Below the pieces are notes generated by a model. That model had not been told where the DNA came from. It was given only the letters and a program-made list of their open reading frames with translations, and searched no databases. The position numbers and the translations under genes are program-made. DNA of 61,422 nt, the filler included, from Vannella sp. (Eukaryota): NCBI GenBank assembly GCA_023345925.1. It is 4 parts of 4 records of this genome, joined end to end, with 100 filler letters (N's around TTAATTAATTAA, not from the genome) between each part and the next. Parts side by side here need not be neighbours in the genome. Positions count along the whole stretch, not along the records: positions 21,101 to 38,792 come from JAJQQN010000456.1; 3 more parts are not named here. The stretch is one strand, 5' to 3'. This document shows, piece after piece, positions 1-61,422 of the stretch (position 1 is its first letter; the number at the start of each line of letters is the position of its first letter).

Positions 1-199
1 TCACTCGAATCTTCACCGAGAGGGTTCCCGGAACCTACAGACCAGCAGAAAGGAACTTGGAGGCGTAATCGACCGCTCTCTTTCATATTACACTGCTTTC
101 AATGACATTGCAGTGAAAAGGGGGCAAAGGAGCGCCGTCTGAGGGAAGGTCGGAAAGAGTTTTGGAAAGTTCTTTCTTTTGGGAGCCGAGGGCGCTCGG

Positions 200-2222
200 A
201 TGTCCGCCATTAACTCTGGGGGCGATGAGGACTATGTTAACACGTCCTATAGCTCTTATGATGGTAACCAGTTCGACTTTGAGTCTCCTATCATGCAGAG
301 GACTCGCAATGTGCCTGAGGGACCCACTTACGACACTCTCTCCATCCTGCTTGATCAGCCAGGGATGGCGAAGCCCTGCAATGGAGAGACATACGCTCCC
401 AGGAAGCTTCTGGAGGCAATGACTCGCCGGAACACCTTAGCAGTGAAGCAAGCGGCCTCCCAACAAGGAGAAGGAACTTCGCTCAACCGAGTACTCCAGT
501 GGTATCACCTCATGGGGTACGGCTTTGCCGCCACTGTGGGAGCAGGTACGTCCCTCGTGCTCTGCTATACTCATCCTAACCGGAAAGCAGGAATCTTTGT
601 GGTTGCTGGCCAAGTAGCGAACCAAACAGCAGGCCCTGGCATCATCTTCTCCTTCCTGATAGCTGCATTCTCTTCCTTGCTATCTGCGTTCTGTTATAGC
701 GAGTACGCAGTGCGCGTACCGCTCTCTGGCTCTGCGTACACGTTCTCTTACGTTACTTTGGGGGAGCTCATTGGGTTCTTGTACGTCTCCTCCTGGATCA
801 CTCATCATAGTAGCCTTATCATACCTCCTGTGTAGCATTGGATGGAACCTCACCTTGGAATACGCGATCAGTGCTTCAGGTGAGCCTCTCTTCTCATGTT
901 GTGGGCTGGCATTGAGTCGGAAGGGGTCTAGCTATAGCAAGAAGCTGGGGAAACTACCTACAGAATGTATGGGATCAAGTTCTGTGCTCTTACGACCTCT
1001 GCATGTGGCCCTGGCTCTACAATTGGGCTCCATTCGGATGGGACGTCAGCTTCTCTCCTCTCTCCCTGGTGATCATTGCCGCCTGTACTTTGGTACTCCT
1101 CATTGGAGTGCAAGAGAGTGCATCTATCAACCTCTTCATGACCGGTTTCAACCTCATTCTGATCTGCTTTGTCATCCTTTACGGCGCTTTCTTCATCAAC
1201 TCAGAGAACTGGTCTCCCTTCCTCCCCTACGGAGTGACTGGCGTCATCAATGGCGCAGCCATAGTGTTCTTCTCGTATGTGGGCTTTGATGCAGTCACCA
1301 CGTTAGCTGGGGAAGTAGAAAACACCAAAAGAGACTTGCCCATCGGCATTGTCGGCACTTTGGCCATTGTCACCTTCCTGTACTGTGCCGTTTCATTGGT
1401 CATTACGGGGATGGTGCCTTACAACCAGATTAATGTGAACGCAGGCTTATCTGATGCGTTCAGCCAAGTGGGGGCTCAATGGGCTTCTGTGATTGTCGGA
1501 CTTGGATCTGTGACAACGTTATCAGCAACCACCTTTGCTACGTTACTAGGGCAACCTCGTATCTTCTTCCAGATGGCCAAAGATGTGAGTTTGGTCCATT
1601 ACCACTGACAGGGGAGTGAGCTGACTCCATGCAGGGCCTCTTCTTTGGCGCTTTTGCAAAGTTGACAAAGAAAGGTGTACCTGCGATAGGCACAATCATT
1701 TCAGGGCTATTTGCCATGATTTTCTCCTTCACTCTGTCGTTGGGGGAGCTGACAGACATGATTTCTGTGGGAACCTTAATGGCTTTCACTGTTGTTTGTG
1801 CTGGAGTGGTTATCTTGCGTCACCAAAGTCCTTCTCGCCCACGTGACGCGCCATCTCTTATGGCTCTGTTTTTAGTCAGTTGTGGGTTCTCGAGTGTCAG
1901 TATTATCTATCAGTGGCCGCATTGGTGCTCGCTGCTTTACGTGTTCCCACCTATCATTATTATGTTCACTTTCTTCATCTTCCCCGTCGCAGATATTCCA
2001 GATGGATTCAAGACGCCCTTAGTTCCCATTGTGCCTTGTGTGGGAGCTTACATCAACATTTACTTGATCTTCTCTTTGGATATCTGGGCCATTGCTCGAG
2101 TCTTTGCCTGGACCCTTCTGGGGCTGATTATTTACTTTCTGTATTCCGTTCGAAACAGCAAACAAGGCATTTATGAAAACCTCCTCTCACAGTCTTCCAA
2201 GCAAGCATCGGGTTCGCTTTAA
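200..2222 (+). CDS. Cationic amino acid transporter (APC/SLC7 family), multi-exon
   Basis: ATG at 200. Motifs GAGIFV, GPGIIFSF, CYSEYAVRVPLSGSAYTFSY, IGWNLTLEY, FFSYVGFDAV, QPRIFFQMAKDG and FKTPLVPIVPC. Introns include 546-590 and 1585-1634. Confidence 0.93.
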
Positions 2223-2287
2223 TAAAGCCAAGTTGTTCTTCTCTGCTTATGAAGGCTTCCCTTGAAGGGGCTCTGAGTCACTGACTG

Positions 2288-5200
2288 CTAAAGGGGTTTA
2301 CCAGAGCAGCCCCTTCTTCTTCCCCTCGGCCTCTCGAGCAAGGAGTTCATTCTGAGTCAATTGAGTACGCTGAAGGAGATTTGCCATCTGAGACTCACAT
2401 TGAGAATGACCAGAAGCTGGGAACGCACATTTCTCAGTCTCTTTTCGAACTGTTCAGATCTCATCGAAACACGCTCAGAGTTAATCACTACATTCTTATG
2501 AATACGAGGCGAGGATGTGAAGGAGCACTGTTGCAACTCACGCTTCGTGAAGAAGAAATTCCTTGATTCCTCGTCATGTTCAAACACAACAGGTTCTTGC
2601 AAGAAAGGCCGGGAGCGTTCTTTCACTGATTCTTTGAAGCAAATGGACATTCTTCAACACGATTAGCAAAGGAATATCACCGCAAGGAGTTTCTTACTGA
2701 TAGAAGAAGCCCTCGCTTTCTATCTCTACAGCGTCTGCGGGCACCAACTCAATGGAGGAAGTAAGGGACTTTTGCCTTTGAGCACGGAGGTAGGCCTGGG
2801 AGGCTGCAAGGGCTCGGTTGGCTGTGGGCTGCTCCTCTTTCTTCCGCTTCCGTTGGGCCACCTTCTCAGGACACTTTCCCCGAGCGGGTTGAACAACCAC
2901 AAAAACGTGGTTAAAGTGAGAAGCAAATCCTGAAGGTGTGAAAGGGTCCGAGCCCTCATCTTGGAAGATAATGACGATAACGTCGTTTCCCACATGCCTC
3001 TTGCGGTGCAGCTGCTGCCGGTTCTCTGGGTCGTAAGGAAGGAGAGTGGAAGTGTGAAACATGATCTCAAACGACTCTCCAAACTGTGTGTAGACACTAT
3101 GAGTTCCTGTGGTGTCACTGGCAGTGTCTAAGCCACCCCGGAACCCTTCAAAGCCTTTCAAAGCAATTTTCTTTCCCAAAAAGCGGAGAAACTCCTCGTA
3201 GGCTTCTGAACCGTGCTCATTAGAGAACATATCGTCATCCAGTACTTGTCCAGACTTGCGATAGACCACTCCGAACTTGTACTGCTTTGATTCGAGATGT
3301 TTCCTTTCAAAGTCAATGAGAAGATCCTTCGCAGAAGGGTCTTTCAGCTGCTGAAGCACATAATCAACTATCATTGGGTGTTGCCGGAGGGCCCGAAGTC
3401 TATCTTTGGGAGTTTCACAGCAAACCAGAATGCGAATATCTTCATCTTTGGTTCGGAGGAGGGCCCGATAGCTATACTGGTTGTCCACGAATTGACCTTC
3501 CACTTCAATAGACACAATAATGATCGAGGATTGGTCCTCGCTTGCCCCTGCGTAGTTCTCATGAGTGATGAGTGCCAGAAGGTTGGCGTAATAAGCCACG
3601 CCTCGCTCTAGGTATTGGATGAAAGACGGGTTTGTGTCTGTTGCCAGTTCTCCTTCCTGGAGCTGAGAGATGGGCGATTCAATGTTAAAGCCAGGCGTGT
3701 TGTGGATTAGTGGTGAATTCTCCATACTTGCCAGCCTGACAGATGTCCGCTGTGTTTCTAACCAGTCCTTCTGAGATCCAGTGCCACGCTGAAGAGAGAG
3801 CCCACACATCTCTTTGATAGAAACTCCGCTACTGAGGGCTTTGACGACAGCGGCAGCGGTCGGGCGCTGCGAAGGCTCAAGATTGGTACACACTTGGAAC
3901 ATATCAATGAGATGCTGGTACTTTGTGGGGTCTATTACTCCTCTGCAGGCGCTAACGGACATACTTCGGCCCCGTTCCCGTTCTCCTCGTAAGTTGGAAG
4001 GGAGTTCTGGTCTCTCATTTTTGTCATCTGAGCTAAGAGAAGAGTCCCCGTATGGTTCTTGCATCGTTAGCATCTGGAAGAGTATAATCCCTAAGCTCCA
4101 GATATCACCTGGTAGAGTGCCACGCTGCCGGTCCCCATTTCGTATCTCAGGAGCGAGATAGTTCGTACTTGAGAAGAACACTTCGTTCTCCTTGTTGACT
4201 TGCCATTGAGCATCTCTTTTGGCCATAAAGAAAGGTCCCAAAGCAAGATAAGGAGGCACTCCCTTCTCCTTCTCCTGTGTAATAACATAAACAAGCTGGG
4301 GATGCAGAGATCGGTGCACCACACCGGCCTCATGAAGACACTGAAGCCCCAAAGCCATGTCCAACGCGAATTGCGTTATTGTTTCTGGGTCCAGTACGCC
4401 GCTCTCACTTGCGTAGCTAGTTTGATTGAGGTACTCTGCCAAAGTAGAGCTTGGAAAGGAGACGAACATCTGGACCTGGTTCGACACTTTGCTAAGTTGA
4501 ATCACAGAAAGTACGTTTTGGTGAGAGACTTCGTCAATGAAGTGGAGACTGGAGAAGATAGCCTCCATGTCTTCTTCATCTTGACACTTGATATGGTGTA
4601 CGCAGCAGTACCAGGGGCCTGCCCGGGCGTAGTGGAACTGCTCGTTCATGCGCTCTTGAAGTTCTAACTCATTCGCAAGTTGCTTGTGGGCTCGGCGGCT
4701 GGACCTTCCTATGGTGCCCATTTGTATCGTACTGGAGCTCTTTTGGTTGCTGATTGGGCGACGCCCGGCTTGCTGGTGCTCAGACAGGATACGTTTGGCG
4801 TTGGAGAGGAGAGTACTGGTCTCGATCAGCTCCTTCTCGATGTCCTTGTAGCTTTCCAGAGACTTCTTGATCATGCTATCGTAAGATCTGTTCTCTGCAA
4901 CGAGTCAGAGCCTGTCAAACACGGGAAAGTTTACCTTGAAGGAGCTTAAGTATCTCAGGTATCGTCGTAAAGGACGTCAAGGGCTTTCCAGAGTTAGACA
5001 GAGCCTCTGGGTTGGCTCCTTGTCGAATGAGTAGCAGGATAGTGTCTGCTTGGGGACGTGCAGAGAGGGCGTAGTGCAAAGGAGTCTCCCCTCGACTGTA
5101 TCACACTGGTTCGTGAGTTGAGCAGCCCCAGCAGTCAAGAGAACGTACTTGTTGATAGCATTCACATTGCAGCGGTTGTCGTACAGGAAGCGGAGGGCCA

Positions 5201-5663
5201 GGTGGTTGTTATTCATCGCGGCGTAGTGAACCGCGGCCTCTCCGAAGCGATTGCGATGATTCAGGTCAATACCACGCTGCAATAGAAGCCCTAGGATCTC
5301 TTCGTATATCTCTCGATCCTCGAGGGAAGGAGGACGCTTGCACAGGTAGATAAGCGATCCGTTCTGCTCCGAGTTGAAGATGCCGACTTTCAGCGCCTTC
5401 AAAGAGAGGAGAGCGCGGCAGATAGTGTACCGGCCATCTACAGCTGCAGATAGGAGAGGTGTCCACCCCTGCTCGTCCTGCTGGTTGACGTCAACCTTTC
5501 TACACCGATTCAGCAGCCAGAAGACCACTTCGCTCTGGTTGTTCTGCACTGCCGCCTGCAGCGGCGTCTGGTGATCTTCCACTTCATTTGGGTTCGCCTT
5601 CGAGTCAATCAGCCTCTTCACTTCATCCAAATGGCCCTGCCAAGCAGCCTGGACCAGCGACAT
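2288..5663 (-). CDS. Ankyrin repeats + pseudokinase + Rap/Ran-GAP domain protein, multi-exon (3' end approximate)
   Basis: ANK repeats in 4977-5663 (TPLQAA, GWTPLLSAA, GEAAVHYAA). Kinase fold HRSLHPQ..YLAPE..DIWSLG..RPTA. RapGAP motifs YKFGVVY, GFRGGLD, EIMFHTSTLLP, RKRHVGND. Spliced tail reads FTKLINSER. Confidence 0.85.
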
Positions 5664-6643
5664 GTCACGCAGAGGCCTCTTCCCTTATCAAATGAGTCCA
5701 GACAGTCAAAAGCTCGATTATTTATACATTGAAAGAGAGCAGAGGCGTGCTCAGTGGACGATAGGGAACAGTTGCGACCAAACGAGGATCTGGCGCTCGG
5801 CTGCTTCGAGGATCTGCATGTGAGGAGCGAACGTGTGTGTCTCTGGGGTACTTCGTAAGAGTATGCTCTGCGGGAGGAAGACTGGGGTTAGAGAAGCGAG
5901 CTGGAGGAAGCAACAAAGCGTGTTCTTACAAGAGTTTGCATCCTTGTGATGATGGTTTCGTTCTCTTGTGGAGAGAGTTGTAGATAGCAGAGCATCTTTG
6001 ACAAGAAGCCAGCATAGCGAACTTTCAAGAGAGCCAGCTGCACCAAGGATAAGTAAAGTGGAAGAAGAAAAAGCTCTCTTGCAGCACGTACAGTTTCCCA
6101 GTAACGCTTATCAGGAGAAGAGACGGGAGAGGGGGGTGACGTGCACATGTTCAGAGACTTGCGAAAAAATATCAGACCGAGCGTCCAGCTCCGCATCTGT
6201 ACCACAACTGTGGCGAATCCACGAGGAAACAACTGATCGATTCTCTGAACTGATCTCCAGATCTGCAACAAAGTGCCTTTTCGGGAGAAGAAAGACCGCC
6301 CGCGCTTCTAGAGCAACTTCGAGAGAAGTATTTCCAACGTAACAATGATCTGCCTTAAATTAGCGTAATAATGATGGGAATTAAAGGAAAGTGCAAGATG
6401 ACTCATTTTCCTTTTCCACTCCCCATCCCGATCGGGACCGATGTGATCGACTTCCTTAGTACGGTTCGTTGAGCACAGTCGGCAGACCACAAAGCTGTTT
6501 GCTTCATTCAAGAAGTAGTCAGTCTCCCCTTCATCGCGTCCCGCTCGTTTGTTATGACCAACATCCTGATCCAATAGGAGCTGGAGGAGATGGCGATGTT
6601 CTGTTTATGAGAGTTTCCCTGCCATGCTTGAAGTACTAGCTCC

Positions 6644-8839
6644 TCAAACAAGCTTGGGAGTCTTGATTACCTCCAGTTTGCTTGGTGTCACCCTCAAACT
6701 TGCCTGCTGCCGTCCTCTTTTCCTTCCTCTTGTACGAGAACCAGGAGCTCTGGAGTCATACAAAGGAAACCATTTGAAGGAGTCTCCAAAGAACTCGGAG
6801 GTAGCTGTACCGTCGCAAATGATAATGGAGCCTTGGAAATGGAGGCTCTCGATGGCCTTCCGCACCTCGCAATCAACTTGGTTCCAACGCTTTGCATCTG
6901 ATTTGAGTTCGAAAAGAGCAAAGAATAGCAAAGTGACGTTCTCTTCCTTCACAAGTAGGGCGGAGATTTGATTTCCTGGCGCCGATTCTCCCTCTGGAAC
7001 GCTGAAGAGAATGCGCCGCATTCGCATGAGATTCTCCAATGCCACGGTGAAAGTAGCCGCTGAGAATGCCTCTGGTTTGGGTCCTTCTGTGAAACTGAAC
7101 TCATCTTGAATGAACAAGAGATGGTTCTCCTTGGACTCGTCGTCTTTGAAGATGAGGAGCTTCTCTCCCAACGACTGGCACTGAGAGTGGGCCACAATCA
7201 TCGTAGGCAATTCGAGAACACTTGGAAGCTCTACGATTTGGCTTCCTCTGATGAGGGCCCTCTTTGCCTCCCTAGAGGGTTCTTCAGCGAGGTCTTGTTC
7301 ATCAAAGTCTTCGGAGCAGTACGGAGCGCGGATAACATGTTGGACAGCGCTAAGAGAGATCACACCAGAGCAGGCGCCAAAGCAGACGCTTGCGGAAGGT
7401 AAGAGGGACCGAAGTGACTTGACTGGCATGAGAGGCAGACTCGCGCTCTCCGCAGAAGCCATTTGCATCTTCAAGAGCATGAATTGGGTTGTAACTTTCT
7501 CAAGGGAGGTTGTTTTTTCAACCAGAGCACAGCAAGTGGATGAGAATAGCTCAAGGATGCGTTTCGCAATGACTGAGTGTTCGCCTGTTTCGTTTCGAGT
7601 AGCCCATTCCTGAGTGCAGCCCAAAGAGATTCTTGGAACAAAAAGACAATATTCGTAGGGGTTAGCGGTGATGCTACTCAAACAAACCAAACTCTCGAGG
7701 AGATCTGAGACTTTGCACCCTCCAATCTCTTGATGCGGCGAAATCTTCTCACAAAAGATGGCTTTCGCCAACAGCTCCGGAAAGCACTCGTCCAGCCTGT
7801 CTCCGTTGCGTCTGATGATGAGCTGGAGTCTCTCTACAACAATGTCGCGGACTTGCTCCATTGAGACCGAAGTGGAGGTTTCGAAAGCTTCCAGAAGGCT
7901 TGTCAAAATGTGGCCAATCGAGTCCCAATGGCCTCCAGTCAATCCAATGGTGAATCGAAGAGCCTGATTCCAGTCTGGAATCTTTTGCGAGAGACTCTGG
8001 AACGGAGAAGAAGCCACGAGTGATGCGAATGCATCCTCAGGAACATCTGCCACCGACTTTACTGGGAACCAGCAGATTTGGCATGCAGACGACGTTGCTA
8101 ACATCAGAGCCACGTCGCTTGAGTAAATCGGACGAGGGTAAGAGAAGACGAAGAGTACACGTTCTGAAATCTTTCCTGACAGTCTGACGCCAAGCGTTGA
8201 TTCAATGACCTTGATTGCTCTATCACCATCGGAACCAGAAAGAGCCTCTAGGTTTGCATTCGCGGAGTCGTCAACAAGAACGAAGATCTTTCCTCCCGGG
8301 ACTTGGGAGCAAATGCTGTCGAAGAGCTTTTCAAGGCAGCAGTCGCGAAGAAACTCAGTTTCCATGAAGAAGGATCGAAGACGATGAAAGCTTTCCGGAG
8401 TGAAACGCTCATTCAACAAGAGTGCTTCAATGATCCTCACCACAAGGCCTTGTTGGGGAGTGATGTCTCCTTCATCTGGCTCAGTCATGCTGAAGGTGAC
8501 GGGAATCACCCAATCAGGACCACTGCTTTCCATTCCAGATGTGAAGTATTCCGCCATGTTCTGCAAAGTGGAGCTCTTGCCTCCTCCTGGGGGGCTATGA
8601 ATGATTCCGTAGGGCGCCCGATTTCTCCATGCGCATAGGGATTTTAGGTCAGCCTGGATAAGACGTGCGAGATCATTAAGCTCGATTATTCGGTCATACT
8701 GCTTTCGCATCAGCGCTCTGCCGGTCGGCTTCACTTGGGACCAATCACTCCGCAAACGGAATCCTCCTTGCTGGAGAATGCCTCTAATCCGCTCCATCAT
8801 ATCCTGCTTGCCAAGGAGGTGAACTTGAGAGTTTCTCAT
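6644..8839 (-). CDS. P-loop NTPase with putative C-terminal restriction-endonuclease-like domain (Crinkler/RHS-effector-like)
   Basis: 731-aa intronless ORF. Walker A SPPGGGKSS, Walker B IFVLVDD, helical motif LTGGHW, C-terminal LLIFKDD..LLFIQDEFS. Confidence 0.6.
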   Translation of the reverse strand: MRNSQVHLLGKQDMMERIRGILQQGGFRLRSDWSQVKPTGRALMRKQYDRIIELNDLARLIQADLKSLCAWRNRAPYGIIHSPPGGGKSSTLQNMAEYFTSGMESSGPDWVIPVTFSMTEPDEGDITPQQGLVVRIIEALLLNERFTPESFHRLRSFFMETEFLRDCCLEKLFDSICSQVPGGKIFVLVDDSANANLEALSGSDGDRAIKVIESTLGVRLSGKISERVLFVFSYPRPIYSSDVALMLATSSACQICWFPVKSVADVPEDAFASLVASSPFQSLSQKIPDWNQALRFTIGLTGGHWDSIGHILTSLLEAFETSTSVSMEQVRDIVVERLQLIIRRNGDRLDECFPELLAKAIFCEKISPHQEIGGCKVSDLLESLVCLSSITANPYEYCLFVPRISLGCTQEWATRNETGEHSVIAKRILELFSSTCCALVEKTTSLEKVTTQFMLLKMQMASAESASLPLMPVKSLRSLLPSASVCFGACSGVISLSAVQHVIRAPYCSEDFDEQDLAEEPSREAKRALIRGSQIVELPSVLELPTMIVAHSQCQSLGEKLLIFKDDESKENHLLFIQDEFSFTEGPKPEAFSAATFTVALENLMRMRRILFSVPEGESAPGNQISALLVKEENVTLLFFALFELKSDAKRWNQVDCEVRKAIESLHFQGSIIICDGTATSEFFGDSFKWFPLYDSRAPGSRTRGRKRGRQQASLRVTPSKLEVIKTPKLV

Positions 8840-9188
8840 CTACTGATGTCTCACCACGTCCACCTTGGGAGAAAGGGCGAGCAAAAAAGAGTGTCATTGA
8901 GCAAGAAATGATTCGCCCTTTTGAGTTTGGTCTGGGGATTGCTCCAAATACAAGGTCAATCTGTTCAGTGTTGAGTAGACGAGCAAATCCCCATCTTGGA
9001 TTATTGAATATGCCCCAAGGAGTACTGGAACATTTCAGACCAGCAACCACGGACTTCCATCAAGAATGGATCAAGTCCACGCTCCCTTTGTCTATTCTTC
9101 TCCATTGAGACTAGTAGTCCATCATTCTGTGACATGACTCATTCCTAAGTGAAGACAAAATCAGAACGCATTCATCCGTTCATTCATT

Positions 9189-10235
9189 TTAAGTGGAAGC
9201 ATCCCGCGTTCTACTCCCTTGCAGGAACTCCCCAGTGAGTGAACCAGAGCTGCCTGAGAGGATCAAGTAATAGAAGTTGTGGATAGTCTCTGCACGCACT
9301 TTGATCAGGGCAAACTGGTTTTGAAGGCGCTGAGTCAAGGTGTTGTAATCCGTCCGGTCTCCAGGAGCCGAGTGGAACTCGACCGGCACTAGGGCGTGGC
9401 TCTGGCTCTTGAAAGGATTCTGCGGGAACAGCCTGCAGATCTTCAGCTCTGTCATCCAGTCCGCGAGGATGGAGGGACCTCTCTCTCGGTATGAGGGTGA
9501 AGAGATGGTGGGAATGACCCTCACATTGAGATGAGGGAGAATGTCTCCCATCTCTCCTCCCCAAAGGATGGTACGGCCACCCGCAGCGACGGAGAGACTT
9601 GTGTGCTTGATGTTGGAGAGCGGTTCAGGCATGTCGTTGAGGATCTGAAGGAAGGGCTCTAGGTCCTTATCCGTCGATTCACGGAGGATAACACCCTCTT
9701 GCATTCCAATATCTGTCATCCAGACGTTCTTCAGACTCTCAATACGAGCGGTACAGAGAAGAGACACCTTCGCACGGGGGGCGATGACTTTAACCATGGC
9801 AGAGAGTTTGACCGTCTTGTTACCCTCCACAAGGATACTGACTCCTGAAGGCTCAGAGCAGGTCGCCACGACGATGTAAGAGTCTGCAGGGGGGATGTTT
9901 ACATTGTAGAGTAAGGCTTGGTACAACGCCTGCGTCAGAGCTGAGGAGTGGCGAACACTCCCTTCCCATTCTACGAGATCGATCCAAGAGACCAAGTCTT
10001 TCAAGCACTTGACTCGCTCAAGGCACTGGACAGAGTTGGGGGCGGCTGCTGAGCCGTAAAGGATCAACGCGTACGTTAGTGAGACCCCAGCAGAGACGTG
10101 CTTCTTCTCAAACGACTCCAACATCGTCCGGATCATCTGTTTTCGTTGCTCCACCTCCTGAAGGGAGAGCGCGGAGGTATCCAACACAAGGACGACATGT
10201 TTGGTGCTCGGTTTTGGCTTGCCACTGGTTGCCAT
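9189..10235 (-). CDS. MED25: Mediator subunit 25-like (vWA + ACID/PTOV-like domain)
   Basis: N-terminal HVVLVLDTS..YALILY..VQC..LVSWIDLVEWEG..ALTQAL matches the Med25 vWA pattern. C-terminal ILWGGEM..DWMTELKI..PVEFH..YLIL..LTGEF matches the ACID pattern. Confidence 0.7.
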   Translation of the reverse strand: MATSGKPKPSTKHVVLVLDTSALSLQEVEQRKQMIRTMLESFEKKHVSAGVSLTYALILYGSAAAPNSVQCLERVKCLKDLVSWIDLVEWEGSVRHSSALTQALYQALLYNVNIPPADSYIVVATCSEPSGVSILVEGNKTVKLSAMVKVIAPRAKVSLLCTARIESLKNVWMTDIGMQEGVILRESTDKDLEPFLQILNDMPEPLSNIKHTSLSVAAGGRTILWGGEMGDILPHLNVRVIPTISSPSYRERGPSILADWMTELKICRLFPQNPFKSQSHALVPVEFHSAPGDRTDYNTLTQRLQNQFALIKVRAETIHNFYYLILSGSSGSLTGEFLQGSRTRDAST

Positions 10236-10312
10236 GGAGCTCCCAACGAATGACTACGGTGGATTACAAGTTGCAACACCATCAGAGACTCTCTTTATCC
10301 ATTTTCCTGGTC

Positions 10313-11663
10313 ATGTCGGAGGCTCTGCTCGCTGTTGGAGTGCCCACGGTCCTTCAAGCCACGCCAGAGAAGCCATTCACAGTAAGAGGTGATGGTTAGT
10401 GAAGGATTGGGTCTGACGTGAGGGCTGGTAGAGGTACGAGGTGGTGGTGACGTACAAGGGACAGTCTTGGCGGCTTTCGAAGCGGTTCAGCGCCTTTGAG
10501 GAGCTTCACAATCAAATGAGCAAGGTCATTGTGAAGAACGCGCTACCGCCTTTCCCGAAGAAGAAGCTAGGGAAGGCAGCAAAGGATCCCCTCTTTCTTG
10601 AGTCACGAAGGCTCCAGCTCCTTTCTTACATGAATAGCCTCATCAAGAACCCCACAGCCCGAGACTCTAAGGATATGGATCTCTTCCTTGGACTCTCAAA
10701 GCGCAGGGGTGATGCTTCAGACCTTCCTAAGGACGAGAACAGCCTCGCCAATGTCCCTGGTGGTCCTGCCCCGCTTGAACTGTTCCGCCAGCAGAACGAG
10801 AGAGTTCTATCATTGAATGTTGTCCCAACAATAGACAATGTAGCGCATGGAGGTGCCAAACTGGACAGCTCACAGCCTGCTGACGCACAGAATCTCCAGG
10901 TAGAGACACTACCAAAGGTAAAGAGGATACCAGAGAGATTTCCTTTACACCGAGTCGCAATGGAACAGGATCCTGAGCCCCTGGAGACGCTCATCCCCGG
11001 TTTAATGGACCGCATTGATGAATTGAATGAGGAAAAGATGACTCCTCTTCAACTGGCAGCTCTCAAAGGACGTCCAGAGAACGTCAGAATACTACTCAGA
11101 GCCAAGTCCAACGTAACTCTGCAAGATAACAAGGGGTAAGTGAATACTCAGAGGCACATCTTCAGTGAGTGACCTCCAAGGGGATCAGCAATTCACTATT
11201 GCACTTTGCTGCAAAGGGAAAGTCCTTGCAAGTCCTCCAAATCATCCTTCAGTTGGAGGTGTTGGAGGTGAATGGGGTGAATGAAGACAAAGACACTCCT
11301 CTCCATATCCTGTCAAAGCACGTGCCACCATCGTATGATACCGAGCTGCTCTGCTCTTTACTGAAGCATGGGGCTCTTCCCAATTCACCCAACACCGTGG
11401 GGGCTACTCCATTGCATTACTGTGCGGCGACGGGCAAGTTGAGTTGGTGCAAGCTCTTATTACTCCAGGACAGAGTTGCAATCAACCAACAAGACATCAG
11501 GGGAGAGTCGCCTATCCACTATGCTACTCGGTATGTGAAGAGCAAAGTAGTGACCTTCCTTATCGAACAATCTGCCGATGTCTCTGTACAGGGCGTGGAA
11601 GGCTCGCCCCTTGACATCCTTCTTGCTCGACGCGCTTCCAAAGCCGCCAAGTTGGCAGTATAA
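10313..11663 (+). CDS. PX domain + ankyrin repeat protein, 3 exons
   Basis: ATG 10313, intron 10382-10431. PX motif PFT-RYEV..KRFSAFEELH..LPPFPKK..FLESRRLQLLSYM. ANK repeats TPLQLAA, TPLHIL, TPLHYCA, SPIHYA. Confidence 0.88.
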
Positions 11664-11959
11664 ATCTTCAAACATTTCTATCATGCCACCCAATTATGCT
11701 GCATTAGGATGACCGTTCGGGTCTCCTTCCCTCCAAATACGAACCTTCTCATCCCATGTATCAGATAGATGTGCCCCCAGCGAGCTACATGCGCCTGGGG
11801 CAGAGAGAACAGAGGGGAAGAGATCTCGCGGTGCAACCGTCCGGACTGAACCTGAAGTCCGCTTGGGAGATGGGAATTCCTGTGGGGTTTGCGGGGTGTT
11901 GTAAGAAATATGGTAATAGTTTTATTGTGCCCTGGACGTTACCATTTGTTGTTGGACGG

Positions 11960-13027
11960 ATGGGGAACATCGCGGAGTGCGGCGCTGGTGGAGACAAGGA
12001 CGCGGCCCGGCGAAACAAACAGATAGAGAATATGTTGGCAAAAGAACGGCGCTCTCAAGAAGAGGAGGTGAAGTTACTTCTCCTTGGCACTGGAGGCAGT
12101 GGAAAGAGCACCATCGCCAAGCAGATGAAAATCATCCACCTCGCAGGCTTTTCGGACGAGGAAAAGAGCGTCTTTCGTGGTATAGTATATCAGAACGTCA
12201 TCAACGCCATTCAAATTCTCATCACTGAGTCTGAGAAGAAGGATACAACACCTGAAGACGGTGCAGCCCGCAACCTCATCATGGGTGTCGCCCTCACCAG
12301 CGACGCCCCTGTTGTTTACACAACAACAGAAGCAGAAGCCGTGGAATCTCTATGGAGAGACTCTGTTATTCGAGCCACTTTCGCTCGTTCTCGCGAGTTC
12401 CAACTCGATGACTCCGCCAAGTACTTTCTTGACAACTGCACCAAGTTTGCCTCTCCAGACTACAAACCTGATGAGATGGACATCCTCCGTGCTCGGCTTA
12501 AGACCACTGGTATCGTAGAGATCTTCTTTGTGGTCAACAAGAAGAACTTTATACTCGTGGACGTCGGCGGGCAACGTAACGAGAGGAAGAAGTGGATTCA
12601 CTGCTTTCAAGACGTCACATCTATTATCTTCTGTGTTGCAATGAACGAGTACGACATGCTACTGGAGGAGGACAACGTAACCAATCGTCTGCAAGAGTCT
12701 CTGAAAGTGTTCGACGAAGTGTTGAACGCACAGTTCTTTGTGAACACTCCCATGATCCTCTTCCTCAACAAGAAGGATCTCTTTGAGGAGAAGATTGTTT
12801 CCGTGGACATGAGCTGTTGCTTCCCCATGTATGATGGAGGGTTAAGTTACGACAAGGCCTCTGAATACCTTGCAAAGAAGTTCAAGGATAAGAACATGAA
12901 CAAACGCCGTGACGTCATCTCCCACTTTACCATGGCCACGGACACCACCAACGTCCGCAAAATCTTCCGCGATGTGGAGGCCATGATCATGAAAGAGATA
13001 GCACGCGATGCAGGTTTCGAACTCTAA
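11960..13027 (+). CDS. Heterotrimeric G protein alpha subunit
   Basis: MGNIAEC myristoylation-type start at 11960. Motifs KLLLLGTGGSGKST, RLKTTGI, DVGGQRNERKKW, NKKD and ATDT. Intronless. Confidence 0.97.
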   Translation: MGNIAECGAGGDKDAARRNKQIENMLAKERRSQEEEVKLLLLGTGGSGKSTIAKQMKIIHLAGFSDEEKSVFRGIVYQNVINAIQILITESEKKDTTPEDGAARNLIMGVALTSDAPVVYTTTEAEAVESLWRDSVIRATFARSREFQLDDSAKYFLDNCTKFASPDYKPDEMDILRARLKTTGIVEIFFVVNKKNFILVDVGGQRNERKKWIHCFQDVTSIIFCVAMNEYDMLLEEDNVTNRLQESLKVFDEVLNAQFFVNTPMILFLNKKDLFEEKIVSVDMSCCFPMYDGGLSYDKASEYLAKKFKDKNMNKRRDVISHFTMATDTTNVRKIFRDVEAMIMKEIARDAGFEL

Positions 13028-13152
13028 TAGACCCAATACCATGTAATTTCCATCCCGTATGCCCGGAGCCATAAAGGCAAGCTTCCTCCTGACCAACAGA
13101 GAGAGAATGTCTTCATGGGTCGATACAAGTACATAAGATGCTATTACAACTG

Positions 13153-15437
13153 CTACTGAGGAGCGCCAGGAGGCTTAGGAGCTCCCTGCAGCTGCTTGGA
13201 CTTGAGTTCGCTCTTGATCATGCCCGTGTTGAGGCCGTGACCGACGGAAATGAAGCGGCGCAGTTTCTGAGCTTCAAAGTCCTCTTTGATTCTCTTTCCT
13301 GTGGCGCTCTCCATCATCATTCCCTGTCGCAAGGGTGAGCCAATCACCACCGTGAAGGACAAGGGGCACTTACCATGAGATTCTTTGGTTGCAAGCCTGA
13401 GCCGATCTCCACGTAGCGCCGAGGGTCATCTGCTACCTCACGACGGACATAGGACTGCTCTTCTATCTTGGCTTCCACTGGGAGAGTCTCAGGAGCCAGG
13501 GGAGACTCAGGAGCTAAGGGAGACTCGGGAGCCCTGGGGGGAGTCTCCGGGATCTCCACAATCTCGGGTACATCAGGGAAGCTTGAGTCAGCTCCTCCCA
13601 CTAGCTTGAGAAGGTCGTTGATTGTGGAGGTCTCTCGTTGAAGAGGAACCACTTTGGGAAGGTCCTCCTCTTCAGAAAACACATCCCCAGCTTCATCGTC
13701 ATCGTATGAGTCATCATAAGAGTCGTCCGTTTCATCGTCATCTCCTCGCCGACGAGAGCGCGCTTTCTCCTGCGATCCTCCATCCTTTGGGGTTGAGGCT
13801 TTCTCTGTGCTTGTTACCGTGACAGGTGCTTCCTGAGTGTGTGCCTTATGTGTTTCGGGAGTGGGAGTCCGTTGAATGTTCTCGTCCAACACGACCTCCT
13901 CAGTGCCCACCTCGGTGGGATGTATCACGATCGAAGGGATCGTCTTGAGCTTCCTCGGTGCGACCCGTTCTGTTATAGTAGCGCTCGGCGTGTCTCTGTC
14001 AGTGCCCTTTCCACTTATCTCTGCGTCCTCTTGCAGCTGTTTCTCCTCGCCTGTGTGTAAGGCAGGTGGAGAGAGCTCCCTTTCCTTTTGGCTTTCGATC
14101 ACTGGTACCTGTTCATCAAGTCCAGAGTCCGATTGTAACGGTGGTGACACCTCCGCGTGTGACAAGACCAAGTTATCGTCCGCATCAACTCCACGTTCGG
14201 GCACTTTAGCGTCTGTCGAGTCCAGGCTACCATCAAGAACTTCCTTTCTATAACCTTGATCTGAGATGTCTCTCTCCCCTGGCCCTGGACTAGATAGTGG
14301 AGTTGCAGTGTCTGACCTATCAGGGGACTGAGCACCGTTGGGTACTGCTGAGTGCTCGACAATGGTAGAGCCAGGAGGTGTGGGCTTCTCTAATGAGCGC
14401 TTAGAACGCTTCTTGACTGACCTGGTTCGTTGGCGAGACTTCTCGGGCTTCCTGTCCGACTTGGTCCGGGTCACCTTCGGTGCGGGCGAACCTTCTGAGG
14501 GGTCTGAGTTTGTGGGCTCCGTCAGATCCTTCGGTGAGAGGGGCTCTTGGTCTGTGGTGGAGGTCTTCTTGCCCTTAGGGCGTGTTTTCCTTCTCAGCCT
14601 CTCGATAAGAGAGATCTTCTCACTTGCCTCTGGAGCTGAGACAGGAGATGAAGGAGATGACTTTGGGGTTGAGCTTGGTACAGCTATAACAGCTCGGGTC
14701 GCTTGGTAACGAATGGGACCCTCTGGGCTGTCGTTTGTGTGCCCAATCACTTCCTCAGCAGGGCTTTCATCCTCCATGATCGCACCAGAGCTATTGGACT
14801 CCACAGAGAGCTCCATATCTGACAGGTCTGGTAGCACATCGTCGATACGGAGTGGTTTTGGAGGTCCTGGGGAATCAAGGAGGTCTGTGGAGGACATTAG
14901 TGAGTCTGCCATATCAAAGGAGCGCTGCGCCCTTCTTCGTTGTGTTTCAGGAGAGCTCTCTGGCTCTGATAGAGGCAGCTCTCGTTCTTCTGCCTCTGGA
15001 GGGAGAGGATTAGCGCTGACGTTATTATTCCGTTGTTCTGAAGGCTGCTCGCTCTGTGAGTCACTGGGATTGATGCCATGGCTTGAGTTGTATCCGCTAG
15101 CTACTGCTGATACCTTTGATTTGGTTGATGACGCATCAGAGCCCTTCCTTGGCTTGCGGGTTCCCCTCGACTTGGTCCTCTGCCCAGTGGGAGACTTGAC
15201 CGTCTTCTTCTTTGCATCAGTAAGGAGCTCAATCAGTTCTTCTTTGGTAAGAGAGGACAACTGCTCCCTTGAAAGGTCCTTGAATGATAGGTCACGGGTG
15301 GGTCCCCGACCTTCTCCAAAGCTCTCCTGCCTTTGGACCAAGGTCGATGAGCCCTCCGCCTTGTTAAAGTAGTTCTGCAGAGTCATTTGCGAGTGGGCGA
15401 GCTCATCCTCCTCCTCGAAGCTCTCCGAGGACGCCAT
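13153..15437 (-). CDS. Hypothetical largely disordered S/E/P-rich protein, 2 exons
   Basis: Long ORF 13344-15704 with likely ATG at 15437. Intron 13324-13373 joins it in frame to ORF 13153-13362. Confidence 0.7.
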
Positions 15438-16002
15438 CCCCACCAGACTCTGAAAGCGGGCCTCTCCAAAACTGCTCTCATCCACGACGATGAATGGTTT
15501 AAACCCACAAGTTGCAAATATCTTCTGCTTGATGATGGTTTCGCTTGGTCGACGAGATAATTCATAGCGAAGCCCTCTGCGAGTTTCCAAGGCAAGGATG
15601 CTTATTCTCCAAGTGAAGAGACATACAATGGTTGTCTTCGATCCCATTGACCTCCTCTTCATGGCACTTCGCTTGCCCTCCTGCGAAAGTGATCTCCCCA
15701 TCACCTAGAGATCACAAAATCCACCTTAAACCCCACCCCCTTCTCTGGCTGAGCACGAAAGACTGAAGGAACTGTAACGACAGGGCTTTTGTGACAACGA
15801 GGACCGTTACAGTTCCTTCAGTCTTCACTAGAGAGGTAACTTGGATACTCAGGATCGGCGGGACACGGCGCCGGGGGAAGATTTGGGAAGAGAGCTTGGT
15901 AATGGTAACTTGGATGTGGTTTGTTGAACACCAAAAGGGCGTTGAGAATCACAAAGTGGGAGGGAAGACATTCGGGCGCGAGAATATGGTCCCCACACAA
16001 CG

Positions 16003-16160
16003 AGAAAAGTCACGGGCGGCGAGGGCATTTCACCTCATTCGGGTCCTCTAAGCACGAGTTCTGCTCCTCTTCCCCTTCACTCGTGGATTTTCTCAAGATG
16101 GAGGTCGTCAGGGCAAACGCGAGTTCAGCCCCTTCATCCCCTTCACTCGTGGATTTTCTC
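16003..16160. repeat. Dispersed intergenic repeat copy A, containing an internal duplication of ccccttcactcgtggattttctc
   Basis: Blocks agaaaagtcacg..ggcatttc..ctcattcg..aagcac and agatggaggtc.tcagg..gcaaac.cgagt..ctcgtggattttctc are shared with 38518-38688. Confidence 0.75.
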
Positions 16161-16234
16161 GTTCTTCTTCAATGGAACTCGAACTCTTTCTGGTGCCAGT
16201 TTAATGAGTTGGAAGGAATCGGACCGGATGGATT

Positions 16235-16984
16235 TTATTTGGACCGGAAGAGACCCTCGATACTTTGGTAAGAGCCCTTGTGCACCTTCTTGTAGTAAAC
16301 TGCGCCCGCTACTCCGGCTGCAATGAGAATGGAGACCACAATCAGACAGAAGAACACTCCAATGATGATCCAGTTGATGCTGTACTGAGATCGGGGAGCT
16401 CCTTCGAGAGTGCAAGAGGATCCGATTTCGCTGTGGGTGTTGCGAATGCTTCCGTCGATGGTGACAGCGGAATGGCCGTTGAAGCGGATGACCACTTCGT
16501 CAGATTTGGTTTCTACGATGCAGTCCACAGCCAAGAAGTTCTTGTTTTTGGCTCCCGTCAAAGCAGAATTGAATGTGAGCTGCGACGCGTAGAAGTCACT
16601 TGGGCCTCGAACGAGAATGTTGGTTCCAGCTCCACCAGAGAAGCTGCATCCCTCCAAAGAGGCATTCGCCACTTTGTTGTCGAAAAGGATGTCTGAAGGA
16701 CCCATTGTCCTGGAATTGGGACTGCTGCATCTTGAAGAATTGAACATTATTAGCATAAATGGCTCCCCCCCTTAGTTGCTGAGTTACCTATAAACTGGCA
16801 GTTCCACATGAGAACTTCTTTGCAATCGAAAGCTGCCACGGCGCCAGCGGTTGTTGGGGAGTTCTTGGTGAAGTTGGAATAGCTGACTTTGACAGTGTCG
16901 ATGCCACGGAAGTGGAGAGGAGGGAGATCAGACTTTAAGCTGAGAGATACCGAGTCAAGAAGATACAGCAACGAGATAATCCAT
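16235..16984 (-). pseudogene. Type I membrane protein with pectin-lyase/POMP-like beta-helix repeats, frameshifted (pseudogene or sequencing error)
   Basis: FxxN motifs (SNFTKN, CQFIGNSATKGG). GGAIY is restored by removing one G from a G7 run near 16765-16771, with a second +1 G near 16702. C-terminal TM segment WIIIGVFFCLIVVSILIAAGVAGAVYYKK. Confidence 0.55.
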
Positions 16985-17238
16985 GAGCCTGGGCGACTGA
17001 TCACGTATTGGACGCAGAAAGTTGAAAACCTAAAAACATATAAAAATCCGATTCCATCCACTCAGCATCGATTTTGGACCCTTTTCGAAGGCCCTGCTTC
17101 CGCGGGTGGTCGCTGGCCTCTTGGATTTTTTCAACCCCGGAATCCTTAGGGCTTTTTAAAACTTTAGAGTCAAACCATCCCTGATTGGGAGGGAATTGAA
17201 TTTAACTTCCCAAGTTTTTTTGGCACTTTCCCTTCAGC

Positions 17239-20200
17239 ATGGCGCTTATGCGGCTTTGTCTCTTTGCTTTCCTCTTCTTCTTCTCCCAAGTTGAGGCTGG
17301 ATGTCCTGTTCAGTCGTACAATGGTACGTCGTATGACTTGAACCCTTTGCATCGCACTTCATCGTAAGAAACCTTCCCATTTCCGTTCACGGCAGTTCTG
17401 ACCATTCATTGCAGGAAAGGGGACTGGACTCTTAGTTCAGGTACCACTTACTACTTGAACTTCTGTGGCTCTACAGCTATCAAGTGTAGCTATCCATCGC
17501 AAGCCCTGTGCGAGTACGATGGTGTCCTGCCGAGTCGCTCCTGGTCTCTTGCCAATTACCCATCTGCCACCTATCAGCAGTATAGGAGCGGTTCTGAGTA
17601 CGGTATACAGATCAAGTACTCCTCTCAGGAGTACTGTTCCCGTACTGCGCCTCTGGTCACTTACGTCAACGTCATTTGTGACCAAAGTGGCTCTGATGGT
17701 TTTTTCACGAATGTTGTCACCAATGAAAAGGCTTGCACTGTTACTGCACGGTCAGTACCTCGATAGTGCGATGACGAGAACTGACAAAGAAGCCTTTAGC
17801 TTTCTGAGCATCCACGGTTGTGGCAAGCCAATCCTTCCCTCAACTACCCGAAGCCCCAGTAGATCACCAGCTTCTTCAGCATCTCAGCTCCCATCCAATC
17901 AGCCGAAACCCCCCGCTTCAAAGTTCCCACTGCTGAAGGGTGCCGAGCATCTCGGGTATGGCTTCAACATGTTTGCAAGCAATACCGTGAGCCAGTTTGT
18001 TGGCGCCCCATTGACCACACCGATCATCACTGGCTTCAAGTACTCTCAAAACAAGAGCTGGGTGACTTCCGAAGGGACCTGGAGCGTGCCAGACCAAGTT
18101 ACTGTCTTCAGTGGGACTCCTTCTGGGGCACAATCATTCTCCTACCAGAAGGTAGCTCGCTACTTTGATCAAGTGGCTGCAAGCTATGGACTCTCCGTAG
18201 ACTACGTGTGGCACCACATCCCAATCGGAGTGAGCGGCTTTTTCAGTAACATCGACCAGGCCCTCAGGAAATCTGGAGGAACCTTCACCTTTACCAAAGA
18301 AGAGATTCCCCTTTACTCACTCCGCACCATACCTGACCAGTCCCTTGAGAGCGCATTTGTAGCTGCAGTTCAAGATCTGACTGGAAATCCCTCTGATGCA
18401 AAGTGCCAGGCCTTTGTAGAGAAGTATGGAACCCACGTCCAAGTGGGACTCGAAATGGGTGGACTTCTTTGGATTGGAGGTGCAGTTGCTTCCCAAAGCA
18501 TGGTGAGACAGTCCAGCACAACAGTTGGCGTCAGCGGACATGTGGCTATGATCAGTTTAAAGCTTGATACTACCTTGAACCCGTATTCTGGGTTGAACCG
18601 CAATGTCCAGCCCGCGTGGGAATCTGATTTGAAGTCGGTGCGAGTCGGAGGTGACACTTCAATAAGGCAGCAAACCGGCTGGTACAAGCTCTGGGTTGAA
18701 TCCATTACCGGAAATCCCTCCAGGATTGGTTATCGTCTCGAATCAATCACCGAATACGTTTCTCAGGTGTCCACGAGCGCAGCCAAACGGCTATCTGATT
18801 ACATTGCGAAGAAGCTGTCTAACACACCTGATTCTAGTTATTCTGCTCCGGAATCGATGATTCATTTGAGCAGTGGACCAAGTACAAATGCTGGTAGCGG
18901 TCTGCTGAAAGGATTATCGGTTTGGTCAGATGATGACGATGATTTTTATCACAACCTTTGGTTTACTTGGGATTCTGATATTAAGGATGCGCCGATAACT
19001 TACTCCAAGCCATTAATGATCAGCTGGGCTCAGAGAAACACCTTTGGCAGCGCACCAAGAACTACAAATAATGTTGCAGAAGATCTACTGGCTACTCACC
19101 CTTTGCGGACTCTCTCTCTAATACAAAACTACGGGCAATGCGGAGGATATGCTTGCCTGCCAGGTCTTGAAACTTTGGGAAATGGATTTGATATCGTCAC
19201 CGGGGCCCTTTTGCTGCCAGCCTTCAATTGGACATATAATAACCACCAACTGTACACCAATCCCACTACGAAGAAGACTTACACTTTTCCAGATCAAGTT
19301 CACTTGAATCCAGACTCAAGCTCTTCCACCAGGACCTCAGTTTACAAGTCATTCGAAGAGTACTGCCGAAACGCAACGTACAATAGTGCCTCTGGGTGGA
19401 ATCTCCCCATCATCTCCTGGGGAAGCGAGACCCAAGCTATTGAAACGGCTTTTACCAAAGCACAATCGGTGCTGGCAGTGGCTTCCCAGCAGTACATCGC
19501 CTATGCGCTGAGAGTGCAATCACCCCTTCCATCTCCTGATCTGGTCAAAGCGTTTTCCAAGTTGCCAACCTCGTATGACTTCCAGATGTACCTCAAATTC
19601 ATCAAAAGATGGGGTACCCATGTGATCTCTGGTGCCAACTATGGAGGGAAAGCTCAGATGTACTCCATGCTCGATCAAAAGTACTACACCTCCAACAGTG
19701 AACAAGCCGTTGAAAGTGCATTGGGCGTTCAGTTCAAAAACTGGAAACTTGGCGTGCAATGGGGAACAGACAGTTCTTCTTCAAGCTATGAATTCAGTTC
19801 CGCCAGTTTCCAATGGATGAGCTTCTCTGGGGGCGACTCTCCATTAGCAATGACGAACTCATGGGACCAGTGGATCACATCCACAAAGTATGCTCCCGCT
19901 CAGGTCGCTCGTATTCTCTCTCCTATTTGGGAGCTTTTCACTGGGGTTCAGTCCAGTAATCTTGCAAAAGCCGTGAATCAATATTACCGAGAGTCTGATG
20001 AGAATTTGACCAAGCTACCTCCCGTTGCCATGTCCATGCAACTCGGATTGGACTTCTACTCAAACTCTGGCACCAGCATGTACGCTGATTCTGGGTCCAC
20101 CACTGCATGGAACCATAATGACGGGTTGGCTTCTGAGACAACTTACCTCACCGCCGGTGTGGAAAAAGCAGATGCCATTTGGAAGCTCCCAAAGGGAGCA

Positions 20201-20401
20201 ATGAATCCTGGGGTCATTCGGCCAGGAAACTGTCAGACCAGAGAAAACCCTGATCCTAGTGACCCAGAGCAGTTGTTCTGTCCCACTGATACGTGGTTTT
20301 ACAGCTTAGCTCGCCAACGGTGCGACGCAAAAGGAGGAGAAGGAGCTCCTAAAGACTGTTTCTCTGCCAAGAGCTACCAATGCTGCCAGCTTCTCTTCTA
20401 A
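17239..20401 (+). CDS. Secreted MRH-like domain + two tandem MACPF/perforin domains + Cys-rich C-terminus (about 1020 aa, 3 exons)
   Basis: Signal peptide MALMRLCLFAFLFFFSQVEA. Introns 17364-17414 and 17751-17799 keep frame. MRH-like YDLNPL..YYLNFC..C..SIHGC. MACPF signatures YGTHVQVGLEMGG (18425-18463) and WGTHVISGANYGG (19610-19648). Confidence 0.85.
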
Positions 20402-21000
20402 AAGATCATTCAAACTACTAAACTTGGGTCATGAATGGCTTTGAATGGTTCCCGTCTTGAGGGAAGAAGCTCCCTTCAGCCTCCATCGAGGGACTGCACA
20501 ATACGATAGTCCACGCTAAGGAAGTGGATCATTTGAGTTCCTCTGGAAAAGAGATTCAACCTTCAGAACCTGGAGAATTAGATAGAAGGCGGAATGATGA
20601 GGAACCCACTCATTCGGTTTCGTTTCAGCACTGATCGTTAAACGCCGTCGAGTGTGGGCGCAAACAGTGCGGTACCATGTCTTGAGGGATGGCTCAAACA
20701 GCCTCTTCATGTGGCCGGCATCTCAGAAATCAAAGGTCCAAGATTGTCCCCAGTCTCAGCAAGCTAATTCTTTCACACATGTTTACATCAAGAAAAACGA
20801 AGCGATTGAGAGATACAAGTTGACAAAAACGATAATTTGTTGTCCTCGGTTTGGACCAATCGGGAGCCAAATGGGAAGCAAGGATTAGTTCCTTTGAGAG
20901 GCTGCGGAAGGGCGCCATGAATTGCGTTCGAGGTGGGTGCAAAGAACCGGCCTCAATGGCACTCGGGATATGCACTAGGTGTACAAGTGGGCCGTATTGC

Positions 21001-21100
21001 NNNNNNNNNNNNNNNNNNNNNNNNNNNNNNNNNNNNNNNNNNNNTTAATTAATTAANNNNNNNNNNNNNNNNNNNNNNNNNNNNNNNNNNNNNNNNNNNN
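21001..21100. other. Artificial contig-joining linker N44-TTAATTAATTAA-N44
   Basis: 100-nt spacer with stops in all six frames; identical structure at 38793 and 48032. Confidence 0.97.
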
Positions 21101-21241
21101 TGTCACCTCTGTCTCTTCCGGCACGAACTCGCCCGCTTGACCTTCCTCTGCCAGTTGTTCTTCAATGTGCACCTCCTCTTGCAATGCTGAATCTGGTGAG
21201 AGACCGACGCCTCCCCTGGGACTGTCCCCGTCCTCGGACAT
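21101..21241 (-). CDS. 5' fragment of an acidic hypothetical protein, truncated by the contig end
   Basis: ATG at 21241 (MSEDGDSPRGG..EEVHIEEQLAEEG) runs open into the gap. Confidence 0.45.
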
Positions 21242-21586
21242 GAGAGAATGAAGAAGCTCTTGTTTACCCTCAATGATGCGGACAATTGCTTCTAAAACAT
21301 TCCTCTCACAAAGGAACGATCCACAACCGAGATCGAGATCTGGATCAAATCAATCGCTTTTCAACATTTTTGCGGCGATCGAGATGAATGCAGGGAAACT
21401 AAAAAATAACTCTTTAACCCCGATCTGAATCCCCATCAAGGGAGAAGCCTCAATAGCCTCGGAAGAACAGAAGTACCCCTTCGCCTGTGGTCAATACTCG
21501 ATCTGCCACCCTCTCGATCGATTCAAGGAACTTAAAATTCAAAAATCCGAAAATGGAATTTTGGGGACAGGACCACTCTTTTCCTC

Positions 21587-21892
21587 ATGTCTAACCCAGG
21601 CGACTGGACGTTCTACAGCGGTGTTCCTGTCAGCAGATTCACTTGGGTGAGCGAGAACCCTTCCGAACAGTTTGAAGATCACACAGACCGCTCTCTACTT
21701 CCCTCAATAGGACCAAACACGAAATGGAACTTCAAGCACTTTGTATCTGGACCCCCTGGAGGGCAGACTATCGTTCGTGTTAGACCCCCTCTCAGCACAC
21801 AAGAGGAAGAGCAGCAGAGGCTCTCCCATGCATGGCAATCCGACACACCAAGCGCTCCTCCGACAAGCGCTGAACCAGATATAAATACGTAA
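21587..21892 (+). CDS. Small hypothetical protein (101 aa)
   Basis: ATG-initiated ORF filling the intergenic space and convergent with RPT6; no recognised domain. Confidence 0.4.
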   Translation: MSNPGDWTFYSGVPVSRFTWVSENPSEQFEDHTDRSLLPSIGPNTKWNFKHFVSGPPGGQTIVRVRPPLSTQEEEQQRLSHAWQSDTPSAPPTSAEPDINT

Positions 21893-21925
21893 ACTTCCTT
21901 GGTCGTTTGGTGGTTGTATTCGACT

Positions 21926-23440
<1,515 letters not shown>

Positions 23441-23573
23441 GACGAGAGGGGAAGAGCAAATGAGGGGACGAGAAGAAGGAGGTATATAAACAGAAGTCCT
23501 GTTGGCTGTCAGCTAATGTACATTACAATGCGGAAGGCTCAAATGGACGGCAATGGGTGAGTTCCGTTGGCGC

Positions 23574-25107
23574 TCACTCGAACAGTGAAGCAGGGAACGA
23601 GCTTCGATGGCTTTGGGGAACGAGGACTTGTCGAGTTGGCACAGAAACGCCTCTAAGCTCCTCCTCTGTGAAGTTGAAGAGAGGAGGAAGGCTCCTAGAA
23701 GCGGCTGGGTTAGAAGGAGTGTCCTCTTGAGTGGAGAAAAGGACTCTTACCCTCCGTTGGGCAACTGGCTCTTCTCGTTGCGGAGTTCGTCAAAGAATGG
23801 GTGAGCACAAGCATCGAGAGGTTTGAATCGTTTCAGAGGCTCGTAGCAGAGAAGGTTGTTCAGCAGATCTACGACCTCAGGCGAGCATCTATCCCCGAGG
23901 ATGCTCTCCCAAGGCTTTGGCCCTCTTTGGGTGGAGAACTTGATCTCTCCGTTGTTGTCCTCGTTCATCAGATCGATCTGAGCGTCTGTGGGGGTCCCAA
24001 GGATCTTGACAATCTCAATTAACTGGCTGAAAGTGTTCTTGCCGGGGAACAAAGGGTCTCCCAACAAGATCTCTCCAAGCACGCATCCAGTGGACCACAT
24101 GTCTGCCTCTTGGTGGTGAGTTCGCTTGAAAGTCATGAAATAGGTTATCCTACCAATGGCTGTCGTGTACTTGGTAGCCTTCATGATCAACTCTGGTGCT
24201 CTGTAGTAACGAGAGCAGATGTACGCAACGCTCACTTCGCCAGGGACAAGATTCTTCGCACTTCCAAAGTCACATAGCTTAAGGACTCCAATGTCTGCAT
24301 TCACTAAGAGGTTCTGTGGCTTGATATCACGGTGGCAGATCCCCATCTTGTGGAGGTAGGACAAGGACCGGCATAGTTGATAAATGTAAAGCTATTAGAG
24401 CTTCTAGTCAGCATATCATTGCCATATTCACTTATAAGGCTTACCTTTACGAGTATCATTGGCATCTTGGTACGTCCTTTGCTGTATGCTTTGGTTGCTG
24501 CGTGGATGGTCTCGGGGACGTGTTCCATCACGAGCTGCAAGTAGACCTTGTCCTGAAGACATCCCCCGATTATTAGTAATTTGTCAGCAACGCGTGGGTT
24601 CCTGCAATCGAGGGGGGAACACGCGCTCTTTAAGGGTGCCTCCTCACCCTTTCGTTCGAGAAGAAGCTGTCTCTCAGTGCCACGATGTTAACGTGGTCTA
24701 GTTTTTGAAGGATTTGAAGTTCTCGGTTCTACCCGCCTCTGTGTTAGTCCTGGCGATCGGCTGGAGGAGGAAAGTTCGTGTTTGAGTTGGGGGTGTCGCC
24801 ACCATCCCAACCCACTTGAACCTTCAGGAACCAAAGGATCTGACCCTACCTTGAACCGTTGATCTTGCATGACCTTCTTAATGGCAACAATCGCGTGGTC
24901 ATTCTCGCAACGCGCGCGATACACAACACCAAAGGAGCCTCTCCCCACAACCTCCAGAGTAGTGTAGGTCTTCCCATTAGCCGTAATCGTTGATGAAAGG
25001 TGCCCCACTACAGGCGACCCAGCGTCAGTACTTCTCCACGAGACCGACCAGATACCGTTAGAGGCCCCAACGGTATCAGGGACACAGCCACATACACGAG
25101 AACTCAT
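23574..25107 (-). CDS. GSK3: Glycogen synthase kinase-3 / shaggy kinase, multi-exon (3' end approximate)
   Basis: [81 protein letters not shown]. Confidence 0.95.
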
Positions 25108-25259
25108 CTAAACCTCGTGAAGATCTGACTTTGCTCATCCTAGTGAATGAGGAAGTCACCCGTCCCTCGTTCCCAGCAGGAAGCCAAACAATGCCAAACA
25201 AGCAACGGACTTCCCTTCTGAGCGGTTCCGTCCAAAACAGCTAAAATCTATATTTTTTG

Positions 25260-25831
25260 ATGTTCCAGGCTGGTTGGGCGTCTCTGAGGTCGGGTTGGTG
25301 ATCGCCGGCTTGGTTGGTTGGAGTGTGCTGATGGGGATGCTCAAGGGGGCCTCTCTGGAGCTGTGGTGATGCCTTGGCAAGTACAGCTTCGATTTGCTTC
25401 GAAGAAGGCGATGGGAAGCTCGAAGAATGGACGTGATAGCAACCCGAAGTACCGAGGAGTGAAGAAGAACCATCTGCAGCATGTTGAGGTACTTGGAAGC
25501 TTTCTTTAGCCCTCTCATGGAGCCTGACCACTTGATTAAGGTTGGAAACATCATCATTCGACAGGTGGGAAGCAACTTCCATGCAGGAGAGCACGTGGGC
25601 AGAGGAAGGGACTTCACTTTGTACGCAAAAGCTCCTGGTAGGGTTGTCTACGAGTCTTCTCGCTTCAAGAACAAGAAGAGCTTCATCCACATTGTTCCTG
25701 ATCCTGATTGGGACAAGAAGACCCGCTTCTTCCCACTTCTTGGCCACAACAAACAGGCCACCATTATGCATCAATGCCTTGGCATGGAGGTGATCCCAAA
25801 GGAGCAACAGCAGAGTACAGATAACAGCTAA
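25260..25831 (+). CDS. MRPL27: Mitochondrial ribosomal protein bL27m
   Basis: [26 protein letters not shown] and [29 protein letters not shown]. Introns 25294-25345 and 25489-25540 keep frame from ATG 25260. Confidence 0.92.
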
Positions 25832-25899
25832 GTCTCTGACCATCCAATACACCCTCATCCACCTCGAAGACCCTCTCCAAAGCCATTTGGTGGCCGCCC

Positions 25900-27204
25900 A
25901 TGGCATTGAGGGGGATCGAGCGGCGATTAGAAGGGCCACTGCGCTCCATATGTGTTGCTGGACGTACGATGTCAAGTAGTGACGAAGATCATGAAGGGTT
26001 CGTTGGGTTTAACCCTTTAAAGAGGCTTCTGGGATCACTGGGAGAGGAGAAAGGGTCTTTCAGGCTGTTCTCTGGACCTCTGTCCTCGCACTACCTCTTG
26101 GTACCTCTCAAATCTAACCAAAGTCAAACCATCTACGGTTGGGGAAGATCACAAGAGGGACAGCTCGGGCCTGAAGCAATCATCGACGGACATGTCGATC
26201 GCAGCTGTCCTCAAGCGATCCCCGCTCTCTCCCTCTCTACCAGTCCATTGCAACACGCTTCATGTGGACCATACCATACCCTCACTTCCTTTCAAGATGG
26301 GACGATCACTACAATGGGAAGGAACGAGCACGGAGAGCTTGCCTCCGACTCGCCTTCTTTGGTGCATTCCTTTCGTCTTCCTTTGGGATTGGCTGTCGAG
26401 GAGTTGGCTGCAGGTACAGAGTTCAGTGTAGTTCTGAGCAGCTGCGGAGGAGCTTATGCGTGGGGGCGAAACACGGAGGGCCAGCTGGGAAGGGGAACAA
26501 GTCAGGAAGCTTCTTCCTCCCAACCGCTCCTTGTCCAGTTACCACGTGATGCTGGACCTATTACGTCAGTGTCTGCTGGATGGGGCCATACACTGGCTAT
26601 ATCTAAGGCTGGAGGTGTCTATGCTTGGGGAGCTAATCGACATGGACAGTTGGGACTCGGACATTCCTCCCTCAACGAGAGCTTTCCCCAGCTCGTTCAG
26701 CTCCCTCCTCCATTCACCTTTGACTCAAAGCAATCACTGGATAGAATACTACTCAAAGCAGTGCAAGTGGCCTGTGGAGGGTGCTACTCGATGATGCTAG
26801 CCGAGGAAGTTCACTTTCCCACCAAAAGTCACCTTTTTGTTTGGGGCAGCCACAAGGACGGCAAGCTTGGCTTTGGTACTGACATATCACAAGATGCCTT
26901 AGTACCAACGGTACTCCCACTATCTCAGGTAATGGAGATCTCCTGTGGCTGTGACCACAGCGTCGCCATGGACAGTAAGTGAGTTCTTGAATATCTGACA
27001 GTTTCTGACACTCTGACAGTTCACGGGACTCTTTTCGGATGGGGATTTACTCAGCATTTGTCTTTGGGGTCCGGTTGGGCTCGAGAGAAGGCTGATAGTC
27101 CCAGAATACTCGAAAAAGCACTTTCACGAAGGGCCACCCTGCACCCTCAGCATCTCCTTTGCAGTCAAGATGATACTTTCATTCAGTTCTCTGAGAAAGA
27201 GTGA
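25900..27204 (+). CDS. RCC1-repeat beta-propeller protein
   Basis: Repeated WGRxxEGQLG, SCGPYHT, SAGWGHT and CGCDHS motifs. A short last exon follows an intron at about 26975-27020. Confidence 0.88.
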
Positions 27205-27278
27205 CTTCGACTTCCATCCGACTGGGGATCATTGAAGTCCTTCAGAGGACTTTCTCAGATAATACTCTTTTTCCCTCT

Positions 27279-30200
27279 TCATCTGGAAAGGGCGGGGTGA
27301 GACTCATCCGTCCGCGATGGGAGGGTTCGTACCTCTTCTGTTGAGCTATTGATATTGTTGATCCATTCTTCCGCTTCAACGTGCGTGGGAACGGACACGA
27401 GGAAGCTCAAGGAAGGCGAAATAGAGAGCCAAAAGCAGATCTTCTGGCCGCTAAACGGAGCTTCCGATGCCTGAAGCTGGCAGGAGTTCCAAACATCCAA
27501 GGGGACGTCGTCCTTATCTGACTTATAGCTCTTGAGAATGCCGTCTCGGAGAACCAGATAACGGCTCTTCCAAGTGGAGAGAACTAACTTCTTCTTCTTC
27601 TGCATTAGCACGTATCCTTCTAAGTGCGGCTTTTCCGTTGACAGCGGACTTGAATGGAACGCGACAGGCGATGAATTGGGATACAGTGACCGGCGTCCGG
27701 AACCCAAAGAACCCAAAGAACCCAAAGAACCCACAGAACCAAGAGAGTCGGAGTCACTTGACGGAGATTCCTGGAGCCACTCGAAGGAGTGTAGGGCAAT
27801 ACTGATGGCTGACAACCATTCGGATCTCTCTTTCTCGGTCTGAGCGGCCAGTAAATAGTCGCGGTTCTTATCTACTTCGTGGATTCGGATGCCGAATGGA
27901 AAGTTCTTTCCTCCAGAAACCCGATCTGGCCTGTAGCAAAGCCGGAGGTTGATAAATCCTGCGCATTGTCGATCCTACAGTCAAGTCAGATGGATGCAAA
28001 GATGATTCAGAAGGTCCAGACTTACTGTGACTCCACGGAAGTAATAAATGTTGCCTCCTTTTAGGACAAAGTAGCGTCGGGACCATCGTTTCACGAGGTT
28101 CCCTTTCTTACGCAGGAATCCAACTTTGTCCGGATTCATAAGATCGAAAGAGGCCACCGAGATTTTGGGTCTCAGAGTCTCTCCACGATCTCGGAGAGTG
28201 CACCATGAAGAGGAAATATCGCTTTCTTCACTCATAGTATCCTCTGAAGGTGCTGAATCCCAGATGCCAAAGGAATGGTATTGATTGGGCTCGCTGATGT
28301 CCTCTTGCGAGACCTCCACCAGGTCGTCCAGGAAAGGATGTTCTCCCAGTTCTTCCAGTTCTCCCATGGGAATGATAACATCAGTAGTAGAAGCGGGGGC
28401 TTTCTCGGCATTACATCGGACTTGGATGCTGTTTTTACTGACGAGGTGATAGGTGGACTCGATTGCCTTCTCCCACATCTCACAGTTATCAGGGTGGGAC
28501 GCATAAAACAAGAAGCACTCATTAGTCACTCCTTTCGCCTGGATAGCGAAGAAATTGGAGGCGGGAGGAACGTCTTCTGGCCATTCTCTTTCTGTGAGAC
28601 TGACCAACGAAGTCTGCTTGAGAGAGATGTCCATCCTGCTATGTTCTGTCGGTTCATTGGAAAGAAAGAGATGGAGAGAGTCTTCAGTAAGGACGGCATG
28701 CCATTCCTGAAGCTGAAGATGAACCAGTGAATCATCCAACTTCTCCTTTGTGTTCGAATGCATTTGGAGCGGGCCACTTCGTGCTGGATGCTTTAGACCG
28801 ACCAGGAGAATTGTATTCGAGTTAACCTGTACTTCACGCAATGAGGGAGAGACTAATCGAGCTGGGCGCCTCACAAAGGAGAGTCCGGCTAACCATCGCA
28901 AGAAAGAGTCTTCCGAAGAGGAAGAGCAGCTCCACTCCATCCCGACTACTTCATTGCGCAGAACAAAGAGAAGATTGGAGTGATCCACTCGAATGTCCGC
29001 TCCAAGAACGCTGAGGAACTTTGGATAAGGCACCTCTTCGAGAAAGTAGAATATACACGTTCTAAACAGGTACACTTGGCATCTGAATGTTCCAGGCTCT
29101 GTAGAATCAGCGACAGTAAGCAGAGAGGAGAGAACAGGACCAAGTGCTTGAAGGTCACTTTCAGAGTGAATGGGAAGATTCTGTGGGAAATCCGCTTCTG
29201 GTGTACCTGGGGGCAGTGGAGACATTGTCAGTTGGTACGAGTGTGCGGTTGAAAGGTGTTTTGCTTCATCTAGTAGCGGCAGTTTGGTGTTGGGAGGAGA
29301 CATTGGGTGGACAATAGTCCGAAGTGACCGAACCCATTGGGAGGCGCACTCGCAGCTGTCCGCTTGAAAGTATTCGATGTTTCCTGCAAGCGTCATAGAG
29401 AAGAGGGAGGAGGTGGCGCCACCCGGTTGTTCAACCGCAGCGCCGTCTCTCAACTTGATGACTTGAAGCGCAGCATCTCTGTTCATCGTTTTGGCATCCC
29501 TTGACATAAACACAAGGCTACCATCTCGGAGGAGAGTACAGTAGATGGAGGGTCCCCGCTCTTGATCAGGCAAGGTAGAACTTCTCACACTAAGTGCGTC
29601 GTTTGGCTTTACAACGGCGAGGACTCCCTCCAGCAGGACGTCTTCGTTCTCTATATCCTACAGAGGGTAAGTGTTCGCTAAAGGAGATGCTGTCTTGAAC
29701 GAACCTCCCAGCGAAAGGTGAGAGTCGGTCTTGACCGCTGTCCGGATGTTCGGGGCTCGGTCAGTTGTTGAGCTAGCAGCTCTCTGAGACCCAATAGAAG
29801 TTCAGAATCCTCCAGTGAATCTCGTAGGTACGGGATGAAGGTGATTAGAACTGCAATGCACCATAATGTACCAAAGATACCGTCCAGTAGGGTCACAGTA
29901 ACTCTGATGATGCCGTAGTAGCTCATAGCAACACAGTAGGAACCAAGTAGTGCCATAAAGCACACGGGAAAGGAGTGCCAGCCACTCAGCTCTCTCCGAA
30001 GAGACCTCGAAACGATAACAGATCCTGCCAATGCCCATTCCAGGAGCTCCCACTCGTCTTTCAGACGCCTCGTACGACAATCCAGACCTAATATATCATT
30101 GATAAACAGTCTGTCAAGCATGAGAGCCCCCACAGGACCATCAGATATGCGAAAAGGGACAAAGAAGGCGCAGCAGATCGAGAGTGCCAACAAGAAGATC

Positions 30201-30442
30201 CAGACCCATCCACACCACCAACTCACACCTAGAACCTACACCCCTGGTTATTCTCCAACGTCAGACGCCCACCCAGAGGGGCAACGCACCCCGTAAAACA
30301 AACCAGACTGGACCACCGAGCGGCAAAGGAGGATGTCGCGGATGTGCACAACAGACCACGCCAAAGGAGCAACCCGCTGCTTGATGTTCGACACAAACAT
30401 CGCCACCTCCACTTCCGCATCAAAGTGCGGACTCTGCTTCAT
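27279..30442 (-). CDS. N-terminal membrane domain + multiple (about 5) PH domains, multi-exon
   Basis: Hydrophobic exons 29678-30442 splice (WE|DIENEDVLLEG) into the PH-rich ORF 27981-29588. PH motifs KVGFLRKKGNLVKRWSRRYFVL and LEGYVLMQKKK..WKSRYLVL..EEWINNI. Confidence 0.7.
27700..27744. repeat. Coding 9-bp tandem repeat (GAACCCAAA), encoding SLG repeats
   Basis: Three perfect copies plus degenerate copies. Confidence 0.85.
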
Positions 30443-30550
30443 GTTCGTCCCCCCAGAGAGCCAAAAAATGCCGTTAGGCGGTCCCTGTGGCTTCCTGCTC
30501 CGTTGTAAGGGCTTTTCTGATGTAGGAAGGGGTGTAATGGCTGGATCTCT

Positions 30551-32746
30551 ATGTTTTGGGATCATTTGGGGGCTTCCAGGACCATGCTGTTGGGTCGGTC
30601 TTGGAAGGGGCCGGGCTTGAGAGGGCCGTTGTGGATCAGGTTCCAGTTGGTGGCTGGTTTAGGCGCGGTAAAGAGCTCTTCAGGGACTGCGGTGCGACGA
30701 CCGGTGTCGGAGGAGGCTTTAAAGTACTTGGTTTTGGGTGGAAAGGGCGACGGAGGTGGCGATGGGGACCTTTCGAAGGATCTGGAGGACAATCAGGAAG
30801 GAAAGGTATCGATTGATGTCCTAGCAAAGCAGTTGATTCGGCAAGGAGAGCTGGAGACTGCTCTGCGCCTTGCAAAGCAGAACCCAACGGAAGTGAAGGC
30901 CTCTACCTACAACCTACTCCTCCACGACCTCTACGGAGCCCAGAAAAGTGATCAAATGATGGATCTCTTCGAGTACATGCTCTCAAATGACATCCACGCC
31001 TCCACAGGAGCTTTCAATCTCACTTTGCAAGTCCTTTGCCAAGGGCGCAAGTGGAGGCGTTCCCTCCAGCAACTGGAGCTCATGAAGGAGAAAGCAGTGC
31101 GTCCTGATGTAATCAGCTACTCAACCGTGATCGAGGGACTATGCCAAGCAGGGGAACGCAACAGAGCGGTCAGTTTGATAGAACAAATGCACACAGAAGG
31201 CGTTGTTGCCAACCAATTCACCTACACTGCTCTCATCAAAAGCTTCTGCGAAGACAATCAATGGAAGTTTGCCCTCCAAGTCCTCCAGCAGATGAACCTG
31301 TCCAAAGTTCTGCCGGACGTCGTCACGTACACGATCTTGATTGATGCGTTATGCCGGAATAATTGTATGAAGGAAGTGGCTGATCTAGTGGATCTGATGC
31401 ACCGTACCAATGTTGTACCGGACGTTGTCACTTATAATACTCTTCTGCGGCATCATTGCCAGCATAATCAGCACAATCTTGTTGAAACAACTCTCTCACA
31501 GATGAAGGAAAGTGGAATGGAGCCGAATATTGTGACGTACAATATCCTTATGACTGATTTATGCCGCCAGAAGAAGCACTTGGAAGCTTTTAACATGCTT
31601 CAGGAGCTTCGGACGAATCCTTCTCTTCGTCCAGACGCCACAACGTACAACATCCTTATCAGATACCTGTGTGAGAGTGAAGGGATAGCAACTGCTGAGA
31701 AACTCTTGGCGCAGATGGTCCAAGAAGGAGTGTCCCCGGATGTATTCACTTTCAACATTATGATTGGGGCTCTGGCAAGTTCTAATTTCCCTCTTGAAGC
31801 CCGCGCTATGGTACAGGACATGAAGCAGTACAATCTCAAGGCCAACATCTTCACATTCAACACTCTGATAAGTTGTTTCTGCCGGTCTAATCTTCAAGAT
31901 CTGGCATTGGAGACTTTGGAGGAGATGAAAGGAATGGGAATCTCCCCGGATGTTATCTCGTACACTACCATTATCAGCGGGTTCACTCGAGTGAACCAGC
32001 ACGAACGGGCGTTGGAAATAGTGAGGAAAATGACGGAGCAAGGCATCACTCCCAATGTGTTTACCTACAACTCACTTGTGAATGGCTTCTGCCAGGCTGA
32101 AAAGTACGACCAAGCCATGCAACTAGTCACGCAAATGGGGAAATTACGAATTAAGGCCGATGCAGTCACTTTCAATACTCTCATTCGCTCCTTCGGCCGC
32201 AGCGGACAGACTGCCAAGGCTTTGGAGGCTCTCGCGATAATGAAAAGCATGGGCATTCACGCTAATGTCATCACCTACACCACTTTGATTGACACCTTTT
32301 GCCACGCCCAGCAGCTAGACCAGGCTGTTCAAGTCTTAGCGGATATGCAAGTGGCTGGGGTCCGTCCCAACCCTCAGACTTTCAATACTTTGCTCAAAGG
32401 CTTGTGCCACGCGCAGATGCTTGATCGGGCCATGGAAGTTTTGGAGCAAATGGAAGAGAGTGGAGTGTCACCGAATGTCTTCATCTTCAACACGCTCCTA
32501 AGCGGACTATTTTTCCTTAACCGAGGGGAGCAGGCTTTCGCATTAGTTCAAAAGATGGAAGCTACAGGTGTTCGGAAGAACAGCAATACCTATCGAATGA
32601 TTCTGGCTTTCAAACTCCGCCAAAGTCCTGCAGAGGCTTTGGCCTTTGCCAAAGAGATGAAAAGAGACAAATACCTGCAACCTGATCAAAGTCTCAAGTT
32701 GCTTTTAGCCAAAGTGGCAGAGTTCGCCCATAAAAGAAGCACGTAG
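30551..32746 (+). CDS. Pentatricopeptide repeat protein (about 16 P-type repeats), probably mitochondrial
   Basis: 35-aa repeats PDVISYSTVI, PDVVTYNTLL, PNVFTYNSLV. Arg/Gly/Leu-rich N-terminus. Confidence 0.95.
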   Translation: MFWDHLGASRTMLLGRSWKGPGLRGPLWIRFQLVAGLGAVKSSSGTAVRRPVSEEALKYLVLGGKGDGGGDGDLSKDLEDNQEGKVSIDVLAKQLIRQGELETALRLAKQNPTEVKASTYNLLLHDLYGAQKSDQMMDLFEYMLSNDIHASTGAFNLTLQVLCQGRKWRRSLQQLELMKEKAVRPDVISYSTVIEGLCQAGERNRAVSLIEQMHTEGVVANQFTYTALIKSFCEDNQWKFALQVLQQMNLSKVLPDVVTYTILIDALCRNNCMKEVADLVDLMHRTNVVPDVVTYNTLLRHHCQHNQHNLVETTLSQMKESGMEPNIVTYNILMTDLCRQKKHLEAFNMLQELRTNPSLRPDATTYNILIRYLCESEGIATAEKLLAQMVQEGVSPDVFTFNIMIGALASSNFPLEARAMVQDMKQYNLKANIFTFNTLISCFCRSNLQDLALETLEEMKGMGISPDVISYTTIISGFTRVNQHERALEIVRKMTEQGITPNVFTYNSLVNGFCQAEKYDQAMQLVTQMGKLRIKADAVTFNTLIRSFGRSGQTAKALEALAIMKSMGIHANVITYTTLIDTFCHAQQLDQAVQVLADMQVAGVRPNPQTFNTLLKGLCHAQMLDRAMEVLEQMEESGVSPNVFIFNTLLSGLFFLNRGEQAFALVQKMEATGVRKNSNTYRMILAFKLRQSPAEALAFAKEMKRDKYLQPDQSLKLLLAKVAEFAHKRST

Positions 32747-32775
32747 CAAGGCAATGCGGAAGATTTTTCAAATCA

Positions 32776-35700
32776 TCACATGTCCCACTCGTCGTCATCA
32801 TCCCACTTCTCGTCTTCTTCGTCTGTTTGCTCAATGTGGATTCTGCGGGAATCCATGGCCTTCATGAGGAGCCCCACCATATCCCCGCTGTCTTCCATTT
32901 GAATTTCTTTCCTTGCACGAGTTGTGGTTTGTTCTCTCTGGGACCGAGTGGGTCAGTTGGAGGTCAATAATGTTGCTACCTGACTCTTACCTTCTTTAAC
33001 TTGAAGCTGAGCATTTCTTCGTGCATGGACAAAGGACTTTCTTCGCTTGGCTTGGGGGTTCCTCTGCTTACAGGGGCTCTTCGAGCGACTGCTGTCGCTG
33101 GGAGAGCAGCTGGAGGGAGTTGCATTACTGGAGGGGGCGGTGGTGGCAGAGGCGCTGGAGGGGGAGGAGCGGGAGCAGGAGGGGCCGGCTTTTGCACAAT
33201 GACTGGAGGTGCGGGAGGGGCCGAAAGTTCAGCGTCTTCAATGAAGATATCCATTTTGCGTTCTGCAAGCTCAAAGGCGAGTTCAAGGTCATCCGATGAC
33301 TCGATTACTACAAGATCGTCCACATCGTCTTTGTACTTGATGGTGACACCCTTCAGATCCAGTGTGACTTGGTACTTGGCTGAAAGTTGCGAAAGAAGAT
33401 TTGGAAGGCTTGTGGAGGTTGACACTTTGATGATGACACTCTTTCCTTTGTAGTTGGCTTTCACAATCTTACTATCTCCTCCAGGAGATGGCATGGCCGC
33501 TGGTGAGTCAATTACTTTTTGCAAAACCGCTGGAGTAGGAGCGGGAGGGCTCTCAATGTTACTTTCGCTTTCAATTGGATTTGGCACACTTGCTGGAGCA
33601 GGGATGCTGCTATCGATTGTTTCCACCTGGATTACTATCTCTTCCATCGGCGGTGAGTCTTTGGTGAAGTCTAAGTGTTTGGAAAGACTTTCCTCCTCAT
33701 TCACTGGAAGATCGATTGTAATCTCTACTTCCTCTTTCAAAATATCCGGAAGACTTGCTGATATGTTGGGTGTATCAGGTATGTCAGACATTTCAGGTAC
33801 AGACATGTCAGACATTTCAGGTACAGACATGTCCGACATTTCAGGCATGTCGGGCAAATCAAACACATCAGATTGGCCCAATTCCTTTGGCAAATCCTCT
33901 CTCAGAATCAAAGTCGTCTCTGATTCCGTGGGCTCTGGGAGCTGAACAATTCCGTCAAATTGAAGGTCCTCCACAAGAATTTTTTGTGTAATTGATGGAG
34001 AGGAGGAGACCTCAAGGGTGGGAGCTGGAAGTCCCAGGTAGGAATCGGTTTCATCAAGAAGAGATTGGTCCACGCTCAAATCGCCCAGACCAAGGTCACC
34101 ACCAAAGTCCATTAAAGAGGAAAGATCGTCTAGTTCGTTGGTGAGACCAGCCAACGCTTCTTCTTCGTCCTGTTGCTTTTGCCTTTCCGCCTCAAGAGAC
34201 TCTTGAATCTCCCTTTCCTTTTCAGCTCGGAGTTTCTCTTGCTCTTCTCGCTCACGTTTTGCTATTTCTTCCTGTTCTCGCTGTCGCTGTTCTTCAATGA
34301 TTCTCAGTTTGTCTTCCTCCTCTTGATTCTTCTGCCATCTTTCTCCCTCCAACCGAAGAGCTTCCAGTCGTTTTCTCTCTTCTCTTGGATCGAGTTCCAC
34401 TGCCGGTGCCAGCTCCAGCTTTCGTACTTCTTCCGGAGGAGACAAAAGTTGGGCTTTCTTCCACTCGTAATAGAGATACTCTGGCGAGGTCTCGTGGAAA
34501 AGGAATCTGCCAGCGCCAAGTTAGTCTCCTTCAAGTCTTTCTGTCTTTGGTGTGTTCTCACTCAAACTTGCCAGGTTCGCCAAATTGTTTCTGTTTGATT
34601 TGCGTTTCTGTTTCCTGACCGCGCGTGGCGACTATTGTTGCGAGCTTGTCGATGAAGGTGCGCATTTCTTCATCTGCTGGAGGTTTAGGAGGAGCTGGAG
34701 GTTGAGGTTCTGGCTCGGGGGCGGGAGTCTCTTTGATTGTCTGGACTGGTTTCTTGGCATAGTGGTAATACAGGTAGTCAGGAGAGGTTGGATCATACAA
34801 GAAGCTGTTAGTGATGGTCAGATAATTGCGAAAGGGCGGAGCTCGACATAGCTCACTCATAAGTGGGGTTGCCATAGGTACGCTCTATCAACTGGCCCTC
34901 ATATTCTGGTCCTTTCTCCGCAATAATGGCTGCCAGCTTATCAATAAGCGCTCGACGGGCCGCATCTGCTGGAGGTTCAGGCGCCAGAGGTTCTTCTTCT
35001 TCGTGAACAGGTTCCTCTTCAGGAGGACCTCCAAGAAACACTTTCATTTGGCGATAATAACGGTTCTCCTCTGAGCGATCAAATAGGAAGCTGGGAGCCG
35101 GTTAGTAGCTCATCAGAACGAACCTAAACTGTGTTTCATAGCTCACTGGAAGTTGGCGTGGCCTTTCTTGTTGCTCTTCAGAGTCTCTTCGAACTCAGCC
35201 CCGCGAGTTACAACAACAGCGGCCAACTTATTGATAAAGTCTACTGAATCGGAATTCGCTGGAGGTTGTGGTACTTCCGGCTCCTCTTCCGATGTGGTAG
35301 GAGTGTCTTCTCCTCGTCAGTAAAGGAACCTCTCCCTCCGTCCCTTGGAGGACTCACCGATAATGGAGACTATTTGAATAGCAAGCTCCGCTCTTCGGAT
35401 CTCTTGTTGGTCGTTTCCTTGTGCCAAAGTGGAGAGGCTCCTTATCAGCTCCATTCCATTCGCATTGGCCAATAGTGAGATATTACTCTCTGGGGAAAGT
35501 CACTGTTAACCTTCTGGAGGTGATAAATGAAGAGAACTCAAACTCACCCGAGTTGCTGATTAAGTTACTGAGCACAGAAAGGATGGCGGTCTGCCTATCA
35601 ACACTGCTACCCTTCAGAAGACTGGAGAGGTGAATTACAGCGCCATCCTGAATGGACAACTCTTTGACCTCGTCAGAGGTGGAGACTATCTCATACACTT

Positions 35701-37321
35701 GAAGGGCCTTCAAAATATAACTCTCCTCTCCAGAGAAAGCAAAGCTCAACAGCTTAACCAGTCCTTGAGCGCCTGCGAAGGACTGAATGGCTTTTGCTAA
35801 TCATCACAGTCATGGTCATGTGGGGTCCTTCTGGAGCACACTTACCATTATCAAGAAAGATGGGCAATAGTGTGAATGCCACAAGTATGCCTGTGCGGTC
35901 TGGAAAGTCAAGAAGAGCTACTAACGAAGAAATGGTGTCCTGCTCCTTCAAAGCAGCTAACATGGCTGGTTCTTTGCTCCATTGGAACAATAATGGAACC
36001 GCAGCAGTCACTGGACCTGCCTGTTTGGATCTGATAGCGTCCAGGAACACAGGCAATCCTCCTCCTGCAATGAATTCTCGGCGCCGGGCATCTTTTCAAT
36101 GTTACTAAATACCTTGCTGAAGGTAGAACTCTCCATTGAGATGGCTTACCATCATTCAATACACTTCGGAAGATAAACAGGACGTCCTCAAGGGTTTCTG
36201 AAGAGACGTCTGGCCGCTTAGATTCATCCAGAAAGATTTTGAGCGGAACAACAGCCAGTAAAGCTTGGGGATTGTCTAAGTCGGGAGGCCTTGGTGATTA
36301 GCAGCGTTCAATAGTGGAGAGGAGTCCTTACGGGCAGATATAACGCTGAATAAGTGCATCACCATTGAGGCTATCACAGGGTGATGGGAACTCGCTAAGG
36401 TGAACGTGCGAAGGAGCGGTTTGATTCCTCGAGAAGTTATTTCCTCCACTGCAAACTCACAGAGGAGAAGGGAGGAGAGGACGTTAAGCACATAAGTGAA
36501 CATAACTTCCTCTGTCTGCAGTGGAAGGGTGAGGAGCATGCGCAGAAAGACGAGCGTCCCCTCCTCTCTAAGGAATGCCTCCTGATTGTGATGGGGTTCA
36601 CAGTCGGTAAGGACATTGTTGATAGCCTTCAGAGCCATCTTTTGAACGCGAATATCAGTGGATTGTACCATTCTTAGCAGAGCTGGCACTCCCCCTTCCT
36701 CACGAACGATCTCACGGACTTGGGCTAGAACTCTCTCAGCATGCAGAGGAAGCCATCAGAGGTGACTTACGGGTACTAGTCATGTTAATGAGAAGCCAAG
36801 CAGCCTTCACCTGAACCAAAGGCTCCGTTTCAGCCTGAAGAAGAGCGATGATGAGCATCATGATGCTTGCAGCAAGGATATCAGCCGTTCCCTGCTCTAT
36901 CGGTGGCCCCAGTACCATTCAGTACCTTCCAAAGGGCTCCATAGAGATCTAGTACTAACCAAGGACGGAAATATTGATCAATCCGTTGAGTGCCTCCACT
37001 TTAAGATGTTCATCGTCCTCCAAAAGGAGATCTACGAGGGCTGAGATGGCTCCCGCTTCATAGAAGTCCTCCTCATGTCCAGGATCTAAAGGCTTGTTAG
37101 TGGGGAGGGTGTGGCGAAGGAGCATCCGTACTGGCTGCGCGGTTGGCGATCTCCCGTGCCGCTGCAACAACGAAGGTGTTGGGAACGTTCTCATCGTTGA
37201 TGGCAAGTACAAGGCGAACGATCTGCTCTAACGGAAACTGTGCGAGCTTCGCTGCTGCCTTGTTTGGCCTTACTTTCGTGTACGTTGCCGTGACAAACAG
37301 CCCCGCATCGCACATCGTCAT
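32776..37321 (-). CDS. ARM repeats + 3x SURP + coiled coil + PB1 + poly-Pro + WH2-C-A (candidate Arp2/3 nucleation-promoting factor), multi-exon
   Basis: ARM exons (EAGAISALVDLL, EEGGVPALLRMV, GGGLPVFL, DGAVIHLSSLL) are joined by intron 35307-35357 to SURP repeats (IDKLAAIIAEKGPEYE..FLYD..YLYY). PB1 motif IKYKDDVDDLVVIESSDDL. WH2 MHEEMLSFKLKK. Last exon MVGLLMKAMDSRR..EEDEKWDDDDEWDM*. Confidence 0.8.
33781..33851. repeat. Coding 24-bp tandem repeat (about 2.8 copies; MSDMSVPE)
   Basis: atgtcagacatttcaggtacagac repeated. Confidence 0.9.
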
Positions 37322-37587
37322 CCTGTGCCGAGCCCACCGAGGAGGCGAAAATATGACCAAGTTCAAAATATCTGATAAATATCTCTCGTGATCATTGATT
37401 GGTGGAAAGGGATGGAGCGCGCTGCTTCGAGGGGTCGCGTAAGTGAAGAGAGCTAGGGAGATGTTCAAAGGCTGACTTGTTGTATTGTAGGCCTCACGTG
37501 GGAGTGGGAGGAGAGATAATGTTCGCCCTGGTGAGTAGGGCTGTTGAGAAGGATGGAGAGTTAACCTTAACTCTTGGGCAAGAGCGT

Positions 37588-38410
37588 ATGCCAAGCTCTG
37601 AGAAGGATGAAACTTTGGTTCTGAAGGACTTGCCGCTTGATTGCCACTCTGGTGGTCTGGAGCAGGCCTTGGTGAGTATGAGCATTCTTCTGTCTTCGTT
37701 CTGACGAGACGATTGCAGAATGGCTACGAAATCAAGCCCATTTCAATCATGTTCCACTGTGATGCTTCCAACAGCTTCACTGGGATCGCCATGGTTCAGT
37801 ACAGCTCGATTGAAGACGCCACTGCAATGCTCTCCACACTGCACTGCTCTACTCTCCAAGGGCAGAAGATCCGAGCTCAGTACAAGTACAAAAAGCTCGG
37901 TATGACCTTCAAGCCTCGCTTAGTACGTCCTTTCCTCATACATGAACAGAGGAGATGGAGGAATACCAGCAGTTCTACGATCAGCTCAAGTCCTTCCGCG
38001 ACAACGATGAGATCAACGAGATGCCTTTTGGGATGGGGTTCACCCCGTTCCAACGCAAGCTGGTTCATCAGATCTGTGGGAAGCTTCGTCTTGAGCACGA
38101 GTCGATCACGGAAGGGTCGGACCGATACGTTCTTGTGTCCAAAGTGCAAGCCAAGGATTGGAGCCCTTCGACCCGAGGATCTTCGTTTCCTCGAGGAAAG
38201 AAGCAACCAGAGTATGTAGTTTGTACTAATGGAGGGACTTCCAACTGATGGCCGGGGATCAGGTCACAGGAGACCGTCCTTCGACCTTCCCGGCCTGCGA
38301 AAGGGCCTGACGGCACAAACGGGTTCAAAGAAGACTTCCAGATTCTTCGTCGTGTTCAATTGGGCCTTGTCAATGAGGAGTCCTCATTCACAGAGCACGA
38401 GCGAGGTTAG
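37588..38410 (+). CDS. RRM + R3H + SUZ-C RNA-binding protein, 4 exons
   Basis: RRM (LVLKDLP..FTGIAMVQYSSIEDA..LQGQKIRAQY). R3H (FTPFQRKLVHQICGKLRLEHES..RYVLVSK). After intron 38212-38262 the frame reads RPAKGPDGTNGF (SUZ-C-like). Confidence 0.82.
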
Positions 38411-38517
38411 AATACATCGCGGGGTCCAACTTCTCTCTTCCCCTCTCTATTTTCTCAATCGTGCTTGAGGACCAGCAAACTGTCTTGGATGAGATCAGAA
38501 GGGCAATCGATGTGGGC

Positions 38518-38688
38518 AGAAAAGTCACGATAGATGGCATTTCCACTCATTCGAGTCTTTGAAGCACCCAAAACTCAAAAAATGAAATCAGCCCAAAAGC
38601 TTATCCTGAAGAGATGGAGGTCATCAGGACACTCTTGGCAAACACGAGTATTGGAACCCTTCCCCTTGGCTCGTGGATTTTCTCAAGA
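38518..38688. repeat. Dispersed intergenic repeat copy B
   Basis: Colinear similarity blocks with 16003-16160. Confidence 0.75.
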
Positions 38689-38792
38689 CGGCTGTGTTGG
38701 GTTTCCCAAAAGCAACTTGATATGAGAAGCCACGAGCCCAACTTGAAGGCTCCCGACGAGCGACTAATCATGATCTCTGTTGTGACACCGTG

Positions 38793-38892
38793 NNNNNNNN
38801 NNNNNNNNNNNNNNNNNNNNNNNNNNNNNNNNNNNNTTAATTAATTAANNNNNNNNNNNNNNNNNNNNNNNNNNNNNNNNNNNNNNNNNNNN
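38793..38892. other. Artificial contig-joining linker
   Basis: N44-TTAATTAATTAA-N44. Confidence 0.97.
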
Positions 38893-39863
38893 ACAAGACC
38901 GTTGTGACCATCAAGTCCGTCACCAACTCACCCATCTTCATGAAGGTTTTAGAGTTCCTCTACAGTGGAAGCGTTAACTTTGCCACCATGACGCCTGAGT
39001 CAATCATGGAGCTGAATAAGGCGGGCAAGGTTTTCAACCTTCGCCGCCTCTCCTACTTGTGCGAGGACTTCTTCCAACAGAACCTCTCACTTCAGAACAT
39101 CTTCGAGGTGATTGTCGCCGCTCACAAATTGAATGAGCCCACTGTGAAGTCCTTCTGCAAGTTCTTCGCCATCGAACACTTCAACGAGTTCGTCATGAAC
39201 ACAGAAGGCCTCCACGTCCTTGGTATTGATCTCTTCCAAGAGTGTGTAACTGCCTACCTTACTTTCCAAGCAACTGGAAGCTTGAGCAAAGTTTCCTTGG
39301 GAGAAGTGCCCCCGTACACCCTCCTCAACGACCTCGAACGCCTTTACAAGATGATGCCCTACGCCGACTGCAAGTTCATTGTCGAGGGAGAAGAGGTACT
39401 CTGCCACAAGGGTATCCTGGGTGGCTACTCAGAGAAGTTCAAAACCACCCCAGTGCCTCCCGCAGGCATGGTAATGAACGGTATCTCCTTGAGCGGGTTC
39501 CGATCCATGCTGAAGTTCTTGTACTATGGAGATGACAACATTGAGCCCCTTCCAGCTTGTGAGTTGGTTGGGTTTGCTCGCAACTATGGCTTGCATGACC
39601 TCCTCACCCTCTGCGAGAACAAGATCCGTAACAGCATCGCCAAGGAGACTGTCGTTGAGATTCTTGAAGTCGCTTATCAACCCGAGATGGCTCAGAAACA
39701 AGAACTCGTCGAGGAACTCAAGTCCAAGACGTTCCCCTTCATTGCTGAGAACTTCTCAACCATCGACCTTTCCCCCTTGCGCAACCGCATGAACGGAAAG
39801 ACTGTCATGATTGCTGCTGACCTCCTTCTCTACCTTCAGGATGTCCACACCAACAACAGTTAG
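38893..39863 (+). CDS. Tandem BTB/POZ domain protein, 5'-truncated by the contig end
   Basis: FMKVLEFLYSG..LRRLSYLCE and YADCKFIVEGEEVLCHKGIL..FRSMLKFLYYG..LLTLCE. Confidence 0.88.
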
Positions 39864-40125
39864 ACGAACCCTCCTTCTCAAATAAACAGAATTGCCTTTT
39901 CCGTCTCAATTCCGTGAACCTCTTTATTTGCTCTTCTCTGAGCCCTCACTCTCTCTTGGGCCGGTAAGCGATGCGCTGCGTGCAGGGTTCTCAAGTGGTG
40001 TTGGAGCTAACTGGGTGTGGGTAGAAGGGGACGCGTCTGCAGTCGTCGACCCGTTGTCTCTTGCTCGTGACCTGCGCGAGTCTCCCTCCACCAGCGTGGT
40101 TGTAGTTTGAGTGTTGAAGAACAAC

Positions 40126-43100
40126 ATGTATTCTGAATCGCAGACCTCTTCCGAGGATCTCCGACAGTTGGGAGCTTCGTCTTCTTCAGAAGTGAGCCCG
40201 CCCATTGACAGTCCGATGGGAGCCAAGAGCGGCCACAAGCGGAGGCCCTCCCTCAAGCGGAAGACGCAGGAGTTCCTCAAACGCAGTAACTCGGGGGTAC
40301 TGCCTCCCCTTGACATGATCATCCCCGGTGGCCGCACCAGCTCGATGGACGAGCATGAACTTGGCTACCGCTCGGACAATTCTGACGGTGAATCTGATGA
40401 CTTGGAGGCTTTGCAGCTCAGGGTACAAGAGCTCTCCTCCTCACCTTCACTCAGGGCTGAGTCTGGACGACCCGTTGCCCGTTTGAAACGGTCACTCTCC
40501 GTCAAGTTTAGAAGCAGCAACAAGGTCAGCGAACCACCACCACCGGCTCCTGCAGTCCCTGTGGATGATACCTTACATAAGGCGCTCGCACAAAACGTTA
40601 ATCTGAAGACGTTCACGAAGCTTCTCAAGCGCGCTACTCACATCGACCAAGTGGACGCCAAGGGACAGAGTAGCTTACATCTTTGCTGTTCTAGAGGGCT
40701 AATCGAGTTCATCAAGCTCCTCCTGAAGAGGGGAGCGGACGTAAACTTGAAGGACAACATGGGATACACCCCTCTCCATTGTGCTGCAGTGGAGCGACAG
40801 CTTGCTAGCTGCCAACTTCTGCTTGAGTCAAAGGTCATTGACGTAAACCTGACGAATCGCGAGGAGTCCAACATCCTTCACTACTTGGCGCGGATTCCCG
40901 TGGACGAGAGCGACATCGTCGAGTACAGGCGGATCCTCGACACGCTGATTGAGAAAGGGATTGACCCGAACCGTGGAAACACTCACAAGGAGGCGCCAAT
41001 CCACTTTGCTTGTATGAAGAGCAACGTACAAAGCGTGGCGCTTCTTCTCGAGCGGGGCGCCGATTGCAACCTTCCCACAGCGTAGGTGCCTCACTCTACG
41101 CTCCCTTTGGGGTGTACTTAACTCATGATCTGGGTGTAGGTTCAACGAGACCCCTCTGCATTACGCTGTGAGGGCGGGAAGCGCCAAACTCGTTCGCATG
41201 TTGATGGAAAGCGGCGCGGATCCCACTTCGCAGGCGGATGATGACAACGCTACCCCAGTAGACGTCGCTGAACAGTACCAAAGCGCGGATATCCTCGATT
41301 GCCTTCAATGTAAGCGCCCCCGTCTCATTCTACTCTGGTACTGGCTCTGACGCTGGTTGGCACTCAGCTATCATTGAGGAGGAGCTTAAGACAGACCAAA
41401 AGAGCATAATACCTCAGCGGCTTCGGATCATCGACAGCAACATCGTGAAGCAAGGCACTTTAGACGTCATTCAGGACCACGATTGGGTTCCCTACCACGT
41501 GATAGTCAACAGGCATCGCATCTACTGTGTCACTGAGGAGGTATGTTGTCCTGTGGAGGTTCTGAAAGTGCTCATTTCGCCGAAAGGGAGAGACAAAACC
41601 TATCTTGCAGGTCTTCTTGACGAATACGGTGGTTTCAGTGGAGGAGGGTTCCATTATATCGGATGATGGCTTGCAGCGGTGGTGCTTCAGTACCACGGAG
41701 GTTTCAGATAGAACCGTCTCTTTTGGTGCTCGGCTTCCAGAGGAGATGGATGAGTGGCTGGATGCTTTCGAATATGTTCTAAGTGAGAGAGTGAAGCTGG
41801 TGAGCAAAGTCTATCGGGGGAGGAGCTGCAGGGGTTAACGCAGGGCGTCAATAGCTTCAGATTTATGAAAAGCTCAAGGCTCAATCCAAACCCCGCAAGC
41901 GGTTACGGATCAAAGAGCGTAATCTGGCCATTCAAAATTGCTTGGAGGGCTGCAAGCAGTTACTTGAGCTTACAGAACCTGAGAAGATGTGCAACGTGAG
42001 AGAGCTTCACATTCACGATTCTGATTGCCCTAACTCTTCTTAGTTCTTGGCCACTGACACGGAAAGAGGGGCGGCAGCGTTGAGCAAGATCATAAATACG
42101 GAGGACGAATCGATAATCAAAGTGCTGACCAAGTATCTCTTACATCGCGACGTCTTCCAGCAGTTTCTGAAATCAGCTCTCAATCATGAAGTTCGTATAA
42201 CAGGTGAGTAAGTTCGATCCCACGTTCGTTCTGCTCACAAGTGGAGTAGCTATGGGAGAAACTCTCTTCCGGGAGATGTCACTTTCTACTCGGTTGATGT
42301 CAGCGTACTTGGATTACGACCAAGGGAGGGATTATTTAAAGACCACCGTCGTGCCCTTATTGAACGAAATATCATCCAGCGAGCACGTTCTTGAGGTCAA
42401 CCCGGAAGCAGTCGACCGCCATACCAACGTTCAGGCCAATCTCGACAAGATCTTGGCAATTTCACAAAAGTTTTTCGACCAAGTCATCAGCTCTCCCAAT
42501 CGCTTTCCTTAGTGAGTTCCTCTCTTTTCAATCTACCGAGTCGAACTAATCAAGCGAGATAGTATCTTCCGAGAGGCCCTTTTACACACCAGAGGGCGAG
42601 TTGATGCAGTCTTTCCCAACATGACGCACGCCGTCGTTGGTGGCTTTGTCTTTCTGCGGTTCATCTGCCCTGCCATTATAACACCCCACAAGTTCGGACT
42701 TTCCAGTAAGTGACTTGGTCTGGCCGTGTTGAAGGAGGTCATTAATCTCGTTGGTTGTAGAAAACCCCGATCGGGCGAGGCGGGAGGCGGTGTTGATCAC
42801 CAAAATTCTTCAAACAGTCTCAAATGGGGTGGAGTTTGATGGATCCAAGGAGGACTACATGAAGCGATTGAATCCCTTCATCAAACGGAACCGGCTTTGT
42901 GTGACAGTATTTTTTGATAATCTAACGGTGAGCATGTTTGAGAGTCAATCCCTGATACAACCTGATCATCTCCACAGGATCCAATTGGTATAAGCAGGCA
43001 AAAAGGACTTTACTCTCCTCCCAAGAAATTAGGCAAGGATGAAGTCGAAACATGCCAAAAGAAGCTCTTCGAACATATCCTCGCAACGCACGACCGAATG

Positions 43101-43202
43101 AGGGACCTAATAGGTGGCAAATCAAGAGTTTGTCTTCCCCTCCAAGACACTTTGGACTCGGACGACGACCACAGCGCGGTCGAGATCTCCGAAGACGAAT
43201 AA
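40126..43202 (+). CDS. Ankyrin + PH + RasGAP protein, multi-exon
   Basis: ANK repeats (GQSSLHLCC, GYTPLHCAA, ETPLHYA). PH-like exon ending EEMDEWLDAF. RasGAP arginine-finger motif TLFREMSLSTR and signature FLRFICPAIITP. Stop at 43200-43202. Confidence 0.9.
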
Positions 43203-43380
43203 TCCGGCCACCCCACCTTCCCCTCCAATCACTCAAACCCACTTGAATGTGTAATTTAATTCTGTATGATGCCGTTTGGCCCACTAAAAGCCAGCTCTCT
43301 TCACGTTCGGCCCAAAAAGGAAAATGTGTAAAGGCCTGCCCGTTGTTCGTTACTCGCTGAACGCTCATTTTTGCATTGCC

Positions 43381-44743
43381 ATGGCCTCGTCTATGGATTC
43401 CTTGATGTTGAGAGAGCTGGGATGGCGTATGACTGAACGAGAGCGCACTTTGCTCTACAGGAGCGTCCCACTCAAGCTCGAAGTGAGTTGACTTGAAGGA
43501 GGGAATGGTGCTGAGCTAATGAGTGCAGCGAGAGCTCTTCTTTTCGGAGGAGTGTTTAGCGTGGACGCTTAATGGTCATGCTCTTGGAGAACCAGCAGAC
43601 ATTATCTCTTTAAACGGTTTCGTTTTGCTTCTCTTTTCAAGTGGGCTTTTCTGTGTTGTCCAGCTGAGTTATGGTGAGTGAGAAGATGTGATTGTGTCGA
43701 CTAACCTTGCTAAAAGGGAGGTCCAAGCTCATGCTTTGGAACGAGTCTACGGAGATACGGGTTCACGCAATCTTTCATTCAGCTCAATCGAAGGAGATCG
43801 TGTTAATCACTTGCTCATCTGGCTATTGGACGATTGAATCATTCCCAGAAAGGTTCCTACTCTCTGATTGGCCGGCTGAAGCGTTATCTGACTGTCGTTA
43901 GTTGTCTCTCCTCAAAGGACTCCATTCGGCAGCGGACTGTTGTGCGATTCAATAGTGATTTCGGATGGCCAAGTTTCGTGCAGTTTGATGATGTCAATCA
44001 AATGGTGTACACTTACTTTGGTGACAAAGGCGTCGCTCACAATCTTTCGAGTTGGACAGAGAGTTTCACTCTTCCTCCCTCCACTTCAAGGGTCTTATCC
44101 TGGTAAATTTCCTACGCCTCACAAGATTGTAACTGACTCAGCTAAGCGGGAAAGGCATGGTGATGTCGAGGGCGAAGGACTCTGTTGTAGTTTCTTCTGC
44201 AATTGATGGACAAGTGAGTATTGTGAGAGGCAGCCCAGGCCAAGATTGAATGATGAATAGGAGTTGAGGAGAATCCGGTTTGATCCAGGAGCAACGATTG
44301 AGTTTGCCATTCTCACGACTCATGTGCTCATGAAGATGAAAGGAGGCCCGTTACAGATCTGGAGCCTGTCGGAGCAAGAACCAGTCTTCCTTCAGGAAGC
44401 AATGGATTCTCAATTCGTCGTTCCTGTCCACCATTCCTTCCTTCTGAGCCTTCAAGCAGGTCGCACCACTGTCTGGTCAGAGAAGGGTGAAAGATGTAAC
44501 ACTTACGAGGACACAGAGCGCCCGATCGATTGCTTCCATTCTTTTGGTACATCTTGCATCTCATTCAGCATCGGACCAAAACAAAGAATTATTGGACGAG
44601 AGATGGCTTCTGGAGTGGAAGTCGTAACTGGCAATCTTGGAGAAGGCAATTGCATGTGCTGTCCATCTCTCGTACGAACCGACAGCAGTGATGTGAGGCA
44701 GTTGAGAGTCTTCCGAAAACATTCACTGCAACTCTACCGATAA
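43381..44743 (+). CDS. Putative beta-propeller (WD40-like) protein, multi-exon, 3' end uncertain
   Basis: ATG 43381 (MASSMDSLMLRELG). WPSFVQFDDVNQMVYTY and TTVWSEKGE..YED resemble a conserved uncharacterised eukaryotic family with a WPGFVEFDDVN motif, recalled from memory and not searched. Confidence 0.55.
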
Positions 44744-45033
44744 AGAATGCATCATCTGGCGATGCATAAGTGTTTGTGATTCCTTTCCTCCACACCGTTC
44801 TGGGAAAGGTGTATCTGGTCGTCGTGGCCTCTTGTACTTCCCTAATCCTCTGGAAGAGAGAGAGCCCCATCAAAGTTCGAACAAGACCATGCACATTATC
44901 ACTCTCCCTTCATTCCCAGTTGAATTTGAGGCAGAGCAGGTAGATGCCAATTCAACCTCATCTTCAAGTCTCTCGAAGCATCTCAGGAAGGCATCTTCCA
45001 GGTGCATTTGGCCCATGGTGGAGGCCTTAATGA

Positions 45034-45087
45034 AGATTTTGACACTCTCAATGGCTACTTAGATTTTGACACTCTCAATGGCTACTT
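45034..45087. repeat. Perfect 27-bp direct tandem duplication
   Basis: agattttgacactctcaatggctactt occurs twice in tandem. Confidence 0.95.
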
Positions 45088-45204
45088 CCCACCTTGCAAT
45101 CACTCGTCGTTCCTTCCTTTCAGTTTTTGGAGTAGAAAATGCTGCAATGAACCCTCTATCGTGAGTAGTGTTTTAATGGACTGGAGTAAGGGAAAAGGAG
45201 GGTT

Positions 45205-48031
45205 CTAAAGATCCAATATTGCGATCAGATCCTCAAAAGTGGGAGTCGGGGGTTCAGAATCCGCCATAATAGGGGAATGGGAGAAGTTCCTTAACTCTGG
45301 GATGATCCGGGAAACCTCTCCCAGAACGGTTTGGAGGAAAGGAATCACAAACACTTTCCGTGGGATGGGAAGAAGGTCATCTGACACGCGCTGAGGTCGC
45401 TGCTCTTTGAGGAACTCGAGAAGCTTCTTCTCATTGAAGTCCTCTCTCAGAGTTCGAACTGAATTAGAAACTGGACCAAGGCTGGCAAACCCGCTTGACT
45501 TTCCGTTTTTGGTATAATTCGCCCAACACTTTCGCAGCGTTCCAGCATTCACTTTGCAATTGGAAGCAACAAAGTTCCCGCAGATAGGGATGTTCTGGTT
45601 GTGGGCTTGGCACGAAGATCGTCCTCCTCCCTGGCAAGAAAGAGCTTCAAAAAGCTCCCGGGAAGCTGCTTCGCGAGCGTGTTCGGGGCGCAATAGAGGG
45701 GACACATAGGGTTTGAAACTGTCTTCGAAGATGAAGCCTCTTTCGGATAGCCCTTGGTTAGCTTTGCCCAAAGCAAAATTGCGATGCCTCCACAAGCGGT
45801 CGATTACAACATTCCCATCGAATTGCTTCGAAGTAAAGACTCTCAGTTCATCTTCAAGGAGCTCAGAAAGAGAGCTTTTGCTCTGGTCGAGTAAGAACTC
45901 TGTGGCGTATCCTTGGCTGCTGAGAATTTTAACTTTCTTGAGCTCTACCACCAGCTTTTTAGACAGCTCAAGACGATCCACGTAGTTTGAAGCGATAGCG
46001 TTCTCAGCAAAGCTGTGATAGTAAAACGCACTGTCCTCCATTTGGAAGAAAAGGAGTTTGTCGAGGTGTTGGGCGTTCCGGATGTCGTCCCAATGTGGGA
46101 TTCGCTCTTCTACATGCTTCGCTTGGTTAGTGATGGCAATGAGAAGAGGGAGCCAGTTCGGGAAAGGAGGATTCCCCGTGTTGTGGGAAAATGGCTGGAG
46201 TAACTCCATCAACCCCATAACGCATCCTCCCTTTTCAGTTTCCTGCAGAAATTGATCAAAGTTCTCTCCAACGTAATCATCCCATTGAGATTGAGCTGGG
46301 AATACCCTCAGTCCATTCTCAGCCTTGATATCTCCAAGTTTGAATTCCAAAGAGGCTCCATCTAGGCGGACCAATCTGAAGGTGGAGAGCGAATCACTTG
46401 GTAACAACACGATGTGAGTGATCCATTCCCTCTTTTTCTTCTTGTCCAATGCAACAATCCAATGATGTTGGGCCACCCATCTCTCGCTGCTAATCTGTTT
46501 CTCCAAAGTGAGGGTGATCTCATCGACAGGCGAGTTCTCCTTTCCAGAGAAGCAGATCCAATGGGACGGACACTCCGTCTTCAGCTCTTTCTTCAAATTC
46601 AAGAGCAAACGAGCCCTGCTTGCAGCGTCTCGCAGAGCGACCTGAAGGATGACCAAATCGTTTTCTTCAAACAACCGAGATTTGAAGAAAGTGCGTTGGA
46701 GAAGTCGAGTGGCCCATTGGTCGATGAGATTCCGGAATCGGATGGCGATAAAGTATGCCTGAGACATGCATCGGAAGAGCAGTTTGCTATCATTCAGGCC
46801 GTCTTTACTCGCCAATTTGAGCTGCCGGCATCGAAGTTGGGAGAGTTGCTCTTTGTTGAACTGCAATTGCTCTTCCGTATCCTCCCATCCACTGGCTGGT
46901 GTTTCGACACGAGTCTTGAGCTCAAGCCAGCTTGCGCGTGGCCTTCTCAAATACTCTTCTGTTTGACACTGAACTGAGTCTGTCTCGACTCGAAACTGTT
47001 TAGCTGGAACAAAGTCAGATATGTACTGTTCTGAAAGCTCAAGCGAAGTGATAGCGCCGTAATAGAACTCTTGGTGCATCTGCTCCTCCATAAGGTCCAA
47101 CATTGAACTTCCAATCAGTCGGATGGGCTCAAGTTCGAACGAGAGAAGAGACAGCTTTGTTGCTTGACGATAACACTCCGCAGTCAGCCAACGGCACTGA
47201 GAAAGAGAGGAACAAACAAACGCAAGGGCGCGCCATTCTTCGCATCGTCCACAAACTTGATCTCGAGTAGGAGGAGCTTACTATAAAGCTCCACAAACAA
47301 CCGTTCTTGTTCTTCAAGAACCGAATAGTCAAATGAGAAAGATTCAAGGACTGAATCGGAGTTCTCCGCTTGAATAGGACAAGAAAGATCCTGGAGGAGT
47401 CGTTCGACCGAGTTGGGACCGCTTCCAAGAGACTCTTCGAACAGCATTTCGAGGTTTCGTGAGAAGTCCGGCTTCCATTTGGTATCTTCCGAAGACAATC
47501 GACTGATTCGGATGGTTAAGAAAGCTTCCACTTTCACTTTCATTTCCTCAATGAACAGTGGGCTCCGCCAGAATTGTTCGGCCACTTGATCTCGCAACAC
47601 TCTGATTTCCGCAGAGTCATCCGGTTGCCCAACCGATTCCTGCAAGTACCGAATGATCTTATCAGTGATGCGTTTCCTGTCCACTTCACTCTTCCATTGG
47701 TCTCGGATTATCCTGCTGGGAATGGTAAATGAACGCGATCCACAGTTCTTGCGCACAAAAATGTGAAGAGGTGGCTTCAACAACATGTAGCTCAGTAGCT
47801 TTGAGACGTTGCGAAGACGGCTTTTGTCTTCTTTTGTCATTCCGTTTCGCTTGGCAAAGAGAAAGAAGGACCAGTTCGTCAATTGCGGCATGGCTTCGCT
47901 GTAGTCGATTAGAATACTCACTTCTCTCTCGTCCACCCATCCCGAGTCCCTTTTGATCTCGGATTGAACTGATTGTGGAACTAGCCGCACATGTTTGGAG
48001 TCGTTGGCAATAATGTTCAGCGCTTCCCACC
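45205..48031 (-). CDS. Large hypothetical protein (>900 aa), 5'-truncated by the contig end
   Basis: ORFs 47184-47990 and 45205-47103 lie on the same strand separated by an intron-sized gap; no recognised domain. Confidence 0.65.
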
Positions 48032-48131
48032 NNNNNNNNNNNNNNNNNNNNNNNNNNNNNNNNNNNNNNNNNNNNTTAATTAATTAANNNNNNNNNNNNN
48101 NNNNNNNNNNNNNNNNNNNNNNNNNNNNNNN
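48032..48131. other. Artificial contig-joining linker
   Basis: N44-TTAATTAATTAA-N44. Confidence 0.97.
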
Positions 48132-48200
48132 TTTTTTTAAAAAAAAACTTGCTGTGGACGCGTAATATCTTGACGAGGCTGTTTGTGGTTTATTTTTTAG

Positions 48201-51200
48201 ATGTCCGTTCACGCGGCCATTCGGGAGGGGAACCTGGTGAAGCTGAAGAAGCTGTTGCAAGGCGAAGGAAAGGAGAATGAGGTGAATACGCAAGGTAAGA
48301 GCTGTCGTACGGGGTTGCACGGCTTTTGTGCTTTGTTGAGCTTCTCCCTTCTGACCGTCGTTTTCCCAGGTTTGGCTCCGATTCACGTGGCGGTAGTGGA
48401 AAACAAGATATTGATGATACGAGCTCTCCTGCGACGAGGAGCAGATGTGAATGCGCTTGACCCAGAAGGTCGCAACGCCATCTTCCTCGCGGCGGAGGTT
48501 GGACAAATCAAAACGCTGGAGTTGCTCCTCAAGAAGAAGCTGTAGGGAGCTCTTCTTCTTCTGCAAAGCCCTCTCTTATGTACAACAGGAAGCCAAACTG
48601 CCAGGATGCCGTGCCCGTGCTGGTGAAGCAACTCACCATCTTTCCAGAAGAACTGGCTGTTATCAAGCTTCTCCAAACATGCTCAGAGCTAGGAGCTGAC
48701 GTAAGAGACCCTCCACGCACCCTCTTGTAACGTACTGAGCGAAAGAACTCAGTTGTCCATCAAGGACAAGACCGGAAACACTCCTTTGCACTACGCTGCC
48801 TTGTACGGGGCCATTGAGATTGCAAGGTTCCTTTTGGAGAAGAAGGTGTCTTCTGGTCCTGTCAATCTGTGAGCTCGATCTGCTCCCGATCTCACGAGGG
48901 AGGCGAGAGGACCGTTTGCTCACTACGAAGGGGAAGGGAACGGGATACTCCGCTTCACATCGCCATTCGTGAAGGGCATGAGTCATTCGCTCAGCTGATC
49001 CTTTCAGGGACTTGCTCTGTCACCACACAAAACCTGGCGGGTGAAACAGCACTTTACTTGGCCAAGTCTTGCGGGATGGTTCCAGTGATTCCGTTGATTG
49101 AAGGTGGGTCTCTGAGACCACTCCAGGCTAACGAACTCAATTTTGAATAGCGCACAGCAAGAAAGCGGACAGGCGAGTGGATATGGCTGTCCTACCTTGC
49201 AAAGGGGCGCCGCTGAAACCCCGTTTTGGAGTAAGTCAGACTTCAAGTGAGGTTCTGGAAGCGATTAACGTGTTTGGATGGTCAGCATGTCACCCTAGTG
49301 TATCAAGATAACGTTTACTTGTTAGGAGGATGCAACTCTGCCATCTTCTCGGACGCAACGGAGTTCTACAAGGATATTGTCCGAATTCAATTGGGCTCAG
49401 GCATGGTCACCGAGCACCCTTGCAGTCTCCCCAAAACCCTTGCGGGACATTCAGCGTCACTTGTGGGACGTCAAGCCTTTGTCTCTGGTGGCATCTCTGC
49501 TGACAAGACTCGCTCAAAAGATATTTGGGTTCTTGACGTGGAGACGTTCGTGTGGGAGCAGCTGCAGACTATTCCTTACCAGATTCCTTTGGACATGCAC
49601 ACGACAACGGTGTCTTCGCGTATTGAAGTCTTCTTCTTGGCTGAGTTACGCGGCGAATTTGCCCACTCTTTCAACTATGATTTGGTCAAAGCAGAGTGGC
49701 GGAAGATTGATCACGAAGTTGGTGAACGACCACGTTATCGAATGGGATACACCTGCACCAGAGTGAGGAACTCTTTGTTCTTGTTTGGAGGACGGGCCCC
49801 CTCTGGAGAGCTCCTAGGAGACTTGTGGACGTATGATCTTCATTCTCACTCCTGGCGACAGCTCAACTGCCCTGGCACTTTGCCACCACCTCGTTGCTTC
49901 CACAGTGCAACTCTAATGGGCGATATTCTTTTCCTCATTGGGGGTCAAGCGGAAGCTCCACTAATTGAGAAATTCATTTATGCTCTGGACACCAAAGAAG
50001 AGGTTTGGTACCGATACTTTATGCCGATGGATGTTTGCCCTAGGAGCTTCTCTGGATCATTCTTTGCCACCCGCTCACGACAATATCTTTACATTCACGG
50101 TGGCCGGGAATCATCTGAACTTATTCAGGTTCAAATCTCTGATTCATGTGCTGATACGGCTCCAGTTTCTTTAGCACTTCCAGTGATCTCTGAAAATGCT
50201 TCTAGAAGGATGAGTGTCGCCTTGCCTCGTCCCAAAACTCAGCGGAAAGAGAGGAAAGTTACTTCTGTTGATTTGCTGGGCTCTCATTTCAGTACATCAC
50301 TCCGAAGTATTGAAAAGCACATGACTGTACTGTCTCCTAGAGAATCCTCTGCATTGGATCGGGTTCCAGTGTCCAATTTGATTCAGATGGCTGATGATCT
50401 GAATGAGGTTTCCTCTACACTCTCAGCAGATGTCCTCCATTACATTGCAATCCTCCAAACTTTTTTGGATCCAGAGAGACAGCCAAACGAAGCTGCGGGG
50501 GATATGGCAATGCTGCGTGATACGGGAGAAGAACTCACTTTCTTCTGCCAAAATCGTGCTCCTGTTTTGTCCGACCTGACAAAATCTATGAGAGCCTTTG
50601 AACTGAGACAAAAGGCTGTAAGATTCCAGGTTGCTCAATTTCCAATTCATCACCTCCAATCAATTGCCATACCCAGCGAGTACAAGCCCAATCCACTACC
50701 AAGTGATTTTGAAGGATGGGAGTCGAGCCTCAAGAAGCGCTTCTATCTCTGCGAGGAACTCATGAAAACAGAAATTCACTACGTCAACGACTTGGCGTTG
50801 ATGATTGGATTGTACTTGCGTCCGCTTCAGAATGAGTTTAGCGACCTTTTAACTTCATACGAATTGACTACTCTGTTTAAGAACACCGAGGCTCTGTTTT
50901 CTCTTAACAATCGCCTGCTGAGTCGTCTTCAAGAAGAGCAGAAACGACCTTATGAAGAGCAGGATGCGGGTGGCGTGTTTGTTGAGTTCCTGGAGGAGCT
51001 GAAAGTACAGTACGTATGTTACAGCGCAAATCAGGTCGCTGCCAATGATTTGTACCGCCAAGCCCGTTCCAGCAGTCCAGACTTTGAAAGCTTCGCTCAC
51101 TTGGTCACAACCCTCCCAGAAGGCAAAGGCCATACTATGGACAGCTACCTCATCAAGCCATTCCAAAGGATTACTCGTTACTCCCTCCTCCTGAAGGAGC

Positions 51201-51721
51201 TCAAGAGTACTACCCCCGAAAGCTGGGCAACATACAAGAACTTCGAGAAGGCGCACCTTGGGATTAGCCAAGTTGTCCAAAGCGCGGAAGACTCTAGGAC
51301 TCAATCAGATTCTCTGATGGTTGTAGTTGCCATTCAGACCCGCTTCATCACAACCGTGGAGGACACAGATATCATGGGACTGCACAAGCTTCACTATTCA
51401 CTACAGGGAGAGTTACGAGGTGCAGTTATCAAATCTGGAAAGAAATCTCGAAGAGTCAACTTTTCTTTATTCTTATTCCAAGAGAGACTCATTTTAGGAG
51501 AGCCCAGCAAGACTGGACTGCTCACAAAGGTGGCGTCAATAGCAATCGAGGACTTGAAGGTCTGCCCAAGTGCTCACAAGAATGGGCGTTATCCTTTCCT
51601 TATCGAGGATGTTTCAAACGCCTTCCAAGCAGAGATCCACGCGTCTTCTATTCAAGAGCGCGATGATTGGCTTGAGGCATTCCGCAATGTTCACCTCAAA
51701 CGCCTCACATCTTCCAAATAA
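48201..51721 (+). CDS. Ankyrin + Kelch + RhoGEF (DH) + PH protein, multi-exon
   Basis: ANK exons 48201-49100. Splicing gives the Kelch motif PRFG|HVTLVYQDNVYLLGG. DH motifs EELMKTEIHYVNDL and SYLIKPFQRITRYSLLLKEL. PH domain ends ERDDWLEAF. Confidence 0.88.
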
Positions 51722-51759
51722 ACTCCCAATTGATTACCAACTTAGTGAAACGGATGAGG

Positions 51760-53927
51760 TTATGCATTTCTTGGCTTAGAGGCCAGTTTTTGGGCGCGCG
51801 AACGCAAAAGTCCCACCAAATCCATCGCGTTGGATCCTGAGAAGAGAAAGATCTCGCTTTCTTCTTGTCCATCGGTTTCGCGGAAGGTGAGACGAGCTTT
51901 GAGGCCTTCTGTATCCATAGAGACCCTTTTCAGTTTGCAAATGGTGAAAGCCCAAGAATGACCAAAAGCTATTTCTTTCCTCGAGGATTCGTTTTGAATG
52001 CATCCCTCCAACCATATGAGCATGTCCGAGGTTACTAAGAGCGCTCTGTTTCGGGTTAAAACCCATCAATTATTGTTTGACACGTACCCATTGATAGCGA
52101 GGGCACTGGCCGGTTCCACTCTGCGACAAAAGAGGAGAGGATTGGTCAAATCAAATAGCATTAAATGTAGCCTTGGATCTAATGGACGCTTAGATGGGTT
52201 AAGCTGCCTCCCCAATTTCCACTTACGATTGATTATGTTAGAAAGGGGCTTTTCTCTCGTATGTTCGGATTGCGAGTTACCCTCTTTGGATAAATCGTCA
52301 GTCATTCTGGAGAAAAGCGTCGAGCTTTGCTCCATCAAAGCATTTCCTGTTCGAGAAAAAAAGTTCCTAACACTTGATCTCCCGCTTGCGCACAAAGTAC
52401 AGGCTGAGTGGTGCGACTCCAAGGGAAGATCATGCCTGGTGGCATTGGCATGGAACTCAAAAAAGCCTCCCCGAAGAACAGACACGCGCGGTATGTCATG
52501 TTGGAGAAGAAATAAAGCGAGTGGCATTGTTTCCTCGTCAGAACCCACTAAAACACAGTGAATGCGAGGATTCTCTTCCAAGATTTCAGCAATTTCGCAA
52601 ACTCTTTTCTGAGATGCCTCTGGGTCATTGTGCAGCTACAATAAAAGTTAGCATAAATAGATCTGATAACCACTTACCTGACTGTTTAAAAAGGACTCAG
52701 CACCGGGAATCCGTCCTGAATTGTACTGCAGAATATCTCTGCAGTCCAGAATGAGGTAGCGGAGAGCATCATCCAGTCCTTGCCCTTCATTCAAGTAGAG
52801 TTGACTGCATAACTCTCCCACAGAGTGATAAAGAGTACCTTCAAGAAGAGTTAGAGTCCCCTCAAATGCATCTGCAGGATCAATGATTCGTCGGAGGTCT
52901 TCCAAAAGGCATTGTGGAGTATCTTTGAGTATAGTAAGGGCCAGCGAATACTGGTTCTTGAATGAACATACTCTCCTGAAATCTACGAGAAGACTCTTGA
53001 AGGAACTCGACTTGAGAGTCTCCTTCCACCAAAAGACCGCTTGGAAACACTCTTTTGCCTTTCAATAACTCTTCTCTGCAAAGGGGTGAGCAACAGGGAA
53101 GAAAGTGAAGCGCAGGCTCACTTGTAAAAGTCCACTAAGGCAAGGGCGAAGAACAAAGGCTCGAGCAGCGCATCCCGACCTTCTCCTCCTTGGAGGAGCC
53201 AGCCATCCCACACTCTCAACAGAACTCCGCGTTCCTGGCAGTTTGCAAGCATGGCGTCTTCAACGAGAGAGAGGTGATCCTTGCGGTGAGGCGCAATGTA
53301 GCGTAAAGCCCGTGGCAAGTGGTACTGCAACAAGGACATCCACGCGCCTCGTGCTCTCGTTGCACTCTCCACTTGCAGAAGGCCAGGGGCGAAGCATGAG
53401 GCGAATTGAATGCTCAAAGAGAGTGCTGAGGCACCTAGTCTTGCAAGAGAGAGGGTGGAAGAGCTCTCTTGGAGGAGATCGAAGAGGGACTGCCATAGTT
53501 CTACAAATGCTGCCGTTCCCTCAGTGCTGGCTAGTTTTCTGAGCGTGTCTTGTTGCATTTGAGCCCTCTCTTCCTGGTTAGCTCTCGCCCAAGCTAGCTG
53601 GCGGGACAGTTCATTCAACGCGACTGTTCCTATCGCCCATTCATTGACTGGAGGCAGGGGATGGAGCTCTTGAAGTCTCTACGACACTTCATAAGACTTT
53701 AGGTGTTCTTGATTGCGATAACAGGTCCCTACCGTCTGGTAGAAGAGTAAACGAGTCTTTTGGGGGTCGTCTGGTCGATGACTGACTTCTTCAGAGTTCT
53801 CCTCGTGCTCATCGTCCTTCTTCAACGAGGTTACAGGCAAAGCAACGGAGTCATCTTCGTCATCCTCCAAGGAGAACATGAGGTCGTGAAGGCCCTTCGC
53901 GGGGAAGAAAGGGCGGGAAAATGACAT
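51760..53927 (-). CDS. TBC1D23: TBC1D23-like protein (TBC + rhodanese-like + C-terminal PH-like), multi-exon
   Basis: LLQYHLP..LLRVWD..LFFALALV (TBC). YLILDCR..YNSGRIPGA and ALFLLQHDIPRVSVLRGGF (rhodanese-like). Start may instead be 53879. Confidence 0.75.
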
Positions 53928-53946
53928 TTCTCTATTTCTTGGTCGG

Positions 53947-54713
53947 ATGGCAGACAACGGGGACATCAACGCGTTTGTGGATGAGTTCTTGCAAGTGTTT
54001 GAGGGCTGGAGTACGACGGTGGATGGCAAGGCGAAGGCGTTCGGACAGGATCGCGCGGACTTCTTGAAAGAAGCTCAAGGTGAGGCCTCTATCGCACCAC
54101 AGCGTGGCTCATACTTCTCCTAGAGAAGATAAGGCGACTGAGAGAGTCAGAAGAGAGAGTAAAAGGGCAAGCAGTGCGAGTGCAGGCAGAGGTGGACAAA
54201 GAGAACGAGGATTTGGCGCAACTGGCCTCGTCTCTCGCAGCCCTTCAGCAGGCAGAGCAGGCACTTCCTCCCCTATTGGAAGAGTCGAAGCAACAGTGTG
54301 CTAGTCTGCAGGAGCAACTCGCTGCTGCACTGAAAGGTAGGCGAGTGTGGACCAGAAGGTGCGGATCCTGACCTCTTTCTCTCCAAGCGGTGGATGGGGA
54401 CATTCTTCAAGTGCAAGAGGGGATCGATAACCTTGAAGGAGTCGTATCCTTCTTCGCAAGACGGCTGGGGGTGCGATTTGTGGGCTCCGCGGAGGGAGTT
54501 GTGTGCGAGTTCACCTTGGTGGACCCGAAAGAGCCCGCGCGGGTGTTCTCTGCTGTCCTGGCGATGACTCCCGAAGGAGAATACAATCTCCTCCACGACA
54601 CACCCAACCTCAACCAGGAAGCCCTTCAAGCCCTCACGCAAAAAGCCAACACTTCCAACCAACTCCTTCCTCTCGTTTGCGGCTTACGTAATCTTTTCAA
54701 GGAATCCGTCTGA
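53947..54713 (+). CDS. SPC25: Kinetochore Ndc80 complex subunit Spc25, 3 exons
   Basis: N-terminal coiled coil followed by RRLGVRF..CEFTLVDPKEPARVFS..YNLL..PNL..NTSNQL..LRNLF, the Spc25 RWD pattern. Confidence 0.85.
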
Positions 54714-54795
54714 ATTAGAGCGAAATTTCGCTCAATTTCCTGAACTGCCTCAATTCCCTCCAATATTATGAATTATCTCTCAATAATCATCATTT

Positions 54796-57573
54796 ATGAT
54801 CACGATCGGTGGCGGCCATTCTTTCGGTTTCTCTGTGATGATGAAGCGCGCTACAACTGGCGCTCCTGTTCCCTTGAGGCAGAAGGCTGTCCGTACGGCT
54901 AGTTTAGAAGGTTATACCGCACAACTACAAGGATCAAGCGTTCCGGAGTCAGATTGGCTCGCTTTGGCGGAGAATGCCTGTTTGCACCGAGCTGTGGTTG
55001 GAGAGGTCCTTATCTTGGAAGGCGAGAAGCTTGATCATCTGTTAGTTGTAATGGATGGTTCAGTGAGCGTTGGAAGAATGCATACGGGAGAGAAGACAAC
55101 TCGCGTCATCAAGTCTCCCGAACTTTACGGAGAAGCTTGGCTGCTTAACCAGCCCGCTGCTGTCTCTGTAACAGTGATTAGCGATTCGTGTACCGTGATA
55201 CGCCTCCACTTGGATCTTGAGATGAGCAAACTCTTCACAGAAGATCCTTCCTTCAAAGAAGGGTCCTCTACCAACGGTGTTCCCATTTCAGACTCTCCTA
55301 TGTCACCGAGATTCCTTCCAAACAGTCCCATGGCTCGTACCCTGTCAGTGAGGCAACTGATCAGCCAATCCCCCAAAGATCGGCTCAGCCATGACGCTCG
55401 TGTCGGCTCGCCGAAGGAGATCCTTCTACCCGTCAGTCGAATTGCTTCAGATCCGAGCTCTGCCGACTTCATGGAGTCGCTCAGAAGGAAGAACCTGTTC
55501 TATCAGATTGCTATGAAACTGCTTTCCCGCCTTCAGGACTCAATCCGAGCTTTCGAAGCGAAACACTCCAAAGAACCTGTTGCGTTAAAGAAGGATCCGA
55601 AAGTGGTCAATGCTATCTCCAACGAGGTTTCTGCACCTTCTAGTCGCCACAGACGCACTCCCTCGAAGACCTTTGTTGGAAAGATGCTACACCGCGCCGC
55701 TGCTGTAGCTGGACTGGAGGAGGCTCAGGCTTCTCCCGTCCCTTCTGTGCCCCCAACTCCAACTCCACCGGTGGAAATGATCAAAGAGACGAAGAAAGCC
55801 GTCGACAAAGCTTCTGAGAAGTACGTGAAGAAGTTCCGCTTGCCAAAGATGGAGAAACTCTTGAAGGAATGTGAAGCTGCGTGGCAGCCAGAAGCCGAAA
55901 ATCCTTTGGAGGGGCGTTTGTTCATTGGGGAGATGTATGTTTGCTTCCTCGGCAACGGATTTGCTTTCCATACCAAAGCTGTTGTCCCACTATCTCAAGT
56001 TGCCTCGTGGAAGGTGGCTCACTCCCGACTCTGTCTCGGAATGAAACCAGGTGAAGGTACAGAAACGAACTATGTTTTTCTCCTCAAAGGGAGCCAGACT
56101 GAAGAGCAAATCCAGACCATCCTAGGAAATCACGCAACGAATCAGAAGCTCCTTAAGCAGCGCCCTGTGTCTCTGCAGAGAAAAGAGTCTTGGGTTCTTA
56201 AGCATCACATTGATCCTGTTGCCTCAGAGGCTTTCAACTTACAGGACTGTATTTTGCTGCTTGATTGCTCAGAAAGGCATGTCTTCAAGTCTGGAGAAGT
56301 CATTATTACTGCCAACACTCGCCAGCAGATGCCCGGGATGTGGAAAATCGCCTCAGGGCGTGTAAAAGTGGAGTCAAAGGACGGCCAAGTAACTGCAGTT
56401 CTCGGAAAGAACTCTTTCTTTGGTGAAATTTCGTTTTTCTTCCCCGAAGTCTGTATGACAGCTTCCATTGTTGCCTTGGATGAGGTTGTAGAGGTGTTCT
56501 TCTTGCAAGGGGCCAAACTCTTCACTCATTTTGCGCGTTACCCAAACTTTGGAGCTCGTTTCTATCGCTACATCGCTACTATTGCTGCTCACCGATTTGA
56601 AAGGTTCAATCGAATGTTCCTTTCGCAGTACTCAAATCATCCCTTCTGCCAATCTACTGCACAACTCCACCTTGAGCCTGGATCAGAGCAGCCAGAAGAA
56701 TTCATGGTCCAACTTACCAATCAAGCCTTTAAGTTCTCTTCCAGTCAAGGCCAAGTTGGAAAAGTTGGCTTGGCGGACATTGTGTCCATTTCTCAAGGCG
56801 CAGATTCGTCCATCTCCATTCAGACTCGCTCAGAGCTCAATTTGAGCCTCAAGTTTTCAACAGACGCTTCCAAATGGTTCGTTGCTATTGATAGTGCATG
56901 CTTTAGTTCCTACGAAATCAAGCTCCTTCGTCCTTCGGAGAAGCGTTCTATGTTGCAAAATCTTTATCGCACAGCAGAAGATTGTGAGATGCGTTATACT
57001 TCTCACTCTGGAGATGTCGTTGAGCAATGGCTTTATAATCCTGTTCGTGGGACAATTATCTCTCTGGCCGTTGATCGGCATGTGCAGTTTACCTGGGACG
57101 GAGTTCGGTGAGTCCACAATCTAAACCCAACACTCACTCACTCTTTCTTCAGCTTCACCAGCACAGATGAGAAGGGAAAGCCCTTCCCCGGTTATGGAAC
57201 TTGGGACGGTTTAAGGATTGCCTATTATCCAGACACAGTCCCAAGTAAAGAGTCCGAATCGGACCTTTACTTTTTGACTGATCGTCAGCAGAAGGAGCGG
57301 ACTCTGTCCCTTTTTTGGTATAATCCCGTTATGAGCTTCCAAGCAGTCAATAGTGTGGATTGTTTTACCATGCACAACACAATCATTCAGCGCCATGAAA
57401 AGTTTGACAAAGCTCTTCGCTTCAAAAGGGTCCACGAAGCAGAAAGCGTTCCTCCTTTCTATTTCATTGCTGACACTCTCACACCAGCCCCGCTTCTTCT
57501 CTTTATGAGTCTCGCTCTGCCAAACATAGCAACCGAACTGGCACCCGACTCTCCCTTCTACACCCTCGAATAA
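54796..57573 (+). CDS. cNMP-binding + GRAM + cNMP-binding + PH-like protein, 2 exons
   Basis: cNB1 GEVLILEGE..VVMDGSV..LYGEAWL. GRAM EGRLFIGEMYVCF..VVPLSQV. cNB2 FKSGEVII..IASGRVKV..FFGEISF..TASIVA. Intron at about 57108-57152. Confidence 0.85.
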
Positions 57574-57678
57574 AGCTTCAGCACTCAAAAGAAAAGGTTT
57601 TAGGCAATTCTCGAGTAACAAGTAACTGTAAGAGAGTCCAAGAATGAATAGGAAGGATGGGATATGGTACCGCACCCA

Positions 57679-59617
57679 TCAGTGGGTTTTTCTGCCCTCA
57701 AAAGCTGATTTCCTGGTTCCAGACAAAATAGGGCTCGCTGAGGTATGGCTCTTGGTGTTGAGTTTGATCTTGGACATGAGAGATGTCGTTGGTGCATCCT
57801 TGAGCTCCAAAGAAATGCAAACCAATCCAGTCGCATCATCATATGAAACATCGGAAGAGGTCGGATCAGCGTTAACGGGTCGAGGTAAGGCGATGGATCG
57901 CTCGATGGGAAAAGAGAATTCGTCGTTTCCGATAAGCATGAGACTCTCCAATTCTTTTGGGATTAACTCACGGAGGCTATTCACTTGTTCTACTCGAATG
58001 AACAGATTGTCTTCTCTGATTCTTACGACAATCTGTCCTGTCGCGATTGTGCGACAAAAAACTTTGATGTGAGTGGGACTCAATCCGATGCTCACTTGAA
58101 GTGGCATGTTAGACTCAAATTTGTGCCGTTCAACCTCAAATTGAAGGAGAGAGGTTTGTTGTTGGAATTCAGAGCGGAGTGCCGATGCCAGTCGCTGAGT
58201 TTCTTCAAATCTCTTCAAATGACCTTGAAAGCTTGCGCTGGCAACAAAAGCGACACACGTCGTGTGATCTACTTTCCCTGGGTACTTTCGGTAGTCCGAG
58301 GGTAGCTTGGTATTGGATTCAGACTCAGAGTGCGCTCGTGAAGCAGTTGTCACATCCTTCGCGTGTTGTATTAACTCGTTCACAATGAATCTGGGCGTTA
58401 GTGAGGAAATCTGGTTCTCTAACAAAATCATTTGGAGAATCCGCGAAGAGAATCTGGCCTTCACTTGGGACATAAGCTTTGCTGGGAAATCTGACCAACA
58501 CTCTGCTGGAATCCCCAGCTCGTTGGGCAGGATTCCGAGTTCCTCTGGATCGAGGTTGTCATGAACGCCGTCGCTTACACAGAACAGGATGTCGTCTTCC
58601 TCGATAAGGTGCGAAAAAATGCCCCAGTTTCGCAAATCTGAGGAACCATCCTCCTTGAACGGTCCAAGACGCCCTCCAGGATCCGAGGGGTCAGCAGATA
58701 TCTCGCGATTACCAAACGTGATATCGGTGAAGGTACCCTGGCTCGCATTGAAACAGAACACTTTGCAATCTCCAACGGATGCACAGACGAAGTTGCGTTT
58801 TCCCGGGATTGATGAGGGGATCAATACTCCTACTACAAGTGTACAAGTGCCTGACTCCCACAAAGTCTCTTTGCCGAAGCGAATCTGCCGGTCTGCTGCT
58901 GCTAGGGCGTGAAGGAGCTCCTGAGCTATGCCTCGTAAGTCGGTGTAGTCGTTCACAGCCTTTAGGCGTGCCACGGCTGCATTACTAGCTTGTATGGCAG
59001 CATCCCGTGAGTTGTAACCCCACCCACACCCATCAGCTACAGCAACAATCAACCTAGACCGGTGAGCTCAATTATCCAGGAGGAAACGGCTTCTCTCACT
59101 TGTTTGAGTGTATCTCAGTGACCCAATGATCACAAATGGGATCTCCCATCCGTCTACTACGAGAAGGAGGGTGCGGGTAAGTGCTTATCGTCTGGCCGCA
59201 GAACATCGCGCCAAAGGCGAGCTCCTCTTCACATTGCACGTCGCGCTCAAAGCGGTAGAAGCTTCTTTCCGTTGTGCTTGGTTCTTCGGGTGAACTGGGC
59301 TGCGCAGGGGAAAGGGCGAAGTAGTCGTTCAAGTTCACCTCTTTTTGGAAGCGGGTGAGGATCACTGCTGTTTGATCCGTGGTGGATCTACGCAGTGCAG
59401 GAGCCCCTCGAGGTTCCAGAATGTGTTTGATTTCCTCTTCCCATGCCAAACGAGGGAACGAGTCCGAGAAGAAGCCCGAGAGGATCTCCTCCGCCAGACT
59501 GCTTCCCTCTCCAAACGTAACTGTACGACTCAGCCGACCGCTCTTCTCTCCACAGATGAAAGGAAACCTACCTCGCTTTTTCTCCCGAGACGGGGACAGC
59601 GCGGGAGTGGACCACAT
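57679..59617 (-). CDS. PP2C-like (TipA/CG9801-type) phosphatase with C-terminal HSP20-like domain, 2 exons
   Basis: GDPICD, VADGCGWG, SVGDCK, DPGGRLGP, SDGVHDNLDP, GKVDHTTCV. Tail IERSIALPRPVNAD..VSYDDATGLVCISL. Confidence 0.85.
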
Positions 59618-59747
59618 GGCTCCAGAGAATGACCCAAAAGGCCACTAAGCCGACCAATCAATGCTTCCGGTTAGTCTGGCTTTATAAATAGATTAACTTT
59701 AATGAACGGCTGTCACACTTGCCTCCCATCAATCAGGCCAACCGTCT

Positions 59748-61391
59748 TCAAGGTGGGCTCCTTTTAAGGAAATTGGCGGGAAGGAAAGGATCGTTTTCTA
59801 TGAGCCCACCGTTGGGCTTTTGAGAGAGAATCTGGCTGTATCGAGTGGAAACCCGGCTGCGGAGGTCAATCCCTTGAATTTCGAAGGATTCAATGAGGGC
59901 TTCCTCCAACTCGCGTATCGGAACCCAAATGGGGCAGCGTTTGATGGCATTAATGCACTCTGACTTGATGTTGTGCTCGAATCCGGAGGTGTTTTGGCAA
60001 AGCTGATAGAACTGTGCTGAATATAAACTATCTGCTTGAGCGATGGGAGGTTTGATCCACGATCGAACAGCACGATAATGCACTCCTGGTCCCGATTAAC
60101 GCACAATTTGATCTTTGCGGTGGGCTTACCCAAACGTAGCGCATGTCGTTCGAAGATGGAATTTTTCATGCCGTAGGGAAACGCCTCTATGATAGCGCTC
60201 CTCTCCCCAGCAAAAAAGTTGTTTGCTTCTCCTGCTCCGTGAGCCACTAATTTGACCCGGCTACCTCTTAATGGTACCGCTTGGTCATGGAGGGGTGTTC
60301 CTTCGCTAAAATCAGTGAAAGAGTGTGTTCTAATCGAGTAGTACCTCGCTAATTCCATTATTTGACGGAAATTGGCGAAAGCTCGGATGGCTGGCCTGAG
60401 GGGAATGACCAAGATAGGATTTCCCAACGAAGGTGGAAGTAAATAATTAACGACTTCCCTCCTAAACTGGGAAGCTGAAGCCATCCCAGACCAGTAACGA
60501 GGTTTGTCAGAGAAAAGAACTGCTCTTCTAGAGGTGAGAGCCTTTCTTTTTAAAGTGTGAGCTCACTTACTTCTCAAGAATAGCAAATCGCTTTTTGCCA
60601 ACGCCCTTCTCTACCAGATCTCGGGACAGGATCAGAAGAGCGTTTGACTGATTTCTGAGGTAGAATTCCATCATTCCCTTGGGCCACCCTTCGGGCACTT
60701 CATCTCGTCCAATAATCAAGTTATCCATCGAAGGTATCTTCGTCATTAGAGGATGGGTAGAATACATCCATTCCATCTCCCAAAGCATTTGGTTCTCCTT
60801 CGCAAAGTAAAAGGGGTTACTGCTCACATGCGCAGGATGTGTGATGTAAGTCATTCCTGGGAGAGACACAAAGTCCTTGGAATTCTCTTGAAGCCAGGCT
60901 GGGGAGACCAAGCGGGCTTCGCGGCTAATCTCGTTATCGGCGTAAGGGACGCGATTCATTAGTGGGATAGGAAAATCACGCTGGAGCTGATAGCAGTCCT
61001 CGTGCCCCATTCGCTCGAACTCTTTTCCAGCAGCATAGGATGGCAAATAATCAGCCGTGGGGGAAACAAGATAAATCCGCTCCCCGTCGTAGTACAGGTT
61101 GTGATACTCGCATGCTCCTGACATGTCTGCCAGCTCAAAGCAGCGAGCCTGTGTGTACTTATCATCTGAATCCCTCCACTCTTGTGAGAGCGATGCTCGT
61201 CTTGGCAGGGTGTTCCGTAAACGGCGAACCCGTTCGTGGACTTGGACTCGCTCCTCCCGATACGTACGGATCCCACAGGTCCTGGAACCGCTTTCATGAT
61301 AGTAAGCGAAGTATCCAGCATGGAGAGCGAACAGAAGGAGCACCCAGCAAACAGCTCCGATCCAGAGGAGATAGAGATGGCGCTTCCCCAT
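59748..61391 (-). CDS. Glycosyltransferase family 61 (DUF563)-like type II membrane protein, multi-exon
   Basis: N-terminal TM segment (LYLLWIGAVCWVLLLFAL), CEYHNLYY, and AHGAGEANNFF..IIEAFPY. Confidence 0.8.
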
Positions 61392-61422
61392 CGGAGCCCG
61401 AAAACTAACGTTCTGACCCACC

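Follow-up and report, generated by a model that had tools for sequence, protein, structure and literature searches.

A MACPF pore is normally a ring built from one kind of single-domain subunit; otherwise, as in complement MAC, ordered, separate gene products are put together. MPEG1 (perforin-2), an ancient antibacterial MACPF protein of phagocytes, combines one MACPF domain with a P2 domain, a transmembrane anchor, and a cytosolic tail. An intact MACPF signature does not guarantee lytic activity (astrotactin, C6, and similar proteins). The bacterial proteins GNIP1Aa, Mpf2Ba1, and Plu-MACPF carry one MACPF domain per chain followed by a β-rich domain, the C-terminal domains being of the β-tripod or β-prism fold. 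In complement C8, two different MACPF proteins (α and β), with TSP1, LDLRA, and EGF flanks, are held together before membrane attack as two non-covalently joined gene products. Chains with several MACPF domains have, according to a review, so far only been predicted, in piroplasm parasites, with three domains each in Theileria annulata TA18285 and Babesia bovis BBOV_III000410, and it was suggested there that such chains might permit pores to form from fewer monomers (PMC7522308). In snail perivitellin-2 (PV2), MACPF is reported to be coupled for targeting to a tachylectin chain, a module of the carbohydrate-binding type (10.1101/2019.12.23.880021, PMC12031178).

Here we describe a gene of Vannella sp. 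located at positions 17239–20401 of the window, that is, the whole analysed stretch of DNA (61,422 nucleotides, composed of four joined parts of the genome assembly). We consider it somewhat better than an even chance (probability, about 0.55) that this three-exon gene encodes an exported pore-former with a built-in hetero-pair, consisting of a predicted signal peptide, a CI-MPR-like domain, two complete MACPF units (D1 and D2), and a Cys-rich β tail. The piroplasm proteins, as described in the review, resemble it by uniting several MACPF domains in one secreted polypeptide, whereas they have an apicomplexan C-terminal β-rich region, and no MRH head is mentioned for them. PV2, as reported, differs in its tachylectin fold, its two disulfide-linked chains, and its one MACPF domain, as compared with the MRH-like head and two MACPF units of the window protein. 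A fusion of MACPF with a CI-MPR-type repeat was not found described in the literature searched.

Gene structure and predicted export

The gene at 17239–20401 is real. Once its introns, one of 51 nt and one of 49 nt, both of the GT..AG type, are removed, a single frame of 1,020 codons remains, with the following features.

17239..17363, + strand: exon 1, with the start codon, the predicted signal peptide, and the first MRH-like strand including Cys22
17239–17298, + strand: predicted signal peptide, residues 1–20, MALMRLCLFAFLFFFSQVEA, from hydrophobicity and by-eye reading
17364..17414, + strand: intron 1, 51 nt, GTAAGA..TTGCAG, its 5' end containing an in-frame TAA
17415..17750, + strand: exon 2, MRH/CI-MPR-repeat-like core, residues 42–154, with Cys59, Cys66, Cys74, Cys116, Cys130, and Cys149
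17751..17799, + strand: intron 2, 49 nt, GTCAGT..CTTTAG
17800..20401, + strand: exon 3, including the stop codon (TAA, 20399–20401)
17800..17923, + strand: start of exon 3, with the final MRH strand (FLSIHGC, ending at residue 161), then an S/P/T-rich linker, residues ~163–195

An earlier sequence-only reading of this DNA had held that the 978-aa open reading frame starts in the wrong place and that two short introns give a protein of about 1020 aa, and both statements proved right: the 978-aa frame (17465–20401, GTG start) runs through out-of-frame exon 2 and intron 2 for its first ~112 codons. The ATG of exon 1 is the first after an in-frame TAA located 36 nt upstream. In the proposed frames, exon 1 has a codon-usage log-odds of +0.090, exon 2 of +0.093, and exon 3 of +0.089, versus −0.024 for the 978-aa frame across 17465–17797. 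Both splice junctions are gapless in the alignment to an intronless environmental homologue, P0006, and removal of intron 2 places Cys161 12 residues past Cys149, a spacing identical in P0006. Among RNA libraries, the matches consisted of a single 234-nt contig from one freshwater metatranscriptome run, identical to 19708–19941. No paralogue was detected within the window by tblastn of the spliced protein.

In a hydrophobicity scan by 19-residue segments, strong hydrophobicity was confined to residues 1–20, which agrees with the signal peptide assigned earlier, and nothing else in the whole protein resembled a membrane span. From these sequence properties, the protein is predicted to be soluble, to have no membrane anchor, and to be exported.

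CI-MPR-like N-terminal domain

CI-MPR-type repeats are built on an eight-Cys framework. The N-terminal domain of the window protein likewise contains eight cysteines (Cys22, 59, 66, 74, 116, 130, 149, and 161), all aligned with those of P0006 and paired in alignments with the cysteines of CI-MPR domains 3 and 5. In phmmer searches of the PDB with exon 2, all four matches were CI-MPR (best E, 4.1e-09), and a two-sequence profile (window protein and P0006) reached an E of 4.6e-17, with CI-MPR/IGF2R accounting for 13 of 13 matches. The homology to domains 3 and 5 (PDB entry IDs, 6v02 and 1q25) extends across the whole repeat, domain 3 being matched by profile positions 8–146 (i-E, 1.6e-06) and domain 5 by positions 2–123 (i-E, 1.9e-05), and the top named cluster for the N-terminal domain in ESM Atlas was CIMR (0.96). 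The Cys-containing MRH-like domain of the earlier reading is thus supported as a CI-MPR homologue. No match to the MRH clan of Pfam (taken as PF00878, PF07915, PF13015, and PF09451) was obtained with exon 2 alone at E ≤ 10, and P0006 matched CIMR (PF00878) with 20.3 bits (E, 6.2e-4; curated cut-off, 22.5). For exon 2 by itself (111 aa, without the two terminal strands of the domain), single-sequence AlphaFold2 gave an unusable model (pLDDT, 38.7).

The sugar-binding tetrad of CI-MPR domain 3 is presumably composed of Gln348, Arg391, Glu416, and Tyr421, consistent with the chain numbering of the PDB alignment. In the phmmer alignment these residues correspond to Glu75, Leu122, Glu146, and Val151 of the window protein, only one of the four being kept; P0006 also keeps one, but a different one (Gln), as read by eye from the alignment. 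With three of the four canonical sugar-binding positions changed, little speaks for the "lectin" reading, and the proposal of a lectin-tipped, glycan-targeted protein was not borne out. Judging from these substitutions, canonical binding of mannose or mannose-6-phosphate is probably absent, and the head may instead serve in protein binding or in sorting, or have no activity. In contrast to CI-MPR, a sorting receptor of 15 repeats, the window protein, a soluble putative pore-former, carries just one such repeat at its tip. The MRH head is not universal among the relatives, since in P0012 the signal peptide directly precedes D1.

Two MACPF units and the C-terminal tail

The remainder of the protein, encoded by exon 3, is divided as follows.

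17918..18838, + strand: MACPF unit D1, residues ~194–500, Pfam PF01823
18146–18280, + strand: D1 TMH1, helical cluster, residues 270–314
18488–18631, + strand: D1 TMH2, helical cluster, residues 384–431
18839..19126, + strand: post-D1 segment, residues ~501–596, a small β region with strands at model residues 368–402
19127..20038, + strand: MACPF unit D2, residues ~597–900, Pfam PF01823
19346–19465, + strand: D2 TMH1, helical cluster, residues 670–709
19676–19804, + strand: D2 TMH2, helical cluster, residues 780–822
20039..20401, + strand: C-terminal β-rich domain, residues 901–1020, with six Cys and the TAA stop (20399–20401)

When the two halves were run separately, both exceeded the curated cut-off of PF01823 (21.5 bits), with 56.7 bits for D1 (E, 4.9e-15; residues 148–324 of translated 17801–19090) and 78 bits for D2 (E, 1.5e-21). 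Each unit has its own G-x3-LG-x-GF motif (residues 202–210 in D1 and 609–617 in D2) and PDQV motif (residues 250–253 and 651–654), followed by YGTH-x7-GG in D1 (residues 362–374, YGTHVQVGLEMGG) and WGTH-x7-GG in D2 (residues 758–770, WGTHVISGANYGG). We take [YW]-G-T-H-x7-G-G to be the MACPF signature, close to the MACPF pattern of PROSITE; it is kept, with G-H...GG invariant, in D1 and D2 of all eight aligned relatives. Two MACPF domains with their own motifs, as claimed from the sequence, are therefore present.

The two halves share 22% identity over 354 aa (E, 4e-6). A profile made from them matched MACPF proteins of the PDB in 23 of 24 cases at E ≤ 1, including MPEG1 (the best, 5.3e-09), Mpf2Ba1, C8α (2.2e-08), C9, C6, C7, and perforin-1, with TgPLP1, the apicomplexan MACPF protein of solved structure, as a distant match (E, 0.0072). 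D1 alone gave no phmmer match in the PDB at E ≤ 10, and is recognised only by Pfam, the two-unit profile, and structure. In ESM Atlas, the 866-aa exon-3 product fell only into generic bacterial MACPF clusters (0.88), which we regard as a lead only.

The S/P/T linker noted earlier is found at residues ~163–195 of the translation and is predicted to be disordered (model residues 1–33, pLDDT <50). Within the post-D1 segment are an acidic W-S-DD-DDD cluster, conserved in the eight-protein alignment, and a C-x4-C loop just upstream of D2; residues 582–594 (model residues 428–440, pLDDT <50) form a probably flexible linker. Neither this segment nor the tail matched any Pfam family. The C-terminal domain has nine predicted strands (model residues 747–865) and, consistent with the Cys-rich tail described before, six cysteines within the final 56 residues. 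An EGF-like assignment of the tail was rejected by eye, as the spacing C-x15-C-x13-C-x11-C-x7-CC does not fit. The tail is kept in P0002 and P0003, and an independent 1036-nt contig encodes a 247-aa fragment (P0001) identical to residues 774–1020, with the identical C-terminus and stop.

Predicted structure

An AlphaFold2 model of residues 155–1020, computed from a 63-row alignment, had a pLDDT of 84.6 and a pTM of 0.84, the latter implying that D1 and D2 are in a fixed mutual arrangement in the model. In both units of the model, two helical clusters flank a central sheet. A Foldseek search of the PDB gave 79 matches at E ≤ 1e-3, with Mpf2Ba1, Plu-MACPF, GNIP1Aa, and perforin at the head of the list, and in VIA-align the best matches to D2 included GNIP1Aa (6fbm; Z-score, 18.1), Mpf2Ba1 (8b6u/8b6v; 17.3), and Plu-MACPF (2qp2; 16.2), with root-mean-squared deviations of 2.8–3.5 Å over 279–298 residues and identities of only 18–19%. 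TgPLP1 (17.4), MPEG1 (6sb3, 6u2k; 16.3), and C8α (3ojy; 14.0) also matched D2, and D1 (model residues 40–346) matched 3kk7 (11.9) and pleurotolysin B (4ov8; 11.2); a match to astrotactin-2 had a Z-score of 11.0. The MACPF fold of both units is thus confidently predicted. As in the three bacterial proteins, each unit consists of MACPF and then a β-rich domain, although those proteins have a single MACPF domain per chain and no MRH head, and the aligned ranges end at model residues 796–803. MPEG1, the top PDB sequence match, differs in being anchored, the window protein being soluble.

Of the four segments that form helical clusters in the model, three had a period-2 hydrophobicity, calculated from the eight-protein alignment (99th percentile, 1.70; background mean, 0.53), in the top 1%: TMH2 (2.03, the global maximum) and TMH1 (1.71) of D1, and TMH2 of D2 (1.78). 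The value for TMH1 of D2 (0.98) was not notable.

Relatives and origin of the tandem

The tandem MACPF arrangement is not unique to this gene. Two or three MACPF units occur in 55 of the best 150 relatives, and the assumption of the sequence-only reading that chains usually have one MACPF domain is not supported among them. P0006 is a 1,021-aa protein encoded on a 3,159-nt contig, with a layout equal to that of the window protein and collinear with it over 949 columns at 30% identity. In the tree, D1 of the window protein grouped with D1 of P0002, P0003, P0004, P0006, P0009, and P0012 (SH-aLRT, 99.8), and D2 with D2 of the same six proteins (SH-aLRT, 98.9). D1 and D2 are accordingly distinct paralogues in seven collinear proteins, also in a FastTree version, and by this sequence phylogeny their split into separate clades is old and inherited. 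Some relatives have MACPF units fused to Kelch propellers or to an ML domain. All ten relatives checked are environmental sequences (Logan, ENA, or JGI). No relatives were found by word-indexed protein search with the 866-aa exon-3 product or its second half, or by scans of metagenome contigs, and a two-unit profile search returned only P0001, the fragment of the window protein itself.

Proposed function and alternative explanations

We infer pore formation, pairing, and a biological role as follows. After export, the C-terminal β domain and/or the MRH-like head would bind the target surface, and the chains would oligomerise into a ring in which D1 and D2 of each chain form two of the staves. 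The D1–D2 chain would correspond, within one polypeptide, to the C8 α/β pair, in which two different MACPF domains are likewise held together before attack, but as separate gene products. Amphipathic β-hairpins, formed by refolding of all four helical clusters, would perforate membranes of prey, of ingested microbes, or of attackers. By analogy, MPEG1 is a plausible functional counterpart for a phagotrophic protist. A covalently pre-dimerised perforin is plausible from the pTM of the two-unit model (0.84), together with the distinctness of D1 and D2 as paralogues in the seven collinear proteins. More tentatively, and with the odds somewhat against it, the protein could be a single-chain heterodimeric perforin in the full sense: anciently diverged D1 and D2 would stand side by side, rings of alternating staves would need half the usual number of polypeptides as a one-gene equivalent of C8 α/β, the head would be a CI-MPR repeat taken over from the pathway of sorting and adapted to a ligand other than mannose, and the gene would belong to a large multi-MACPF family of uncultured microbes, some members being fused to Kelch.

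The double MACPF unit might instead be a non-lytic scaffold that makes no pore and acts in adhesion, signalling, development, or cell–cell recognition, as do astrotactins, BRINPs, and Torso-like, with the MRH-like head as a protein- or glycan-binding module. Non-pore MACPF proteins retain the fold, as seen in the match to astrotactin-2, TMH1 of D2 has no β periodicity, and the Kelch and ML fusions of the relatives suggest varied binding roles. We nevertheless regard this explanation as unlikely, because the amphipathic-β periodicity of the three other helical clusters is conserved in relatives, the top structural matches are the proven pore-formers GNIP1Aa, TgPLP1, Mpf2Ba1, MPEG1, and perforin, and the protein is a soluble one, without a membrane anchor, for which export is predicted.

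Less probable still is a pro-protein, also raised by the sequence-only reading, that would be cut in the D1–D2 linker after export to give the two MACPF subunits of a two-component system. Such systems exist (C8 α/β), and the low-confidence linker at residues 582–594 is probably flexible; however, no dibasic or furin-like motif is present in residues 495–600 and none is conserved in the eight-protein alignment, so that the claim of cleavage is not supported; the pTM implies a fixed arrangement of the units and the tandem fusion is retained in the 55 relatives mentioned above. That the gene model is an artefact, the MRH-like exons and the MACPF frame, or the two MACPF units, being separate genes, the latter joined by chance read-through, is very improbable. 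The introns are predictions only, with no RNA reads covering the junctions, but D1 to the stop is one frame with no interruption, in P0006 a single frame free of introns spans everything from the signal peptide and MRH domain through the linker, D1, and D2 to the tail, and P0002 and P0003 are collinear with the window protein from D1 through the last residue, in addition to the gapless junctions and the codon usage that prefers the proposed frames.

Two different, co-inherited MACPF units in one chain offer a natural test of how neighbouring subunits recognise each other, of whether pores can be made from alternating staves, and of what determines the size of the ring. Should the fusion prove functional, the use of the CI-MPR-type fold would be extended from intracellular sorting to the targeting of attack proteins. 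As the relatives are solely environmental sequences, the family therefore represents uncharted candidate effectors of predation or defence in microbial eukaryotes.

Gene structure and domain organization

The automatic ORF list gives, for this locus, a 978-aa frame (17465–20401, GTG start) in which Pfam finds MACPF twice. The sequence-only reading held that this start is wrong and that two short introns lead to a protein of about 1,020 residues, which is borne out by codon usage, an in-frame TAA located 36 nt upstream of the ATG at 17239, and a gapless alignment with a homologue. The gene (17239–20401, +) is composed as follows, with a spliced total of 1,020 codons.

17239–17363 (+), exon 1
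between 17363 and 17415 (+), intron 1, 51 nt, GTAAGA..TTGCAG
17415–17750 (+), exon 2
between 17750 and 17800 (+), intron 2, 49 nt, GTCAGT..CTTTAG
17800–20401 (+), exon 3

With a training set of nine Pfam-supported ORFs from the window, the codon-usage log-odds of exons 1, 2, and 3 in the proposed frames are +0.090, +0.093, and +0.089, respectively, against −0.024 for the 978-aa ORF's own frame over 17465–17797. The strongest support for the gene model, judged by sequence, is the environmental homologue P0006, a 1,021-aa intronless ORF filling a 3,159-nt contig, which is collinear with the spliced window protein (residues 29–939 versus 27–931; 30% identity over 949 columns; E-value, 5e-113), shows no gaps at either splice junction, and matches all eight N-terminal cysteines. 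RNA evidence for the locus is scant, amounting to a single 234-nt contig identical to 19708–19941 in one freshwater metatranscriptome run. The C-terminus is confirmed by an independent 1,036-nt contig that carries a 247-aa fragment (P0001) identical to residues 774–1020.

The architecture read earlier, a signal peptide, an MRH-like domain, a linker, two MACPF units (D1 and D2), and a Cys-rich tail, stands, and the motifs assigned to it are all found in place in the translation of the spliced gene.

Domain organization of the window protein (residues of the spliced protein; all +)
1–20, predicted signal peptide, MALMRLCLFAFLFFFSQVEA, the sole strongly hydrophobic stretch, ending in V-x-A
21–162, 8-Cys domain (head)
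~163–195, S/P/T-rich linker, predicted disordered
~194–500, MACPF unit D1
~501–596, post-D1 segment, with a small β region, an acidic W-S-DD-DDD cluster, a flexible linker, and a C-x4-C loop
~597–900, MACPF unit D2
901–1020, C-terminal β domain, nine strands, six Cys

We read residues 1–20 as a signal peptide from their hydrophobicity and the V-x-A end. The acidic cluster after D1 (W-S-D-D-D-D-D; residues ~528–536, within 18839–19126) is kept as DD-DD(D/E) in five of eight aligned proteins, often followed by Cys, and may be a metal (Ca2+) site; the segment holding it has no family match in Pfam.

Genomic setting

The window is eukaryotic in its long ORFs, which by Pfam include a RapGAP–kinase fusion, a G-alpha subunit, a Kelch–RhoGEF–PH protein, a 15-repeat PPR protein, and an RCC1 protein. 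It consists of at least four contigs strung together by filler spacers (N44-TTAATTAATTAA-N44, a six-frame stop linker; 21001–21100, 38793–38892, and 48032–48131), and the gene neighbourhood across the spacers is artificial. The contig of the MACPF gene therefore stops at 21000, and synteny past this point is unreal. Several neighbouring ORFs were recorded.

2694–4874 (−), 726-aa ORF in a single frame, protein kinase domain (98–345) and Rap/Ran-GAP domain (549–671)
6644–8839 (−), 731-aa ORF, no Pfam match at E ≤ 1e-3
11756–13027 (+), G-protein alpha subunit (Pfam G-alpha, 390.8 bits), with an N-terminal extension of ~85 residues before the domain that may hide an overlooked intron or stem from a wrong start
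13344–15704 (−), 786-aa ORF, no Pfam match at E ≤ 1e-3, with many S, P, E, and K residues and a disordered look
16235–17061 (−), small protein upstream of the MACPF gene on the opposite strand, in two ORF pieces (173 + 103 aa) probably separated by an intron, with G/N/S-rich repeats, beta-helix-like in look, and a single C-terminal hydrophobic span, IIIGVFFCLIVVSILIAAGVAGAVYY
45205–47103 (−), 632-aa ORF, no Pfam match at E ≤ 1e-3
49247–51721 (+), 824-aa ORF combining a Kelch propeller and a RhoGEF domain with a weak PH domain

Two MACPF units and their predicted fold

When the halves were scanned separately, both proposed MACPF domains (PF01823) exceeded the Pfam cut-off of 21.5 bits (D1, 56.7 bits, E-value 4.9e-15; D2, 78 bits, E-value 1.5e-21). 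The two units share 22% identity over 354 residues (E-value, 4e-6). D2 alone directly matches C8 alpha, C7, and GNIP1Aa in the PDB, D1 alone finds no match there by phmmer, and by this measure D2 is the more orthodox unit of the two. A profile built from both halves matches MPEG1, Mpf2Ba1, C8 alpha, C9, C6, C7, perforin-1, TgPLP1, and C8 beta; MACPF proteins account for 23 of its 24 PDB matches at E ≤ 1, the remaining one being a chance-level GTPase (E-value, 0.99).

An AlphaFold2 model of residues 155–1020, based on a 63-row alignment of relatives (depth, ~25 over D1 and ~57 over D2), has a mean pLDDT of 84.6 and a pTM of 0.84, with low confidence only in the S/P/T linker, a loop of D1's second cluster, and the D1–D2 linker. 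In each predicted unit, two helical clusters (TMH1 and TMH2) flank a central sheet. Foldseek returned 79 PDB matches at E ≤ 1e-3, headed by Mpf2Ba1, Plu-MACPF, GNIP1Aa, perforin, and MPEG1. In superpositions with VIA-align, predicted D2 resembles GNIP1Aa (Z-score, 18.1; 2.8 Å over 279 residues), TgPLP1 (Z-score, 17.4), Mpf2Ba1 (17.3), and MPEG1 (16.3), and predicted D1 resembles a Bacteroides MACPF protein (3kk7; 11.9) and pleurotolysin B (11.2). The pTM of 0.84 for the two-unit chain implies that, in the model, D1 and D2 are held in a defined mutual arrangement.

MACPF/CDC hairpin precursors characteristically show beta-amphipathic periodicity in segments that are modelled as helices, and this pattern is found in three of the four TMH segments. 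In column means of an 8-protein alignment taken over 12-residue windows (background mean, 0.53; 99th percentile, 1.70), the period-2 hydrophobicity is 2.03 in D1 TMH2, the global maximum, 1.78 in D2 TMH2, and 1.71 in D1 TMH1; D2 TMH1 reaches only 0.98, below the 99th percentile.

The CI-MPR-like head

The N-terminal domain had been read as MRH-like, and its homology to the cation-independent mannose-6-phosphate receptor (CI-MPR) is evident by sequence. All four PDB matches of exon 2 alone (111 aa) are to this receptor (best E-value, 4.1e-09), the best-matched stretch being domain 3, and a two-sequence profile adding the P0006 head reaches an E-value of 4.6e-17, with 13 of 13 matches at E ≤ 1 to CI-MPR/IGF2R and full-length matches to domains 3 and 5. 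The nearest named ESM Atlas clusters are of the CIMR/ATG27/PRKCSH families (top score, 0.96). Pfam gives no MRH-clan match for exon 2 alone; P0006 scores 20.3 bits in CIMR against a cut-off of 22.5, and single-sequence AlphaFold2 of exon 2 alone has a pLDDT of 38.7.

The proposal that the protein is lectin-tipped is not supported as it stands. The sugar tetrad of CI-MPR domain 3, which we take to be Q348, R391, E416, and Y421 in agreement with the 1q25 chain numbering in the alignment, falls on E75, L122, E146, and V151 of the window protein, and P0006 keeps the Q position alone in the alignment as read by eye. With the tetrad mostly lost in both proteins, canonical binding of mannose or Man-6-P by the head is therefore unlikely. 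The majority of CI-MPR repeats are non-lectin.

Relatives and the age of the D1/D2 pair

The window gene is a member of a sizeable environmental multi-MACPF family. An exhaustive HMMER search with the two-unit profile yielded 913 representatives at E ≤ 1e-3, of which 199 also pass E ≤ 1e-10 and 23 pass E ≤ 1e-30; among the best 150 of the 913, hmmsearch finds one MACPF unit in 95, two in 46, and three in 9, so that 55 of the 150 are multi-MACPF chains, and many "single" ones are fragments. All ten relatives looked up stem from assemblies of Logan, ENA, or JGI; word-indexed protein searches and metagenome scans recovered none of the profile-search relatives. Pfam was run on 45 of the best 150, picked mostly for length or multiple units, and two or three MACPF stretches were found in 37 of these 45, Kelch propellers in three (P0028, P0045, and P0101), and a CIMR signal in P0006 alone.

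By Pfam, P0028 (2,520 aa), P0045 (2,111 aa), and P0056 (1,146 aa) each have three MACPF stretches, and in P0028 and P0045 these alternate with several Kelch propellers, a domain also present in the window ORF at 49247–51721. P0052 (807 aa), with two MACPF stretches, is the only one of the 45 to carry an ML (lipid-recognition) domain, at its C-terminus.

P0002 and P0003, which share 38% and 36% identity, respectively, with the window protein, are collinear with it from D1 to the last residue and start inside or just before D1, as would be expected if ORF calling had missed intron-separated upstream exons, by analogy with the window gene. In P0012 a signal peptide lies straight before D1, and the head is therefore not universal among relatives.

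Both trees were limited to multi-unit proteins and to units with ≥230 matched profile positions. In FastTree (65 units, two or more near-complete ones per protein), the window D1 groups with D1 of P0002, P0003, P0004, P0006, P0009, and P0012, and the window D2 with D2 of the same six proteins, each with a local support of 95; the D1/D2 label changes 7–8 times, versus 22 when shuffled. A short IQ-TREE search (40 units, 20 proteins) gave the seven D1 units an SH-aLRT of 99.8 and the seven D2 units one of 98.9. Since the two clades are separate in both trees, D1 and D2 are, on this phylogenetic evidence, distinct, co-inherited paralogues, as would be expected of units that are both required and cannot replace each other.

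Proposed mode of action

Beyond the architecture, homologies, predicted folds, conservation, and age of the D1/D2 pair established here, we propose that the protein would be exported through the predicted signal peptide, bind via the C-terminal β domain and/or the MRH-like head, and oligomerise with each chain contributing one D1 stave and one D2 stave, upon which the helical clusters would refold into hairpins. Of the two forms raised by the sequence-only reading, a covalently pre-dimerised perforin may hold; cleavage of the chain into two subunits is not supported: the D1–D2 linker is devoid of a dibasic site, and none is conserved there in the eight aligned proteins.

According to PMC7522308, Theileria TA18285 and Babesia BBOV_III000410 each carry three predicted MACPF domains, and its authors raise the question of whether a pore would then take fewer monomers; among the matches listed in a wider literature search, this is the only paper to mention several MACPF domains in one polypeptide. 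A search for chains with tandem or double MACPF turned up none, its sole match concerning duplicated MACPF genes in grasses, and "two MACPF domains" returned only papers on C8 and CD59 in which the two domains belong to separate proteins. No paper among the matches listed for MRH/CIMR pairs it with MACPF.

As to the role of the protein, our guess, because of the free-living protist lifestyle and with MPEG1 as an analogue, would be the killing of prey or ingested microbes, or defence. MACPF proteins are a kind already known; this one is a new form in which a CI-MPR-type head is joined to a conserved tandem hetero-pair.

Follow-up and report, generated by a model that had tools for sequence, protein, structure and literature searches.

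The minus strand of positions 32776..37321 encodes a predicted protein of 1300 amino acids (aa) whose last 130 residues are likely to activate Arp2/3 for branched actin, behind a head of ARM repeats, three SURP modules and a PB1 domain. The window referred to throughout is the whole 61,422-nucleotide stretch of Vannella sp. DNA that was analysed. Along the 1300-aa frame the order runs ARM repeats, three SURP modules, charged helix, acidic spacer, PB1, poly-Pro, WH2-like motif, C helix and acidic Trp-bearing tail, and the domains, this order and the conservation of the tail motifs were all directly observed. A preliminary description of the locus had given coordinates and a domain order that the spliced frame and Pfam matches found to be correct. 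The novelty would appear to lie in an undescribed ARM-3xSURP-PB1 head placed on a class I nucleation-promoting tail. Homologues so far comprise a handful of metagenomic fragments only.

All three SURP modules passed the gathering score of Pfam PF01805, as had been anticipated from the sequence. Module 1 (35036..35247, minus strand, aa 550-601; E 1.3e-4), module 2 (34750..34957, minus strand, aa 628-679; E 2.6e-8) and module 3 (34452..34665, minus strand, aa 708-760; E 9.2e-5) are split by introns 9, 10 and 11, respectively, and in a module alignment these introns coincide both in their position within the module and in their phase. Each Pfam match covers profile positions 1 to about 33; the missing half (33-52) was detected weakly in the next exon for module 3 (E 0.34), the second half of which also forms the start of homologue P0002. 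The best PDB matches of the modules were to SF4 and SF3A1, the closest for module 2 being the splicing factor 4 SURP (1ug0, E 7e-4). Set beside the SURP/SWAP proteins (SF3A1, SFSWAP, CHERP, SR140, SF4 and SFRS14; PMC9514218), the window modules look like genuine SURPs, but they stand as three tandem copies where human proteins have one or two, and in a protein that lacks an RNA-related domain and is fused to a predicted actin-nucleation tail. SURP has been described as exclusive to splicing-related proteins (PMC9514218), and its occurrence outside a splicing protein would be the most surprising feature of the window protein. If true, this would be an exception to the confinement of SURP to splicing proteins, a helix-binding module of the spliceosome having found a second use in the cytoskeleton.

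It could be envisaged that the protein is instead a nuclear or RNP-linked activator, its SURPs keeping SF1- or SF3A3-type helix ligands and connecting spliceosomes or further nuclear RNPs with actin nucleated by Arp2/3. The splicing-bound distribution of SURP elsewhere is consistent with this, as are the Gly bend between helices 1 and 2, kept in 3/3 modules, and a Lys/Arg/Ser-rich insert ahead of PB1 in homologue P0001 and in the Balamuthia mandrillaris protein KAL6073138.1 (P0069); nuclear roles of the WASP family are also reviewed in PMC10330494. However, the insert is missing from the window protein and from P0002, the window protein has no long basic cluster (only RRR, RKR, KRER and KKR), and an RRM, G-patch or other RNA-related Pfam family was found in 0 of the 13 pieces scanned. 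Beyond the role of SURP in other proteins, nothing was found in favour of the RNP or nuclear partners that the preliminary description had suggested, and we consider this alternative improbable.

At the other end of the protein, a poly-proline region (33096..33218, minus strand, aa 1172-1212), read directly from the sequence and present in P0001 and P0002, precedes the VCA segment, as is the rule in the WASP family. It is followed at the end of exon 12 by a divergent WH2-like motif, MxxEMLxFKLKK (32991..33038, minus strand), that is conserved in the homologues. The central (C) amphipathic helix, M-x3-L-x3-M-x2-RR-x2-I (32833..32886, minus strand), matches the WASP-family C consensus, in which three large hydrophobics spaced by three residues are combined with RR/KK and a terminal hydrophobic (PMC3298513); this consensus was found once in all 1300 aa, at aa 1267-1282. 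The acidic (A) tail, which with the stop codon occupies 32776..32832 (minus strand), contains two Trp, the last of them third from the end, again read directly from the sequence. In the metagenomic homologue P0080, located on a 602-bp contig, 36/51 residues of the last exon are identical and 20/21 residues around the C helix are kept, but P0080 may derive from a closer relative than the source of P0001 and P0002, so that its higher identity alone is not proof of stronger constraint. P0080 also retains both Trp and the terminal WDM. The last exon proposed earlier at 32776-32937, with its RR-ending helix and acidic Trp tail, was thus borne out both by the C consensus and by its retention in P0080. 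When the tail was compared with 177,635 PDB sequences, the N-WASP CA ranked first, with an alignment to the N-WASP A region and a non-significant E of 0.13, and the P0080 tail gave a likewise non-significant PDB match (E 6.8). In the first named Atlas cluster for P0080, WH2 was found in 19% of members (score 0.89), which serves as a lead only. As a chance control, a rule combining the C consensus, an acidic stretch and a near-terminal Trp, composed after the target exon had been seen, picked out exon 13 as the sole hit among 1257 stop-to-stop segments of the window, against 0 of 9155 segments from 101 unrelated loci. Accumulated sequence features of this kind allow the poly-Pro-WCA tail to be predicted, with good confidence, as an activator of Arp2/3.

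An alternative in which the protein binds Arp2/3 without activating it turns on the WH2-like motif, which, if degenerate, would deliver no actin, leaving a protein that recruits, competes for or dampens Arp2/3, as acidic-tail inhibitors like Arpin do. In line with this possibility, Pfam WH2 (PF02205) gave no match at E<=10 in the window protein, P0001 or P0002, the strict WH2 pattern of PMC3298513 section 11 was not matched, and a PDB search with the WH2 stretch returned nothing at E<=10. The departures from the strict consensus are a His in place of the second hydrophobic residue, a short linker and an Arg after LKK. Against it, a relaxed helix plus LKK motif is present and conserved, MxxEMLxFKLKK being kept in 3/3 homologues while the flanks diverge (11/17 and 11/13 identities), the structure model predicts the stretch to be helical just ahead of LKK, and the tail has the canonical poly-Pro, W, C, A order with the full C helix kept. 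Of the WH2 announced in the preliminary description, the conserved WH2-like motif stands, whereas a Pfam WH2 match and the strict consensus do not. A non-activating binder seems to us quite improbable, and the window protein is predicted most likely to work like a WASP-family member; it was not filed as one because the WH2-like motif fails both Pfam WH2 and the strict consensus.

All these parts are very probably encoded by one predicted gene. Scripted splicing of the window coordinates joined 13 exons across 12 introns into a single stop-free frame of 1300 codons, from an ATG at 37321 to a TGA at 32776-32778. On the minus strand, exons 1-7 occupy 37321-37132, 37085-36960, 36896-36771, 36724-36332, 36275-36150, 36091-35846 and 35796-35548, and exons 8-13 occupy 35489-35358, 35306-35147, 35090-34857, 34804-34562, 34506-32991 and 32937-32776. 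Introns 1-6 (37131-37086, 36959-36897, 36770-36725, 36331-36276, 36149-36092 and 35845-35797) and introns 7-12 (35547-35490, 35357-35307, 35146-35091, 34856-34805, 34561-34507 and 32990-32938) measure 46-63 nt and are GT-AG in 12/12 cases, with GTRAG donors in 10/12 and a CTRAY/TTRAC match within 25 nt of the acceptor in 8/12, in agreement with the earlier reading of minus-strand ORFs spliced through canonical introns of about 50 nt into one frame. For introns 2, 3 and 6 the frame-keeping AG was picked among two to three neighbouring AGs, so that frame continuity there is not fully independent evidence. A neighbouring gene ends 30 nt beyond the stop codon. The ends of the homologue ORFs fall near the window exon edges: P0001 and P0002 pass KLKK into Val at the donor position, the P0080 ORF begins just inside exon 13, and the P0002 ORF begins in the second half of SURP3 and spans SURP3, helix, PB1, polyPro and WH2 as a single frame. 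An artefact, in the form of a tandem ARM gene and SURP-PB1-WCA gene or of a C-A exon that is not spliced on, would be compatible with a gene model predicted from sequence, with the three acceptors picked for frame, and with ARM-SURP and PB1-to-CA links seen in this window alone, neither a homologue spanning the ARM-SURP junction or the last intron nor a homologous contig or an orthologue of full length having been found. It is nevertheless highly improbable. Intron 8 at the ARM-SURP junction (35307..35357, minus strand, 51 nt) has a GTGAGT donor, contains a stop in frame and carries a CTGAC branch-like site 11 nt from its AG. In the NCBI-annotated P0069, too, ARM and PB1 belong to one polypeptide. 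Retention of intron 12 would stop the frame 4 residues past KLKK, yet conservation at the protein level extends to exon 13. A separate SURP gene was rejected because the junction offers no ATG: none occurs in any minus-strand frame over the 211 nt from 35357 to 35147, a stretch that leads up to SURP1 and enters its first half, so that SURP1 lacks a separate start codon there.

In its C-terminal poly-Pro, WH2-like motif, C helix and acidic tail, the window protein resembles the class I Arp2/3 nucleation-promoting factors (NPFs; WASP/N-WASP, WAVE/SCAR, WASH, WHAMM/JMY and WHIMP; PMC3298513, PMC7112243), down to the Trp third from the end and a C helix that follows the family consensus and aligns with N-WASP. 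It differs from them in its ARM-3xSURP-helix-PB1 head and in its divergent WH2, for which the strict pattern failed. No WH1 or CRIB/GBD match was found by Pfam at E<=1 in the 13 ORF pieces, nor any WHD, WAHD, WMD or IMD match, the N-terminal half yielding Arm and Surp; exons were scanned singly, at a lower sensitivity. Lineage-restricted heads on a standard poly-Pro-VCA tail are also a property of WAML and WAWH, mainly amoebal WASP subfamilies (Kollmar et al. 2012, PMC3298513), and WAWH types II and III share long coiled-coil or highly charged regions (PMC3298513). The window protein differs, however, in lacking both the IMD domain of WAML and the GBD of WAWH, and neither subfamily is described with ARM, SURP or PB1, the terms PB1 and armadillo having 0 occurrences in PMC3298513. 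The ARM-3xSURP-PB1-WCA architecture was absent from the papers searched, which agrees with the earlier view that the N-terminal region fits no known NPF family. The accompanying term 'new class' was nevertheless an overstatement, since the output module is standard and novelty is confined to the head, a situation that WAML and WAWH share. WCA fusions of an unusual kind seem to occur repeatedly among protists. How a WCA is switched on where Rho-GTPase-binding domains and WAVE/WASH-type complexes are both missing has been worked out in few lineages; the window protein, whose head is of an altogether different kind, is a case open to testing.

Following the SURP modules is a long ER/K-rich helix (34158..34385, minus strand, aa 783-858), a likely single alpha-helix spacer, in which E, R, K and Q make up 73-78% and the best heptad a/d hydrophobic share is 0.24-0.33, in 3/3 homologues; the structure model predicts one continuous helix with a pLDDT of about 90. 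Composition, low heptad share and model together led us to reject the charged coiled coil proposed earlier, and aa 783-858 probably form a single alpha-helix. Next come an acidic amphipathic helix with a DLG[LI]GD motif (34047..34157, minus strand, aa 859-895), conserved in 3/3 homologues and without a Pfam match, and an acidic spacer that is predicted to be disordered (33474..34046, minus strand, aa 896-1086; pLDDT below 50), with 50/167 and 20/106 identities to homologues.

The PB1 domain (33234..33470, minus strand, aa 1088-1166), which carries a beta-1 lysine and an OPCA-like acidic patch, was recognised by Pfam PF00564 (E 3.4e-10) and is predicted to adopt the ubiquitin-like beta-grasp fold, its structure model matching the NBR1 and aPKC/Par6 PB1 structures at E about 2e-5. 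Identities to homologues were 46/77 and 42/78. The beta-1 Lys is kept in 4/4 sequences; the acidic patch is also kept, with its Gly in 2/4, and judged by the OPCA consensus the usual Gly is lacking in the window protein and P0002. The PB1 of the preliminary description was confirmed as a domain, with an acidic patch that is OPCA-like. Self-associating PB1 domains of type I/II combine a beta-1 Lys with an intact OPCA motif. A homodimer prediction, in which the alignment was not used, gave a score of 0.00 (mark 0.32) and was counted neither way. Fold, beta-1 Lys and acidic patch are common to the window PB1 and the PB1 scaffolds p62/SQSTM1, NBR1 and aPKC-Par6; the window PB1 differs in being internal, directly ahead of the poly-Pro-WCA.

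By analogy with WASP biology, the poly-Pro would gather profilin-actin or SH3 partners, the WH2-like motif would hold an actin monomer, and C and A would bind Arp2/3. As no CRIB/GBD, WH1 or WHD was found, the head is proposed to be the control region. Its SURP modules were probably co-opted as general helix-binding modules; elsewhere SURP binds amphipathic helices of 16-17 residues with a KD of about 20 uM (PMC9514218). Together with ARM, they may target the protein and hold its activity off by gripping an amphipathic helix, either the C helix or that at aa 859-877, although such head-mediated autoinhibition is doubtful. Reach would be provided by the single alpha-helix together with the acidic spacer. 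PB1 could cluster the tails through PB1 partners or self-docking, leading to higher Arp2/3 activation; VCA dimerisation raises Arp2/3 affinity according to PMC5559269, and we put PB1-driven clustering forward tentatively, with somewhat less than an even chance of holding. A bolder reading, which we regard as rather unlikely, would place the protein in a new Arp2/3-activator subfamily. Here SURPs derived from the spliceosome would serve as the regulatory switch and contact either a signalling partner or the C helix, a role that a Rho-GTPase-binding domain would otherwise fill, with the WCA tails arrayed by polymers of PB1. The whole would be built on an amoebal ARM-PB1 frame with an exchangeable output module, a WCA in the window protein and F-box/WD40 in Balamuthia. 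Taken furthest, and as speculation, the SURPs would still bind SF1-type splicing factors, linking splicing to branched actin. Both the PB1 domain and the tail of 130 residues have a size that suits standard in vitro assays.

A metagenome scan for homologous loci gave 600 pattern matches and no relative, and 0/101 metagenomic matches to the WH2-motif pattern matched the gene model by tblastn. None of the pattern matches from the prokaryote (0/36) and viral (0/25) collections was a relative, and 7992 candidates contained no PB1-WH2 homologue of 84-279 aa. The Atlas entry for P0002 had no feature match and only PB1-type structure matches, with TM by query under 0.25. Of 78 collected proteins, not one resembled the SURP or the WCA part or had an acidic Trp tail at its end; PB1 matches came only from P0001-P0003 and P0069.

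The ARM-repeat region (35359..37249, minus strand, aa about 25-529, exons 1-8, every intron in phase 1) was matched by Pfam Arm in 3 pieces, 2 above the cut-off and 1 just below, which upholds the earlier assignment of ARM repeats. Of the 73 matches that exon 4 of this region gave among 50%-representative proteins, 68 were other ARM-type proteins and the rest were single-exon fragments, 1 of them near-identical and 4 more distant; the exon-4 homologues show 46-60% identity. P0069 has the architecture ARM - low complexity - PB1 - F-box-like - WD40 and was rejected as an orthologue on account of its F-box/WD40 output module and its lack of a SURP match and a WCA tail. Its N-terminal ARM part is colinear with that of the window protein in a single stretch (120/451 aligned positions identical, E 3e-13), a PB1 whose acidic patch resembles that of the window PB1 comes next, and on this sequence comparison P0069 is a relative of the ARM-PB1 frame.

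The minus strand of the window between 32400 and 38200 was examined by listing intron candidates and then splicing them. The spliced DNA gave 13 exons joined through 12 GT-AG introns of 46-63 nt, reading as 1300 codons free of internal stops from an ATG at 37321 to a TGA at 32776-32778. A GTRAG donor was present in 10 of the 12 introns, and eight have a branch-like CTRAY/TTRAC at most 25 nt from the acceptor. Retention of any single intron closed the frame within 1-80 residues; for introns 2, 3 and 6 the acceptor was the frame-keeping AG, selected from two or three candidates. The single minus-strand frame proposed in the preliminary description, with its parts in the order claimed, was thus recovered as a 1300-residue model predicted from DNA. 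Intron 8, which separates the ARM and SURP parts, opens with a GTGAGT donor, carries CTGAC at 11 nt from its AG and contains a stop in frame. The 211 nt from 35357 to 35147 lack an ATG in all three minus-strand frames, so that SURP1 could not begin a separate gene there. No homologue spanning intron 8 or intron 12 was among those found, so that the window itself is the sole source for these two links. On the 3' side, an intron-less 741-residue ORF with PPR-like repeats by eye (30521-32746, plus strand) is convergent with the gene with hardly any spacer, ending 30 nt from its stop. On the 5' side, some 320 nt before the start codon, a divergent neighbour (37641-38248, plus strand) has an R3H domain (Pfam, E 1.1e-10), preceded by a stretch that appears RRM-like by eye and had no Pfam match at 1e-5.

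Pfam analysis of the 13 ORF pieces bore out the ARM, SURP and PB1 domains. Three pieces matched Arm, two of them beyond the cut-off; three exceeded the cut-off for Surp, and PB1 was matched at E 3.4e-10. Every Surp match covered profile positions 1 to about 33, the remainder of the module being encoded by the next exon. The three SURP introns share an identical position in the module and an identical phase, which fits an internal triplication and gives independent support for the three exon junctions. The PB1 part, modelled with AlphaFold2, matched the PB1 structures of NBR1 and aPKC/Par6 (E about 2e-5). Residues 783-858 had been described as a coiled coil. This stretch is 74% E/R/K/Q with a poor heptad pattern, as in both homologues, and was modelled as one unbroken helix; a predicted single alpha-helix is therefore the better reading. 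The acidic spacer (residues 896-1086) was predicted to be disordered, and at 33760-33850 (minus strand) contains about three 8-residue tandem units of the MSVPEMSD type that are absent from both homologues.

Of 7991 candidates scored with a PB1-WH2 query, two proteins were returned, the metagenome ORFs P0001 and P0002, each corresponding to exon 12. Each retained the long helix, the DLG[LI]GD motif and poly-Pro, with PB1 identities of 46/77 and 42/78 and MxxEMLxFKLKK identities of 11/17 and 11/13, respectively, while the acidic spacer was divergent (50/167 and 20/106). Both ORFs extend beyond KLKK into a Val, as expected if the same intron comes next. P0002 starts within the second half of SURP3, and the SURP-to-WH2 linkage is thus present in a second organism. 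Both candidates for the last exon matched, one being an identical ORF (P0079) and the other a metagenome ORF (P0080) with 36/51 identities, 20/21 around the C helix, and retention of both Trp residues and the terminal WDM. P0080 comes from a 602-bp contig with no tie to any PB1 exon, and its source may be a closer relative. Homologues of ARM exon 4 were four exon ORFs sharing 46-60% identity with it, ENA also contained near-identical copies, and none of 73 matches was a full-length orthologue. The acidic amphipathic helix and DLG[LI]GD motif at 34047-34157 (minus strand), kept in three of three homologues and without a family match, are a candidate ligand of SURP, ARM or an outside partner.

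According to Kollmar et al. (PMC3298513), the C domain has three large hydrophobics at three-residue spacing, then two adjacent basic residues, and ends in a hydrophobic. This consensus had exactly one match in the 1300-residue model, at residues 1267-1282, and the acidic tail carries Trp third from its end, the position reported in mammalian WASP-family members (PMC7112243). A combined C-consensus, acidic and Trp rule, composed after the target had been seen, had one match among the window's 1257 stop-to-stop segments and none among 9155 from 101 unrelated loci. N-WASP CA ranked first among 177,635 PDB sequences for the window tail, yet at E 0.13, and aligned with the P0080 tail at E 6.8. An Atlas search gave three unnamed clusters at 0.91-0.94 and then, as a lead only, one at 0.89 with WH2 in 19% of members. 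The claimed WASP-type tail thus stands in its C consensus and acidic Trp end, but its WH2-like motif is divergent, having neither a Pfam nor a PDB match and failing the strict pattern, and on this ground we keep the protein out of the WASP family. From the order and conservation of its motifs, a WASP-like function is the best reading of the tail. The locus is real, coherent and conserved piecewise, and its predicted product, which bears an undescribed ARM-3xSURP-PB1 head, likely serves to activate Arp2/3; activity, transcript structure and regulation are all predictions from sequence.

In the full-text literature searched, outside which most subscription papers lie, the SURP/PB1/WH2/Arp2 combination was absent and near matches lacked SURP. 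The term 'Surp module' was absent from the matches listed for it with WH2, amoeba and actin, and PB1 domain with VCA and Arp2 returned a ubiquitin review as the only match. Among the matches listed for further literature searches there was likewise no ARM-3xSURP-PB1-WCA architecture, although the supplements of PMC3298513 or CyMoBase data could contain one. ARM and PB1 do occur in one chain in an annotated amoeba, in KAL6073138.1 (P0069) of Balamuthia mandrillaris, whose ARM region aligned in a single stretch (E 3e-13, 66 bits, 120/451 identities), other full-length ARM proteins within the top 20 rows reaching at most 46 bits per stretch. In contrast to the protein studied here, its output module is F-box-like/WD40, the Pfam order being ARM, PB1 (E 3.3e-12), F-box-like (E 1.7e-7) and WD40 repeats. 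It looks like an SCF substrate receptor bearing PB1, and its name, 'Dynein assembly factor with WDR repeat domains 1', seems to mirror the WD40 part only. This ARM-PB1 frame, taken with the cNMP-GRAM-cNMP and kinase-RapGAP ORFs of the window, points to a putative placement in Amoebozoa, which draws in part on likeness to Dictyostelium proteins.

The suggestion of RNP or nuclear partners has no specific support, as neither an RNA-related domain (Pfam, 13 ORF pieces) nor a long basic cluster (1300-residue model) was found. As an Arp2/3 activator, the protein would follow established WASP biology in its output steps. No CRIB/GBD, WH1, WHD, WAHD or IMD was detected by Pfam in the 13 ORF pieces. 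Since VCAs brought together have higher Arp2/3 affinity (PMC5559269), PB1 might gather the tails into clusters, a possibility to which we give somewhat less than an even chance. SURP domains, said to be exclusive to splicing-related proteins, bind amphipathic helices of 16-17 residues, with a KD of about 20 uM for SURP1-SF1 (PMC9514218). Two helices of the model are of this size, the C helix and the conserved one at 859-877, and we therefore propose that the SURP/ARM head may grip such a helix for autoinhibition or targeting, at odds clearly below even.

Elsewhere in the window, one ORF at 2694-5684 (minus strand) encodes RapGAP and protein kinase domains and, with an ankyrin-like ORF (by eye) ahead of it, is probably an ankyrin-RapGAP-kinase fusion. 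A 731-residue ORF at 6644-8839 (minus strand) gave no Pfam match at 1e-5 and by eye contains a P-loop-like motif, and a 980-residue ORF at 17459-20401 (plus strand) has two MACPF-like signature stretches by eye (tandem MACPF). Kelch repeats and RhoGEF are combined in a protein at 49235-51721 (plus strand). At 54787-57111 (plus strand) a GRAM domain is flanked by two cNMP-binding stretches, an ORF that we take to resemble the C-termini of Dictyostelium GbpC/GbpD, and at 57679-59067 (minus strand) a PP2C-like phosphatase (PP2C_2, Pfam E 4.2e-6) is accompanied by a further C-terminal part.
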